32,000 nucleotides of DNA from Candidatus Omnitrophota bacterium (lineage in GTDB: Bacteria; Omnitrophota; Gorgyraeia; Duberdicusellales; 4484-171), in the NCBI GenBank assembly GCA_021735045.1, contig JAIPHU010000002.1:1-32000 (forward strand), given 5' to 3'. How positions within the stretch are numbered: position 1 is the first letter of the stretch; the number at the start of each line of letters is the position of its first letter. Of this stretch, positions 1 through 32,000 are shown one piece after another. The translations under genes were made by a program, and so were the position numbers. The notes below the pieces were generated by a model. The model saw only the letters and a program-made list of their open reading frames with translations. It was not told the DNA's origin and made no database searches.

Positions 1-2841
1 ATTAAGAATATGAAAAGTTATTCTTATGATAATTTCGGCTACATTACTGTTGAATTTCTGATGTCTTCAGATGTTAATATTAAATTTATTGAAGTTAAAG
101 ATAAAGTTGAAGCAATTCGCAATGATTTACCTGACGATATAGAGAAACCGGTTATTGAAAAGTTTGATCCGCTAATGAAGCCGGTTATGGATGTTGTTTT
201 ATCTAGCGATAGGGTGAGCAGCCGTGATTTATATGAATTTGCCGATAAGAAGTTCAAGGATAAATTTTCTTCTGTTGAGGGTGTTGCCAATGTGGATTTG
301 TATGGGGGAAAGATTAGGCAAATTAATGTTATTTTAGACCCGATGTTAATGCAGAGAAAATATATCACTATTTATAATGTAATAAGTAGTATCAGAGAAA
401 AAAATAAAAATATCCCCGGAGGCTTGCTGGAAAAAGAGGATACTTCTTTATCTTTGCGTTTTTTAGGGGAATTTCAAAATCCGGAAGAAATTTCTGATTT
501 ATTAGTCAGTTCAGGTGACGGTAAACGGTTTCCTTTAAGCGAGATTGGTGAGGTAGAAGATAGCTTTAAAGAAATTGAGACAATTGCTCGTTTTAATGGA
601 AAAAATATTGTTGGTTTATCGATAAATAAAGTTTCTGATGGAAATGCTATTGATATTTCAAAAGAAATCCGCCGGCGCTTTCCCGAATTTAAAAAAATAC
701 TTCCGGAGGGAGTCTCTTTAGAGATAGCCACAGATACCACTGATTTTATTATTAATGAGACCAATCAAACTTATATGAATATAATTGTGGGGATTTTTCT
801 CACAATTTTAATTCTTTATTTTTTTACCGGCCATATTAATTTAACTTTTATCTCAACAATAGTTATCCCAACTTCATTGATTTCGGCTTTATTTTTAATG
901 GATTCTTTTGGCCTAACTATAAATGCCTTAACACTTTTGGGGATAGCTACAGTGCTGGGAACATTGATTGCTAATGCGATTGTTATTATTGAAAATGTCC
1001 TAGAGCATCTTGAGCATAAAGAAACGGCCTTGCAGGCTGCAATTGATGGCACCAAAGAAGTTTCGGGAGCAGTTTTAGCTGCAACTGGAACAAATTTAGT
1101 GGTTTTTACTCCGATTGCAATGATGAGCGGTATTGTTGGCCAATTTATGAGAGCTTTTGGCCTTACAGTTATATTTGCTACTTTGTTTTCATTGCTTTCT
1201 TCATTTAGTCTTACTCCGATGTTGTGCGGCCTATTGCTGAAGAAAAAAGATATAAAAAAGAAAGAAAAAAGAAAAACTATCAATCCTTTTGCCAAGTTAG
1301 CTGAAGAGGTAAACAGAGCAATGGAGTGCTTAAAGGCTGAATATAAAAAAATATTTGATTTAATTTTTCGTTTTCCTAAATTAACAGTTACCTTTGTTAT
1401 CTTGGCCTTTCTTTCTTTAGCTTTAATTATGCCTTATATTGGCGGTGAGTTTTTTCCGGATTCTGATGAAGATATGATCACGATAAAAATTACCATGCCT
1501 CAAGGTTCAACTATTGAAAGGACTGAAAAAATAACAAAGATTATTGAAGAGAGAGGTGAAAAAATTCCAGAGCTAGAATCTATCTTAACTAGTATTGGCC
1601 AAGACGGAGTAGAAAATTCTGCAGTTGTAGTTAATCTTATTTCTTCTACAAAACGAAAACGTTCGGATACCGATATTATTCAGGAATTAATACCTTTTAC
1701 AGCTCAAATTCCTGATGCTGAAATTAATATTCGCAGGGGAGAAGCTAGAGGAGGCATTGAAGGGGATATATCGGTAAATGTCTATGGCCCTGATTATGAT
1801 AAAATAATAGAAATTTCAGAGAATATGAGAGAAATTATGCAGGATTCAGAATTTTTTCGTTCAGTAACCTCTTCCTACAAAACGCCAAAGAAGGAAATTA
1901 GATTTTTCCCTGACCAAAAAAAATTAATAGAACATGGCCTTGCTGCGGCTGAAATTGGGAATACGATTAGAGCCTCTGTCTATGGAAATGACAGCAATAT
2001 ATATAAGGAAGGAGGCCAAGAATATGATATTAATGTTGAGTTAGATGATCGTTATAGCCAAGATTTTGAAGATTTAAAACAAATACAAATTATTTCTTCT
2101 AAAGGGATGTTTCCGGTTACTGAATTAGGTAAGATAAAAGAAGCGAAAGCTTTACCTAATATTCGCCATCGGGATAAAGAAAGATTTATTCGCTTGGAAG
2201 GATATCTTTCAAAATCAAATAGCGGCTATGTACAAAGTATTTTAAATCAGGAATTCAAGAAAATAAATTTTCCTGATGGTTATGGTTATGGTTATTTTGG
2301 TATGGCCGAACACCAAAGAGAGACTGGCAGAGAAGTGCTCAAGGCCTTTTTCTTAGCAGTGATTTTAACTTATATGCTTTTAGCTGCTTTGCTTAATTCC
2401 TTTACTTATCCTATACCTATTTTATTGTCAGTTGGCACTTCATTTATTGGAGTCTTTTATGCTCTTTTTTTCTTGGGCCAAGATATTAATATTGCTTCTA
2501 TGTTGGGGATGGTGATGTTAGTTGGAATGGTAGTTAATAACTCTATTTTACTTATAGATTATACCTTAATTAAAATGAAAGAGGGTGTGGAGGTGGTTGA
2601 GGCTTTATGGCTGGGAGCATCAAGAAAATTTCGGGCCATAATTATGACTTCTTTAGCTATTATACTGGGAGTTGCCCCACAAATAAAGTCAGTTATGCCG
2701 ATTAAACCTTCAATGAGTGCTGTAGTTATCGGTGGAATGTTAGCATCAATACTGTTTACTTTTATTTTTACGCCGGTTGCTTTTTGGTATATTGAAAGAT
2801 TCAGTAAAAAACTATTGGCTATTTTTAACCAGAAAAACTAA
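1..2841 (+). CDS. RND-family (AcrB/HAE1-like) inner-membrane efflux transporter, 5' end cut by window edge
   Basis: Frame is open from nt 1 (track Met at 10). 943+ aa with large soluble loops alternating with multi-TM blocks (IVGIFLTILILYFF, FLAVILTYMLLAALLNSF, MLGMVMLVGMVVNNSILLIDY), as in AcrB/CzcA-type pumps. Shorter than typical full-length pumps, so the N-terminus lies upstream of the window. Confidence 0.9.
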   Translation: MKNMKSYSYDNFGYITVEFLMSSDVNIKFIEVKDKVEAIRNDLPDDIEKPVIEKFDPLMKPVMDVVLSSDRVSSRDLYEFADKKFKDKFSSVEGVANVDLYGGKIRQINVILDPMLMQRKYITIYNVISSIREKNKNIPGGLLEKEDTSLSLRFLGEFQNPEEISDLLVSSGDGKRFPLSEIGEVEDSFKEIETIARFNGKNIVGLSINKVSDGNAIDISKEIRRRFPEFKKILPEGVSLEIATDTTDFIINETNQTYMNIIVGIFLTILILYFFTGHINLTFISTIVIPTSLISALFLMDSFGLTINALTLLGIATVLGTLIANAIVIIENVLEHLEHKETALQAAIDGTKEVSGAVLAATGTNLVVFTPIAMMSGIVGQFMRAFGLTVIFATLFSLLSSFSLTPMLCGLLLKKKDIKKKEKRKTINPFAKLAEEVNRAMECLKAEYKKIFDLIFRFPKLTVTFVILAFLSLALIMPYIGGEFFPDSDEDMITIKITMPQGSTIERTEKITKIIEERGEKIPELESILTSIGQDGVENSAVVVNLISSTKRKRSDTDIIQELIPFTAQIPDAEINIRRGEARGGIEGDISVNVYGPDYDKIIEISENMREIMQDSEFFRSVTSSYKTPKKEIRFFPDQKKLIEHGLAAAEIGNTIRASVYGNDSNIYKEGGQEYDINVELDDRYSQDFEDLKQIQIISSKGMFPVTELGKIKEAKALPNIRHRDKERFIRLEGYLSKSNSGYVQSILNQEFKKINFPDGYGYGYFGMAEHQRETGREVLKAFFLAVILTYMLLAALLNSFTYPIPILLSVGTSFIGVFYALFFLGQDINIASMLGMVMLVGMVVNNSILLIDYTLIKMKEGVEVVEALWLGASRKFRAIIMTSLAIILGVAPQIKSVMPIKPSMSAVVIGGMLASILFTFIFTPVAFWYIERFSKKLLAIFNQKN

Positions 2842-2913
2842 AATAACTGTAAAACTTGCCGGCCACGCCACAGTGATTAAAAACAAAAGACGAAATAACC
2901 ACTCCTAACCAAT

Positions 2914-2932
2914 CCCCACCTCCGAGGTGGGG
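2914..2932 (+). other. GC-rich perfect hairpin (ccccacct-ccg-aggtgggg) downstream of the RND gene; possible transcript-end or stability element without a U-tract
   Basis: 8-bp perfect stem with 3-nt loop read directly. Locally GC-rich in an AT-rich genome. No T-run follows, so it is not a canonical intrinsic terminator. Confidence 0.4.
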
Positions 2933-2959
2933 AATTAAACAAATTTTAGAAAAAATGGC

Positions 2960-2988
2960 TTGATTCTTGTTTGTAATTACCTTAATAT
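2960..2988 (+). promoter_or_regulatory. Candidate sigma70-type promoter (TTGATT-17 nt-TAATAT) for the patatin operon
   Basis: Hexamers and 17-nt spacer read directly. AT-rich background makes chance matches likely. Confidence 0.3.
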
Positions 2989-3033
2989 GTTTTAGAACAA
3001 TGTCTGTGTGTATCTGTTATTATCAGTGTGAAT

Positions 3034-3108
3034 CTGCCGTGAACCAGAACAAGTACGGTTCACGGCAGCTCCGAATCGTAGTTTTGCAAAGCAAAACTTC
3101 TGGTTCGG
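3034..3108 (+). ncRNA. Two adjacent strong stem-loops in the roughly 130-nt leader of the patatin gene (candidate cis-regulatory RNA or small RNA, family unknown)
   Basis: Hairpin 1: ctgccgtgaacc (3034-3045) pairs with ggttcacggcag (3057-3068), 12 bp perfect, 11-nt loop. Hairpin 2: ccgaatc/ggttcgg (3071-3077 with 3102-3108, one G-U) plus agttttgc/gcaaaact (3080-3087 with 3091-3098) and an aaa loop. Confidence 0.4.
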
Positions 3109-3125
3109 TGCTGTGTTTAAAAATT

Positions 3126-4046
3126 ATGGCAAAAAAGAAAAAAATTGGATTAGTTTTAGGTGGAGGCGGGGCGCGAGGCTTGGCTCACATTGGTGTAATC
3201 AGGCAGCTGGAAAAAGCAGGGATTGTCCCTGATATTATAGTAGGAGCTAGTATGGGAGCAGTAATTGGAGGAGCTTATGCGCTTTTTGCGAATGCAAAAA
3301 TTTTAGAAAAAAAAGTTCTAGAATTGGTTAAAAATAAAGATTTAAGTAAATTAGAATCTTTAGCTGCACCGCGCAGTGAAGAAGATAAGGAAATTATTTT
3401 TCAAAGATTAGCAACCTTTGTTTCTAAACTTGTGCTTTGGAATTTACGGGCAGTAAAAGGTTCTATAACTGATGGGATAAAAATTAAAGAGATAATTAAT
3501 AAATTAATAAATTCAAAAAAATTTTCACAGACAAAAATAAAATTCGCTTGCACCGCAATTGATATTAATTGGGGTAAAGAAGTGCTTTTTACTAAAGGTT
3601 TTTTAGCTGATGCTATTTTTGCCAGCATCTCGATTCCGGGAGTTTTTCCACCGATAAAGCAAGATGGTAAGCTTTTGGTTGACGGTGGTATAATTAATAT
3701 GGTTCCGGTTGAAGTAGCCCAAAGGCTTGGGGCAGACATTACTATTGCAATTGATGCAAGTTTAGACATTAAGCCAACAGAATTTAAACACGGTCATGAT
3801 ATTTTATTCCGGACAGAGATGATTAAGGAAAAAGAAATCGGCGAACTTAAAATGAAATCAGCTGATATTATAATTAGGCCTGATGTAGGAGGTTATAGTT
3901 GGGCTCGATTTTCAAAAATTAACTCTCTTATTAAAAAAGGAGAAGTTGCCGCCAATGATAAGTTGGCTGAGATTAAAAAAGTAATAGAGGGTAAAAATAG
4001 TTTATTAAACAAGATAACCGGTAAGTTGCGAGGTAAGAAAAAATGA
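3126..4046 (+). CDS. Patatin-like phospholipase (RssA-like)
   Basis: GGGGARG oxyanion motif, GASMG (GxSxG nucleophile) and DGG catalytic Asp motif. Start moved to MAKKKKIGLVLGGG (ATG 3126) because the track's upstream extension is Cys-rich nonsense covering the hairpin region. Confidence 0.9.
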   Translation: MAKKKKIGLVLGGGGARGLAHIGVIRQLEKAGIVPDIIVGASMGAVIGGAYALFANAKILEKKVLELVKNKDLSKLESLAAPRSEEDKEIIFQRLATFVSKLVLWNLRAVKGSITDGIKIKEIINKLINSKKFSQTKIKFACTAIDINWGKEVLFTKGFLADAIFASISIPGVFPPIKQDGKLLVDGGIINMVPVEVAQRLGADITIAIDASLDIKPTEFKHGHDILFRTEMIKEKEIGELKMKSADIIIRPDVGGYSWARFSKINSLIKKGEVAANDKLAEIKKVIEGKNSLLNKITGKLRGKKK

Positions 4047-4765
4047 TGCGTTCGGGAAATCCTGCTTTAAAAAGTAGTACTTTTTCACAGGTTGCTAGAG
4101 ATGGAGTTGGAGTAATGAGCCTACAAGGCACGGTCAATAAAACATTAATTCTTTTAAGCCTGACTTTTTTAAGTTCCTGGTGGGTTTGGCAAAATCCAGC
4201 TAAATTTATACCTTTTATGTTACCAGCAGTAATTGTTGGTTTTATTCTGGCGTTGATTACTATTTTTAAAAAAAAGTGGTCTCCTTTAACCTCACCTTTA
4301 TATGCTCTAGTTGAAGGTGTCTTTTTAGGTGCAATTTCTGCCTTGTTTGAAAAGCAATATCCGGGAATTGTGATCCAAGCTGTAGCCCTTACTTTTGGAG
4401 TTCTTTTTTGCTTACTTTTAGCTTATAAATCAGGGATGATTAAGGTTACCCAAAATTTTCGTCTTGGGGTAGTTGCTGCAACGGGTGGCATTGCATTACT
4501 ATACTTTGTAAATATTATTATTGGTTTTTTTGGAACCCGAATTCCGTTTATTCATGAGGCCGGTTTATTGGGAATTGGATTTAGCTTGTTTGTGGTAGTA
4601 ATTGCTTCTTTGAATTTAGTCCTAGATTTTGATTTTATTGAAAAGGGAGCAGAAGCGGGTGCGCCAAAATATATGGAGTGGTACGGAGCTTTTGGATTAA
4701 TTGTTACCTTGATCTGGCTTTATTTAGAAATTTTAAGGTTGCTTGCTAAATTGCAAAGGAGGTAA
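4043..4765 (+). CDS. Bax-inhibitor-1/YccA-like multi-pass membrane protein
   Basis: N-terminal MMRSGNPALKSS motif followed by about 6-7 hydrophobic helices. ATGA overlap with the patatin stop indicates coupling. Confidence 0.6.
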   Translation: MMRSGNPALKSSTFSQVARDGVGVMSLQGTVNKTLILLSLTFLSSWWVWQNPAKFIPFMLPAVIVGFILALITIFKKKWSPLTSPLYALVEGVFLGAISALFEKQYPGIVIQAVALTFGVLFCLLLAYKSGMIKVTQNFRLGVVAATGGIALLYFVNIIIGFFGTRIPFIHEAGLLGIGFSLFVVVIASLNLVLDFDFIEKGAEAGAPKYMEWYGAFGLIVTLIWLYLEILRLLAKLQRR

Positions 4766-4766
4766 G

Positions 4767-4979
4767 ATGAAAGAATTTTTGGTAGGATTAATTTTTATTT
4801 TAGGTGTTTTAGTTTTATCTGGATTAGGCCTTCTGCTTTATCCGTTTTTATTAATCTTAGGGTTTACTCTGAGGATATTTATAGTAGTAGCTTTAGTTAT
4901 ATTTTTTATTTGGCTTCTTGGCAAATTCATTATCTTTGTCTGGGAATCATTAAAAAAGGAATCAAAACCTAAACCTTAA
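4767..4979 (+). CDS. Small two-TM membrane protein, unknown function
   Basis: ATG 4767 preceded by ggagg. 70 aa, almost entirely hydrophobic (LVGLIFILGVLVLSGLGLLLYPFLLILGF...). Confidence 0.5.
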   Translation: MKEFLVGLIFILGVLVLSGLGLLLYPFLLILGFTLRIFIVVALVIFFIWLLGKFIIFVWESLKKESKPKP

Positions 4980-5001
4980 TCTTTTTTATTGGGGTCAAGT
5001 T

Positions 5002-5526
5002 ATGAGTAAAAAGATATCAGGCATAAGTATTGAATGCACAAAGGGAGATATTGCTGCCCAGCCTGATTTAGATGCAGTGGTAAATGCAGCAAATAAAGAT
5101 TTAGTAATCGGAGGGGGCGTGGCAGGAGCGATTCATAGGAAAGCTGGCCCAAAACTAGAAGAAGAGTCAGCTAAGCTTGGGCCAATAAAACCAGGTCAAG
5201 CTGTTATAACGGGAGCTTATCAGCTTTCCAATAAATTCGTAATTCATTGCCTGGGGCCTGTATACGGTAAAGATAAACCAGAAGATAGGCTGCTTGCCGA
5301 TTGTTATAGAAATGCGCTTTATTTAGCTGAGCAAAACAAGATAAAATCAATTGGGTTTCCGGCTATTTCAACCGGAGCCTTTGGCTATCCGATAAAATTA
5401 GCAATAAAAGTTGTAAAAGAAGTAGTTGAGGAGATTGTTCCTAAATTGAGCAACTTAGAAAAAATAAAATTTGTCTTGTATAATCAAGATAATCTAAAGA
5501 TATACCAGCAGACTTTTAAGACATAA
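5002..5526 (+). CDS. Macro-domain protein (ADP-ribose / O-acetyl-ADP-ribose binding or hydrolysing, YmdB-like)
   Basis: VNAANKDLVIGGGVAGAIHRKAGP and FPAISTGAFGYP motifs are classic macrodomain signatures. Confidence 0.9.
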   Translation: MSKKISGISIECTKGDIAAQPDLDAVVNAANKDLVIGGGVAGAIHRKAGPKLEEESAKLGPIKPGQAVITGAYQLSNKFVIHCLGPVYGKDKPEDRLLADCYRNALYLAEQNKIKSIGFPAISTGAFGYPIKLAIKVVKEVVEEIVPKLSNLEKIKFVLYNQDNLKIYQQTFKT

Positions 5527-5541
5527 ATTTAAATTTTAATA

Positions 5542-5943
5542 TTGAAGTTCAACAAAGATTATCTATTACGGTTTATATTTTTTGCAATTGTTTTTTTTGC
5601 TTTTTGCTATGGAGCAATATCTTTCTATCATAACTACAGTAAAACCGGCCTAGCATCTTACTATTTTAATCAATTTAAGGGTAAAAAAACAGCAAGCGGA
5701 GAACTTTATCGGCCAAATAAGCTAACAGCTGCTCATAGAAGTCTTGCTTTTGGGACAGAAGTTGAAGTTACCAATTTAGAAAATAATAAAAAAGTTGTGG
5801 TAACCATTAACGACAGGGGGCCTTATGTTTGGGGAAGAATTATAGATTTATCCTATGCAGCAGCTAAAAAATTAGGTATACTAGAGAAAGGGATTACGAA
5901 AGTAAAAATAAGAGTATTGGAGAAAGCTCGTAATAAACAATAA
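5542..5943 (+). CDS. rlpA: RlpA-like septal-ring lytic transglycosylase / double-psi beta-barrel protein
   Basis: ASYY..GKKTASGE...TAAH..L.FGT.V.VTN..N.K.V.V.INDRGPY...RIIDLS..AA..LG pattern. TTG start with no clear SD, so the start is uncertain. Confidence 0.8.
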   Translation: MKFNKDYLLRFIFFAIVFFAFCYGAISFYHNYSKTGLASYYFNQFKGKKTASGELYRPNKLTAAHRSLAFGTEVEVTNLENNKKVVVTINDRGPYVWGRIIDLSYAAAKKLGILEKGITKVKIRVLEKARNKQ

Positions 5944-5951
5944 ACAAATTC

Positions 5952-5987
5952 CAAATTACAAACAAATTACAATATACAATAGACAAA
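5952..5987. repeat. Left arm of imperfect inverted repeat bracketing the four-helix-bundle ORF
   Basis: Collinear, ungapped pairing with 6361-6396: 28 of 36 positions complementary, including a perfect 14-bp block (caaattacaaacaa with ttgtttgtaatttg). This arm contains a single G on the + strand. Confidence 0.6.
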
Positions 5988-6353
5988 ATGGAAAAAGGGA
6001 ATAATGGTGGTAAACCGTTCAATTTAGAAAAAAGAACATTGTTATTTACTAAATCTGTGGTTGATTTATGCAAAAAGTTAAGACACAATATTGTAAATCA
6101 ACGTTATATAAGTCAATTGCTTGATGCGGCGGGTTCAGTAGGAGCTAACTACAGGGAAGCAAATGAAAAGCTTAGCAAAAAAGATTTTATATTTCGAATG
6201 AGAATTACAAGAAAAGAATGCAAAGAAAGCAGTTATTGGTTAGAGATTCTCAAACATGCGAACAATAATTACGAAGACGAAATTGATAAGCTTATTGCAG
6301 AAGCGCAAGAATTGAGGAATATATTTACATCAATAATTGAGAAATCAACATAA
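5988..6353 (+). CDS. Four-helix-bundle protein of the 23S-rRNA-intervening-sequence protein / Avd-like family
   Basis: GANYREANE...SKKDF..R..I.RKECKES.YWLEIL is the hallmark pattern of this family. 121 aa. Confidence 0.85.
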   Translation: MEKGNNGGKPFNLEKRTLLFTKSVVDLCKKLRHNIVNQRYISQLLDAAGSVGANYREANEKLSKKDFIFRMRITRKECKESSYWLEILKHANNNYEDEIDKLIAEAQELRNIFTSIIEKST

Positions 6354-6360
6354 CCTGCAG

Positions 6361-6396
6361 TTTGGATATTGTTTATTTGGTATTGTTTGTAATTTG
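6361..6396. repeat. Right arm of imperfect inverted repeat bracketing the four-helix-bundle ORF
   Basis: Begins 7 nt after the stop codon. C-free on the + strand. Complements 5952-5987 (see left arm). Confidence 0.6.
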
Positions 6397-6454
6397 TTTA
6401 TTTAATATTGTATATTTCATAGGCAACTAAACTTAATGATAAGGAGGATTTTTT

Positions 6455-7006
6455 ATGAAGCCGAGAATTATGATTTTTTTAGATGCAGAGTACGTGGTTC
6501 AGAAAATGCGGGAGATACAACGAAGAAAAAAAATTGGCCGAAAAAGTATCAATTGGCAAAATATAATTAGATGGATTGCTGACAATCGCCGTTTGATTCG
6601 TTGTTATTATTACTCTGCCGAATTTAATAAAGCTGAAAACGAAAAAACTTATCAGGAGCAACACGATTATCTCAAAGACTTAAAACTCTCTATTCCTTAT
6701 TTTGAGATAAAACTAGGTCGTCTGGTGAGGGTTAATCAAGGTTGGGTACAGAAAGGGTTAGATGTAAAAATTGCTCTAGATATGTTTGCCAAAGCAGTGC
6801 TGGATCAATATGATGTTGCGGCACTGGTTTCAGGGGATTCAGATTTTATTGATGTGATCAAAGAGGTCAAAGAGCGTTACGGAAAACATGTTGAGCTTTA
6901 TACGTTCGACCGCTCAATCCATGAGGATTTAAGGCTTACTCCCGATGAACATTTAATTATAGACAGGTCAGCTGCCCGCCGGGGGCGGTTTTTTACACAA
7001 AAGTAA
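6455..7006 (+). CDS. NYN-domain (LabA/DUF88-like) putative ribonuclease
   Basis: [17 protein letters not shown] and ALVSGDSDF acidic motifs of LabA-like NYN domains. Strong aaggagg RBS. Confidence 0.85.
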
Positions 7007-7043
7007 TTAATACTTTTTTTGAGGTAGAGAGGAAGGAGAATTT

Positions 7044-7430
7044 ATGCGAAAACTAAAGATTTTATTAGTTGACGATGAAAAAGATTTTCGCAAGATAATG
7101 AAAGTAAGGATTTTATCCTGGGAGTTTGTAGAGCATGTCTTAACTGCTAAAAACGGCGAGAGAGGTATTGATGCTGTTAAAAAAGAAGAGCCAGATTTAA
7201 TTATTTTAGATTATATGATGCCAGGGATAAATGGGGTAGAAACTTTAAAAAGAATAAGAAAATTTAATAAAGATATTCCGGTAGTCATGTTTACTGCTTA
7301 TCCTAATAAAAAATCAATGGAAATTACTGAAAAGCTTAACATTACCGCTTTTGTTCCTAAGTGGAGTGAAGTAAACGATATTGAGAAAAGCCTTAAAACA
7401 GTCGTTGATTCAATTGCAAGGAGAGGTTAA
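7044..7430 (+). CDS. Receiver-only response regulator (CheY-like)
   Basis: ILLVDDE, LIILDYMMPGINGVE, PVVMFTAY, K at FVPKW. No output domain. Confidence 0.9.
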   Translation: MRKLKILLVDDEKDFRKIMKVRILSWEFVEHVLTAKNGERGIDAVKKEEPDLIILDYMMPGINGVETLKRIRKFNKDIPVVMFTAYPNKKSMEITEKLNITAFVPKWSEVNDIEKSLKTVVDSIARRG

Positions 7431-7433
7431 ATA

Positions 7434-8462
7434 ATGACAAAAAGAAAAAAGGCAGCTAAGAAGATAGATAGAAAAAAGATTAATAAAAATCTATATAAAG
7501 TTGTTTTGTCTGAATTAAAATATAATCCCTTGCGCAGCATCAAAAATTGTTTTGCCCTTATGGCAATAATACCTTTTTTAACTTTAACTTATCTTTTACT
7601 TGGAAAAAATTTTCTTTATAAACTTTTTTTAGGTGATAACGGGATAATAATCGGGATAGCTATTTTTATTTCTATTTTGGGTTTTTTATTTGCTTATAAA
7701 CTTACTGTTAATATCGTAGATAAGATGCTTTTTTATTTTGTTGAACGAAAAGTTGCCGATCAGGAGAAGTTAGAGATTATTTCTGGTTTTTCACATGATT
7801 TAAAAACACCTTTGGCTATTGTAAAAACTGGTCTGCAAAACATTAATGATGAAGTTGATGGGGTTTTGCCTAAAACATATAAACAGATTGCAAAAGTGTG
7901 TTTAAAAGGGGTAAATAAGGCGACTAATTTTATAAATCAGATATTGAAACTTGCTAAAATAAAAGTTACCGTTTCTAATGTTAACCGAGGTTTAGTTGAT
8001 TTTGATAAAATAATAAAAAAAGAACTGTCAGAGATTATTGCTTTGGCAGACAAAAACAACCAAAAGGTAAATTGCAGGTTTTTATCGACTGATTCAAAGA
8101 TTTGGGGGGATAAAGAAAAATTATCTAGAGCGGTAATGAATCTTTTATCGAATGCTGTTAAGTACGCTGATAATAAAGGTAGGATAGATATAGCACTTTC
8201 TTCTGACAATAATGCAATAAAACTTGCCGTGATAAATACCGGCCCTGGGATTCCTCAAGATAAGCTTGATAAGATATTCGTTAAGTATGAAAGGGTCAAC
8301 GCGAAATCAAAAAAAGAAGGAACCGGAATTGGTCTTTCTTTAGTTAAAGATATTATTGAACTGCATAAAGGTCATATAACTGTAAAAAGCATTCCCAATA
8401 AAGAAACTGAATTTGAAGTAACTTTACCCCGCGATTTACGAACTAAGGCCCGATGTAATTAA
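7434..8462 (+). CDS. Membrane-anchored sensor histidine kinase (HisKA + HATPase_c)
   Basis: Two N-terminal TM segments, H-box SGFSHDLKTPL, N-box NLLSNAVKY, G-boxes NTGPGI and GTGIGLSLV. Confidence 0.9.
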   Translation: MTKRKKAAKKIDRKKINKNLYKVVLSELKYNPLRSIKNCFALMAIIPFLTLTYLLLGKNFLYKLFLGDNGIIIGIAIFISILGFLFAYKLTVNIVDKMLFYFVERKVADQEKLEIISGFSHDLKTPLAIVKTGLQNINDEVDGVLPKTYKQIAKVCLKGVNKATNFINQILKLAKIKVTVSNVNRGLVDFDKIIKKELSEIIALADKNNQKVNCRFLSTDSKIWGDKEKLSRAVMNLLSNAVKYADNKGRIDIALSSDNNAIKLAVINTGPGIPQDKLDKIFVKYERVNAKSKKEGTGIGLSLVKDIIELHKGHITVKSIPNKETEFEVTLPRDLRTKARCN

Positions 8463-8472
8463 GTTTAAAAAA

Positions 8473-10437
8473 ATGGCTAAGAAAAAATATAAAAAACAGA
8501 AACGAAAATTAGTTAAGGGATCCAAAACAGAGGACTTAGTTAGGCTTTTTACTGAGTTGATGGATAATATCCCTGATGTAATCTATTTTAAAGATAAAAG
8601 TGGGAAGATCGTTTTGGTAAATAAGGCTTATGCGAGAGGATTAGGTATAACTCCGGATGAAGTCATTGGCAAAACTGATTTTGATATTTTTCCTAAAAGT
8701 AGAGCCCAGATGATGCAGAAAGATGATCTCTGGGTAATAAAAAATAAAAAACCAATTATTGATAAAGTTGAAAGAGCTACTCGGCCTGATGGCCAAGATA
8801 ACTATAGCTCAACTACCAAAATTCCTCGTTTTGATAAAAAAGGATCAGTAATCGGTTTAATTGGAATAACTAGAGATATTACCCGGAGAAGAAGGCTTGA
8901 GCAATTAGAAGAAGATAAGCATCAGATGCAGCGAAAAATTAAATCGTTGAAGGAAATTAATAAGTTAAAGTCGGAGTTTATTTCTATTGTTTCCCATGAG
9001 CTTCGCACGCCTTTAGCTATTATTAATCAAGTAGTTATGGTCTTATTGGATGGATTAGTAGGAAAACTAAACAAAAAACAAAAAGATATTATCATCAAAG
9101 CAAAAAATAGCGTTAATCGGTTAAGCAATATGATAAATAAGTTGTTGGATGTTTCACGGATGCAAAGAGGAGTCCTAGAGCTTCATTATGGGTTGATAGA
9201 TTTAAAAAATTTGCTTAAAGATTTGGGGGGTTCTTTTCAAGAATTTGCTAAGAAAAAAGGAATTATCATTAACTATGATTTTTGTTCAGAAGATATAAAT
9301 TTATTTTGTGATCCAGAAAGGCTTTCACAAATTGTATCTAACTTAATTGATAATGCTATCAAGTTCTGCGAAGAAAAAAGTACAATAACTATTGAGTTGC
9401 GAAAGTTGGCAACAAAGGTCCGTATTGGTGTAATTGATCAAGGGATTGGGATAGATAAAACTAAAATAAATAAAATATTTGATAAGTTTAGTCAAGTTTC
9501 AGGTTTGGCTCGAAGCAACAAGGAAGGGGTGGGGTTAGGGCTTTCTTTAGTAAAGGACTTAGTTAAAAAACATAAAGGTGAAGTTTGGGTTGAGTCTAAG
9601 CTAGGTTCAGGGAGTAAATTTTATTTCACTCTTCCTTTAATTTATAAGTTTCAACTAACCAATAATAAAATAGTAGATATCATAAATAATGCTCTGGCTA
9701 AAGATTTATCTGTTTACTTGATTGAAGTTATAATTATAAAATCTAAAAAAGGGACATCTGGCAGATATACGGTGAAAAAAGATTTTTATAATAAAATTAA
9801 AGAGATAGTTCAAAAAGCTATAATAAACTATAAGGATAAAAATAAAATAGATATCTGCATTGTCGGTGATGACTACAAAAAAAGAACTATTAGCATAGCT
9901 TCAGTTGATAAAACTAATAAAAAATCTATAAAATTTTGCAATTTGTTAAGAGAAAAATTAAAAAAGGTATTAGCTAAAGAAGCAGCAAAGGACGTGTTTA
10001 TTAATTTGGGAACTATGAGTTACCCTAAAGAAAGCAGGCAAGTAGTTCCTCGCCAGTTGGCATCTTCTTTTAGTATTCAGAAAATTTTTACAGGAAAGGA
10101 GATAAGGCGGTCAAAGCGTTTTCGCTATCAGGCGACTTTAAATTTTAATTTATCTGATAAAAAAAGAGGTGCTGCTGAGACTATTGATATCTCTAAGGGC
10201 GGTTTGTGTTTTAAAAATGGCAAAAAACTTAAAAAAGGAGATAAAATAGAGGTGGAGCTTATGGTTTTGAATAAAAAAGAAAGGTTGAACCTTGTGGGTC
10301 AAGTAGCTTGGGTTGCACGAGCTGAAGAAGACAGCAAGGGTTTTGCAAGATATTATAAGATAGGAATTGAGTTTTCTAAACTTAATCAGAAGGAAAGAAA
10401 AATTATTACCCAAGCAATTGAAGATATAGCAAAATAA
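8473..10437 (+). CDS. Cytoplasmic PAS sensor histidine kinase with C-terminal PilZ domain (and a possible degenerate GGDEF-like linker domain)
   Basis: PAS (MDNIPDVIYFKDKSGKIVLVNKAY...GITRDIT). H-box SIVSHELRTPL, N-box NLIDNAIKF, G-box GVGLGLSLV. PilZ motifs RRSKR (R545xxxR549, nt 10105-10119) and DISKGG (D572xSxxG577, nt 10186-10203). Confidence 0.9.
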   Translation: MAKKKYKKQKRKLVKGSKTEDLVRLFTELMDNIPDVIYFKDKSGKIVLVNKAYARGLGITPDEVIGKTDFDIFPKSRAQMMQKDDLWVIKNKKPIIDKVERATRPDGQDNYSSTTKIPRFDKKGSVIGLIGITRDITRRRRLEQLEEDKHQMQRKIKSLKEINKLKSEFISIVSHELRTPLAIINQVVMVLLDGLVGKLNKKQKDIIIKAKNSVNRLSNMINKLLDVSRMQRGVLELHYGLIDLKNLLKDLGGSFQEFAKKKGIIINYDFCSEDINLFCDPERLSQIVSNLIDNAIKFCEEKSTITIELRKLATKVRIGVIDQGIGIDKTKINKIFDKFSQVSGLARSNKEGVGLGLSLVKDLVKKHKGEVWVESKLGSGSKFYFTLPLIYKFQLTNNKIVDIINNALAKDLSVYLIEVIIIKSKKGTSGRYTVKKDFYNKIKEIVQKAIINYKDKNKIDICIVGDDYKKRTISIASVDKTNKKSIKFCNLLREKLKKVLAKEAAKDVFINLGTMSYPKESRQVVPRQLASSFSIQKIFTGKEIRRSKRFRYQATLNFNLSDKKRGAAETIDISKGGLCFKNGKKLKKGDKIEVELMVLNKKERLNLVGQVAWVARAEEDSKGFARYYKIGIEFSKLNQKERKIITQAIEDIAK

Positions 10438-10448
10438 AAAATAGATAT

Positions 10449-10477
10449 TTGAATCTTTTTTGATCTTATAGTATGAT
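10449..10477 (+). promoter_or_regulatory. Candidate promoter (TTGAAT-17 nt-TATGAT) ahead of the A1-B1-REC unit
   Basis: Hexamers and spacing read directly in the 84-nt gap. Low specificity in AT-rich DNA. Confidence 0.3.
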
Positions 10478-10521
10478 AACATATATTGATTCGATAAAAC
10501 GATTAAAGTTGAAAGATAAAA

Positions 10522-10761
10522 ATGATTAGAAAAGATAAATTATTAGTTAAATTAGATAAACTACAAGAGCTAGAAGGTAGGTTGATTCCTTTGTTGGATA
10601 AGCATCTTTCGGCTTCTCTAGACTTTAGTCAGTTGCCAAAAGAGGAAAGGGATAAGACCATGGAATTTTTAAAAAGTAGGGTAAATATACAGAAAAAACA
10701 CACTGAATCGATTAAAAGTATCAAAGAAGAATTAACCGAATCCGAAAAAAATGTTTACTAA
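10522..10761 (+). CDS. Small helical protein A1 (unknown family; paralogue of 18941-19165)
   Basis: 79 aa, charged and helical, no TM or signal. Gap-free alignment to A2 with shared E..(L/S)IP(L/I)..KHL.SA and a second conserved His. Overlaps the next ORF by 11 nt. Confidence 0.6.
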   Translation: MIRKDKLLVKLDKLQELEGRLIPLLDKHLSASLDFSQLPKEERDKTMEFLKSRVNIQKKHTESIKSIKEELTESEKNVY

Positions 10762-10945
10762 AGAAGATTACTTAACTTATTTTGATCAATTAGCAGATAT
10801 TTATAAAGATTCTATTAATCTCTACACTGATTTGCTAAATGGTTTACAAGATAAAGCAATCCGAAATAAGTTACTAGCAGTTGCTTCAGAAAATATGGAA
10901 GCTTTTCGTTTTATAAAAGAAGAAAAGACAAAATTTAATAAATAA
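10751..10945 (+). CDS. Small helical protein B1 (unknown family; paralogue of 19165-19368)
   Basis: 64 aa. Shares M.(T/S)KEDY, Y..L and DK.I(R/K)N with B2. Translationally coupled to A1. Confidence 0.6.
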   Translation: MFTKEDYLTYFDQLADIYKDSINLYTDLLNGLQDKAIRNKLLAVASENMEAFRFIKEEKTKFNK

Positions 10946-10956
10946 AAGGAGAAGTT

Positions 10957-11328
10957 ATGCCTGCCAACAAAAAAATACTTATTGCTGATGATGAACCAGA
11001 TTTTGTGGAACTTATATCCATGCGTCTTGAAGTTAACGGCTATGATGTGGTTTCGGCTAAAGATGGCCAAGAGGCAATTGATAAAACTAAAAGTGAAAAG
11101 CCGGATTTATTGATTTTAGACTTAATGATGCCCAAAGTTGATGGGTTTGAGGTTTGCCGGATGCTAAAGTTTGACGATAATTTTAAGGATTTGCCGATAA
11201 TAGTACTTTCTGCTCTTGATCAGCAACAAGATCGGGAAAAGGCCGTTGAGGCTGGAGCCGATGAATACTTTATCAAACCTTTTGATTTAAGCTTACTTTT
11301 AACTAAGATTCAAGAACTTACTGGATAA
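10957..11328 (+). CDS. Receiver-only response regulator (paralogue of 22302-22664)
   Basis: KKILIADDEPD, PDLLILDLMMPKVDG, IIVLSA, IKPFD. aaggag RBS. No output domain. Confidence 0.9.
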   Translation: MPANKKILIADDEPDFVELISMRLEVNGYDVVSAKDGQEAIDKTKSEKPDLLILDLMMPKVDGFEVCRMLKFDDNFKDLPIIVLSALDQQQDREKAVEAGADEYFIKPFDLSLLLTKIQELTG

Positions 11329-11437
11329 AAAAAGCTTGCATTATTTATTTTATTTATTAAAATAAGTACTTCATTGCTTGCCTTCCTGTTTTTTGTTTGG
11401 ATAATAAATAATAATTTGTAAAAGTGAGGAAGATAAA

Positions 11438-13540
11438 ATGGCACGAAGAATCAGTTTAGAAAAAGTACGTAATATTGGAATTATGGCTCATATTGATGCC
11501 GGTAAGACAACACTTACCGAACGCATTCTTTTTTATACCGGGCGGTCGCATAAAATGGGGGAAGTCCATGATGGAGCTGCGGTAATGGATTGGATGAAAC
11601 AAGAGCAAGAAAGAGGTATAACCATAACTTCAGCGGCAACTACTTGTAGTTGGTTGGATCACAGAATAAATATAATCGATACTCCTGGCCACGTTGATTT
11701 TACTGTTGAAGTTGAACGTTCTTTGCGAGTTTTAGATGGATCAATTGCTGTATTTTGTGCTGTAGGTGGGGTGGAACCTCAGGCAGAAAAGGTATGGCAT
11801 CAATCTGATAAATATGAAGTGCCAAAAATCGCTTTTGTAAATAAGATGGATAGGGCTGGAGCAAACTTTTTTGAAGTAGTCAAAGACATTGAAGAAGAGC
11901 TGGGGGCAAATGTTATCCCTTTACAAGTTCCTATTGGGGCTGAAGATAATTTTAGAGGAATAATCGATCTAATGGATATGAAAGCTTATATCTACGACGA
12001 TGAGTCTTTAGGTAAAAACTTTCACATTGAAGATATACCCACAGACTATCAAGATAAAGCTAAAGAGCATCATCATATAATGGTTGAAAAAGCTGTTGAA
12101 CTAGATGATTCTTTAATGGAGAAGTATCTTGAGTCCGAAGATTCTATTTCAAAAGAGGAGCTGGTTAAAGCTATAAGAAGAGGCGTTATAGCCAATAAAA
12201 TTGTTCCGGCAATGTGTGGTTCTGCCTTTAAGAATAAAGGGGTCCAGCGCCTTCTTGATGCGATAACTCTTTATCTTCCTTCTCCTCTGAATTTACCACC
12301 AGCTGAAGGAACAGATCCAAACGATCCTGAGAAAATAATTAAAAGAGAGCCTAAAGATGATGCACCTTTTTCAGCTTTGGCGTTTAAAGTACAAGCTGAT
12401 CCTCATATGGGAAAACTGATTTATTTTAGAGCTTACTCAGGCAAACTTGAGGCAGGCTCATATATTCAAAATGTAACCAAAGGAAAAAAAGAAAGAGTAG
12501 GGAGAATCTTACAGATGCATGCAAATCAACGTGAAAGCCGCCCGGATATATATGCTGGTGATATTGCTGCAGCAGTAGGGCTTGATAATACTACAACAGG
12601 AGATACTTTAACTTCAGTTGAAGATCAAGTGTTGCTTGAGGCTATGGAGTTTCCCGCACCGGTTATGGCAATAAGTATTAAGCCAGAAAGTAATGCCGAT
12701 CAAGATAAAATCTCAAAAGGCTTAAGCCGTTTAGCTGAAGAGGATCCCACTTTTACAGTTAAGACCGATAAAGAAACTGATGAAACTATTATATCAGGAA
12801 TGGGGGAGCTACACCTTGATGTTATTGTTGACCGCCTTAAGCGTGAGTTTGGTGTTTCAGCAAAAGTTGGAGCTCCTAAAGTTGCTTATCGGGAAACTAT
12901 TTTAGGGACTACAAAAGAAGACTATAAGTATGCAAAACAAACTGGTGGCCGCGGCCAATACGGCCATGTTGTCTTAGAGCTATCACCATCTAAGTCTTCG
13001 GAAGGTTTTGATTTTATCAATAGCATTAAAGGAGGGGCAATACCTCGTGAATATATTCCGGCTGTGGAAAAAGGGGTAATCGAGGTAATGAAAAAAGGTA
13101 TTTATGCAGGGTTTCCGGTAGTTGATGTGAAGGTAAACTTAGTAGATGGTTCTTATCATGATGTGGATTCATCAGAATTTGCTTTTAAAATGACCGGAGG
13201 CGAGTGTTTTAAGAAAGCTTTTAATAAGTGTGAGCCAGTTTTATTAGAGCCTTCTATGTCAATTGAGATTACAACTCCGGAAGATTATGTGGGCGGAGTT
13301 GTGGGCGATATCTGTTCGCGTCGCGGTAAAGTTATAAATATAGATTCAAAAGGTAAACAACAACTAATTTCAGCAGAAGCCCCTTTAGCTGAAATGTTTG
13401 GCTATGCTAGTACTTTACGTTCTTTAAGTAGTGGGCGAGCAAATTATTCAATGCATTTTGAAAAATACGTACAAGTTCCTTATCAGATAGCAGAAAACAT
13501 TATCGAAGAAAAGCAAAAAGAAAAGGAAGCAAAAAAATAA
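11438..13540 (+). CDS. fusA: Translation elongation factor G
   Basis: AHIDAGKTT (G1), DTPGHVDF (G3), NKMD (G4), 700 aa with typical EF-G domains II-V (e.g. [16 protein letters not shown]). Confidence 0.95.
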
Positions 13541-13668
13541 TCAATAAATTTTTAATTGCGCTGATTGATTTAACCTCTAAGCAGGAATCTAACTTCTTGC
13601 GCCGTAAAAACTTACCTACTAATTATTTTCTTCTTTTTGTAATTTTTTATTTTTTAAACTAAGATATT

Positions 13669-13677
13669 TGTTATAAT
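13669..13677 (+). promoter_or_regulatory. Extended -10 element (TGtTATAAT) upstream of the EPS/signalling operon
   Basis: Exact TGnTATAAT about 32 nt upstream of ATG 13709, preceded by a long T-rich tract. Confidence 0.35.
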
Positions 13678-13708
13678 AGTTCTAAACTCAAATGTTTTAG
13701 TTTATATA

Positions 13709-16150
13709 ATGAAGAAAATAATCAATCTTGTCTTTAGTTTAATTGTAGTTGCCGGATTAACTTCATTTCTATACCATTACACCCAGCAAGCAGAAATAAA
13801 TTATTATCAGGGGCACCGCTTATTTTTAAATGGTAACTATAGCAAAGCCATTCCTTACTACAAAAACTCTCTTAAAGCTGACCACAGACAATTTAAGGCA
13901 AAAAAAGAGTTAGCTTATTCTTATTTTTGGACTGATAATCCAAAAAAATCTATACCCCTTTTTGAAGATATTTCTAAAAAAAATCCAAAGAATCAAGAAT
14001 TAAAACTATATCTGGCTAAGGCCTATTCTCGAACTGGTAGCCGTAACAAGGCGCTATCGATTATGGGTAAGATTGAGACTAAGGACAAACAACTAGATAT
14101 AAAAATGACCTTAGCAGAAATTTATATCTGGAACAATCAGTTAACTAAAGCCAGAGAGTTGCTTAGAGAAGTTCTAGCTCAGAATCCTAGTAATAATAAG
14201 GCAAAGTTTCTTTTAGCTAAAACTTTTTATTATGATCAAAAAAGTAAAAAAGCTTCAAAAATCTTAGAAAATTTACTAGAGGAAGGAAAAGAACTGCCTG
14301 AGAATGTTAAAGAAAAAGAAGTAAGAGGGCTTTTAGCTCAAACTTATATATCAAGCAATCAGAGTCAAAGGGCGGTTGAGCTTTATCAGCAGTTGGTTGA
14401 TCAGAATCCTAACGATATAGATTTAAAAATGAAATTAGCTGAACTCTTAAGCTGGACTAAAGAACTAGAAAGATCAGAAGATTTGTATCGAAAAATAATT
14501 AAAAAATCCTCCCGGAAAAGAGAAGCCTATCTAGGCCTAGCTAAGGTATTAATTGGGCAAAACCGGTATAAAGAAGCTATCAGTATAATTGATAAGATCG
14601 GAAAAATAAAAGGAACTAAAAATGCAAAGCTGATGTATGGAAAAGCATTGTTATATTCAGGAAAACCAAAATTAGCGCGGGATATTTTTGCTAAACTATT
14701 AAAAGATTATCCTCAGGATTTAGAAACTAAAGAATTATTGGCAGATGCTTACGCCTATAGTAAAAAATATAAAAAAGCGATTTTATTATATCGGAAAATT
14801 CTAGTTAAAACAGATCGTCGCAAAACAAAAAAAGGTTTGGCAGCAGTTTTAAGTTGGAATCAGCAATACCAAAAATCAATTAAATTATACGATCAATTAC
14901 TTGCCGAGGAGTACGATCCAGAGGTTAAACGGCAAAAAGCTCGCGTATTAGGCTGGAGCAAGAACTACCAGAAAGCTTTAGCTGAATATAAGGATTTACT
15001 GGATAAGGAAAAAAGTTCAGCGATTAGGCTGGAGATGGAGGCAAAACAAGCTTATTGGCAGGGAGAAGTTAAGAGTGCAATCAACAATTACCAAAAGCTC
15101 TTGATTGCAGAGCCAGATAACGTTGAAGCTGCCTTTGATCTCAGCCAGCTTTACTCTTATCAGGATATGTGGGAGGAGGCGATCAACCAATATGAAAATA
15201 TCTTAAAAGTACAACCACTGCATTCCAGAGCCAGAGAAGGCTTAGAAAAAGCAAAAATTTTTTATAAAAAAGTTAAAACCAGGCTAGATTATCTATTTTT
15301 TGAAGCTGATTCTCCCGACAGAACTACAGACATTAAAAAACACCAAGTTTTAAAATCAGCATCTTTTTTTATTGCTAAAAATAAAAAAATAAAGATTTCT
15401 TCTGACTTTGCCCAGAGAAGTTTTTCTGATTTTTCTTCGATTTCAGAAAGTAAGACCCAGCTCGAAATTAGCTACCAAAATAATCCCGATTGGAATTTAA
15501 GCGCTTATTACGGTTTAGTTAATTACTACAAGCACCTCGATGAGTTATTCCATCTATTTGGAGCATCTTTTTACCATCGTTTTTTTGATCGGGGGATGTT
15601 TAACTTTAATTACCAACGCCAAAGGCTGACCGACAACAGCCAGTTGATTAGAGATTACGCTTACCGGCATAGTTTTGAAAATAAAATTGATTTTGATTTA
15701 ACGTCGAAACTTAAAATGGGCCTTGACTGTAGATTAGCCTATTATTTTGATGCAAATTTTTTAGTTGAACCAGGAATTGATTTTACCTATTATTTTTCTA
15801 AAGAGCCCAGGCAATTTTATCTTACCTATAGGTACTTTTTTAAAGAATTTAGAAAAGAAAGTTCTGATTATTGGACACCGCGGGGGTTTTCTACCAATAA
15901 ATTAACTTTAGCTTGGCGTCATTACCTAAATTCAGACCAATTATTTTTTGGGGCAGATCAGCTTTATTATCAGCTAAAGTATGAAGTTTCCTTAGATTCA
16001 ACAGACATTTTAATTCATAAATTTATTGGCCAATTTAACTGGGATATTAATAAGAGTCTGAATATCCACTTTGGTGGTTCTTTTGCCGATACAACTTCCA
16101 ATGTTTATCAGGAAAAAAGAATTACGGCGGGGTTAAGCTATTATTTTTAA
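13709..16150 (+). CDS. Outer-membrane exopolysaccharide export protein: N-terminal TPR array plus C-terminal beta-barrel (PgaA/BcsC-like architecture)
   Basis: N-terminal signal or anchor. About 500 aa of TPR-like repeats (A..Y...L...P.N). The last ~290 aa are aromatic-rich with alternating hydrophobicity, ending in GLSYYF (terminal Phe beta-signal). Confidence 0.75.
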   Translation: MKKIINLVFSLIVVAGLTSFLYHYTQQAEINYYQGHRLFLNGNYSKAIPYYKNSLKADHRQFKAKKELAYSYFWTDNPKKSIPLFEDISKKNPKNQELKLYLAKAYSRTGSRNKALSIMGKIETKDKQLDIKMTLAEIYIWNNQLTKARELLREVLAQNPSNNKAKFLLAKTFYYDQKSKKASKILENLLEEGKELPENVKEKEVRGLLAQTYISSNQSQRAVELYQQLVDQNPNDIDLKMKLAELLSWTKELERSEDLYRKIIKKSSRKREAYLGLAKVLIGQNRYKEAISIIDKIGKIKGTKNAKLMYGKALLYSGKPKLARDIFAKLLKDYPQDLETKELLADAYAYSKKYKKAILLYRKILVKTDRRKTKKGLAAVLSWNQQYQKSIKLYDQLLAEEYDPEVKRQKARVLGWSKNYQKALAEYKDLLDKEKSSAIRLEMEAKQAYWQGEVKSAINNYQKLLIAEPDNVEAAFDLSQLYSYQDMWEEAINQYENILKVQPLHSRAREGLEKAKIFYKKVKTRLDYLFFEADSPDRTTDIKKHQVLKSASFFIAKNKKIKISSDFAQRSFSDFSSISESKTQLEISYQNNPDWNLSAYYGLVNYYKHLDELFHLFGASFYHRFFDRGMFNFNYQRQRLTDNSQLIRDYAYRHSFENKIDFDLTSKLKMGLDCRLAYYFDANFLVEPGIDFTYYFSKEPRQFYLTYRYFFKEFRKESSDYWTPRGFSTNKLTLAWRHYLNSDQLFFGADQLYYQLKYEVSLDSTDILIHKFIGQFNWDINKSLNIHFGGSFADTTSNVYQEKRITAGLSYYF

Positions 16151-16162
16151 ATTTAAATTATA

Positions 16163-17995
16163 ATGAATAAGAAAAAATTAATTGATTCTTTGATTTTATT
16201 TACTTTGGTTGCAGTGATGGTCTATGTTGTAACCAGGGCGGTTTTAGTTGGTTATGCTGATTATACTGGCTGGGATCGTTTTAGTGCTATCGGTTTGTTG
16301 CTGGCAGAGTTGTTTGTAGTTTTTCATGGCGTAGGTTATACCTTAAACATCTATCGGGCTTATAGGTATAGTGGTGGAAAAGAAAAGATGCAAGAGGTAG
16401 CAAATAAACCTTTGCCAGAGGAACCATCGGTTGCGATATTTGTTGCTGCGCGCCATGAACCAAAAGAAGTTTTAGAGGAAACTTTTATTAGCATCAAAAA
16501 CTTAAAATATAAAAATAAGAGTATTTATTTCCTTGATGATAGCTCTAAAAGCACTTATAAAAAAGAAGCAGATCAATTAGCAAAAGATCTAGATTTAAAG
16601 ATTTTTCGACGCAAGGATCGCCACGGAGCAAAGGCAGGAATCATTAATGATTGTCTAAAGACAATTAATTCTAAGTATTTAGTTGTTTTTGATGCAGATC
16701 AGAATCCGCTACCTGAGTTTTTAAATCGTGTGGTGGCGTTGATGGAGTCGGACCAAAGACTTGCTTTTGTCCAAACCCCTCAATTTTATAGTAATGTGGA
16801 AGGTTCACAAATTGCCAAAGCGGCGGCTTTTCAGCAAGCGGTATTTTATGAATATATCTGTGAAGGAAAAAGTAGCCAGGATGCGATGTTTTGTTGCGGA
16901 ACAAATATTATTTTTCGCAAAAAAGCCTTAGATCAAGTAGGTGGCCTAGATGAAAGTACAGTTACCGAAGATTTTGCCACTTCTTTTAAATTTCACCAAA
17001 AAGGCTGGAACTCTTTATATTACAATCATGTCTATGCTTTTGGGATGGGGCCGGAAGATTTAGTCGGTTATTTTAAGCAGCAATACCGTTGGGCCAACGG
17101 CACGATCACTGTTTTTAAGAAAGTGTTAAAGAATTTAATATTGCACCCATTTTCTTTAAAAATTAAACAATGGGTAGAGTATTTACTTTCCAGCAGTTAC
17201 TATCTAGTTGGTTTTGCCTTATTTGGCTTGATGCTTTTTCCGATCTTTTATCTTTTATTTGACATCCCTTCTTTCTTTGCTAAGCCACAAGTTTATTTTT
17301 TAGTTTTTTTACCTTATATAACTCTTTCTTTAAGTATATTTTATTTCGTGTTAAAAGAAAGGAACTATACTGCCGGAGATCTTTTTAAAGGCCAGCTGGC
17401 CGGGTTTATAAGCTTTCCGATCTATTTGCAAGCCGCTGTTTCTTCCTTTTTTGGCAGAAAGGCTACTTTCGGGATAACCTCAAAAGCAAAGGGGAAGTTT
17501 GTATCTTATTTTAGATTGTGGCCGCAAATTGTACTTTTATTCCTAAATTATATTGCGATTGTCTGGGGAATGAATCGATTCATCTATCAACGTGATCCGG
17601 CGGTAGTAATTAATGTTTTTTGGGCCTTTTATCATTTTTTGCTGTTAGCTTCTATTTTTTATTTTAACGAAAGGATTATTCCTAAGGCTTTTTTAAAAAA
17701 AATTGCGAAAGAGAGAATAGTTGACTATCAAGTTCTCGAGAGAAATCGCCCCAAACCTGAATTAAACTCTAGGAATTGGCCGGTTTGTTTTGCGACCAAG
17801 TTGCCGGATCGATTAAAAGAGGGAACACTGTTGATGGCAAAAGTAAAAAGCAGAGGAGGAAAGCAGCTAATCTTTGACGCAGAAGTTACCTGGGCGAGTC
17901 CCAGAAAGCGGTTTGGCGGTTATGCTACTGGCTTTGGAGTTGCCAAGGCTTCACCGGAAATTATTACCCAATTAAGGAAATTAGTAAAAAAATGA
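16163..17995 (+). CDS. Processive family-2 glycosyltransferase, cellulose-synthase-like, with degenerate PilZ-like C-terminal domain
   Basis: YFLDDSS, HGAKAGIIND, VVFDADQ (DxD), FVQTPQFY, VTEDFATS (TED), QQYRWANG (QxxRW). 2 N-terminal and about 4 C-terminal TM helices. The C-terminal ~95 aa form a small beta domain resembling the PilZ C-terminal part. Confidence 0.9.
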   Translation: MNKKKLIDSLILFTLVAVMVYVVTRAVLVGYADYTGWDRFSAIGLLLAELFVVFHGVGYTLNIYRAYRYSGGKEKMQEVANKPLPEEPSVAIFVAARHEPKEVLEETFISIKNLKYKNKSIYFLDDSSKSTYKKEADQLAKDLDLKIFRRKDRHGAKAGIINDCLKTINSKYLVVFDADQNPLPEFLNRVVALMESDQRLAFVQTPQFYSNVEGSQIAKAAAFQQAVFYEYICEGKSSQDAMFCCGTNIIFRKKALDQVGGLDESTVTEDFATSFKFHQKGWNSLYYNHVYAFGMGPEDLVGYFKQQYRWANGTITVFKKVLKNLILHPFSLKIKQWVEYLLSSSYYLVGFALFGLMLFPIFYLLFDIPSFFAKPQVYFLVFLPYITLSLSIFYFVLKERNYTAGDLFKGQLAGFISFPIYLQAAVSSFFGRKATFGITSKAKGKFVSYFRLWPQIVLLFLNYIAIVWGMNRFIYQRDPAVVINVFWAFYHFLLLASIFYFNERIIPKAFLKKIAKERIVDYQVLERNRPKPELNSRNWPVCFATKLPDRLKEGTLLMAKVKSRGGKQLIFDAEVTWASPRKRFGGYATGFGVAKASPEIITQLRKLVKK

Positions 17996-18948
17996 TTAAA
18001 AAAATTAAATTAATAGTGATTATTTTTATTATTATTTTGTTTTCTTTTTTTTATTTTGCATACATAAAGCAAATCGGTAAAAACGATTATTGTTTAACGG
18101 GTGCTTTTTTGGCGGACCGGCCAACTAGAAAAGAGATAAAAGAATTTCAAAACAACTATGGTAAAAAGCCATATTTGGTGATGGTTTTTATTGATTGGGA
18201 AAACTTTATTGAAAGAAGTGTCTATCAAGATATTTTTGCTGCCGGTTCAGTTCCTTTTGTTACCTGGGAGCCTTGGCAGGCCGAAACTAAAGAAGGAATT
18301 GATTTTGACCAAATCTTAAGCGGAGAGTATGATCAGTATATAACTAATTTTATAGAGAGGATCACTAAATTTAAAAAGCCAGTTTTTTTACGCTTTGCTC
18401 ATGAAGCTAATGGCAACTGGTATCCTTGGGCCGGGAAAAAAGTGGGAGCTGCGAAGTTAATCGCTGTGCAAAGATATCTCAAGGATTTGGCAGAGAGGCA
18501 AGGCCCCAATCAGATCAAGTGGGTGTTTTCGGTTAATTGGCAAGATATACCGGCAGATAAAGATAATTTTTTTATGAACTACTATCCGGGCAAAGACTAC
18601 GTTGATTATTTTGGCATTGATGGTTATAATTGGGGTGATACGCAAGAATGGAGTCATTGGATGGAATTTGCAGAGATTTTTAAAGATCCCTATCAGATTA
18701 TAACCTCAGAGACAAATAAACCGGTTATAATTTCTGAATTTGGCTCGGCTCAATCCGGTGGAGATAAAGCTGAATGGATAAAAAATACTTTTAAAACTAT
18801 AAAGAAAATGAAAAGAGTTAAAGGTTTTGTTTTGTTTAATCTGGATAAGGAAGCAGCTTGGCGGTTTCGGCCCCAAAGTGCAGCTGGTAAGCAACTCAAA
18901 AAAGGATTAAACAACTCATATTTTAAGGAGAGCCTGAAAGGTGAATAA
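17992..18948 (+). CDS. Membrane-anchored GH26-like glycoside hydrolase
   Basis: N-terminal TM anchor. RFAHEANGNWYPWAG (GH26 acid/base HE.NG.W motif) and IISEFGS (nucleophile Glu). ATGA overlap with the GT2 stop. Confidence 0.7.
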   Translation: MIKKIKLIVIIFIIILFSFFYFAYIKQIGKNDYCLTGAFLADRPTRKEIKEFQNNYGKKPYLVMVFIDWENFIERSVYQDIFAAGSVPFVTWEPWQAETKEGIDFDQILSGEYDQYITNFIERITKFKKPVFLRFAHEANGNWYPWAGKKVGAAKLIAVQRYLKDLAERQGPNQIKWVFSVNWQDIPADKDNFFMNYYPGKDYVDYFGIDGYNWGDTQEWSHWMEFAEIFKDPYQIITSETNKPVIISEFGSAQSGGDKAEWIKNTFKTIKKMKRVKGFVLFNLDKEAAWRFRPQSAAGKQLKKGLNNSYFKESLKGE

Positions 18949-19165
18949 AAAAGAAATTATCAAGCATCTTAAAGAAGCCTTAATTGCAGAAGAAAAATCA
19001 ATTCCAATTTATACTAAGCATCTTGATTCAGCTGTTTTTTGGACTGGGCTAGGAAAAGAAAAAGCTGAGGAAATTAGAGAGATTCTTTCCGAATTAGCGC
19101 GAGGTTCAATGATCCATAAACAAATTATTGAAAATTTGATCAAAAAACTAGAAGGGGAAACTTAA
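18941..19165 (+). CDS. Small helical protein A2 (paralogue of A1)
   Basis: GTG start 10 nt after aaggagag, overlapping the GH26 3' end by 8 nt. 74 aa. E17-x6-Y24 and S56-x2-H59 pattern. Confidence 0.6.
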   Translation: MNKKEIIKHLKEALIAEEKSIPIYTKHLDSAVFWTGLGKEKAEEIREILSELARGSMIHKQIIENLIKKLEGET

Positions 19166-19368
19166 TGCTATCCAAAGAAGACTACCAAGAACATCTTAAT
19201 CAGATGCTGGAGTTAGAAGAAAACATGGAAAAAATGTATGAAAATCTAGCCAAGAGGGTTGAAGATAAAGAAATAAAAAATATTTTTAGAAAAATTAGAG
19301 ATGATGAACAAAAACATGCCGCTTTGGTGCGAAAAATGAAAAAAATGATTACCGAAGAAAGCAATTAA
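19165..19368 (+). CDS. Small helical protein B2 (paralogue of B1); reads like one ferritin/rubrerythrin-type helix pair
   Basis: TAATG stop/start overlap with A2. 67 aa. E18-x6-Y25 and E48-Q-K-H51 (ExxH). Confidence 0.6.
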   Translation: MLSKEDYQEHLNQMLELEENMEKMYENLAKRVEDKEIKNIFRKIRDDEQKHAALVRKMKKMITEESN

Positions 19369-19383
19369 AACTGGTGCAGTAAA

Positions 19384-22287
19384 ATGAGATATAGATTAAG
19401 CATTAAAATTTTATTTTGGTTTTCCTTGTTTATTATAGCAATTGTCGTAGTAAATTTGGCTTCTATTTATCAACTGCAGCGAATGGAAAAGCCCCTAAAA
19501 GAAGAGCTAACCCAAGATATCCAAAACATCAAAGAAAACGAAATATTAGATCATCTAGCTGAATTGATAAGATACTACGATGAAGTTTTAACTCAATCGG
19601 TGCGAAATTATGCTTTTACCGGTAACTTAGAGTGGAAGAAGCGCTATCAAAATATTGAACCAAAATTAGATCAGGCGATCAAAGAAGCAATATCTCGTGG
19701 AAACAGACAGGATAAAAAATTTTTTAAAACAGTTGATCAAGCCAATGAAATTTTGGTCAACCTTGAACATCAAGCTCTAGACTTAGTTGACCAAGGTAAT
19801 CAAGATCAGGCGATTGCGATTTTAGAAAGTAAAAAATATAGAGCCAATAAAAATCAATACTATTCTGGCTTTAGTAGCTACTTACAACGGAGAATGTCTG
19901 AGCACGAAAAAGCGATAACTTTCTCCAGCAAAGATTTAGAAGAAACAATAAGTATATTAAATGAAATTACAAAACAAAATTATTATTTTTTTATCGCTTC
20001 CTTAGCTTTTATCTTGTTGGTCTCATTCTTGTTTGGCTTATTTTTACGTTTTAATGTTTCTCAGCCGTTAACTCGATTGGTAAAATTAATCAAAGCTTCC
20101 GGTAAAAAGGGAGGAAGGAAAGATCTCGTTAACAATAATTTTGGCTTGATGAAACGAAAAGATGAGATTGGAGAGTTGGCAACAACTTACAACCAAATCT
20201 GGCAAGATCTAGAAGAAACTACAGTTTCTCGCGAAAAACTAGTAAAAGAAGTTGAGCTGCATAAGGAATCAAAACAAAAGATTAGCCGCCTAAATATGAT
20301 CTTACGGTCAATCTCAGAAATAAACCAAATGCTAATTAATGTTGATAACCGAAAAAGTTTAATTGAAAAAACCTGTCGAGAGCTGATTAATATTAGGGGT
20401 TATAAAAGTGCCTGGATTGTTCTATTTGATCCTCAAGGTGATTTTTTAGATGCTGCATCTTTCGGGCTAGGCGATAAATTTAATTTATTTAAAAATGATA
20501 TTAAAGTAGGAAGCATCCCCCGCTGTTTAAGTAAAATATGCAAGGAAAAGAAGCTATTTCAAGTTGATGAGCCGCATCAAATGTGCAAAGATTGCTCCTT
20601 ATATAAATACCACCAAGGAGTTAAAACTATTGTTACTTGCCTGCAGCTAGAGGGGGTTGTATATGGGGCCTTAACGGTAGCTATTCCTGAGAGTATTGAA
20701 ATTGATCAGCAAGAGTTATCTTTGCTTAAGGAAATTAGCGGAGATATTTCTTTGGGGCTGCATCACTTAGAAGTTGAAAAAAAACGTCGGTTAACTGAAA
20801 ATAAGTTAAAAGAAAGAGTAAAAGAATTTGGTTGTTTGTCAAATTTGGCAAAAATTGTCGAGGAGCCCGGTATTAGCTTAGAAGGAATATTAGCTAAAAC
20901 AGTGGAGATAATACCTTTTGCCTTGCAATATCCCAGTAGTGCTTCGGCTCGATTAAGGTATGCAGAAAATGAGTATAATACTAAGGGTTTTAAGGAAACC
21001 AATTGTAAATTAAAAGAGGATATTTATGTTGATTTAAAAAAGGTTGGTTTTATCGAAGCTTGTTATTCTTTAAGTATACAGGATGAAAAAGGGGAGTGTC
21101 CTTTTTTAGAAGAAGAAAATACTTTATTTAGATTGATAGCGGAACGGCTAGGCAGAATTATCGAACGAAAAAAAGCCGAAGAGTTTTTAGAAGAAGCTAA
21201 AAATAAATTCAGTAGTTTAGTGGACAATGTTCCCGGGGCTATCTATCGATGTGCCAATGATTCAAAATGGACTATGAATTATATTAGTGATGAAATTGAG
21301 AAAATATCTGGTTATCCGGCTAGTGATTTTATTAAAAATAAGGTAAGAACTTATGAAAGTATAATTTACAAAGAAGACAAGGATTTGGTCAATAAAAAGA
21401 TTCAAGAAGCTATAGAAAAAGGAAAATCTTATAATATTGAATACAGAATAGTTAATAAAAATGATAAGGTTGTATGGGTGGGCGAGAAAGGGAAAGGTGT
21501 ATTCAATAAAGAGGAAAAATTGATTTGGCTTGACGGTGTTATCTTTGATATTACTTTACAGAAGAAAGCAGAAGATAAATTAGAAAAAGCAATAAAAATG
21601 AAGTCAGATTTTTTATCCACAGTTTCTCATGAGTTGCGTACTCCACTGGCTGCAATCAAAGAAGGGATAAATATAGTTTATGACCAATCCGCCGGTAAAA
21701 TTAACAAAGAGCAGAAAGAATTTTTGACGATATCAAAAAGAAATGTAGACCGCTTGGCTCGTTTGATCAACGATGTCTTAGATATCCAGAAATTAGAATC
21801 AGGCAAAGCGGAGTTTAATTTTAAAAAAGAGAATATCAATGACATAATTAAAGAAGTTTTTGAGACGATGCAGCCCCATGCAGCTAAAAAGCAATTACAG
21901 TTAAAATTAAATCTAGATAGTAATATTTCGAAGATAAAAGTTGATCGGGATAAGATCATTCAAGTTATCACCAATTTGATGAGTAATGCAATTAAATTTA
22001 CTGAACAAGGGAAAGTAGTTATAAAAAGCTTGTTAGAGCAAAATGCGATAAAGGTTATAGTCTCTGACACAGGGCCGGGGATAAAAAAGGAAGATTTGTC
22101 AAAATTATTTAAGACATTTCAACAACTTCAAACTGGAAAAGGACGGAAAACCGGGGGGACTGGCCTAGGATTGGCAATCTGTAAGGATATAATCAACAAA
22201 CACCGTGGGAAAATATGGGCAGAGTCAGAACTAGACAAAGGCTCAAAATTTATTTTTTTGCTGCCGATTAAGGAAAGGCGAGCTTAA
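19384..22287 (+). CDS. Large multi-domain sensor histidine kinase (TM - helical extracytoplasmic domain - TM - HAMP - GAF-like x2 - PAS - HisKA - HATPase_c)
   Basis: TM1 aa ~9-27, TM2 aa ~200-222, HAMP-like (PLTRLVKLI...IGELATTYNQI). PAS (VDNVPGAIYRC...GVIFDIT). H-box STVSHELRTPL, N-box NLMSNAIKF, G-boxes DTGPGI and GTGLGLAICK. Confidence 0.9.
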   Translation: MRYRLSIKILFWFSLFIIAIVVVNLASIYQLQRMEKPLKEELTQDIQNIKENEILDHLAELIRYYDEVLTQSVRNYAFTGNLEWKKRYQNIEPKLDQAIKEAISRGNRQDKKFFKTVDQANEILVNLEHQALDLVDQGNQDQAIAILESKKYRANKNQYYSGFSSYLQRRMSEHEKAITFSSKDLEETISILNEITKQNYYFFIASLAFILLVSFLFGLFLRFNVSQPLTRLVKLIKASGKKGGRKDLVNNNFGLMKRKDEIGELATTYNQIWQDLEETTVSREKLVKEVELHKESKQKISRLNMILRSISEINQMLINVDNRKSLIEKTCRELINIRGYKSAWIVLFDPQGDFLDAASFGLGDKFNLFKNDIKVGSIPRCLSKICKEKKLFQVDEPHQMCKDCSLYKYHQGVKTIVTCLQLEGVVYGALTVAIPESIEIDQQELSLLKEISGDISLGLHHLEVEKKRRLTENKLKERVKEFGCLSNLAKIVEEPGISLEGILAKTVEIIPFALQYPSSASARLRYAENEYNTKGFKETNCKLKEDIYVDLKKVGFIEACYSLSIQDEKGECPFLEEENTLFRLIAERLGRIIERKKAEEFLEEAKNKFSSLVDNVPGAIYRCANDSKWTMNYISDEIEKISGYPASDFIKNKVRTYESIIYKEDKDLVNKKIQEAIEKGKSYNIEYRIVNKNDKVVWVGEKGKGVFNKEEKLIWLDGVIFDITLQKKAEDKLEKAIKMKSDFLSTVSHELRTPLAAIKEGINIVYDQSAGKINKEQKEFLTISKRNVDRLARLINDVLDIQKLESGKAEFNFKKENINDIIKEVFETMQPHAAKKQLQLKLNLDSNISKIKVDRDKIIQVITNLMSNAIKFTEQGKVVIKSLLEQNAIKVIVSDTGPGIKKEDLSKLFKTFQQLQTGKGRKTGGTGLGLAICKDIINKHRGKIWAESELDKGSKFIFLLPIKERRA

Positions 22288-22301
22288 AGATAGGGGTAAA
22301 G

Positions 22302-22664
22302 ATGAGTAAAAAGATTTTAATTGTAGATGATGAGCCAGATATTTTAAAAATTGTAATTTTTCGGCTCAAGAATAAGGGCTATCAAACAATCAGTGCAACC
22401 AGTGGAGAAGAAGCGTTTCAGTTGTTAGGAGAGGATAAACCGGACCTTATCATTTTAGATTTACGAATGCCGGGTATCAATGGGGATGAGGTTTGCCGCA
22501 GGATTAAAGCAGACAATAATTTAAATAAGATACCGGTAATCTTGTTAACCGCATCTACCGGCCATGATATTGCAGGATTAGCAAAAGATATAGGAGCGGT
22601 TGATTTCATTCGAAAACCCTTTGATAGTCAACATTTTATCAATAAAATAGAGAATGTTCTCTAA
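22302..22664 (+). CDS. Receiver-only response regulator
   Basis: KKILIVDDEPD, PDLIILDLRMPGINGDE, VILLTAS, IRKPFD. No output domain. Confidence 0.9.
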   Translation: MSKKILIVDDEPDILKIVIFRLKNKGYQTISATSGEEAFQLLGEDKPDLIILDLRMPGINGDEVCRRIKADNNLNKIPVILLTASTGHDIAGLAKDIGAVDFIRKPFDSQHFINKIENVL

Positions 22665-22695
22665 AAAAATAGTATTATTTCTTTTAAGAAAGTTC

Positions 22696-22723
22696 TTTAC
22701 AATTGTCTTAAAGAAGGTACAAT
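22696..22723 (+). promoter_or_regulatory. Candidate promoter (TTTACA-16 nt-TACAAT) of the RRM gene
   Basis: Hexamers read directly. Would give a ~65-nt, strongly purine-rich leader. Confidence 0.35.
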
Positions 22724-22794
22724 TAAGTTAGTATTAAATTGATCATTGACACAGAGAGAGAAAAAGAGGATCGGAAAGCAAGGAGAAAGAAAGT

Positions 22795-23091
22795 ATGGAA
22801 GAAAACAAGAAAATTTACGTTGGCAATCTGAACTATGACACTACAAAAGAAGATTTGCAGAAAGCAATTGAAGAAGCTGGTGCCACACCTACAGATGTAA
22901 CCATTATTAGTGACAAATACACCGGCAGATCAAAGGGGTTCGGCTTTGCAGAGTTTGAGACAGAAGAAGATACTCAGAAAGTGATTGAAGCCTTAGAAGG
23001 AAAAGAATTAGCAGGAAGAAACTTAAAAGTAAACAAAGCTCGGCCAAGAAAACCAAGAAATGATAATTTTGGTTCTGGCCGTCGCTTCTAA
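22795..23091 (+). CDS. Single-RRM RNA-binding protein with Arg/Gly-containing tail
   Basis: RNP-2 IYVGNL and RNP-1 KGFGFAEF motifs. 98 aa. Confidence 0.9.
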   Translation: MEENKKIYVGNLNYDTTKEDLQKAIEEAGATPTDVTIISDKYTGRSKGFGFAEFETEEDTQKVIEALEGKELAGRNLKVNKARPRKPRNDNFGSGRRF

Positions 23092-23140
23092 CAAGTAAAC
23101 AAAAGAAAATAGATCCGATACTCTCGTAAGTGTTTCATAA

Positions 23141-23173
23141 GAGGCAGTAGATTGTTCTACTGCCTCTTTTTTT
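23141..23173 (+). terminator. Rho-independent terminator of the RRM gene
   Basis: gaggcagtag-attgtt-ctactgcctc (10-bp perfect stem) followed by seven T. Confidence 0.85.
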
Positions 23174-23212
23174 ATATCTAGAACTAAAAAACAGTTGTTT
23201 TAAGCTTTTATA

Positions 23213-23241
23213 TTGACTTGAGTTGCTATTTTTATTAGAAT
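23213..23241 (+). promoter_or_regulatory. Candidate promoter (TTGACT-17 nt-TAGAAT)
   Basis: Near-consensus -35, 17-nt spacer, about 70 nt upstream of ATG 23312. Confidence 0.45.
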
Positions 23242-23311
23242 GTAGGTACAGAAGTTGATCCAGTTTTCTAAACTGGTATATATAAATAACCTAGTTAAAA
23301 GGAGGTGTCAT

Positions 23312-23983
23312 ATGGATTGGAAAGAGCTTGTTGCCGAACCTGGCAAAGAAATGCTGAGAAAGATTGGGGAGTATATTCCAGCTGTGTTGGGTGCTTTGGT
23401 TATTTTGATTCTTGGTTGGATTATTGCAAAGGTTATCCAAAAGCTTGCCCGTAAATTTCTGGATTTAGTTAGATTTGAAAAATTTGCTGAAAAAGCTGGG
23501 ATATCAGAGGCATTATCTAAAGGAAATATTAAGAATAATGCTACTCAATTATTAAGTGCATTGGTATATTGGTTCATTATGATTTTAGTTTTGGTGATGG
23601 TAGTCAATGCTTTAGGTTTAACTGTGGCATCACAGTTGCTTGACGGGCTGCTTGGCTATATCCCTAATGTTATTGCAGCTGTTTTTGTGCTGGTTTTAGG
23701 TTTATTTTTAGCTAATTTGGTTTCAGGAATTGTGAGAACTGCTGCTAGTAACGCAAAACTACCTAAACCGGAAGTATTAGCTGGATTAAGCCAGTGGGCT
23801 ATAGTAATTTTTGCCGTAACTGCATCCTTGCGCCAGTTGGGAATAGCGCCATTTTTAGTATCTACTACTTTTTATATTCTCTTTGGAGGGATTTGCTTGG
23901 CCTTGTCCTTAGCTTTTGGGCTAGGTGGAAAAGATGTGGCTGCAAAATTATTAGAAGATTTCCGGAGCAAATATATAAAGTAA
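23312..23983 (+). CDS. Membrane protein with two 'conserved TM helix' repeats (MscS-N-terminal-like)
   Basis: ATG 23312 preceded by aaaggagg. Internal repeat IPAVLGALVILILGWIIAKVI and IPNVIAAVFVLVLGLFLANLV. Track start 23255 (TTG) rejected. Confidence 0.6.
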   Translation: MDWKELVAEPGKEMLRKIGEYIPAVLGALVILILGWIIAKVIQKLARKFLDLVRFEKFAEKAGISEALSKGNIKNNATQLLSALVYWFIMILVLVMVVNALGLTVASQLLDGLLGYIPNVIAAVFVLVLGLFLANLVSGIVRTAASNAKLPKPEVLAGLSQWAIVIFAVTASLRQLGIAPFLVSTTFYILFGGICLALSLAFGLGGKDVAAKLLEDFRSKYIK

Positions 23984-24003
23984 GCAGTTGTTGAAAAAAC
24001 AAT

Positions 24004-24041
24004 AATCCTTCGTTTCCGAAAAAAGGAGGCGAAGGATTTTT
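24004..24041 (+). terminator. Rho-independent terminator
   Basis: aatccttcg (24004-24012) pairs with cgaaggatt (24030-24038) and can extend inward (tttcc/ggagg with G-U pairs), followed by a T-run. Confidence 0.7.
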
Positions 24042-24099
24042 AAATTTAAGAATAAATTAGATGGTTTTATGGTAAAATATTTACAAAATAAAAACTATT

Positions 24100-24348
24100 A
24101 TGAAAAGGCCAGATATAGAATATCCTTGTGATTGGGGCTATAAGATTATCGGAGAAGACCAAGAGCTGCTTAAAGATACTGCTGCCAAGATAATAAATGA
24201 TAGAGACTATACTATTAGTGTCTCTGGCAAAAGCAGAACCGGAAAGTATACCTCTTTAGATATAAAAACTAGAGTTTTAGATCAATCTGACCGGAATAAA
24301 ATATTTTCTGATTTTAGCAATCATCCGAGTGTAAAAAAGGTATTATAA
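24100..24348 (+). CDS. DUF493 / YbeD-like small protein
   Basis: YPCDWGYKIIG N-terminal motif and ...VKKVL C-terminus resemble the YbeD (UPF0250) family. TGgTAAAAT extended -10 at 24070-24078. Confidence 0.7.
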   Translation: MKRPDIEYPCDWGYKIIGEDQELLKDTAAKIINDRDYTISVSGKSRTGKYTSLDIKTRVLDQSDRNKIFSDFSNHPSVKKVL

Positions 24349-24349
24349 A

Positions 24350-24820
24350 ATGTTAACTAAAGAGGCTCTTAATTTTTTAAAAGGGAAAAGTTTTATTAAC
24401 GTAGCGACCTGTGGAGAAGGCTTGCGTCCTAATGTTGCCCCAAAGTTTTTATTAAAAATTGAAAATAATTATATATATTTGATTGATTATGTAAGAAATA
24501 CTACTTTAAAGAATATAGAGATAAATTCTAAAGTATCAATTTCTTCAATTAATTTGGATACATTAAAAGGGTATCAAGTTAATGGTTTGGCTGAAATAAT
24601 AAAAAAAGAGAGGAAAAGTATCTATAAGGCTTTGTTAGAAGAATATGAGCAAAAACAAATAGATCTATCCACCAGACGTCTTATTGAAGCTTTGCATGAT
24701 CAGAAAAAATCAAGTAACTATGAAGCAGAATTTCCTAAACGGGTGGCGATCATAAAAATCAAGGTTACCGAAGCTGTGGGGATAAGTTTGCAAGGGAATC
24801 TAGAGCGAGAAAATTTTTAA
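24350..24820 (+). CDS. Pyridoxamine-5'-phosphate-oxidase-like FMN-binding split-barrel protein (tentative)
   Basis: N-terminal L.FL.....INVATCGEGLRPNVAPK pattern typical of the PNPOx-like superfamily. Only 1 nt separates it from the DUF493 stop. Confidence 0.5.
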   Translation: MLTKEALNFLKGKSFINVATCGEGLRPNVAPKFLLKIENNYIYLIDYVRNTTLKNIEINSKVSISSINLDTLKGYQVNGLAEIIKKERKSIYKALLEEYEQKQIDLSTRRLIEALHDQKKSSNYEAEFPKRVAIIKIKVTEAVGISLQGNLERENF

Positions 24821-24833
24821 AAAAAGGGTTACG

Positions 24834-26276
24834 ATGAAAGAAAAAATAGCTGTTGTTGGTGCTGGAGTTGGGGGGTTGGCGACTGCAGCAAGGCTTAGTT
24901 ACCTCGGTTATGAGGTAGAAGTCTATGAAAAACTTTCTGAGTGTGGGGGAAGGGCTCATCTAATTGAAGATAGAGGGTTTAAGTTTGATACAGGGCCTTC
25001 TTTTGTGCTGATGCCAGATTTTTTTAAAGAAGTTTTTGATTTTTGTAAAAAGGATATATCTGATTATCTTAATCTCGTTACCCTAGATACTAATTATAAA
25101 ATATTTTACCCAACTGGAAAAACTTTAACTATTTACCAAGATAAAGCTAAAACGGAAGCAGAGCTAGAAAAAATAGAACCAGGTGCGAGTTTTGGCTATA
25201 ATCAGTTCCTTCAAGATACAAGAAAAATTTATCAAGCTGTTAAACCTTTACTTTATCATTGCTTCTCTAAGGCTGACCTGTTTAAACCTTCTACTTGGGC
25301 TCTTATCAAAAAGTTAGATATCGGTAAAACTTATTGGCAACTTGCTAATAAATATTTTAAGAGTCCGGAGCTTTGTTATGCTTTTACCTTTGAAGCTATG
25401 TTTATTGGAGTCTCTCCTTTTTCTACACCATCTTTTTATAGTGTTATCACTTATTCGGATCATGTAGAAAAAATACGTCACCCGATTGGAGGAATGTATC
25501 AAATACCTCTAGCTTTAGAAAAAATGGCTAAGGAGTTTGGAGCAAAGTTCCATTACAATTTCAAAGTAGATGAAATAAAAAAAGAAAATAGATTTTTGAT
25601 TATGTCTGGAGAAAAAAAAGAGGCAGCAGACAAAGTTGTGGTTAACACAGATTGGTCATATACTCAGCAAAATATTTTAAAAAGGAAAATACCCAAGTTG
25701 AAATACTCGTGTTCAGTTTATCTGATTTATCTTGGTCTTACTAAAAAGGTAGAAGCGCTAGAACACCATAATTTATTTTTTGCAAAAGACTTACCTAAAA
25801 ATCTTGCTGATATTTTTACCAACTCGAATATACCCGAGGACCCTTCATTTTATATCCATGTACCAACTCGTACTGATTCAAGCCTGGCCCCGGAAGCAAA
25901 AGATATTGCTTATATTTTGGTGCCCGTACCAAATTTAGAAAAAAAGTATTGTTTTAAAGATCATGAACAAAAGGTTAGAGATATAATATTTAATATTGTA
26001 AAAGATAAACTAGGCATAGATCTTAGAGATTTAATTGAAATAGAGCATCGTTTTTATCCAGATGATTTTATCGAAAAATATAATATTTTAAATGCAGCTA
26101 CTTTTGGCCTTTCGCATAATTTTCTTCAAAGCGCATTTTTTAGGCCCACTAATTTTGACTCAAAATATAAGGGACTTTATCATGTGGGGGCAAGTACTCA
26201 ACCAGGCGGAGGGCTTCCTACTGTTTTAGCTAGCTCTAAGATTGTAACTGATTTGATAGCTTCTGGCCGGCCTTAA
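24834..26276 (+). CDS. crtI: Phytoene desaturase family FAD-dependent oxidoreductase
   Basis: N-terminal dinucleotide fold IAVVGAGVGGLATAARL...E.YEK....GGRA. C-terminal GASTQPGGGLPTVLASSKI signature of CrtI-family desaturases. Confidence 0.85.
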   Translation: MKEKIAVVGAGVGGLATAARLSYLGYEVEVYEKLSECGGRAHLIEDRGFKFDTGPSFVLMPDFFKEVFDFCKKDISDYLNLVTLDTNYKIFYPTGKTLTIYQDKAKTEAELEKIEPGASFGYNQFLQDTRKIYQAVKPLLYHCFSKADLFKPSTWALIKKLDIGKTYWQLANKYFKSPELCYAFTFEAMFIGVSPFSTPSFYSVITYSDHVEKIRHPIGGMYQIPLALEKMAKEFGAKFHYNFKVDEIKKENRFLIMSGEKKEAADKVVVNTDWSYTQQNILKRKIPKLKYSCSVYLIYLGLTKKVEALEHHNLFFAKDLPKNLADIFTNSNIPEDPSFYIHVPTRTDSSLAPEAKDIAYILVPVPNLEKKYCFKDHEQKVRDIIFNIVKDKLGIDLRDLIEIEHRFYPDDFIEKYNILNAATFGLSHNFLQSAFFRPTNFDSKYKGLYHVGASTQPGGGLPTVLASSKIVTDLIASGRP

Positions 26277-27112
26277 CCAATATTTTTAATTTTTTTAACA
26301 ACAGATTTTATGATATTTTCTGGAGTGGAGGCTCCTGCTGTTATCCCCACTGACTTTATATTTTTAAACCAATGTGGGCTAATTTTTTTCTCATTTTCTA
26401 TCCAATAAGTCTTGGGGTTTATTTTCCTAGATATCTGATAAAGTCGTTTAGTGTTAGCGCTTGCTTTTGAGCCAATGATTAAGACCAATTCATTCTGATA
26501 AGACATTGTTTTTATCTCATTTTGTTTTTGACGAGTTGGTTTACAGATTGTATCTATAAATTTTAAATGAGGGATATATTTTTTTATTTTGTAAACAATA
26601 TTTTTTACTTCATCGATATTTTGAGTTGATTGACTAATCACAACAGCTTTTTTTAAACCTTTTAGCATTTTTTTTTCTATCTTAACTTTTGGGTTAAATA
26701 CTAGCGGTTCTTTATCTAGTTGTCCCACTATACCCTGTACTTCGTCGTGTTTTTTATCTCCAATGATAATTATTTTATAACCTTTGTTTTGGTATTGTTT
26801 AGCAATTTGATGGATTTCTTTTACCATCGGGCAAGTTGCATCAATAATCTTATAGCCGAGTTTTTTCGCCTTTCTATAAGTTGATTTTGGTGCTCCATGG
26901 GCCCGGATCAGGAGGGTTTTATCTTTTCCGTTAGTTAACTTATTGATTTTTTTAATCCCCATTTTTTTGATTTGCTTGACAACTTCTTCGTTGTGGACTA
27001 TATCGCCAAGCATATCAATTTTGGCACAATTTTTTACAGCTTCATCAGCAATGATTAAAGCTTGTTTTACCCCCAAACAAAAACCCGCGGATTTTGCAAT
27101 GTTTATTTTCAT
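26273..27112 (-). CDS. ispH: 4-hydroxy-3-methylbut-2-enyl diphosphate reductase
   Basis: AGFCLGVKQAL, GDIVHNEEVV, IRAHG, ATCPMVKEIH, GDKKHDEVQG, ITAGASTPE: the three Cys ligands and conserved His typical of IspH/LytB. Confidence 0.9.
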   Translation of the reverse strand: MKINIAKSAGFCLGVKQALIIADEAVKNCAKIDMLGDIVHNEEVVKQIKKMGIKKINKLTNGKDKTLLIRAHGAPKSTYRKAKKLGYKIIDATCPMVKEIHQIAKQYQNKGYKIIIIGDKKHDEVQGIVGQLDKEPLVFNPKVKIEKKMLKGLKKAVVISQSTQNIDEVKNIVYKIKKYIPHLKFIDTICKPTRQKQNEIKTMSYQNELVLIIGSKASANTKRLYQISRKINPKTYWIENEKKISPHWFKNIKSVGITAGASTPENIIKSVVKKIKNIG

Positions 27113-27972
27113 AAGTATTTAAAATTAAGTACAGTCGATAAACTAATTAATATTTTATCTGAAATAGTAGTATAGGCTCGTTTTTTAAAAATATTATATT
27201 GATTTTGTTCAATTTTATCAAGTATAGCTGCATAAATATTTTTCATAAGATATATTGTTAATCGGCAACGGCATCCAGTTATAAACTTTATTCCTTTTTC
27301 TGATTCTTGGTAAAGCTTCCGGGCTTTGTTTATTTGAAATTTCATAAAATTGACAAAATTGTCATCTACTATTTCTTTCTTCAAGTTGTTTTGGCTGATA
27401 TTAAATTTTTTGAGGTCGTCTTTTGGCAAATAGATCCGGCCTCGCTTAAAGTCTTCTTTTATATCCCGTAAGATATTTGTTAGTTGCATAGCGACTCCAA
27501 GGTCTATCGCATATTTTTTAGCGCTCTTGTTTTTAAAGCCAAAGATATAGAGCATAATTAATCCTACAACTCCAGCTACTCTGTAACAATATTTGTAAAG
27601 TTGATCATAGTTTGTGTAGGTATTTTTTTCTAAATCCATCTGCATGCCTTCGTTTAGATGGTCAAAATATTCTTTTGGTATATTATAGGAGTTGATAGTT
27701 TTTCTAAATGCAGAAAGTAAACTTGAGTTTGGTGGTTGAGATAAATAGGCAGCATCAATATTATTTTTTATTTGCTCTAATTTTTTTCGATTTCCTAGGC
27801 TGTTATCTACGCTATCGTCGCTAATTCTACAAATGGCATAGATAGCATAAGCGCTTTTTTTCTTTTGAAAGTTAAGTAGAATAGAGGCGAAGTAGAAGGA
27901 TTTTGCATTTTTTTTAGTTATTTTCTTTGCTAATTTAAATCCTTGGTCAATCTTTGTATTTTTTTTTAACAT
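27109..27972 (-). CDS. crtB: Phytoene (squalene/phytoene family) synthase
   Basis: YAICRISDDSVD and NILRDIKEDFKRGRIYLP Asp-rich motifs, YCYRVAGVVG. 4-nt overlap with the ispH start. Confidence 0.9.
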   Translation of the reverse strand: MLKKNTKIDQGFKLAKKITKKNAKSFYFASILLNFQKKKSAYAIYAICRISDDSVDNSLGNRKKLEQIKNNIDAAYLSQPPNSSLLSAFRKTINSYNIPKEYFDHLNEGMQMDLEKNTYTNYDQLYKYCYRVAGVVGLIMLYIFGFKNKSAKKYAIDLGVAMQLTNILRDIKEDFKRGRIYLPKDDLKKFNISQNNLKKEIVDDNFVNFMKFQINKARKLYQESEKGIKFITGCRCRLTIYLMKNIYAAILDKIEQNQYNIFKKRAYTTISDKILISLSTVLNFKYL

Positions 27973-28075
27973 GTCTTTATTTTAAGATTAAGGGCAATAT
28001 ATGCAAGTAAAATAACTATCGTCTTAATCAGCAGAGAAAGGTTGATTTTGTTATTAATTGGTTTAAAATATTTGT

Positions 28076-28384
28076 ATGTCTGAATATGCATTAATCCTGT
28101 TTTTTTCTTTAGTTTTGCCCCTTTTTTTGAGTTTTTATCGGCCGCTTAAATTTTACCAAAAGATTAAGCCACTTTTTCTCTCGATATTTTTTATTCTGAT
28201 TATCTTTGGCGGTTGGGATATCTGGGCGACTTATCGGGGCCATTGGTATTTTAACTCTCAATATATTTGGAGCCCAAAAATATTTAATTTACCTTTAGAA
28301 GAAGTTCTTTTTTTTATAGTTGTACCATTTTGTTCTATCTTTAGCTGGGAAGTAATTTTATTTTTTAAAAGAAAATTAAGATGA
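28076..28384 (+). CDS. crtYc: Lycopene cyclase domain protein, heterodimeric-type subunit
   Basis: ~100-aa three-TM protein with the PLEEVLFF (PxE-E/D) motif of CrtYc/Yd-type cyclases. Confidence 0.8.
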   Translation: MSEYALILFFSLVLPLFLSFYRPLKFYQKIKPLFLSIFFILIIFGGWDIWATYRGHWYFNSQYIWSPKIFNLPLEEVLFFIVVPFCSIFSWEVILFFKRKLR

Positions 28385-28695
28385 AAGAATATACATTAAT
28401 TAGCTTGGGTTCGATAGTTATCACTTTTTTATTAGAAAAACTGCTAAAAACTGGTTTATTTAAAAAAATTGAATATTATATTTATTTAATTTTTATTATG
28501 GCTGCTGAGTTAATAGTTAATGGGTTGATTACCTCAAAAGGAATTGTAAAATATAATTCTGATTTTTATCTTGGTATCAAAGTTGGTAGTATTCCTGTGG
28601 AAGATTTTTTCTTTGGGTTTAGCATGGTGACAACCACGATAATGTTTTGGGAATTTTTTAAAAGGCGCCTTAAGCAGGAGAGAAGCTATGAATAG
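28381..28695 (+). CDS. crtYd: Lycopene cyclase domain protein, second subunit
   Basis: IPVEDFFFGF motif, three TM segments. ATGA overlap with crtYc. Confidence 0.8.
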   Translation: MKEYTLISLGSIVITFLLEKLLKTGLFKKIEYYIYLIFIMAAELIVNGLITSKGIVKYNSDFYLGIKVGSIPVEDFFFGFSMVTTTIMFWEFFKRRLKQERSYE

Positions 28696-29569
28696 GATTA
28701 GCCAAGTATTTTTGTTTGTTTTTATCGGCATAGTTACCTTTAATTTATGTTTTGGCCTAAATTGGATAAATTTACATAACCAAGCCGATAAAATAAATTT
28801 AGAGCAAGCAAAGGAGGAGGTTTTAGCAAGTTCTGATTCTATACCAGAACTATATACTTTAGCTTTGGCCTATCTCAATCAATATGAAGCAAAAAAGGCA
28901 AAAAAAAGTTTTGAAAAAATTCTTAATTTAGATTCATCTAATCTGATGGCAAAGTGGGGTCAAATTGAATCTTTACGACGTTTGCATCAGTGCAGTAGTT
29001 GCATAAAAGAGCTAGAAAATATTATTAAAAAAAAGCCAAGTTTTGCTCCTGCCTATATTACCCTTGCTTATCTCTACTATACAAATATGGATTTTGAAAC
29101 AACTTCAAGGCTTTGCTATAAGGTAATAAAGATGGGTAAAGATAAGGTAGACACATCTAACTATTTAAGAGCCTTAGGCCTTTTTGCTGGAGCAAAAGGG
29201 ATGATTGCTCATTACGGAGGGCCTTTATCTAAAGTTATTAATGGCCGTTCTGTAATGCCTTATTTACAAAAAGCAAAAAAAATGGATCCAGATTCACCGA
29301 TTGTTTATTTTGGTTTAGGTAGTTATTATATGCTTATTCCTCCTATCTTTGGGAGAAACTTGGAAAAGTCCCAATATTACCTCCAGAAAGCAATTGATTC
29401 TGACCCAAAGTTTGCTGATATTTATGTAAGGCTGGCTCAAGTTTATCGCGCTCAAGGCAATATGGATAAGTATGATCAATATCTAAATAAAGCTTTAGAT
29501 ATAGATCCAAAAAATGAACTTGCCTTAGATATAAAAACACGAAAATGTGATTTTATTTGTATTGATTAG
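28688..29569 (+). CDS. Signal-anchored TPR-repeat protein, unknown function
   Basis: N-terminal hydrophobic segment. TPR-like repeats (AYLNQYEAKKAKKSFEKILNLDSSN, YVRLAQVYRAQGNMDKYDQYLNKALDIDPKN). 8-nt overlap with crtYd. Confidence 0.7.
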   Translation: MNRISQVFLFVFIGIVTFNLCFGLNWINLHNQADKINLEQAKEEVLASSDSIPELYTLALAYLNQYEAKKAKKSFEKILNLDSSNLMAKWGQIESLRRLHQCSSCIKELENIIKKKPSFAPAYITLAYLYYTNMDFETTSRLCYKVIKMGKDKVDTSNYLRALGLFAGAKGMIAHYGGPLSKVINGRSVMPYLQKAKKMDPDSPIVYFGLGSYYMLIPPIFGRNLEKSQYYLQKAIDSDPKFADIYVRLAQVYRAQGNMDKYDQYLNKALDIDPKNELALDIKTRKCDFICID

Positions 29570-29573
29570 AAAG

Positions 29574-30617
29574 TTATTCTTGAGTCAGTAGGGGCAGAAA
29601 ATAATTGTTTAATGCTTTCTTGTAAGATTTTTTCATTGCTAGTTGATCAAGTATTTTTTGGCTTTTTTTGATCAAGTTTTGAATGTCTTTTTTAGCCAAG
29701 TTAAGGGAGTTTGACTGAAGGATAAGTTTTTGGATTAAGGCGAGATCCTTTTTGTTAATTTGTTCTTTTAAGAGTAAATCTTTAATTTTAACCTGTTGTT
29801 TTTTCCGGCTTTTATTGTAAGCATAAAATATAAGTAAGGTCTTTTTTGCTTCTTGCAGATCAGAGGTTTGCGATTTTCCTGTTTTTTTCTCATCGCCAAA
29901 AATTCCCAAAATATCATCTTTTATTTGAAAAGCTCTTCCTAAACATTTTCCGTAAGCATTTATCTTATCTATTTCTTTTTTATTGACTCCTGCTAAAATT
30001 GCTCCGGTTGAAAGAGGACAGGAAAAAGTATAGAAAGCTGTTTTGTAGTCATATATTTTATAGATATCAGATTTTTTCAGTTTATTTAGGGGCTTAATCC
30101 CATTGATCAGTTCAATGAATTCACCGGATCCAGTAAATATGGCTGCTTTAACAAAGTTACGCAAAGCTTTTTCTTTTCGTCCAAAATTTTCTTTAATTGA
30201 CAAGAAAGCATTGATTGCCAGCGCATAAACAATATCTCCAACTACAATTCCCAGATCATTACCGTTAAATTTTGCTTTTTTGTTTTTAGCTAAATAATTA
30301 TCAAACATTGCATGCATCGAGGGTTTGCCACGGCGGGTTTCTGACTTATCAATTATATCATCATGGATTAGCATAAAGTTGTGAAGTAGTTCTATCGAAA
30401 GCGCACTTTGGTAAAGTCCGGCTGCGGATTTATTTTTATAGCCTTGGTAACCAACTATAAATAAGATAGGTCGGATTCTTTTTCCCTTGCGGAGGCTAAA
30501 ATCTTTAATTTTATTAAAAAGAATCGGTGAGATAGAAGATAAAGAGTAGTCTTTATCTAGTTTGGCGAGGAAACCAGAAAGATTCTTATCAATTTTCTTT
30601 TTTATTTTTAAAAACAT
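29574..30617 (-). CDS. Polyprenyl diphosphate synthase (probably GGPP synthase, CrtE/IdsA-like; chain length not determinable)
   Basis: First Asp-rich motif LIHDDIID and second FQIKDDILG, followed by GKSQTSDL. Confidence 0.9.
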   Translation of the reverse strand: MFLKIKKKIDKNLSGFLAKLDKDYSLSSISPILFNKIKDFSLRKGKRIRPILFIVGYQGYKNKSAAGLYQSALSIELLHNFMLIHDDIIDKSETRRGKPSMHAMFDNYLAKNKKAKFNGNDLGIVVGDIVYALAINAFLSIKENFGRKEKALRNFVKAAIFTGSGEFIELINGIKPLNKLKKSDIYKIYDYKTAFYTFSCPLSTGAILAGVNKKEIDKINAYGKCLGRAFQIKDDILGIFGDEKKTGKSQTSDLQEAKKTLLIFYAYNKSRKKQQVKIKDLLLKEQINKKDLALIQKLILQSNSLNLAKKDIQNLIKKSQKILDQLAMKKSYKKALNNYFLPLLTQE

Positions 30618-30723
30618 TAATTTATGATAGCATATAAAAAAATAAAAACAATTATTTTGAAAAATTATTATAAAAAAAAGATTATTAGTATTTATTTGCT
30701 AAAATTAAAATAATTAAATAAAT

Positions 30724-30753
30724 TTGCAAAACCTATCTTGATTGCGGTAGAAT
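30724..30753 (+). promoter_or_regulatory. Candidate promoter (TTGCAA-18 nt-TAGAAT) for the suf operon
   Basis: Hexamers read directly in the 172-nt divergent intergenic region. Confidence 0.3.
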
Positions 30754-30789
30754 AAATGTCCAAAATAAGTAGCTGGATAAGGTATTACT

Positions 30790-31533
30790 ATGGAAACTAT
30801 ACTAAAAATTAGAAATTTAACAGTCGAGGTTGAAGGTAAGGCTATTTTGCGTAACCTGGACCTTGATATTGCAAAAAATCAAAACCTTATTCTGTTTGGC
30901 CCGAATGGTTCTGGAAAATCAACTTTAATTGGGGCGATTATGGGGTTTGAAAACTATAAAGTAACTTCAGGGACTATTGAGTTTTCCGGTAAAAATATTA
31001 TCGGTTTAACTCCTGACCAGCGAGCAAGGCTGGGGATTGGGGTTATGTTTCAACATCCTCCTAAAATTAGAGGCATTCAGCTCAAGCAATTTATCGAGCT
31101 ACTTTCTGATAAAAGTAACAATAGCAAAGAAAAAGATAGTTTAGTTGAAACTTTAAATTTAAGCTATTTACTCGATCGGGATCTAAATGTAGATCTATCT
31201 GGAGGCGAGATTAAACGTTCTGAGTTGTTCCAAGTTTTGGTTCAAAGGCCTAAGTTATTGCTTTTAGACGAACCAGAATCAGGAGTTGATTTAGAAAACA
31301 TTGCGCTGATGGGTAAAGCATTGAATTCTTATCTTAAACGCCATAAACTTTCTGCATTAATTATAAGTCACACTGGCTATATTTTAGAATATATAAAAAC
31401 TAAGTATGCTTGTGTGATGCTTGAAGGTAAAGTTTGCTGTCATGACAATCCTACCAAAATTTTCTCTGAAATTAAAAGTGTAGGTTATGAGAGATGTAAA
31501 GATTGTCGATGTAGAAGTGGAATTAAAAAATAA
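30790..31533 (+). CDS. sufC: Fe-S cluster assembly ATPase SufC
   Basis: Walker A GPNGSGKST, ABC signature LSGGEIKRSE, Walker B LLLLDEPESGVD, H-loop ISHTG. Followed by a SufB/D-like gene. Confidence 0.85.
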   Translation: METILKIRNLTVEVEGKAILRNLDLDIAKNQNLILFGPNGSGKSTLIGAIMGFENYKVTSGTIEFSGKNIIGLTPDQRARLGIGVMFQHPPKIRGIQLKQFIELLSDKSNNSKEKDSLVETLNLSYLLDRDLNVDLSGGEIKRSELFQVLVQRPKLLLLDEPESGVDLENIALMGKALNSYLKRHKLSALIISHTGYILEYIKTKYACVMLEGKVCCHDNPTKIFSEIKSVGYERCKDCRCRSGIKK

Positions 31534-31534
31534 T

Positions 31535-32000
31535 TATGACTAAAAAAATTAATCATAATTTCAATCAAGAAGATCAAGACAAAATTAAAAAAACTGGGCT
31601 TGATTTTTCGCAAAAAACTCGTTCAGCTTCTTTTATTCAACAAGATAATGATATTTTGTTCAATAAATCATTGCTTGACGGTATTGAAATTGAACCAATT
31701 GAGGCAGCTTTGAATAAATATCCTCAGATAAAAGAAAAATATTACGGAAAAGCTTTTAAGGAACTAAATAAAGAATATCCTAAAGAGACAGTTGGTGGTT
31801 ATTTTATCAGAATAAAAAAAGGCAAAAAAGTCGAATTTCCAATTCAATCTTGTTTGTTTTTAAAAAATAAAAAATTTAAACAAAAAGTTCATAATATAAT
31901 TGTTGCTGAAGAAGGTGCTCAGGCTCATATCATAACCGGTTGTGCTTCAGCTAAAGCAGCAGAAGAGGCATATCATTTAGGAATCTCAGAGTTTTTTGTA
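31535..32000 (+). CDS. SufB/SufD-family Fe-S assembly protein, 3' end beyond window
   Basis: My own translation from ATG 31535 is open to the window end: MTKKINHNFNQED...VHNIIVAEEGAQAHIITGCASAKAAEEAYHLGISEFFV. The last segment resembles the SufB/D beta-helix core. Starts 1 nt after the sufC stop. Confidence 0.7.

What the first reader, a model, noticed from the sequence alone, without database searches (positions are those of the whole stretch)
10522..10945. Overlapping pair of tiny helical proteins present in two diverged copies: candidate split ferritin/rubrerythrin-like four-helix bundle
Copy 1 is A1 (10522-10761, 79 aa) and B1 (10751-10945, 64 aa), which overlap by 11 nt. Copy 2 is A2 (18941-19165, 74 aa) and B2 (19165-19368, 67 aa), joined by a TAATG overlap.

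A1 and A2 align without gaps. They share E-x2-(L/S)-IP-(L/I)-x2-KHL-x-SA and a second conserved His (QKKH vs SMIH). B1 and B2 share M-x-(T/S)-KEDY, a conserved Tyr25 and DK-x-I-(R/K)-N.

Copy 2 carries most of a diiron-type ligand pattern split over two polypeptides. A2 has E17-x6-Y24 and S56-x2-H59. B2 has E18-x6-Y25 and E48-x2-H51. The pattern E-x6-Y ... E-x2-H is that of bacterioferritin/rubrerythrin helix pairs. Copy 1 is more degenerate: A1 has E18 but Leu for Tyr and QxxH, and B1 has Tyr for the first Glu and ExxE.

None of the four has a TM segment or signal peptide. I cannot place any of them in a named family. Two-helix halves encoded as coupled genes would be an unusual way to build a ferritin-like sensor or pseudo-enzyme.
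Basis: partly seen in the sequence, partly recalled or inferred. Interest (0 to 1): 0.78.

Follow-up and report, generated by a model that had tools for sequence, protein, structure and literature searches.

The report
Paired half-ferritin genes in polysaccharide operons
The window holds two diverged copies of a conserved two-gene cassette for two-helix "half-ferritin" proteins, which probably pair into a four-helix bundle (metal-binding in one copy) and belong to a cellulose-synthase-like sugar-polymer export operon of Omnitrophota bacteria. The ferritin-like fold is known, but the split pair and its tie to c-di-GMP signalling are not described in what I searched.

Summary
All four ORFs are real, sit at the stated coordinates and are under purifying selection. 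A and B are distant paralogues of each other (hhalign E=1e-5). B2 passes Pfam's Rubrerythrin threshold. Its model superposes on encapsulated ferritins (TM 0.90) and has the same ligand spacing (E18/Y25/E48/H51). A2 carries a variant half-site (E17/Y24/S56/H59).

The A family has 423 cluster representatives, and the best 150 are all stand-alone proteins of 72-94 aa. No A-B fusion was found. B follows A in 19 of 20 non-redundant loci, usually with a conserved 11-nt overlap.

Copy 1 is not decayed. It represents a separate, conserved subfamily that lacks the canonical ligands and is always followed by a stand-alone receiver.

Both pair types sit in synthase-type exopolysaccharide operons (TPR porin, GT2 synthase, GH26 or GH8). 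In many relatives the ligand-type B is fused to an intact PilZ c-di-GMP receptor domain.

Best reading (confidence about 0.5): translationally coupled A:B heterodimeric half-ferritin bundles act as cytoplasmic regulatory or sensor subunits of the polysaccharide synthase. The heterodimer and metal binding are inferred, because the complex could not be modelled. This is a new variant of a known kind, of moderate to high interest.

The parts
10522..10761 (+). A1: 79-aa helical hairpin of the A family, 'L24' subtype. It keeps P22, K26, H27 and H59 (A2 numbering) but lacks Y24 and S56.
   Evidence: ORF. A-family HMM 97.8 bits. It is P0041, locus tag K9L84_04340. Purifying selection is shown.
10751..10945 (+). 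B1: 64-aa hairpin of the B family, the subtype without canonical ligands (Y18, S21, N48, A51). It has the conserved motifs YTDLLN, AIRNKL and SENMEAFRF. It overlaps A1 by 11 nt.
   Evidence: It is P0007 (K9L84_04345).
18941..19165 (+). A2: 74-aa hairpin of the A family, 'Y24/S56' subtype. E17, E18, P22, Y24, H27, S56 and H59 are each 100% conserved in 36 members. GTG start, with an AAGGAG Shine-Dalgarno 9 nt upstream inside the 3' end of the GH26 gene.
   Evidence: Pfam Rubrerythrin N-terminal half, E=1e-3. AF2 model pLDDT 93, helices 3-25, 31-34 and 39-72.
19165..19368 (+). B2: 67-aa half-ferritin hairpin with an intact E18, M21, Y25, E48-x2-H51 half-site. Its start codon shares one base with the A2 stop (TAATG).
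   Evidence: Pfam Rubrerythrin 28.4 bits, above the gathering score of 22.8. AF2 pLDDT 93, helices 4-31 and 35-65. Foldseek finds EncFtn 5n5e at TM 0.90 and rmsd 1.4 A. PDB profile hits are di-metal bundles only.
8473..10437 (+). Histidine kinase (PAS-HisKA-HATPase) with a C-terminal PilZ domain (RRSKR, DISKGG), directly upstream of A1.
   Evidence: Pfam. Motifs. The arrangement is conserved in L008-L011.
10957..11328 (+). Stand-alone 123-aa receiver (CheY-like response regulator), 11 nt after B1 with an AAGGAG Shine-Dalgarno. The A-B-RR triad is conserved in every locus of this pair type.
13709..16150 (+). TPR protein with an N-terminal hydrophobic segment and a C-terminal ...GLSYYF end. It is a putative outer-membrane porin/scaffold of the polysaccharide system (BcsC/PgaA/NfrA-like).
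   Evidence: Pfam TPR families. Termini. Syntenic in L001-L003, L006, L007, L012, L014, L016, L018 and L020.
16163..17995 (+). GT2 processive glycan synthase (cellulose-synthase-like; DAD, TED, QQYRW). It has a ~110-aa C-terminal extension without canonical PilZ motifs.
17992..18948 (+). GH26 glycoside hydrolase whose 3' end overlaps the A2 start by 8 nt.
   Evidence: GH26-A-B is conserved in L001-L005, L012, L014 and L016.
19384..22287 (+). 967-aa sensor histidine kinase (PAS_3, HisKA, HATPase), 15 nt after B2.
   Evidence: L020 shows the same A-B-HK order.
22302..22664 (+). 120-aa receiver-only response regulator that ends the operon. A strong terminator-like hairpin lies at 23139-23168.

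Best explanation
A and B are paralogous two-helix 'half-ferritin' hairpins encoded as a translationally coupled gene pair.

Proposed assembly and chemistry (inferred):
- One A and one B pack antiparallel into a heterodimeric four-helix bundle, as the two hairpins of an EncFtn dimer or the two halves of a rubrerythrin domain do.
- In the A2:B2 type the interface carries an asymmetric di-metal-type site. B supplies the canonical E18 + E48xxH51 (+Y25). A supplies E17 + S56xxH59 (+Y24), with Ser in place of one bridging Glu.
- Such a site is better suited to sensing (O2, peroxide, NO or Fe status) or to metal-dependent assembly than to ferroxidase turnover.

Proposed function (inferred):
- The bundle is a cytoplasmic regulatory subunit of a synthase-dependent exopolysaccharide machine (TPR porin, GT2 synthase, GH26 or GH8).
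- In many relatives B2 is fused to a PilZ c-di-GMP receptor. In this genome it lies next to a sensor kinase and regulator instead.
- The A1:B1 type is an old paralogue pair that has given up the canonical ligands but keeps H27 and H59 of A. It works with the stand-alone receiver that always follows it, as a second, phosphorylation-linked input to the same machine.

Shown: gene reality, homology, hairpin fold, ligand conservation, coupling, synteny and PilZ fusion.
Inferred: heterodimer, metal binding, and the sensor or regulator role.
For: Fold and family:
- B2 passes the Pfam Rubrerythrin gathering score (28.4 against 22.8). A2 hits the N-terminal half of the same model.
- Rubrerythrin is the only recurrent family across the A and B families.
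- The ligand-type B profile hits only di-metal bundles in PDB: DF1 7e-6, symerythrin 2e-4, NE0167, TM1526, Bfr, EncC, Rbr.
- The B2 model (pLDDT 93) superposes on EncFtn, EncB and EncC (TM up to 0.90).
- EncFtn ligands Glu32/Tyr39/Glu62/His65 (PMC5012862) map to B2 E18/Y25/E48/H51 at a constant offset of 14.

A is homologous to B: hhalign probability 82%, E=1e-5, full length, with ligand columns in register. HMM cross-hits score 17-19 bits.

A functional site in the ligand type:
- E17, E18, Y24, H27, S56 and H59 are 100% conserved in 36 A2-type members, and 96-99% in 129.
- E18, M21, Y25, E48 and H51 are invariant in 13 B2-type members.
- E18, M21, E48 and H51 are also kept in all PilZ fusions.

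Heteromer:
- B follows A in 19 of 20 non-redundant loci.
- The 11-nt overlap is conserved family-wide: about 200 of 250 A proteins end in (D/N)(V/A)(Y/F), which encodes M(F/L)(T/S)K of B.
- No A-B fusion occurs in 105 + 27 + 150 listed hits.
The canonical ligands are lost on both partners together.
- A is less negatively charged than B in 25 of 27 pairs. Means are +3.0 and -2.4 for the ligand-less type, and -0.4 and -3.6 for the ligand type.

Functional context:
- Every informative locus places the pairs in TPR-GT2-GH operons.
- Both pair types occur in one operon in L014 and L020.
- B-PilZ fusions with intact RxxxR and NxSxxG occur in 5 distinct lineages.
- The A-B-RR triad is invariant. An HK-PilZ lies upstream of A1 in the window.
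Against: - No direct test of A:B association was possible.
- A concatenated A+B profile gave no collinear match to single-chain erythrins.
- The A2 hairpin model has no specific structural neighbour.
- The Ser-for-Glu substitution may mean that no di-metal site forms.
- The subfamily recovered more often (A1:B1) lacks the canonical ligands, so metal chemistry is not essential to the family's core role.
- H27 and H59 are conserved even there, which the di-iron model does not explain.
- One divergent A-like gene (L021) has no B beside it.
- Subtype concordance reflects one ancient duplication, not many independent events.
- The operon association shows linkage, not mechanism.
- The sensor role has no experimental precedent in this protein family.
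Confidence: 0.5

Rival explanations
1. Separate homo-oligomers. B2 behaves like an encapsulated ferritin and forms B2:B2 dimers (or rings) with a symmetric di-iron ferroxidase site. A forms its own homodimer with another role. The two genes are only co-regulated.
For: B2 alone carries a complete EncFtn-type half-site with identical spacing, and its closest folds are homo-oligomeric EncFtn, EncB, EncC and homodimeric DF1. A and B share only about 20% identity. M. xanthus EncB and EncC appear as separate PDB entries (7s5c, 7s8t); that they are homo-oligomeric paralogues is my recollection.
Against: B is strongly acidic (mean -3.6), so a homodimer would be more repulsive than A:B. Strict adjacency, conserved overlapping start and stop, and matched subtype evolution argue for a 1:1 complex. 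An A2:A2 dimer would have only E/S/H ligands, yet these are 100% conserved. No encapsulin shell gene or targeting tail is present.
Confidence: 0.2
2. Metal-independent adaptor or phosphotransfer bundle. The A:B four-helix bundle is mainly a scaffold that docks the receiver, PilZ or kinase onto the GT2 synthase. It may even use conserved H27 or H59 of A as a Spo0B/Hpt-like phospho-histidine. The ferritin ligands of the A2:B2 type would be an ancestral relic or a structural metal site.
For: The ligand-less A1:B1 type is the one the word-indexed search recovered more often (69 of 105 A-type hits) and is strongly conserved. H27 and H59 of A are 92-99% conserved in both types, independent of B's ligands. 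A receiver gene always follows B1, and kinases flank both pairs. Spo0B and HK DHp domains are hairpin-dimer four-helix bundles (my own knowledge).
Against: No A or B member hits Hpt, HisKA or Spo0B models at E<=0.01. L019 already has a separate Hpt gene after the receiver. H59 occupies the core-facing ExxH position rather than a solvent-exposed one (alignment). The invariance of E/E/H/Y/S in the ligand type is hard to explain as a relic.
Confidence: 0.17
3. Protective rubrerythrin-like enzyme. The A2:B2 bundle is a small peroxidase or ferroxidase that detoxifies H2O2 or Fe(II) locally for an anaerobe. It would be co-expressed with biofilm matrix synthesis as a stress response, with no regulatory contact to the synthase.
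For: The family link is to rubrerythrin and ferritin-like di-iron proteins. I recall Omnitrophota as mostly anaerobes in which rubrerythrins are common (my own knowledge). Redox genes such as SOD and desulfoferrodoxin lie nearby in L018.
Against: There is no rubredoxin domain or obvious electron-donor partner. One bridging Glu is replaced by Ser. The fusion to PilZ and the triad with a receiver point to signalling. The ligand-less paralogue cannot be an enzyme of this kind.
Confidence: 0.1
4. Artefact: a frameshifted rubrerythrin pseudogene or chance ORFs.
For: The two halves lie in different frames with overlapping ends, as a frameshift would produce.
Against: The split occurs in all of the several hundred homologues from many samples, and no fused form was found. 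Selection is purifying. Shine-Dalgarno sites precede A2, B2 and the response-regulator gene that follows B1; the B1 start, which lies inside A1, was not checked. There are two independent copies per genome.
Confidence: 0.02

Closest known systems
Encapsulated ferritin (EncFtn; e.g. Rhodospirillum rubrum Rru_A0973, P. furiosus PFC_05175, M. xanthus EncB/EncC; Pfam PF22277)
   Same: It is a two-helix 'half-ferritin' hairpin that needs a second hairpin to complete a four-helix bundle with the metal site at the interface. B2 has the same E-x6-Y...E-x2-H spacing (offset 14 from Glu32/Tyr39/Glu62/His65). Its model superposes at TM 0.8-0.9.
   Different: EncFtn is a homo-oligomer (decamer) with a necessarily symmetric site. 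It carries a C-terminal targeting peptide and is encoded next to an encapsulin shell. Here there are two different paralogous hairpins from coupled genes and an asymmetric ligand set (Ser for Glu in A). There is no shell gene. The curated EncFtn scores are not reached: 19.4 against 27, 25.8 against 90, and 20.6 against 125 bits. The context is a polysaccharide operon with PilZ, RR and HK.
Rubrerythrin/erythrin-type single-chain di-iron four-helix bundles (Pfam PF02915; symerythrin 3qhb; TM1526 1vjx; Pfu 2fzf)
   Same: This is the best sequence family. B2 is above the gathering score. A2 aligns to the N-terminal hairpin and B2 to the C-terminal hairpin of the model, in gene order. The internal two-fold pseudo-symmetry of erythrins mirrors the A/B paralogy.
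   Different: Those proteins are one polypeptide of four helices, often with a rubredoxin domain, and have a full set of Glu and His ligands. Here the bundle would be split into two genes in every member. One bridging Glu is Ser, and a whole subfamily has no canonical ligands.
De novo 'Due Ferri' helix-loop-helix peptides (DF1/DF2, PDB 1mft, 1ec5, 1y47)
   Same: These are the top sequence matches of B2 in PDB (E about 7e-6 with the profile). They are minimal hairpins that dimerise around a di-metal site with E and ExxH per hairpin.
   Different: They are designed homodimers with no biological context. They are useful only as a chemical model of what a B-type hairpin can do.
c-di-GMP receptor subunits of synthase-dependent exopolysaccharide systems (BcsA-PilZ, Alg44-PilZ with Alg8, PgaCD, NfrB-MshEN with NfrA, BgsA C-terminal domain)
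   Same: The host operon is of the same type: a GT2 synthase with QxxRW, a TPR/porin and a glycoside hydrolase. In many relatives the B hairpin is fused to a PilZ with intact RxxxR and NxSxxG. That resembles a trans-acting receptor subunit such as Alg44 (my own knowledge; NfrB and BgsA titles and abstracts).
   Different: None of these systems has a ferritin-like bundle attached to the receptor. Two surveys of PilZ architectures do not mention ferritin, rubrerythrin or four-helix partners. In the window itself B2 has no PilZ.
Di-iron/hemerythrin-type sensor domains in bacterial signalling (e.g. DcrH-Hr chemoreceptor, Bhr-DGC of Vibrio cholerae)
   Same: They are a functional analogy only: a four-helix di-iron bundle used as an O2 or redox input to chemotaxis or c-di-GMP signalling (my own knowledge, not tested here).
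   Different: Hemerythrins are a different fold family with a His-rich ligand set, and they are single-chain. No sequence relationship to A or B was detected.

Membership tests
Ferritin-like superfamily, Pfam Rubrerythrin PF02915 | Whole-protein score at or above the curated gathering score (22.8 bits) | tested here: met
   B2 scores 28.4 bits, so this feature is met for B2 only. A2 scores 19.9 bits, below the threshold. A1 and B1 have no hit. Across families, 11 of 103 A and 10 of 27 B members hit PF02915 at E<=0.01.
Ferritin-like superfamily, Pfam Rubrerythrin PF02915 | Per-hairpin ligand motif: Glu on helix 1 plus ExxH on helix 2 | tested here: inconclusive
   B2 meets it fully (E18, E48xxH51; invariant in 13 ligand-type B members). 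A2 has E17 and S56xxH59, with Ser in place of Glu, 100% conserved. A1 (QxxH) and B1 (Y18, N48, A51) do not meet it.
Ferritin-like superfamily, Pfam Rubrerythrin PF02915 | Four-helix bundle enclosing a di-metal site | not testable with these tools
   Each protein models confidently as a single helical hairpin (pLDDT 93). Metal content needs experiment.
Encapsulated ferritin (EncFtn / EncB / EncC) | Two-helix hairpin fold superposable on EncFtn, with FOC residues at Glu32/Tyr39/Glu62/His65 spacing | tested here: met
   For B2, Foldseek gives 5n5e at TM 0.90 and rmsd 1.4 A, plus 7s5c, 7s8t, 5da5 and 3k6c. The residues sit at a constant offset of 14. This is not met for A2, whose model has no specific neighbours.
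Encapsulated ferritin (EncFtn / EncB / EncC) | Curated family score cut-offs (PF22277 27 bits; NF058679 90 bits; TIGR04535 125 bits) | tested here: not met
   B2 scores 19.4, 25.8 and 20.6 bits respectively. A1, A2 and B1 have no hit.
Encapsulated ferritin (EncFtn / EncB / EncC) | Adjacent encapsulin shell gene or C-terminal targeting peptide | tested here: not met
   No encapsulin or Linocin family appears among the window's annotated ORFs or in the gene tables of 14 related loci. The B C-termini are short and charged, or continue into PilZ.
Encapsulated ferritin (EncFtn / EncB / EncC) | Homo-decameric assembly with ferroxidase activity | not testable with these tools
   This needs native mass spectrometry, SEC or crystallography, plus activity assays.
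PilZ-domain c-di-GMP receptors | PilZ domain with RxxxR and (D/N)xSxxG motifs on the protein itself | tested here: not met
   The window's B2 (67 aa) and B1 (64 aa) have no PilZ. Orthologous ligand-type B proteins in L004, L005, L012, L014 and L016 do have one: Pfam PilZ 32.5 and 31.4 bits against a gathering score of 22.5, with motifs intact. In the window, PilZ is on the kinase at 8473-10437.
Hpt / Spo0B-type histidine phosphotransfer bundles (considered as a rival) | Match to Hpt (PF01627) or related models, with a solvent-exposed phospho-accepting His | tested here: not met
   No Hpt, HisKA or Spo0B hit at E<=0.01 in any of 103 A or 27 B members. The exposure of H27 and H59 could not be measured.

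The most novel reading that the evidence does not exclude
A genetically split, heterodimeric half-ferritin forms an asymmetric (E/E/H + E/S/H) metal centre. It acts as a redox, O2 or iron sensor wired directly to a cellulose-synthase-like exopolysaccharide machine, through PilZ fusion, a dedicated receiver and kinases. That would be a previously unrecognised class of regulatory subunit for synthase-dependent polysaccharide secretion. It would also be a living example of the 'two different hairpins' stage between EncFtn-like homodimers and single-chain ferritin-fold proteins. Its ligand-less paralogue pair would show how such a bundle is repurposed once the metal site is lost.
Probability: 0.3. 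Interest if true: 0.75.

Novelty: new variant of a known kind. Interest (0 to 1): 0.6.

Why it matters
If the A:B bundle is real, three things follow:
1. It is a natural heteromeric half-ferritin. That gives a direct experimental handle on how the ferritin and rubrerythrin four-helix fold arose from hairpin dimers, and on how an asymmetric di-metal site can be built from two gene products.
2. It adds a new accessory or regulatory module to synthase-dependent exopolysaccharide systems. It also adds a new partner domain for PilZ, linking metal or redox status to c-di-GMP control of biofilm matrix.
3. It provides a conserved, testable functional marker for the Omnitrophota, a largely uncultured phylum.

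If the pairs turn out to be mere scaffolds, the finding still defines a compact protein family. It has more than 420 clusters, is almost entirely unannotated, and has a clear genomic signature.

Tried and rejected
Only single hairpins could be modelled.
- Foldseek of the A2 hairpin against PDB gave only generic helical hairpins at E>0.6.
- A concatenated A+B profile against PDB gave no collinear full-length match to erythrins. The hits were driven by the B half alone, so the result is inconclusive.
- The A-family profile against PDB gave only marginal hits: symerythrin 0.08, EncC 0.47, RNR-beta 0.45.
- Direct BLASTP of A2 against B2 showed nothing. The homology appears only at profile level.
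- The first concatenated query found just two relatives, because the index is word-limited. Genome and metagenome DNA scans each gave only 2 loci.
- The frameshifted-pseudogene reading was rejected.
- EncFtn membership was rejected: no shell gene, and scores below the cut-offs.
- The Hpt/Spo0B phosphotransfer reading has no sequence support, but it is kept as a low-probability rival because H27 and H59 are unexplained.
- A canonical PilZ in the GT2 C-terminal extension was rejected, since it lacks RxxxR and DxSxxG.
- Literature searches for ferritin-like or rubrerythrin with PilZ, exopolysaccharide or Omnitrophota found no prior description.
Full report
OBSERVATION. The four ORFs are present exactly as described: A1 10522-10761 (79 aa), B1 10751-10945 (64 aa, 11-nt overlap), A2 18941-19165 (74 aa, GTG start) and B2 19165-19368 (67 aa, TAATG junction). 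None has a TM-like segment. Shine-Dalgarno sequences precede A2 (AAGGAG, inside the GH26 3' end) and B2 (GAAGGGGA). Another AAGGAG precedes the response-regulator gene that follows B1. Against orthologues in related MAGs, A2 and B2 have dN/dS of 0.16-0.25. A1 and B1 have pN of 0.10-0.19 against saturated pS of about 0.8. These are real genes under purifying selection. The window comes from a Candidatus Omnitrophica MAG (locus tags K9L84_04340, 04345 and 04375). NCBI already calls B2 a 'ferritin-like domain-containing protein'.

WHAT THE PROTEINS ARE.
- B2 passes the Pfam Rubrerythrin gathering score (28.4 against 22.8 bits) on the C-terminal half of the model. A2 matches the N-terminal half below threshold (19.9 bits). 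A1 and B1 hit nothing. NCBIfam gives only sub-threshold EncB, EncFtn and PA2169 hits for B2.
- Against PDB, B2 and the profile of its subfamily hit only di-metal four-helix-bundle proteins: the Due Ferri designs (7e-6), symerythrin (2e-4), Alr3090, Pfu 2fzf, NE0167, TM1526, bacterioferritin, EncC and rubrerythrin.
- AlphaFold models built from family alignments are confident helical hairpins. A2 has pLDDT 93, with helices 3-25 and 39-72 and a structured loop containing a short helix at 31-34. B2 has pLDDT 93, with helices 4-31 and 35-65.
- The B2 model's structural neighbours are almost all encapsulated ferritins (P. furiosus 5n5e at TM 0.90 and rmsd 1.4 A; EncB and EncC; Rru_A0973; NE0167) and DF1. 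The A2 hairpin has no specific neighbour.
- EncFtn's ferroxidase residues Glu32, Tyr39, Glu62 and His65, contributed by two chains (PMC5012862), map to B2 E18, Y25, E48 and H51 with a constant offset of 14.
- Profile-profile comparison shows that the A and B families are homologous over their whole length (hhalign probability 82%, E=1e-5). A-E17 aligns with B-E18, A-Y24 with B-Y25, and A-S56xxH59 with B-E48xxH51. A has a 9-residue loop insertion. HMM cross-hits agree.
- Rubrerythrin is the only Pfam family that recurs among 103 A members (11 hits). It is the top family among B members (10 of 27), followed by other ferritin-clan families.

So A and B are paralogous half-ferritin hairpins.

FAMILY STRUCTURE.
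- The word-indexed search found 105 A-type (74-79 aa) and 27 B-type (63-77 aa) proteins. The exhaustive profile search found 423 A-type cluster representatives at E<=1e-3, 171 of them at <=1e-10. All of the best 150 are 72-94 aa. No A-B fusion was seen anywhere, so the split is a stable design and not a frameshift.
- Each family divides in two. In the A 'Y24' type, E17, E18, P22, Y24, H27, S56 and H59 are 100% conserved in 36 members. In 129 members, E17 is 98%, H27 96%, S/T56 96% and H59 99%.
- In the A 'L24' type (such as A1), only P22, K/R26, H27 (92-99%) and H59 (98-99%) persist. E17 drops to about 55%, and position 56 varies among Q, K and H.
- The B 'ligand' type has invariant E18, M21, Y25, E48 and H51.
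- The B 'ligand-less' type (such as B1) replaces these residues but has its own strongly conserved motifs: YTDLLN, AIRNKL and SENMEAFRF.
- Copy 1 is therefore not a decaying copy. It belongs to a distinct, conserved subfamily, and the word-indexed search recovered this subfamily more often.

PAIRING.
- In the fetched loci, 19 of 20 non-redundant A genes with downstream DNA are followed directly by a B gene. The exception is a divergent, high-GC A-like gene in L021.
- The junction is usually the same 11-nt overlap. About 200 of 250 A proteins end in (D/N)(V/A)(Y/F), which in the +1 frame encodes M(F/L)(T/S)K of B. In the window's copy-2 lineage it is a 1-nt overlap. In L003 it is a 15-nt gap.
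- The A subtype matches the B subtype in 27 of 27 pairs. This reflects one old duplication of the whole cassette, with loss of the canonical ligands on both partners together.
- A is less negatively charged than B in 25 of 27 pairs. Means are +3.0 and -2.4 for the ligand-less type, and -0.4 and -3.6 for the ligand type.
- These observations favour a 1:1 A:B complex but do not prove it.

CONTEXT.
- Copy 2 in the window closes an operon: TPR protein with an OMP-like C-terminus (13709-16150), GT2 synthase with DAD/TED/QQYRW (16163-17995), GH26 (17992-18948), A2, B2, a PAS histidine kinase (19384-22287) and a receiver (22302-22664). A terminator-like hairpin lies at 23139-23168.
- Copy 1 lies 2.7 kb upstream of that operon, in the order HK(PAS)-PilZ (8473-10437), A1, B1, 123-aa receiver (10957-11328), EF-G.
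- The same pattern recurs elsewhere. TPR-GT2-GH26-A-B occurs in L001, L002, L003, L012 and L016. L004 and L005, which are short contigs, show GH26-A-B and A-B respectively. TPR-TPR-GT2-A-B-RR-GH8(-HK) occurs in L006, L007 and L018. GT2-A-B-RR-Hpt-GH26 occurs in L019.
- Both pair types occur in a single operon in L014/L015 (TPR-TPR-GT2-[A-B]-RR-GH26-[A-B-PilZ]) and in L020 (...GT2-[A-B]-RR-GH8-[A-B]-HK).
- In five distinct lineages the ligand-type B is fused to a C-terminal PilZ domain. Pfam scores are 32.5 and 31.4 bits against a gathering score of 22.5. RxxxR and NxSxxG are intact, and E18, M21 and E48xxH51 are retained.
- No encapsulin shell gene occurs in the window or in the related loci (and the gene tables).

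MECHANISM (INFERRED). The best-supported reading is that A and B are made in equal amounts by translational coupling and assemble antiparallel into a heterodimeric four-helix bundle, as the two hairpins of an EncFtn dimer or a rubrerythrin domain do. In the A2:B2 type the interface would hold an asymmetric di-metal-type site with three canonical ligands from B and E/S/H from A. The invariant Ser in place of a bridging Glu, the lack of any shell or rubredoxin partner, and the PilZ fusion argue for a sensing or regulatory centre rather than an iron-storage or peroxidase centre. The module would couple metal, redox or O2 status to c-di-GMP- and phosphorylation-dependent control of the GT2 synthase. 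The A1:B1 type has lost the canonical ligands and always precedes a stand-alone receiver. It would be a second, phospho-dependent adaptor for the same machine. I put about 0.5 on this overall picture, about 0.6 on the heterodimer and more than 0.9 on the half-ferritin homology.

Rivals are separate EncFtn-like homo-oligomers (0.2), a metal-independent scaffold or Hpt/Spo0B-like bundle (0.17), a local rubrerythrin-like detoxifying enzyme (0.1) and an artefact (0.02).

UNEXPLAINED. H27, in the loop after helix 1, and H59 of A are conserved in both pair types, even where B has no ligands. M21 is invariant in ligand-type B. B1-type proteins keep an E47-x2-E50 motif shifted by one residue, so a non-canonical site in A1:B1 cannot be excluded.

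COMPARISON AND NOVELTY. The closest known entities are encapsulated ferritins (same hairpin and ligand spacing, but homo-oligomeric, shell-associated and symmetric) and rubrerythrin or erythrin single-chain bundles (same family by Pfam, but one polypeptide). B2 is a member of the ferritin-like Rubrerythrin family by the curated threshold. It is not an EncFtn, because its scores fall below the cut-offs and there is no shell gene. A2, A1 and B1 are divergent relatives below threshold. Two surveys of PilZ architectures and several full-text searches gave no description of ferritin-like hairpins fused to PilZ or embedded in polysaccharide-synthase operons. I therefore rate this a new variant of a known kind: a heterologous, genetically split half-ferritin pair, in two subtypes, dedicated to a Bcs/Nfr-like exopolysaccharide system of Omnitrophota.

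VERDICT. Interest is 0.6.

Noticed in passing
window 28076-28384 and 28381-28695: There is a second overlapping pair of small genes in the same window. They are two ~100-aa Lycopene_cyc halves (PF18916), i.e. a heterodimeric lycopene cyclase of a known kind. They sit in a carotenoid cluster: phytoene/squalene synthase 27109-27972 (-), amine-oxidase-type desaturase 24834-26276, polyprenyl synthetase 29574-30617 (-), and LytB 26273-27112 (-).
   Followed up: partly
window 8473-10437: A histidine kinase carries a C-terminal PilZ domain (RRSKR, DISKGG), separated from the HATPase domain by ~150 aa with no family hit. This kinase-PilZ fusion lies directly upstream of A1-B1 and is conserved in L008-L011.
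   Followed up: partly
window 16163-17995 (residues ~500-610 of the GT2): The cellulose-synthase-like GT2 has a ~110-aa C-terminal extension that lacks the PilZ motifs RxxxR and DxSxxG and has no Pfam hit. GT2 orthologues come in ~610-aa and ~510-530-aa forms. It could be a non-canonical nucleotide-binding or docking domain.
   Followed up: partly
window 11438-13540: An EF-G (fusA-like) gene is inserted between the A1-B1-receiver triad and the TPR-GT2 operon. The same order occurs in L008-L011. In more distant relatives the triad lies inside the polysaccharide operon, so this lineage has rearranged it.
   Followed up: partly
L020 1879-2058: A third, lone 59-aa half-rubrerythrin hairpin (E...Y...EEEKH; weak PF02915) lies just upstream of the TPR genes of an operon that already has both A-B pair types.
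   Followed up: no
L019 3057-3407: An Hpt phosphotransfer gene sits between the receiver that follows A-B and the GH26 gene. This hints at a phosphorelay attached to this polysaccharide system.
   Followed up: no
L021 706-945: A divergent, high-GC A-like gene (T56xxH59, H24) has no B-type gene within the 444 nt downstream. It is the only exception to A-B adjacency seen, but the contig is only 1.4 kb.
   Followed up: partly
window 5988-6353, 5002-5526, 6455-7006: A cluster of small genes lies upstream of the signalling genes: a 23S rRNA-intervening-sequence protein (itself a four-helix-bundle family), a macro domain and a NYN nuclease. It is syntenic in L008-L011.
   Followed up: no

Follow-up and report, generated by a model that had tools for sequence, protein, structure and literature searches.

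A conserved exopolysaccharide operon of an uncultured Omnitrophota bacterium encodes a predicted half-ferritin pair that probably relays signals to the synthase

What is the function of two small proteins whose genes lie between a polysaccharide hydrolase and a sensor kinase? In the window, by which we mean the whole 32,000-nucleotide stretch of DNA that was analysed, seven open reading frames follow one another on the + strand: a TPR-porin (13709..16150), a GT2 synthase (16163..17995), a GH26 hydrolase (17992..18948), the small proteins A2 (GTG start, 74 aa; 18941..19165) and B2 (67 aa; 19165..19368), the membrane sensor histidine kinase HK2 (19384..22287), and the stand-alone receiver REC2, recognized with Pfam (22302..22664). 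Re-reading the coordinates returned the spacers of 12, −4, −8, −1, 15, and 14 nt given in an earlier note on this DNA. As that note had also described, the GTG of A2 (18941) falls within the final codons of the GH26 gene, downstream of a Shine-Dalgarno site, AAGGAGAG (18925..18932, + strand), that lies inside the GH26 gene end, and an extended −10 promoter-like element, TGTTATAAT (13669..13677, + strand), stands 31 nt 5′ of the first gene. The element is kept in four of five relatives, while the remainder of the fusA-TPR spacer diverges. The claim that the whole array is translationally coupled holds for part of it: three junctions overlap, and the spacers of 12 to 15 nt indicate tight packing only.

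A terminator scan of the window found no convincing terminator inside the array, in agreement with the earlier reading; the sole + strand match there (16203-16238) is weak, and the match count equals the shuffle expectation. The first strong intrinsic-terminator-like hairpin 3′ of the array (23139..23168, + strand; a 13-bp stem followed by TTTTT) comes after the gene of an RRM protein (22795-23091), and the next strong terminator is at 24004-24038. Sigma-70-like matches within the array, for example at 18305-18333 and 18602-18630, are about as frequent as chance predicts (56 versus 46 ± 8 expected). Nearly all genes between 10 and 26276 are on the + strand, and because spacers of 15 nt or less are also found at 8 of the window's 19 other same-strand junctions, compactness is weak evidence of an operon. 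The real support comes from conservation across lineages. The seven-gene order, which the earlier note had proposed to check in related MAGs, is identical in four related Omnitrophota contigs (L001, L003, L082, and L084) and partial in a fifth (L002), with GH26 identity falling to 68% among related contigs that conserve it. On this comparison of sequences, the array is a genuine operon, conserved in relatives of this uncultured Omnitrophota bacterium.

Do the small genes belong with the polysaccharide genes or with the kinase and receiver? The earlier note had described an A/B-kinase-receiver module fused onto an exopolysaccharide (EPS) machine. The association of EPS genes, A/B, kinase, and receiver does recur in relatives, in identical or permuted order (permuted in L006, L013/L087, L089, and L091), and the kinase and receiver are joined to the EPS cluster in at least four distinct gene orders, with GH26 proteins 46-54% identical. 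The module itself, however, dissolves upon wider comparison: in approximately 18 more distant lineages with a short GT2, the block consists of porin, GT2, hydrolase (GH26, GH8, or none), A, and B, with A/B directly after the hydrolase or GT2 and kinase and receiver absent from the operon. Since these lineages keep the block without a kinase, A/B is, on present gene-order evidence, a native core part of the polymer machine rather than a kinase accessory, with the kinase and receiver as a variable, clade-specific addition. The embedding of A2 and B2 in a polysaccharide operon, as originally claimed, is borne out by conserved linkage. Of 18 loci anchored on GH26, from Omnitrophota, Elusimicrobia, and relatives, 17 have A then B directly after GH26; B follows A in all 12 A-anchored metagenome loci, and GH26 precedes A in all 10 of those that have upstream sequence. 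A/B is retained where GH8 substitutes for GH26 and where GH26 is missing. Every A/B pair sampled across phyla lies either in an EPS operon or beside its displaced regulator genes, which in the window clade are HK-PilZ and REC1.

What does the machine make? Its gene families place the locus among synthase-dependent exopolysaccharide systems of the Bcs/Pga type. The GT2 matches the Pfam GT2 and Cellulose_synt families, aligns with BcsA structures over residues 80-497 (5.5e-44), and contains the motifs DDSS, DADQ (DxD), TED, and QQYRW. It is nearer to BcsA than to PgaC (TIGR03030, 7e-70, versus TIGR03937, 9e-28), and its 235.9 bits against TIGR03030, far under the cutoff of 699, mark it as BcsA-like rather than as the equivalog. 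We predict a processive membrane synthase of BcsA-like transmembrane topology. Its C-terminal extension of 105 aa (17660-17992) gives weak PilZ comparisons (Pfam E = 0.13, below cutoff; hhalign E = 0.075; AF2 pLDDT 52), has neither the RxxxR nor the D/NxSxxG motif, and may be a degenerate PilZ domain. Long GT2 proteins have 610-618 aa; the short-form orthologues (504-515 aa) are entirely without the extension. Neither a BcsB-like ORF nor a BcsB Pfam match was found in the window or in approximately 30 related loci. The GH26 protein scores 41.2 bits against PF02156 (cutoff 20.2), and its family profile matches the GH26 module of C. thermocellum endoglucanase H (CelH) over full length at 2.5e-72 and mannanases only at 1e-12. 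Residues E138 and E249 are invariant, and there is an N-terminal hydrophobic helix. These features assign it to the lichenase subfamily (Lic26A, β-1,3-1,4-glucanase) as a predicted membrane-anchored enzyme, which probably plays the role of BcsZ in cellulose systems. The polymer, judged by the enzyme families, may be a β-glucan, either cellulose-like or mixed-linkage.

The label OMP given to the first gene is supported by approximately 500 aa of TPR and a Tyr/Phe-rich C-terminal region of approximately 290 aa whose terminal YYF is kept in 19 of 20 orthologues. The protein begins with an N-terminal signal or anchor. Its Pfam and NCBIfam matches are TPR repeats only; the C-terminal 290 aa match no family and are rich in alternating aromatic residues, suggesting a β-barrel-like domain and a BcsC/PgaA-like architecture. 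The window-clade porin is a fusion of two proteins that are encoded separately elsewhere, one a small TPR protein and the other a TPR-porin; the small TPR ORFs of other lineages align to porin residues 1-190.

What, then, are A and B? Both are predicted cytoplasmic helix-hairpins. B2 has a canonical E18...E48xxH51 half-site and matches positions 94-136 of Pfam Rubrerythrin with 28.4 bits, over the cutoff of 22.8; the B family profile matches the "Due Ferri" designed di-metal peptides (7e-7), TM1526, symerythrin, and EncB. All 28 B2-type sequences, at approximately 25% pairwise identity, retain the E/E/H triad. A2 matches positions 2-59 of the same Pfam family (E = 1e-3; 19.9 bits, under the cutoff), and the A family profile matches EncC at 0.005. 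In A2, residues E17, H27, and H59 are conserved. Because A has SxxH (S56xxH59) where ferritins have ExxH, the canonical di-iron site is incomplete; the window A2 reads SMIH, without the nearby Glu of the SExH found in many other A proteins. Instead of lying in one chain with two E...ExxH half-sites, the predicted four-helix bundle is split over two genes. The genes of a pair share 11 nt in 17 of 25 cases and 1 nt in the window clade. The A family comprises 501 representative clusters, and all 150 of those listed are stand-alone proteins of 67-94 aa. An AF2 model of an artificial A2-B2 fusion, computed with no alignment, has four helices (pLDDT 83, pTM 0.76); its Foldseek similarity to ferritin-like bundles is weak (E ~0.01, TM 0.4). 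We propose that A and B correspond to the two halves of a rubrerythrin-like four-helix bundle, A to the N-terminal and B to the C-terminal one, and that together they are an undescribed half-ferritin pair that probably relays signals to the synthase. A few database records label A/B as "rubrerythrin" or "ferritin family," others as "hypothetical."

Which signals could be relayed? HK2, a label supported by Pfam, has a periplasmic 4HB_MCP-like domain, HAMP, GAF, PAS, HisKA (2e-15), and HATPase (2e-28) domains, and the H-box SHELRTPL; close relatives differ in the length of its sensor part (789 to 1098 aa). REC2 (Pfam Response_reg, 2e-29) has no output domain, and its best NCBIfam single-domain-receiver match, below cutoff, is the DVU0259/DivK-like family. 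The array, as we read the locus, is not the whole system: HK-PilZ, A1, B1, and REC1, encoded upstream on the + strand, belong with it. HK-PilZ (8473..10437; Pfam) is a cytoplasmic PAS-HisKA-HATPase kinase with a canonical C-terminal PilZ domain (RRSKR, DISKGG; PF07238, 3.3e-13), lies directly 5′ of the other three genes, and is conserved in L003, L082, and L084. In alignments, A1 (79 aa; 10522..10761) is an A2 paralogue that keeps the conserved Glu and both His residues, and B1 (64 aa; 10751..10945), whose gene overlaps that of A1 by 11 nt, is a B2 paralogue that has lost the E...ExxH residues and has Tyr, Asn, and Ala instead. REC1 (10957..11328; Pfam) is a stand-alone receiver whose pocket positions read DD, D54, S/T, and K, also with no output domain. 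In the window clade, fusA lies between A1-B1-REC1 and the array. In L013/L087, L089, and L091 the triad directly follows the GT2 gene; it accompanies a long GT2 in five of five lineages and never a short one. A single operon in L091 carries GT2-A1-B1-REC1 plus GH26-A2-B-PilZ. Many lineages have B joined to a canonical PilZ domain: the fusion is over the PF07238 cutoff in four of five examined (L008, L011, L015, and L017), and 14 of 15 B-PilZ proteins contain RxxxR and [DN]x[SA]xxG motifs. Five short-GT2 lineages (L005, L009, L010, L085, and L100) carry plain A/B but no PilZ and no REC, so there A/B must work with no input domain fused to it or beside it. The suggestion of post-translational control survives in part, in that receivers without an output domain fit control at the level of protein rather than of transcription.

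The best explanation, which we hold with moderate confidence, is that A/B is a core adaptor through which c-di-GMP or phosphorylation signals reach the synthase, and that it may bind metal. The overlapping genes would yield A and B in equal amounts, and the two would pair as the halves of a ferritin/rubrerythrin-like four-helix bundle with an asymmetric metal site formed by E18, E48, and H51 of B and E17, H59, and possibly H27 of A. This bundle would be a cytoplasmic adaptor that sets the activity of the synthase, and its signal input would be interchangeable. In many lineages the input would be the PilZ domain fused to B, binding c-di-GMP; in long-GT2 lineages, it would be the stand-alone receiver by the second, metal-site-degenerate pair (A1/B1/REC1). 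In the window clade, c-di-GMP would act through HK-PilZ on REC1 and A1/B1, and an envelope or periplasmic cue would act through HK2 on REC2. Both inputs would bear upon the synthase protein, perhaps via its degenerate PilZ-like C-terminal extension, and the metal site could supply a redox, oxygen, or iron input. The BcsA-like GT2 would polymerise and translocate the β-glucan, GH26 would trim it in the periplasm, and the TPR and β-barrel protein would export it. More tentatively, A/B could be an obligate heterodimeric, asymmetric di-metal bundle, a natural two-gene counterpart of the designed "Due Ferri" proteins, that responds to oxygen, redox state, or iron and gates the glucan synthase directly, with PilZ or a phosphorylated receiver as second inputs.

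Could A and B instead be passive? Their role in the synthase complex would then be structural or in assembly, comparable to that of PgaD or BcsQ/BcsR, with no part in sensing, and their Glu and His residues would serve only the fold or a structural metal. Their strict linkage and overlap with synthase genes, the several lineages with plain A/B and no PilZ or REC, and the incomplete half-site of A are all compatible with such a role, which we nonetheless consider rather unlikely: B is repeatedly fused to PilZ, A1/B1 is repeatedly linked to receivers, and the triad that is invariant in B2-type sequences is lost exactly in the REC-linked B1 copies, a pattern that looks functional and not purely structural. 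It is more doubtful still that A/B are accessories of sensor kinases, such as a ligand- or redox-sensing partner, and that an A/B-kinase-receiver module was grafted onto the EPS operon. Both A/B pairs of the window adjoin a kinase and a receiver, an order kept in L001, L003, L082, and L084; against this stand the approximately 18 kinase-free lineages described above, L087/L013 and L089, in which other genes set the kinase apart from A/B, and L091, whose locus has no kinase. The similarity to rubrerythrin, EncFtn, and bacterioferritin halves, and the database labels, would suit a small peroxidase or ferroxidase that protects the cell or handles iron and only shares the transcript, taking no direct part in polymer synthesis. 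We find this improbable, given that there is no rubredoxin or other electron-transfer domain, that A is without one bridging Glu, that all sampled pairs are tied to EPS operons or their displaced regulators, and that a PilZ fusion offers no rationale for a detoxifying enzyme. Finally, we give next to no credence to the view that tight packing reflects a compact genome and not an operon, with HK2 and REC2 controlling something else and adjacent by accident, since, for all the shared strand, equally tight junctions elsewhere, and chance-level promoter matches within the array, the two-component genes recur with the EPS cluster in at least four orders and the array has no internal terminator.

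How does the locus compare with known systems? Cellulose, PNAG, Pel, and alginate synthase systems are the standard examples of post-translational c-di-GMP control. The locus appears to define a widespread variant of these synthase-dependent systems in an uncultured phylum. It resembles Bcs in its processive GT2 with D, DxD, TED, and QxxRW, whose best solved relatives are BcsA, in its TPR and predicted β-barrel outer-membrane exporter, like BcsC, in its operon-encoded periplasmic endo-glucanase, which in one relative is GH8 as in BcsZ, and, judging from motifs, in the PilZ c-di-GMP input of many lineages. In contrast to Bcs, the locus has no BcsB gene, suggesting that BcsB is dispensable or replaced; the hydrolase is of the GH26 lichenase type and not GH8; and kinase and receiver genes lie inside the operon. 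Also distinctive are the putative c-di-GMP receptor, which is carried by the separate small protein B, or degenerate on the GT2, rather than being a canonical part of the synthase, or is replaced by a phosphorelay, and the two ferritin-half core genes without a Bcs counterpart, which make the unannotated A family (~500 sequence clusters) and its partner B a core component. With PgaABCD the locus shares a minimal set of synthase-dependent parts: TPR-porin (PgaA), GT2 (PgaC), an enzyme that processes the polymer in the periplasm, and a small accessory protein. PgaD mediates allosteric c-di-GMP control of the Pga synthase; it is, however, a membrane protein unrelated to A/B, and there is no deacetylase here.

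By description, the long GT2 also resembles the bacterial mixed-linkage β-glucan synthases RiGT2 of Romboutsia ilealis (PMC10374906) and BgsA of Sinorhizobium meliloti (PMC5567048), BcsA-like GT2 proteins of approximately 600 aa that work without BcsB and whose descriptions also parallel the degenerate extension. The glucan that they make is the type of substrate of the lichenase GH26 subfamily found in this operon. Their operons, by contrast, are without a TPR-porin, GH26, A/B pair, or two-component genes (PMC10374906, PMC5567048), and BgsA employs BgsB and TolC (PMC5567048). On the input side, Alg44-PilZ, YcgR, MapZ, and CheY-/DivK-type single-domain receivers, which bind directly to the machines they regulate, likewise lack an enzymatic or DNA-binding output, which suggests control by protein-protein contact. 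The literature searched contained no case of a PilZ domain joined to a ferritin-half hairpin.

Among ferritin-like proteins, EncFtn, EncB, EncC, symerythrin, rubrerythrin, and the "Due Ferri" peptides share with B the E...ExxH half-site and profile matches, with A matching EncC, and in EncFtn and the DF peptides, too, a full bundle needs two separate hairpins. The differences are that A and B are different gene products forming what would be an obligate pair and not a homodimer, that the half-site of A is altered (SxxH and the additional conserved His27), and that the setting, in place of encapsulin, rubredoxin, or mineralisation, is polysaccharide synthesis and signalling. These comparisons give a functional context to small proteins now recorded as "hypothetical" or "rubrerythrin" and bear upon the control of surface glucan by very small, possibly host-attached Omnitrophota cells. 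If the di-metal gating reading is true, A/B would represent a class of exopolysaccharide-synthase regulatory subunit not recognised before, and the Omnitrophota system would count as its own type of synthase-dependent secretion system. Three testable hypotheses follow: that the long-GT2 extension pairs with A1-B1-REC1, that B-PilZ binds c-di-GMP, and that A/B binds metal. One hint in favour of the adaptor reading comes from a single locus, L004, in which a hemerythrin, another di-iron bundle, takes the place of A/B beside GH26.

Which genes of the seven-gene array form the polysaccharide machine, and which were added to it? The array lies on the forward strand and comprises gene 1 (TPR and putative porin, 813 aa; 13709-16150), GT2 (16163-17995), GH26 (17992-18948), A2 (18941-19165, with a GTG start), B2 (19165-19368), HK2 (19384-22287), and REC2 (22302-22664). 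Reading the ORFs from the sequence reproduced the coordinates claimed in the earlier note, together with its spacers of 12, −4, −8, −1, 15, and 14 nt. The seven-gene order is kept in four related loci (L001, L003, L082, and L084) and partly in a fifth (L002), and GH26 in these loci is 68-86% identical to that of the window; the lack of synteny in relatives that the earlier note named as a refutation was thus not observed. The upstream block of HK-PilZ, A1, B1, REC1, and fusA is likewise kept in the first four and partly in the fifth, and the system extends beyond the array, upstream as far as 8473-11328. More distant lineages contain a core block of small TPR, TPR-porin, GT2 (504-515 aa), GH26, A, and B, with the kinase and receiver absent. 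We found this block in loci L005, L007-L012, and L014-L017, as well as in an Elusimicrobia locus (L056) and four metagenome loci (L095, L096, L099, and L100). When metagenomes were scanned with a sub-alignment of the A family as anchor, B lay immediately 3′ of A in 12 of 12 loci and GH26 immediately 5′ of A in all 10 that had upstream sequence. In another lineage, A and B immediately follow GT2 and the hydrolase is absent. The gene 5′ of A ends 15 nt or less from the A start in 23 of 25 cases. The A-B overlap is 11 nt long in 17 of 25 pairs; in the window clade it is 1 nt. From the core block of the distant lineages and the A-anchored loci, we conclude that A and B are part of the machine that makes the polysaccharide and that the kinase and receiver are a lineage-specific addition. 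The earlier note had read the array as an A/B-kinase-receiver module fused to an exopolysaccharide (EPS) machine; that interpretation stands in part, with its direction reversed: the EPS system has A and B as native parts, and what was added is the kinase and receiver. A/B is a previously undescribed pair of core accessory proteins in this system. We also considered whether A/B might be a toxin-antitoxin pair or have come in with a phage; no genomic context supports either idea.

The 11-nt overlap of A stop and B start spans phyla (in the window, for example, it lies at 10751-10761), and the shared bases encode the end of A (conserved as ...DVY or DAF) as well as the start of B (conserved as MFTKEDY or MLSKEDY). 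In L005, which belongs to a short-GT2 lineage, B is followed by an 873-aa protein with CotH kinase and beta-helix domains (11706-14327).

What polymer would this machine make? Gene 1 encodes approximately 500 aa of TPR repeats followed by a Tyr/Phe-rich region of approximately 290 aa. This C-terminal domain matched neither a PDB sequence nor a Pfam family. Of 20 orthologues, 19 have ...YYF as their last residues; an ending of this type is the usual signature of outer-membrane beta-barrels. In other lineages its counterpart is split into a small TPR gene (~200 aa) and a TPR-porin gene, which are fused in the window clade. Gene 2 encodes a BcsA-like GT2 with DxD, TED, and QQYRW motifs, whose best solved relatives are bacterial cellulose synthases (5.5e-44) and which matches TIGR03030 at 7e-70, well under the equivalog cutoff; an exact look-up of its sequence gave no record. 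Gene 3 encodes an N-terminal hydrophobic helix and then a GH26 domain in which both catalytic Glu positions are invariant, and the protein has more than 3000 homologues, the named ones nearly all from Candidatus Omnitrophota MAGs. Searched with the family profile, the GH26 module of C. thermocellum endoglucanase H, the lichenase Lic26A, scores 2.5e-72 over its full length; mannanases reach only ~1e-12, and we rejected a mannanase assignment. Because the GT2 is BcsA-like and the GH26 domain is closer to the Lic26A module than to mannanases, the polymer is most likely a beta-glucan. GH8 (PF01270), the BcsZ family, replaces GH26 in the otherwise same operon, followed by A and B, on the contigs carrying P0176 (ENA ERZ1426844 and ERZ1426851). 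The hydrolase is thus an exchangeable module, and this exchange favours a beta-glucan product.

A and B are small helical proteins that lack a signal peptide. An exhaustive search (E ≤ 1e-3) gave 501 representative clusters for the A family, and each of the 150 members listed stands alone as a protein 67-94 aa in length. Word-indexed searches recovered only 58 proteins for the A profile and 32 for the B profile, with zero fusions among them. Named members of the families are called 'hypothetical', and a few 'rubrerythrin' or 'ferritin family'. A2 aligns to positions 2-59 of the Pfam Rubrerythrin model, below its cutoff, and B2 to positions 94-136, above it; in that order, these positions are the N-terminal and C-terminal halves of a single four-helix bundle. 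The B profile matches designed 'Due Ferri' di-metal helix-loop-helix peptides (7e-7), TM1526, symerythrin, and encapsulin EncB. The A profile matches EncC (0.005), with a conserved Ser of the family aligned with the Glu of ExxH. Residues E18, E48, and H51 are kept in 28 of 28 non-redundant B2-type sequences, all three positions are lost in the B1 paralogues, and E17, H27, and H59 are conserved in A proteins. An AF2 model of A2 artificially fused to B2 has four long helices (pLDDT 83, pTM 0.76). Foldseek searches of the PDB with this model gave nothing significant, the best geometric match being a designed bundle and the top ferritin-like matches having E ~0.01 and TM 0.4, so the fold assignment rests on the sequence profiles. 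We propose that A and B pair as a heterodimer and form a bundle whose metal site is asymmetric. Their closest relatives are ferritin-like proteins of two helices that dimerise, the encapsulin ferritins among them; in contrast to these, the halves of A/B are different genes and their context is signalling.

What signals reach the machine? In HK2, the HAMP, GAF, PAS, HisKA, and HATPase domains come after a periplasmic 4HB_MCP-like domain, and REC2 consists of a receiver domain without any output domain. The HK-PilZ kinase upstream of A1 (8473-10437) consists of PAS-HisKA-HATPase, ~150 aa without a Pfam match, and a canonical C-terminal PilZ domain (RRSKR, DISKGG), which implies c-di-GMP control of a phosphorelay. 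In many short-GT2 lineages B is itself longer (~160 aa), a hairpin followed by a PilZ domain; PF07238 passes its cutoff in four of five B-PilZ proteins tested, and the RxxxR and [DN]x[SA]xxG motifs occur in 14 of 15. Long GT2 proteins (610-618 aa) carry a conserved C-terminal extension of ~105 aa, and the A1-B1-REC1 triad is found in all five long-GT2 lineages and in none of ~18 short-GT2 lineages. PilZ motifs are absent from this extension, which may or may not be a degenerate PilZ domain and scores E=0.13 against Pfam PilZ and E=0.075 against the B-PilZ domains (hhalign); its single-sequence AF2 model is beta-rich with pLDDT 52, and the Foldseek matches of that model were uninformative, with MapZ, a PilZ protein, ranking only 35th. 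The triad directly follows GT2 in several loci and is itself followed by GH26, a short kinase, and REC2 (L013 and L087), by a kinase, REC2, GH26, A2, and B2 (L089 and L090), or by GH26, A2, and B-PilZ (L091). In the window clade it is displaced to the upstream side of fusA, behind the kinase with canonical PilZ. The order in L006 is HK, REC, GH26, A, B. That the association recurs while the gene order varies is good evidence that the two-component genes act on the EPS system.

Two of the loci merit separate comment. L013 (JAJCYG010000101.1) is labelled 'Actinomycetes bacterium' yet carries a complete Omnitrophota-type operon with a layout nearly the same as that of L087; the label is probably a binning or labelling error. 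L004, from a single Omnitrophota MAG, lacks A and B and has the order HK, hemerythrin, GH26, HK, REC, with a 136-aa hemerythrin (PF01814; 1829-2239) immediately 5′ of GH26, in a stretch between two kinases. In this single case a different di-iron bundle occupies the A/B neighbourhood.

We propose that A/B serves the synthase as a cytoplasmic adaptor and that there are two architectures for its input, namely a PilZ domain on B or a stand-alone receiver adjoining A1/B1. In the window clade, one route would run from c-di-GMP through HK-PilZ to REC1 and A1/B1, and a second from a periplasmic cue through HK2 to REC2, with both converging on GT2, possibly via its C-terminal extension. A further input, from metal, redox state, or oxygen, may come in through the conserved E...ExxH site of B2-type proteins. 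The post-translational control suggested in the earlier note would fit receivers without an output domain. Feedback from the polymer, also suggested there, is possible, since the periplasmic sensor of HK2 is encoded near a periplasmic glucanase.

In its mode of working, the machine resembles the Bcs or Pga systems. It differs from the Bcs system in that no BcsB was found in the window or in about 30 related loci, its GT2 is without the canonical PilZ domain of the synthase, and it has a GH26 hydrolase where Bcs has GH8. Functionally, the GT2 is closest to the BcsB-independent BcsA-like glucan synthases RiGT2, whose PilZ domain is needed for activity though it does not bind c-di-GMP (PMC10374906), and BgsA (PMC5567048). 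In full-text literature searches, neither an operon of this type nor a fusion of PilZ to a ferritin-like hairpin turned up. The system is relevant to research on c-di-GMP and polysaccharide secretion.

The transcription and translation signals claimed for the array were also found. The sequence AAGGAGAG at 18925-18932 precedes the A2 GTG at 18941 within the final GH26 codons, and the promoter-like element TGTTATAAT lies at 13669-13677; this element and the preceding T-rich stretch are kept in four of five relatives, the rest of the spacer from fusA to gene 1 having diverged. A consensus scan revealed no convincing terminator inside the array, as the earlier note had stated, and the first strong hairpin and T-run sites lie at 23139-23168, past the RRM gene, and at 24004-24038. 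Only three junctions in the array overlap, and the whole window is compact, with 8 of 19 other same-strand junctions at 15 nt or less. Promoter-like matches in the array occur at chance level (56 found, 46 ± 8 expected) and so neither show nor exclude internal promoters. An Rfam search of the whole window and the leader matched no family, c-di-GMP riboswitches included. The fusA gene (EF-G; 11438-13540) separates two halves of what other lineages have as a single operon, with A1-B1-REC1 on its upstream side and porin-GT2-GH26-A2-B2-HK-REC on its downstream side; L003, L082, and L084 share this insertion. Between fusA and the TPR gene we detected nothing resembling a terminator; read-through from fusA is therefore possible.

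Finally, we note the genes that flank the system. In all close relatives the array is followed by a gene for a 98-aa RNA-binding protein with an RRM domain (22795-23091). The 130 nt of leader before this gene include TTTACA-16-TACAAT and a purine-rich stretch, and the terminator behind it is strong; the gene probably has its own promoter, although read-through could also extend into it. A carotenoid or isoprenoid gene cluster occupies 24834-30617, with an amine-oxidase-type desaturase (24834-26276), LytB (26273-27112, reverse strand), phytoene/squalene synthase (27109-27972, reverse strand), two lycopene-cyclase halves (28076-28695), and a polyprenyl synthetase (29574-30617, reverse strand). 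The regulatory block is preceded by several small genes in a row (5002-7006), which encode a macro domain protein (5002-5526), a DPBB lytic-transglycosylase-like protein (5542-5943), a 23S rRNA intervening-sequence protein (5988-6353), and an NYN ribonuclease (6455-7006).

Follow-up and report, generated by a model that had tools for sequence, protein, structure and literature searches.

The closest described relatives of the two small proteins considered here, A and B, are EncFtn, EncB/EncC and DF1, two-helix hairpins with an E-x6-Y...E-x-x-H motif that build a four-helix bundle only by dimerising; in EncFtn the di-iron site forms at the dimer interface of the hairpins (PMC5012862). They provide the best profile and fold matches of B2 and the best fold matches of A2. 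EncFtn and DF1 are homodimers with a symmetric site (EncFtn forms decamers), whereas A and B are predicted to make an asymmetric heterodimer in which Ser stands for one Glu; furthermore EncFtn has an encapsulin-targeting tail and an adjacent encapsulin gene, whereas the A/B locus is a polysaccharide synthase operon. There is also a likeness to rubrerythrin and DUF2383 proteins (PA2169, TM1526), as A2 aligns with the N-terminal half and B2 with the C-terminal half of the Pfam Rubrerythrin profile, the order of the halves being that of the single chain, but A and B are split over two genes, have no rubredoxin, and only B2 passes the gathering score.

The surrounding genes resemble the Bcs operon (BcsA-BcsB-BcsZ-BcsC) in having a hydrolase gene and a TPR export protein beside a processive GT2 that contains QxxRW, and PilZ with intact c-di-GMP motifs again occurs in the A/B system. 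The differences are that the synthase has no detectable PilZ, that a BcsB gene is absent, that the hydrolase is mostly a lichenase-like GH26 (GH8 in a few), and that PilZ is instead fused to B or, in the DNA studied here, to the kinase HK1. Hemerythrin-domain sensors of O2 or redox state control c-di-GMP or chemotaxis outputs (reviewed in PMC9388753), a di-iron four-helix bundle serving as input to biofilm-type outputs; a hemerythrin even fills the A2/B2 slot in two related loci (L040/L041). Hemerythrins belong, however, to another fold family, whose single chain supplies five His, one Glu and one Asp as ligands, and sensing by A/B is a proposal. Finally, Spo0B and HPt proteins share with A/B a four-helix bundle of helical hairpins, a conserved His and adjacent stand-alone receivers, but A/B has no sequence relationship to them and no HxxKG, and its His is kept regardless of two-component genes. 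The A/B family is uncharacterised, and literature searches turned up neither this pair nor any ferritin-like subunit of a bcs operon.

A bcs-like operon and its neighbourhood in relatives

The window (the whole 32,000-nt stretch of Omnitrophota DNA that was analysed) contains at 13709-22664 one tightly packed bcs-like operon with genes for a TPR protein, GT2, GH26, A2, B2, HK2 and REC2. The open reading frames for which a preliminary description of this DNA gave coordinates all lie there, on the forward strand. From the TPR gene to REC2 there are overlaps or gaps of at most 15 nt throughout, the only terminator-like hairpins in the window are at 6976 and 23139, and an AAGGAG ribosome-binding site lies upstream of the A2 start. 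The first gene (13709..16150) encodes a TPR-rich export protein of 813 aa, which matches many Pfam TPR families and appears BcsC/PgaA-like; its NCBIfam matches to PgaA and BcsC are weak, both below cut-off, and its position 5' of the glycosyltransferase gene is kept in relatives.

The second gene (16163..17995) encodes a BcsA-like processive GT2 synthase of 610 aa (Pfam Glyco_trans_2_3 and Cellulose_synt), residues 80-497 of which match the BcsA structures 7lby and 4hg6 (E 5e-44 to 8e-39), and which contains QQYRW, the QxxRW sequence expected of BcsA-like processive GT2 enzymes; its closest NCBIfam family is CelA, at 236 bits and below cut-off. Pfam finds no PilZ on this protein, the BcsA match ends before the PilZ region, and the C-terminal extension of ~100 aa is not recognisable as PilZ by hhalign (probability 2.8%). 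The third gene (17992..18948) occupies the BcsZ position, overlaps the synthase gene by 4 nt and A2 by 8 nt, and encodes a lichenase-like GH26 hydrolase of 318 aa (Pfam Glyco_hydro_26) that matches the GH26 domain of C. thermocellum endoglucanase H (E 4e-53). The product of the operon is best read from these predicted enzymes as a synthase-dependent beta-glucan, cellulose-like or mixed-linkage. There is no BcsB family in the gene tables of the loci syntenic with the window and of related loci, no encapsulin family in the Pfam tables of the window and syntenic loci, and no rubredoxin domain in those of the window and the syntenic locus L001.

A word-indexed search gave just five close relatives, and alignments were therefore built from fetched loci; the census covers 47 loci, identified by sequence patterns, of which nearly all belong to a single phylum, Omnitrophota. 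A metagenome scan was seeded with the B family, the A-family alignment being too variable as a seed, and a look-up of the exact B2 sequence returned no match. The constant partner of A/B in the 47 loci is the bcs-like operon with its TPR export protein, BcsA-like GT2 and GH26, the hydrolase being GH8 in the L019 and P0174 loci and GH26 in most. GH26, GH8 or GT precedes 25 of the 26 pairs that have complete ligands and a readable context, P0174 adds further places, and one pair (L029) is found among housekeeping genes. By these gene neighbourhoods A/B in Omnitrophota nearly always accompanies a cellulose-synthase-like operon for sugar-polymer export, and the kinases and receivers beside it in the window are therefore an add-on. 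The preliminary description had asked for such a census to score adjacent HisKA and REC genes, and it is the GT2/GH26/TPR operon that emerged as the family-wide partner; a kinase adjoins pairs with complete ligands in no lineage other than the window's, and for most of these pairs no two-component gene lies nearby.

Other arrangements are found among the relatives. A single operon can hold GT-A1-B1-REC-(HK-REC)-GH26-A2-B2 and then has at most one kinase. Some genomes encode a B-PilZ fusion with the c-di-GMP motifs RxxxR and [DN]xSxxG intact, and a fusion of B to a REC-like domain and CofD also exists. A receiver is evidently not required for A/B, since many operons with a single pair have neither PilZ nor REC. 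In L040/L041, which represent one lineage only, the hemerythrin precedes GH26 and the type-2 (A2/B2) pair is absent.

Two half-ferritin hairpins with a candidate metal site

A2 (18941..19165; 74 aa) and B2 (19165..19368; 67 aa) are placed by Pfam Rubrerythrin profile, AF2 models and Foldseek as the N-terminal-half and C-terminal-half ferritin-like hairpins respectively. A2 matches positions 2-59 of the Rubrerythrin profile (E 1e-3, 19.9 bits, below the gathering score) and B2 positions 94-136 (28.4 bits, above the gathering score of 22.8); the NCBIfam matches of the A and B proteins are all far under cut-offs. The B-family profile matches designed DF diiron bundles, EncFtn, symerythrin and bacterioferritin, the A-family profile has no significant match among PDB sequences, and the A and B families match each other by hhalign (93.8% probability, E 2e-7). 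The AF2 model of A2 (pLDDT 88) has helices at 3-29 and 39-72 and that of B2 (pLDDT 94) at 4-31 and 35-64, and the top Foldseek match of both is EncFtn 5n5e, with TM 0.74 for A2 and 0.91 for B2, the latter also matching DF1 and EncB/EncC. By profiles and models alike, A and B are homologous helix-loop-helix half-ferritins, A the N-half and B the C-half of a rubrerythrin-like bundle.

B directly follows A in every one of 62 pairs, typically with an 11-nt overlap. We infer from homology, adjacency and split-domain logic that A and B form a heterodimer. The reading of A and B as a single frameshifted gene was ruled out because all loci keep the split, at junctions of two different types, and membership of EncFtn was rejected because there is no encapsulin gene.

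B2 carries the complete motif, E18-Y25-E48-x-x-H51, with ligand spacing identical to that of EncFtn E32/Y39/E62/H65 (PMC5012862), and all four residues are 100% conserved by column in the H51 class of B. The full E-x6-Y...E-x-x-H motif is found in none of A2, A1 or B1; the candidate ligands of A2 are E17, Y24 and H59, with S56 at the place of the second Glu. Across the classes of pairs with complete ligands the ligand columns are 90-100% conserved, E18, E48 and H51 of B together with E17 and H59 of A reaching 96-100%. Position 55, an Asp or Glu in 82% of the class to which A2 belongs, is Gly in A2 itself, and because of this Gly55 and of the Ser that replaces Glu at 56 the A2/B2 site may bind one metal or none.

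The second pair, the kinases and the receivers

About 5 kb upstream lies a second pair, A1 (10522..10761; 79 aa; A-family profile E 3e-39) and B1 (10751..10945; 64 aa; B-family profile E 7e-32), whose genes overlap by the 11 nt ATGTTTACTAA. Neither protein has a Pfam or NCBIfam family match. BLASTP aligns A1 with A2 at 34% over 29 aa (E 2e-5) and B1 with B2 at 31% over 39 aa (E 5e-8), and profiles from relatives recover both copies of A and both of B (E 1e-32 to 1e-39). A1 retains H27 and H59 and has lost Y24 and the Ser/acid pattern, whilst in B1 all three metal ligands are replaced, by Y, N and A. The type-1 clade to which they belong is monophyletic in the A tree and in the B tree, and is an old paralogue clade that has lost the metal ligands on the B side. 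In relatives its usual place is between the GT and GH26 genes.

Three kinases and three receivers are encoded in the window, all with Pfam matches above gathering scores, and the kinase H-box (SHELRTPL) and the acidic pocket, phospho-Asp and conserved Lys of the receivers (DDE..D, LDL.MP...KPF) can be read in their sequences. HK1 (8473..10437) is a PAS-HisKA-HATPase kinase with an unassigned stretch of ~150 aa followed by PilZ (E 3e-13), and HK2 (19384..22287) is a TM-HAMP-GAF-PAS-HisKA-HATPase sensor kinase; REC1 (10957..11328; Pfam Response_reg E 2e-30) and REC2 (22302..22664; E 2e-29) are stand-alone receivers, and REC3-HK3 (7044..8462; assigned by Pfam) serves as an in-window comparison pair. 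As had been described, the three receivers lack output domains, their sole Pfam match being Response_reg, none of the annotated open reading frames has a DNA-binding regulator by Pfam, the gene order is HK1-A1-B1-REC1 in one cluster and A2-B2-HK2-REC2 in the other, and each of the four components matches its counterpart by pairwise BLASTP. The search for a DNA-binding regulator also took in the Pfam table of the syntenic locus L001.

The kinase cores of HK1 and HK2 do match closely (35% over 270 aa, E 3e-44), as the preliminary description had observed, but the match is not specific: HK1-HK2 identity is 34.8%, HK1-HK3 36.8% and HK2-HK3 32.3%. HK2 shares 52-61% identity with the kinases embedded in the operons of L014, L015 and L026 and is orthologous to them, also by the tree; HK1 has 31-33% identity to operon kinases, falls outside the HK2 clade, and adjoins A1 only in the window's lineage. 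REC1 and REC2 (42% over 118 aa, E 2e-33) align with each other at 100 bits and with REC3 at 64-67 bits; REC1 is 62-67% identical to a clade of receivers that follow B1, REC2 47-52% to a clade of receivers that follow the kinase, and the two clades are sisters relative to REC3. Judged by identity and tree, HK2, REC1 and REC2 have orthologues in related operons and HK1 has none. By their trees, A and B co-duplicated. That A/B are not chance neighbours of signalling genes was borne out, with a stand-alone receiver directly after the type-1 pair in 12 of 12 non-redundant loci.

The proposed role of A/B and its alternatives

We put at roughly 55% the probability that this is a glucan-synthase operon with A/B as its heterodimeric di-metal regulatory subunit and A1/B1 as an adaptor for REC1. 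Together A and B would form a heterodimeric four-helix bundle, and its asymmetric di-metal carboxylate site would draw on E18, E48 and H51 of B and on E17 and H59 of A, with Ser for the second bridging Glu. The bundle would act as a cytoplasmic regulatory or sensor subunit in contact with a synthase that has no recognisable PilZ. The metal site would provide one input through its state (O2, redox or iron), and the other would come from a receiver domain located at the C-terminus of B or beyond it, namely the fused PilZ of some genomes or the stand-alone REC beside type-1 B; together they would set polymer output post-translationally. A1/B1, with its B-side ligands lost, would be the adaptor for a REC1 phosphorylated by the operon kinase. 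The ancestral order is proposed to be GT-A1-B1-REC1-HK2-REC2-GH26-A2-B2, rearranged in the window's lineage so that A1-B1-REC1 came to lie upstream beside the unrelated, PilZ-bearing HK1.

It is improbable that a four-gene signalling module was instead duplicated as a unit, with A and B as dedicated accessory or input proteins of the kinases, which is how the preliminary description had understood the two clusters. In its favour each A/B pair in the window lies beside a kinase and a receiver, A1-B1-REC is strictly conserved as a triad, and the two receivers are closer to each other than to REC3. For the kinases the duplication is contradicted because HK1 resembles HK3 at least as closely as it does HK2, a result that the same description had named as one that would tell against it; furthermore related operons have two pairs and two receivers with one kinase or none (L016/L032), HK1 lacks an orthologue in them, and the kinase beside a pair with complete ligands is confined to the window's lineage. 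The permuted gene order, which had been attributed to the duplicated module, is a rearrangement specific to that lineage. The pair could also be a free-standing antioxidant or iron enzyme, a ferroxidase or peroxidase like rubrerythrin or EncFtn, that is merely co-transcribed. The E/Y/ExxH motif and the EncFtn-like fold are consistent with this, and rubrerythrins are common among anaerobes, to which most Omnitrophota belong. This is nevertheless rather unlikely, as divergent lineages keep the pair at the end of the operon, its start and stop codons overlapping, B also occurs fused to PilZ and to REC-CofD, an entire paralogue clade retains the pair after ligand loss, and there is neither an encapsulin gene nor a rubredoxin domain. 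The same persistence of type-1 pairs without B-side ligands, with the small size, helical nature and stoichiometric co-encoding of A and B, would suit a purely structural, metal-free secretion subunit like the small helical Bcs accessory proteins; we doubt this strongly given the 96-100% conservation of the B and A ligands in the classes that have them all and the hemerythrin found in the same slot in one lineage.

The conserved histidines of A raise the possibility that A1/B1, or all A/B, is a phosphotransfer bundle like Spo0B or HPt, passing phosphate from kinase to REC1, to His27 of A and on to REC2. H27 is 92% and H59 99% conserved, even in type-1 pairs in which the other ligands are lost, and the canonical insert of one kinase, two stand-alone receivers and a bundle amounts to the parts list of a phosphorelay. 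For the di-metal model H27 is a difficulty, as it lies ~10 residues off the predicted metal site and is left unexplained by it. The KHL-x-SA that had been called invariant in A holds for the His, within [KR]-H-[LIV], and not for the rest of the motif (KHLDSA against KHLSAS). The absence of HxxKG, which had already been pointed out, is upheld, and Pfam, searched at E up to 1, gives no Hpt match. Moreover H27 is 94% conserved in a class that includes pairs with no kinase or receiver nearby, it lies three residues before the end of helix 1 in the A2 model, it is Tyr in P0174 and is lost in L036:2230, and the L040 kinase brings its own REC and Hpt domains. Such a phosphorelay is very unlikely. Equally so is a combined scheme in which A1/B1 would be a ferritin-derived phosphotransfer bundle acting between the two receivers through His27, and A2/B2 a heterodimeric 'due ferri' sensor of O2 or iron that gates the PilZ-less synthase; were it true, HPt function would have arisen from a half-ferritin fold.

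If the preferred reading of a heterodimeric di-metal switch on a BcsA-like synthase is true, it would represent a new control of exopolysaccharide output, separate from control by c-di-GMP/PilZ and phospho-receivers and yet connectable to both, in a phylum with almost no cultured members. The pair would then be the first half-ferritin pair in a regulatory rather than an iron-storage context, and a counterpart in nature to the designed heterodimeric 'due ferri' proteins. The type-1 clade provides a natural experiment on what is left of such a bundle once the metal site is gone. Furthermore ~470 protein clusters labelled 'hypothetical' would gain a testable annotation, and the operon could be produced in a heterologous host.

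Two halves of a ferritin-like bundle

The fold of the two small proteins A and B is already known. A2 matches positions 2-59 of the 137-position Pfam Rubrerythrin model with a score just under the gathering score and B2 matches positions 94-136 with a score over it; since these parts are successive, A and B represent the halves, in order, of a single-chain ferritin-like four-helix bundle. No curated Pfam or NCBIfam family covers A1, A2 or B1. Profile-profile comparison of the A (18 sequences) and B (20 sequences) families gave a probability of 93.8% (E 2e-7), with E17/Y24/H59 of A2 aligned to E18/Y25/H51 of B2 and the loop of A 9 residues longer than that of B. Against the PDB the A profile had no significant match, and the B profile matched de novo 'due ferri' diiron hairpins, TM1526, bacterioferritin, symerythrin and encapsulated ferritins. 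AlphaFold2 predicts confident helical hairpins (pLDDT 88 for A2, 94 for B2), the closest structural matches being the encapsulated ferritin 5n5e, DF1 and EncB/EncC. The E18-Y25-E48-x-x-H51 spacing of B2 is that of E32-Y39-E62-x-x-H65 in EncFtn, where the di-iron centre forms only at the dimer interface (PMC5012862).

Column conservation was computed over 228 members of the A family and 94 of the B family. Across the A family H59 is conserved in 99% and H27 in 92%; within its ligand-complete class E17 (96%) and S56 (90%) are also conserved, and in the corresponding class of B, E18, E48 and H51 each reach 100%. At 50% identity the A family falls into 468 clusters; among these, the best 150 listed have lengths of 58-94 aa, so they are stand-alone proteins. 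Where the source of a word-indexed match names an organism it is Omnitrophota. Amongst the records of pair-bearing contigs (loci L015 and L019) two are titled 'uncultured Planctomycetia' and one 'Elusimicrobium minutum', and the same 232,579-bp contig is called Omnitrophota by another source, so that the taxonomic labels of the MAGs conflict.

B immediately follows A in all 62 pairs, drawn from 47 loci, and the two genes usually overlap by 11 nt. At 10751-10761 of the window, ATGTTTACTAA codes both for '...VY-stop' of A1 and for 'MFTK' of B1. Because of this overlap, the DVY/DAF that ends A and the MFTK/MLSK that begins B vary together, and the A tail, here and at the equivalent junctions of most loci, owes some of its apparent conservation to the shared coding sequence. 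A2 and B2 overlap by one base, with a Shine-Dalgarno-like sequence before each. From the obligate pairing and these junctions we infer that A and B form a heterodimer. The new variants are a split, apparently heterodimeric form, a polysaccharide-operon setting and a ligand-degenerate paralogue linked to a receiver; the literature that was searched gave no account of the A/B pair, nor of ferritin-like subunits in bcs-type operons.

A bcs-like operon as the constant context

The preliminary description led to the expectation of a two-component neighbourhood for A/B, but a census identified a polysaccharide operon as the constant context. The 47 loci were obtained by scanning collections of genomes and metagenomes for patterns, with exact look-ups in addition, and 43 pairs were left once those more than 90% identical had been removed. 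Ligand-complete (type-2, A2/B2-like) pairs with readable upstream sequence follow a GH26 hydrolase in 23 of 26 cases, a GH8 hydrolase in one and a GT2 synthase directly in one; the remaining pair (L029) lies among housekeeping genes. The hydrolase always has a BcsA-like GT2 upstream of it, together with one or two TPR proteins. The GT of the window matches BcsA structures over residues 80-497 (E 5e-44) and carries QQYRW, with no PilZ domain detectable by Pfam, the BcsA structure match or NCBIfam; for its GH26 the match is to the lichenase domain of endoglucanase H from C. thermocellum (E 4e-53). From the TPR gene through the receiver REC2, successive genes either overlap or have no more than 15 nt between them, and the only terminator-like hairpins around the block on the + strand are at 6976 and 23139. 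Taken together, the census, the identity of the GT and GH26, the tight spacing and the hairpin positions place A2/B2 at the end of a bcs-like operon for beta-glucan.

There is variation between operons. A BcsZ-type GH8 replaces GH26 in some (L019:4569-5768 and the P0174 loci), and lineages may differ in the polymer or in its trimming enzyme. In two lineages the BcsA-like GT appears as a pair of ORFs, at L040:7166-9004 (309+292 aa) and L045:6080-7909 (335+268 aa), either because the gene is truly split or through frameshifts in the assembly. In one lineage (L045:15009-17116) the genes after A2/B2 code for a secreted 258-aa protein without known family and for a PP2C phosphatase of the SpoIIE type, possibly a further regulatory layer. 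Close relatives of the window, which comes from a Candidatus Omnitrophica MAG, show full synteny, and judging from the Pfam tables of one syntenic locus (L001) an isoprenoid/carotenoid-type cluster lies downstream at 24834-30617, with an amine-oxidase-like desaturase, IspH/LytB, squalene/phytoene synthase, two lycopene-cyclase-domain genes and a polyprenyl synthase.

Paralogues, kinases and receivers

The ORFs named in the preliminary description were placed correctly, all on the + strand, and pairwise BLASTP bore out the paralogy of every component between the two modules: A1 with A2 (E 2e-5), B1 with B2 (E 5e-8), the cores of the kinases HK1 and HK2 (35% identity, E 3e-44) and the receivers REC1 and REC2 (42%, E 2e-33). 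REC1, REC2 and REC3 do lack output domains, Pfam giving Response_reg alone for each. HK1 (8473-10437, + strand) is a PAS-HisKA-HATPase kinase with a C-terminal PilZ, and HK2 (19384-22287, + strand) is HAMP/GAF/PAS-HisKA-HATPase. Some 150 residues of HK1 between HATPase and PilZ (residues ~395-540, window 9655-10100) have no family assignment.

The proposal that the whole four-gene set was duplicated did not hold. HK2 is 52-61% identical to the operon kinases but HK1 only 31-33%, and HK1 is 34.8% identical to HK2 against 36.8% to HK3, the kinase of the comparison pair (HK2 and HK3 share 32.3%). REC1 is 62-67% identical to the clade of receivers found after B1, and REC2 47-52% to that of receivers found after the kinase. 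These identities, together with the trees, indicate that the duplicated unit was the A/B pair, possibly along with the receiver. The gene order of the window arose by rearrangement, A1-B1-REC1 now lying beside an additional PilZ-bearing kinase and HK2-REC2 after A2/B2.

The trees of A and of B both recover the A1/B1 clade as monophyletic. In these type-1 pairs B has its three ligands replaced by hydrophobic or small residues, and A retains H27 and H59. A1/B1 represents an old and degenerate paralogue with a tie to a receiver: a stand-alone receiver comes directly after the pair in 12/12 non-redundant cases, and a GT directly before it in 9 of the 11 with context. The canonical order TPR-GT-A1-B1-REC-(HK-REC)-GH26-A2-B2 is found in L010, L014, L015, L026, L027, L034, L037, L043 and L045; the operons of L016 and L032 contain no kinase. 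GTs of type-1-bearing operons have an extra C-terminal stretch of ~100 aa, conserved and limited to such operons (window 17690-17995, L014, L015, L016, L026, L027, L034, L037, L038 and L043). Its pattern vaguely recalls the strands of PilZ, but the hhalign comparison was not significant and c-di-GMP motifs are absent.

The role of A and B

B-PilZ fusions with intact RxxxR and [DN]xSxxG c-di-GMP motifs occur in five loci (L018:6001-6474, L019:6001-6492, L022:6001-6528, L029:8001-8471 and L036:10016-10531); in four of these the GT has no C-terminal extension, and L029 has no GT nearby. Just upstream of the TPR-GT-GH26-A-B(PilZ) operon of L036, at L036:2230-3970, a divergent A from which H27 has been lost is followed by a 503-aa protein in which a B-like N-terminus is fused to receiver-like and CofD/YvcK-family domains. 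With REC1, these fusions indicate that the position after B is held by a second-messenger or phospho receiver, either fused or encoded next.

An HPt/Spo0B-like phosphotransfer bundle, the other reading of A raised in the preliminary description, is weakened: A has no Hpt similarity in Pfam and, as had already been recognised, no HxxKG motif, H27 is conserved regardless of two-component neighbours and lies close to the end of helix 1 in the AlphaFold2 model, and L040 already has a canonical Hpt. This belongs to the hybrid kinase of L040/L041 (CHASE-PAS-HisKA-HATPase-REC-Hpt). Some of the data would fit a free-standing antioxidant enzyme and some a structural subunit that binds no metal, but neither accounts for the conserved ligands, the strict operon position and the receiver fusions together. 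L040 and L041 have the type-1 pair and no type-2 pair, and in both a 138-aa hemerythrin, another di-iron four-helix bundle, is encoded immediately before GH26 (L040:13706-14122). Given the receiver after B and the hemerythrin in the operon, we favour A/B as a regulatory subunit of the synthase, probably a heterodimeric di-metal one; type-1 pairs would act as metal-poor adaptors for a phospho-receiver.
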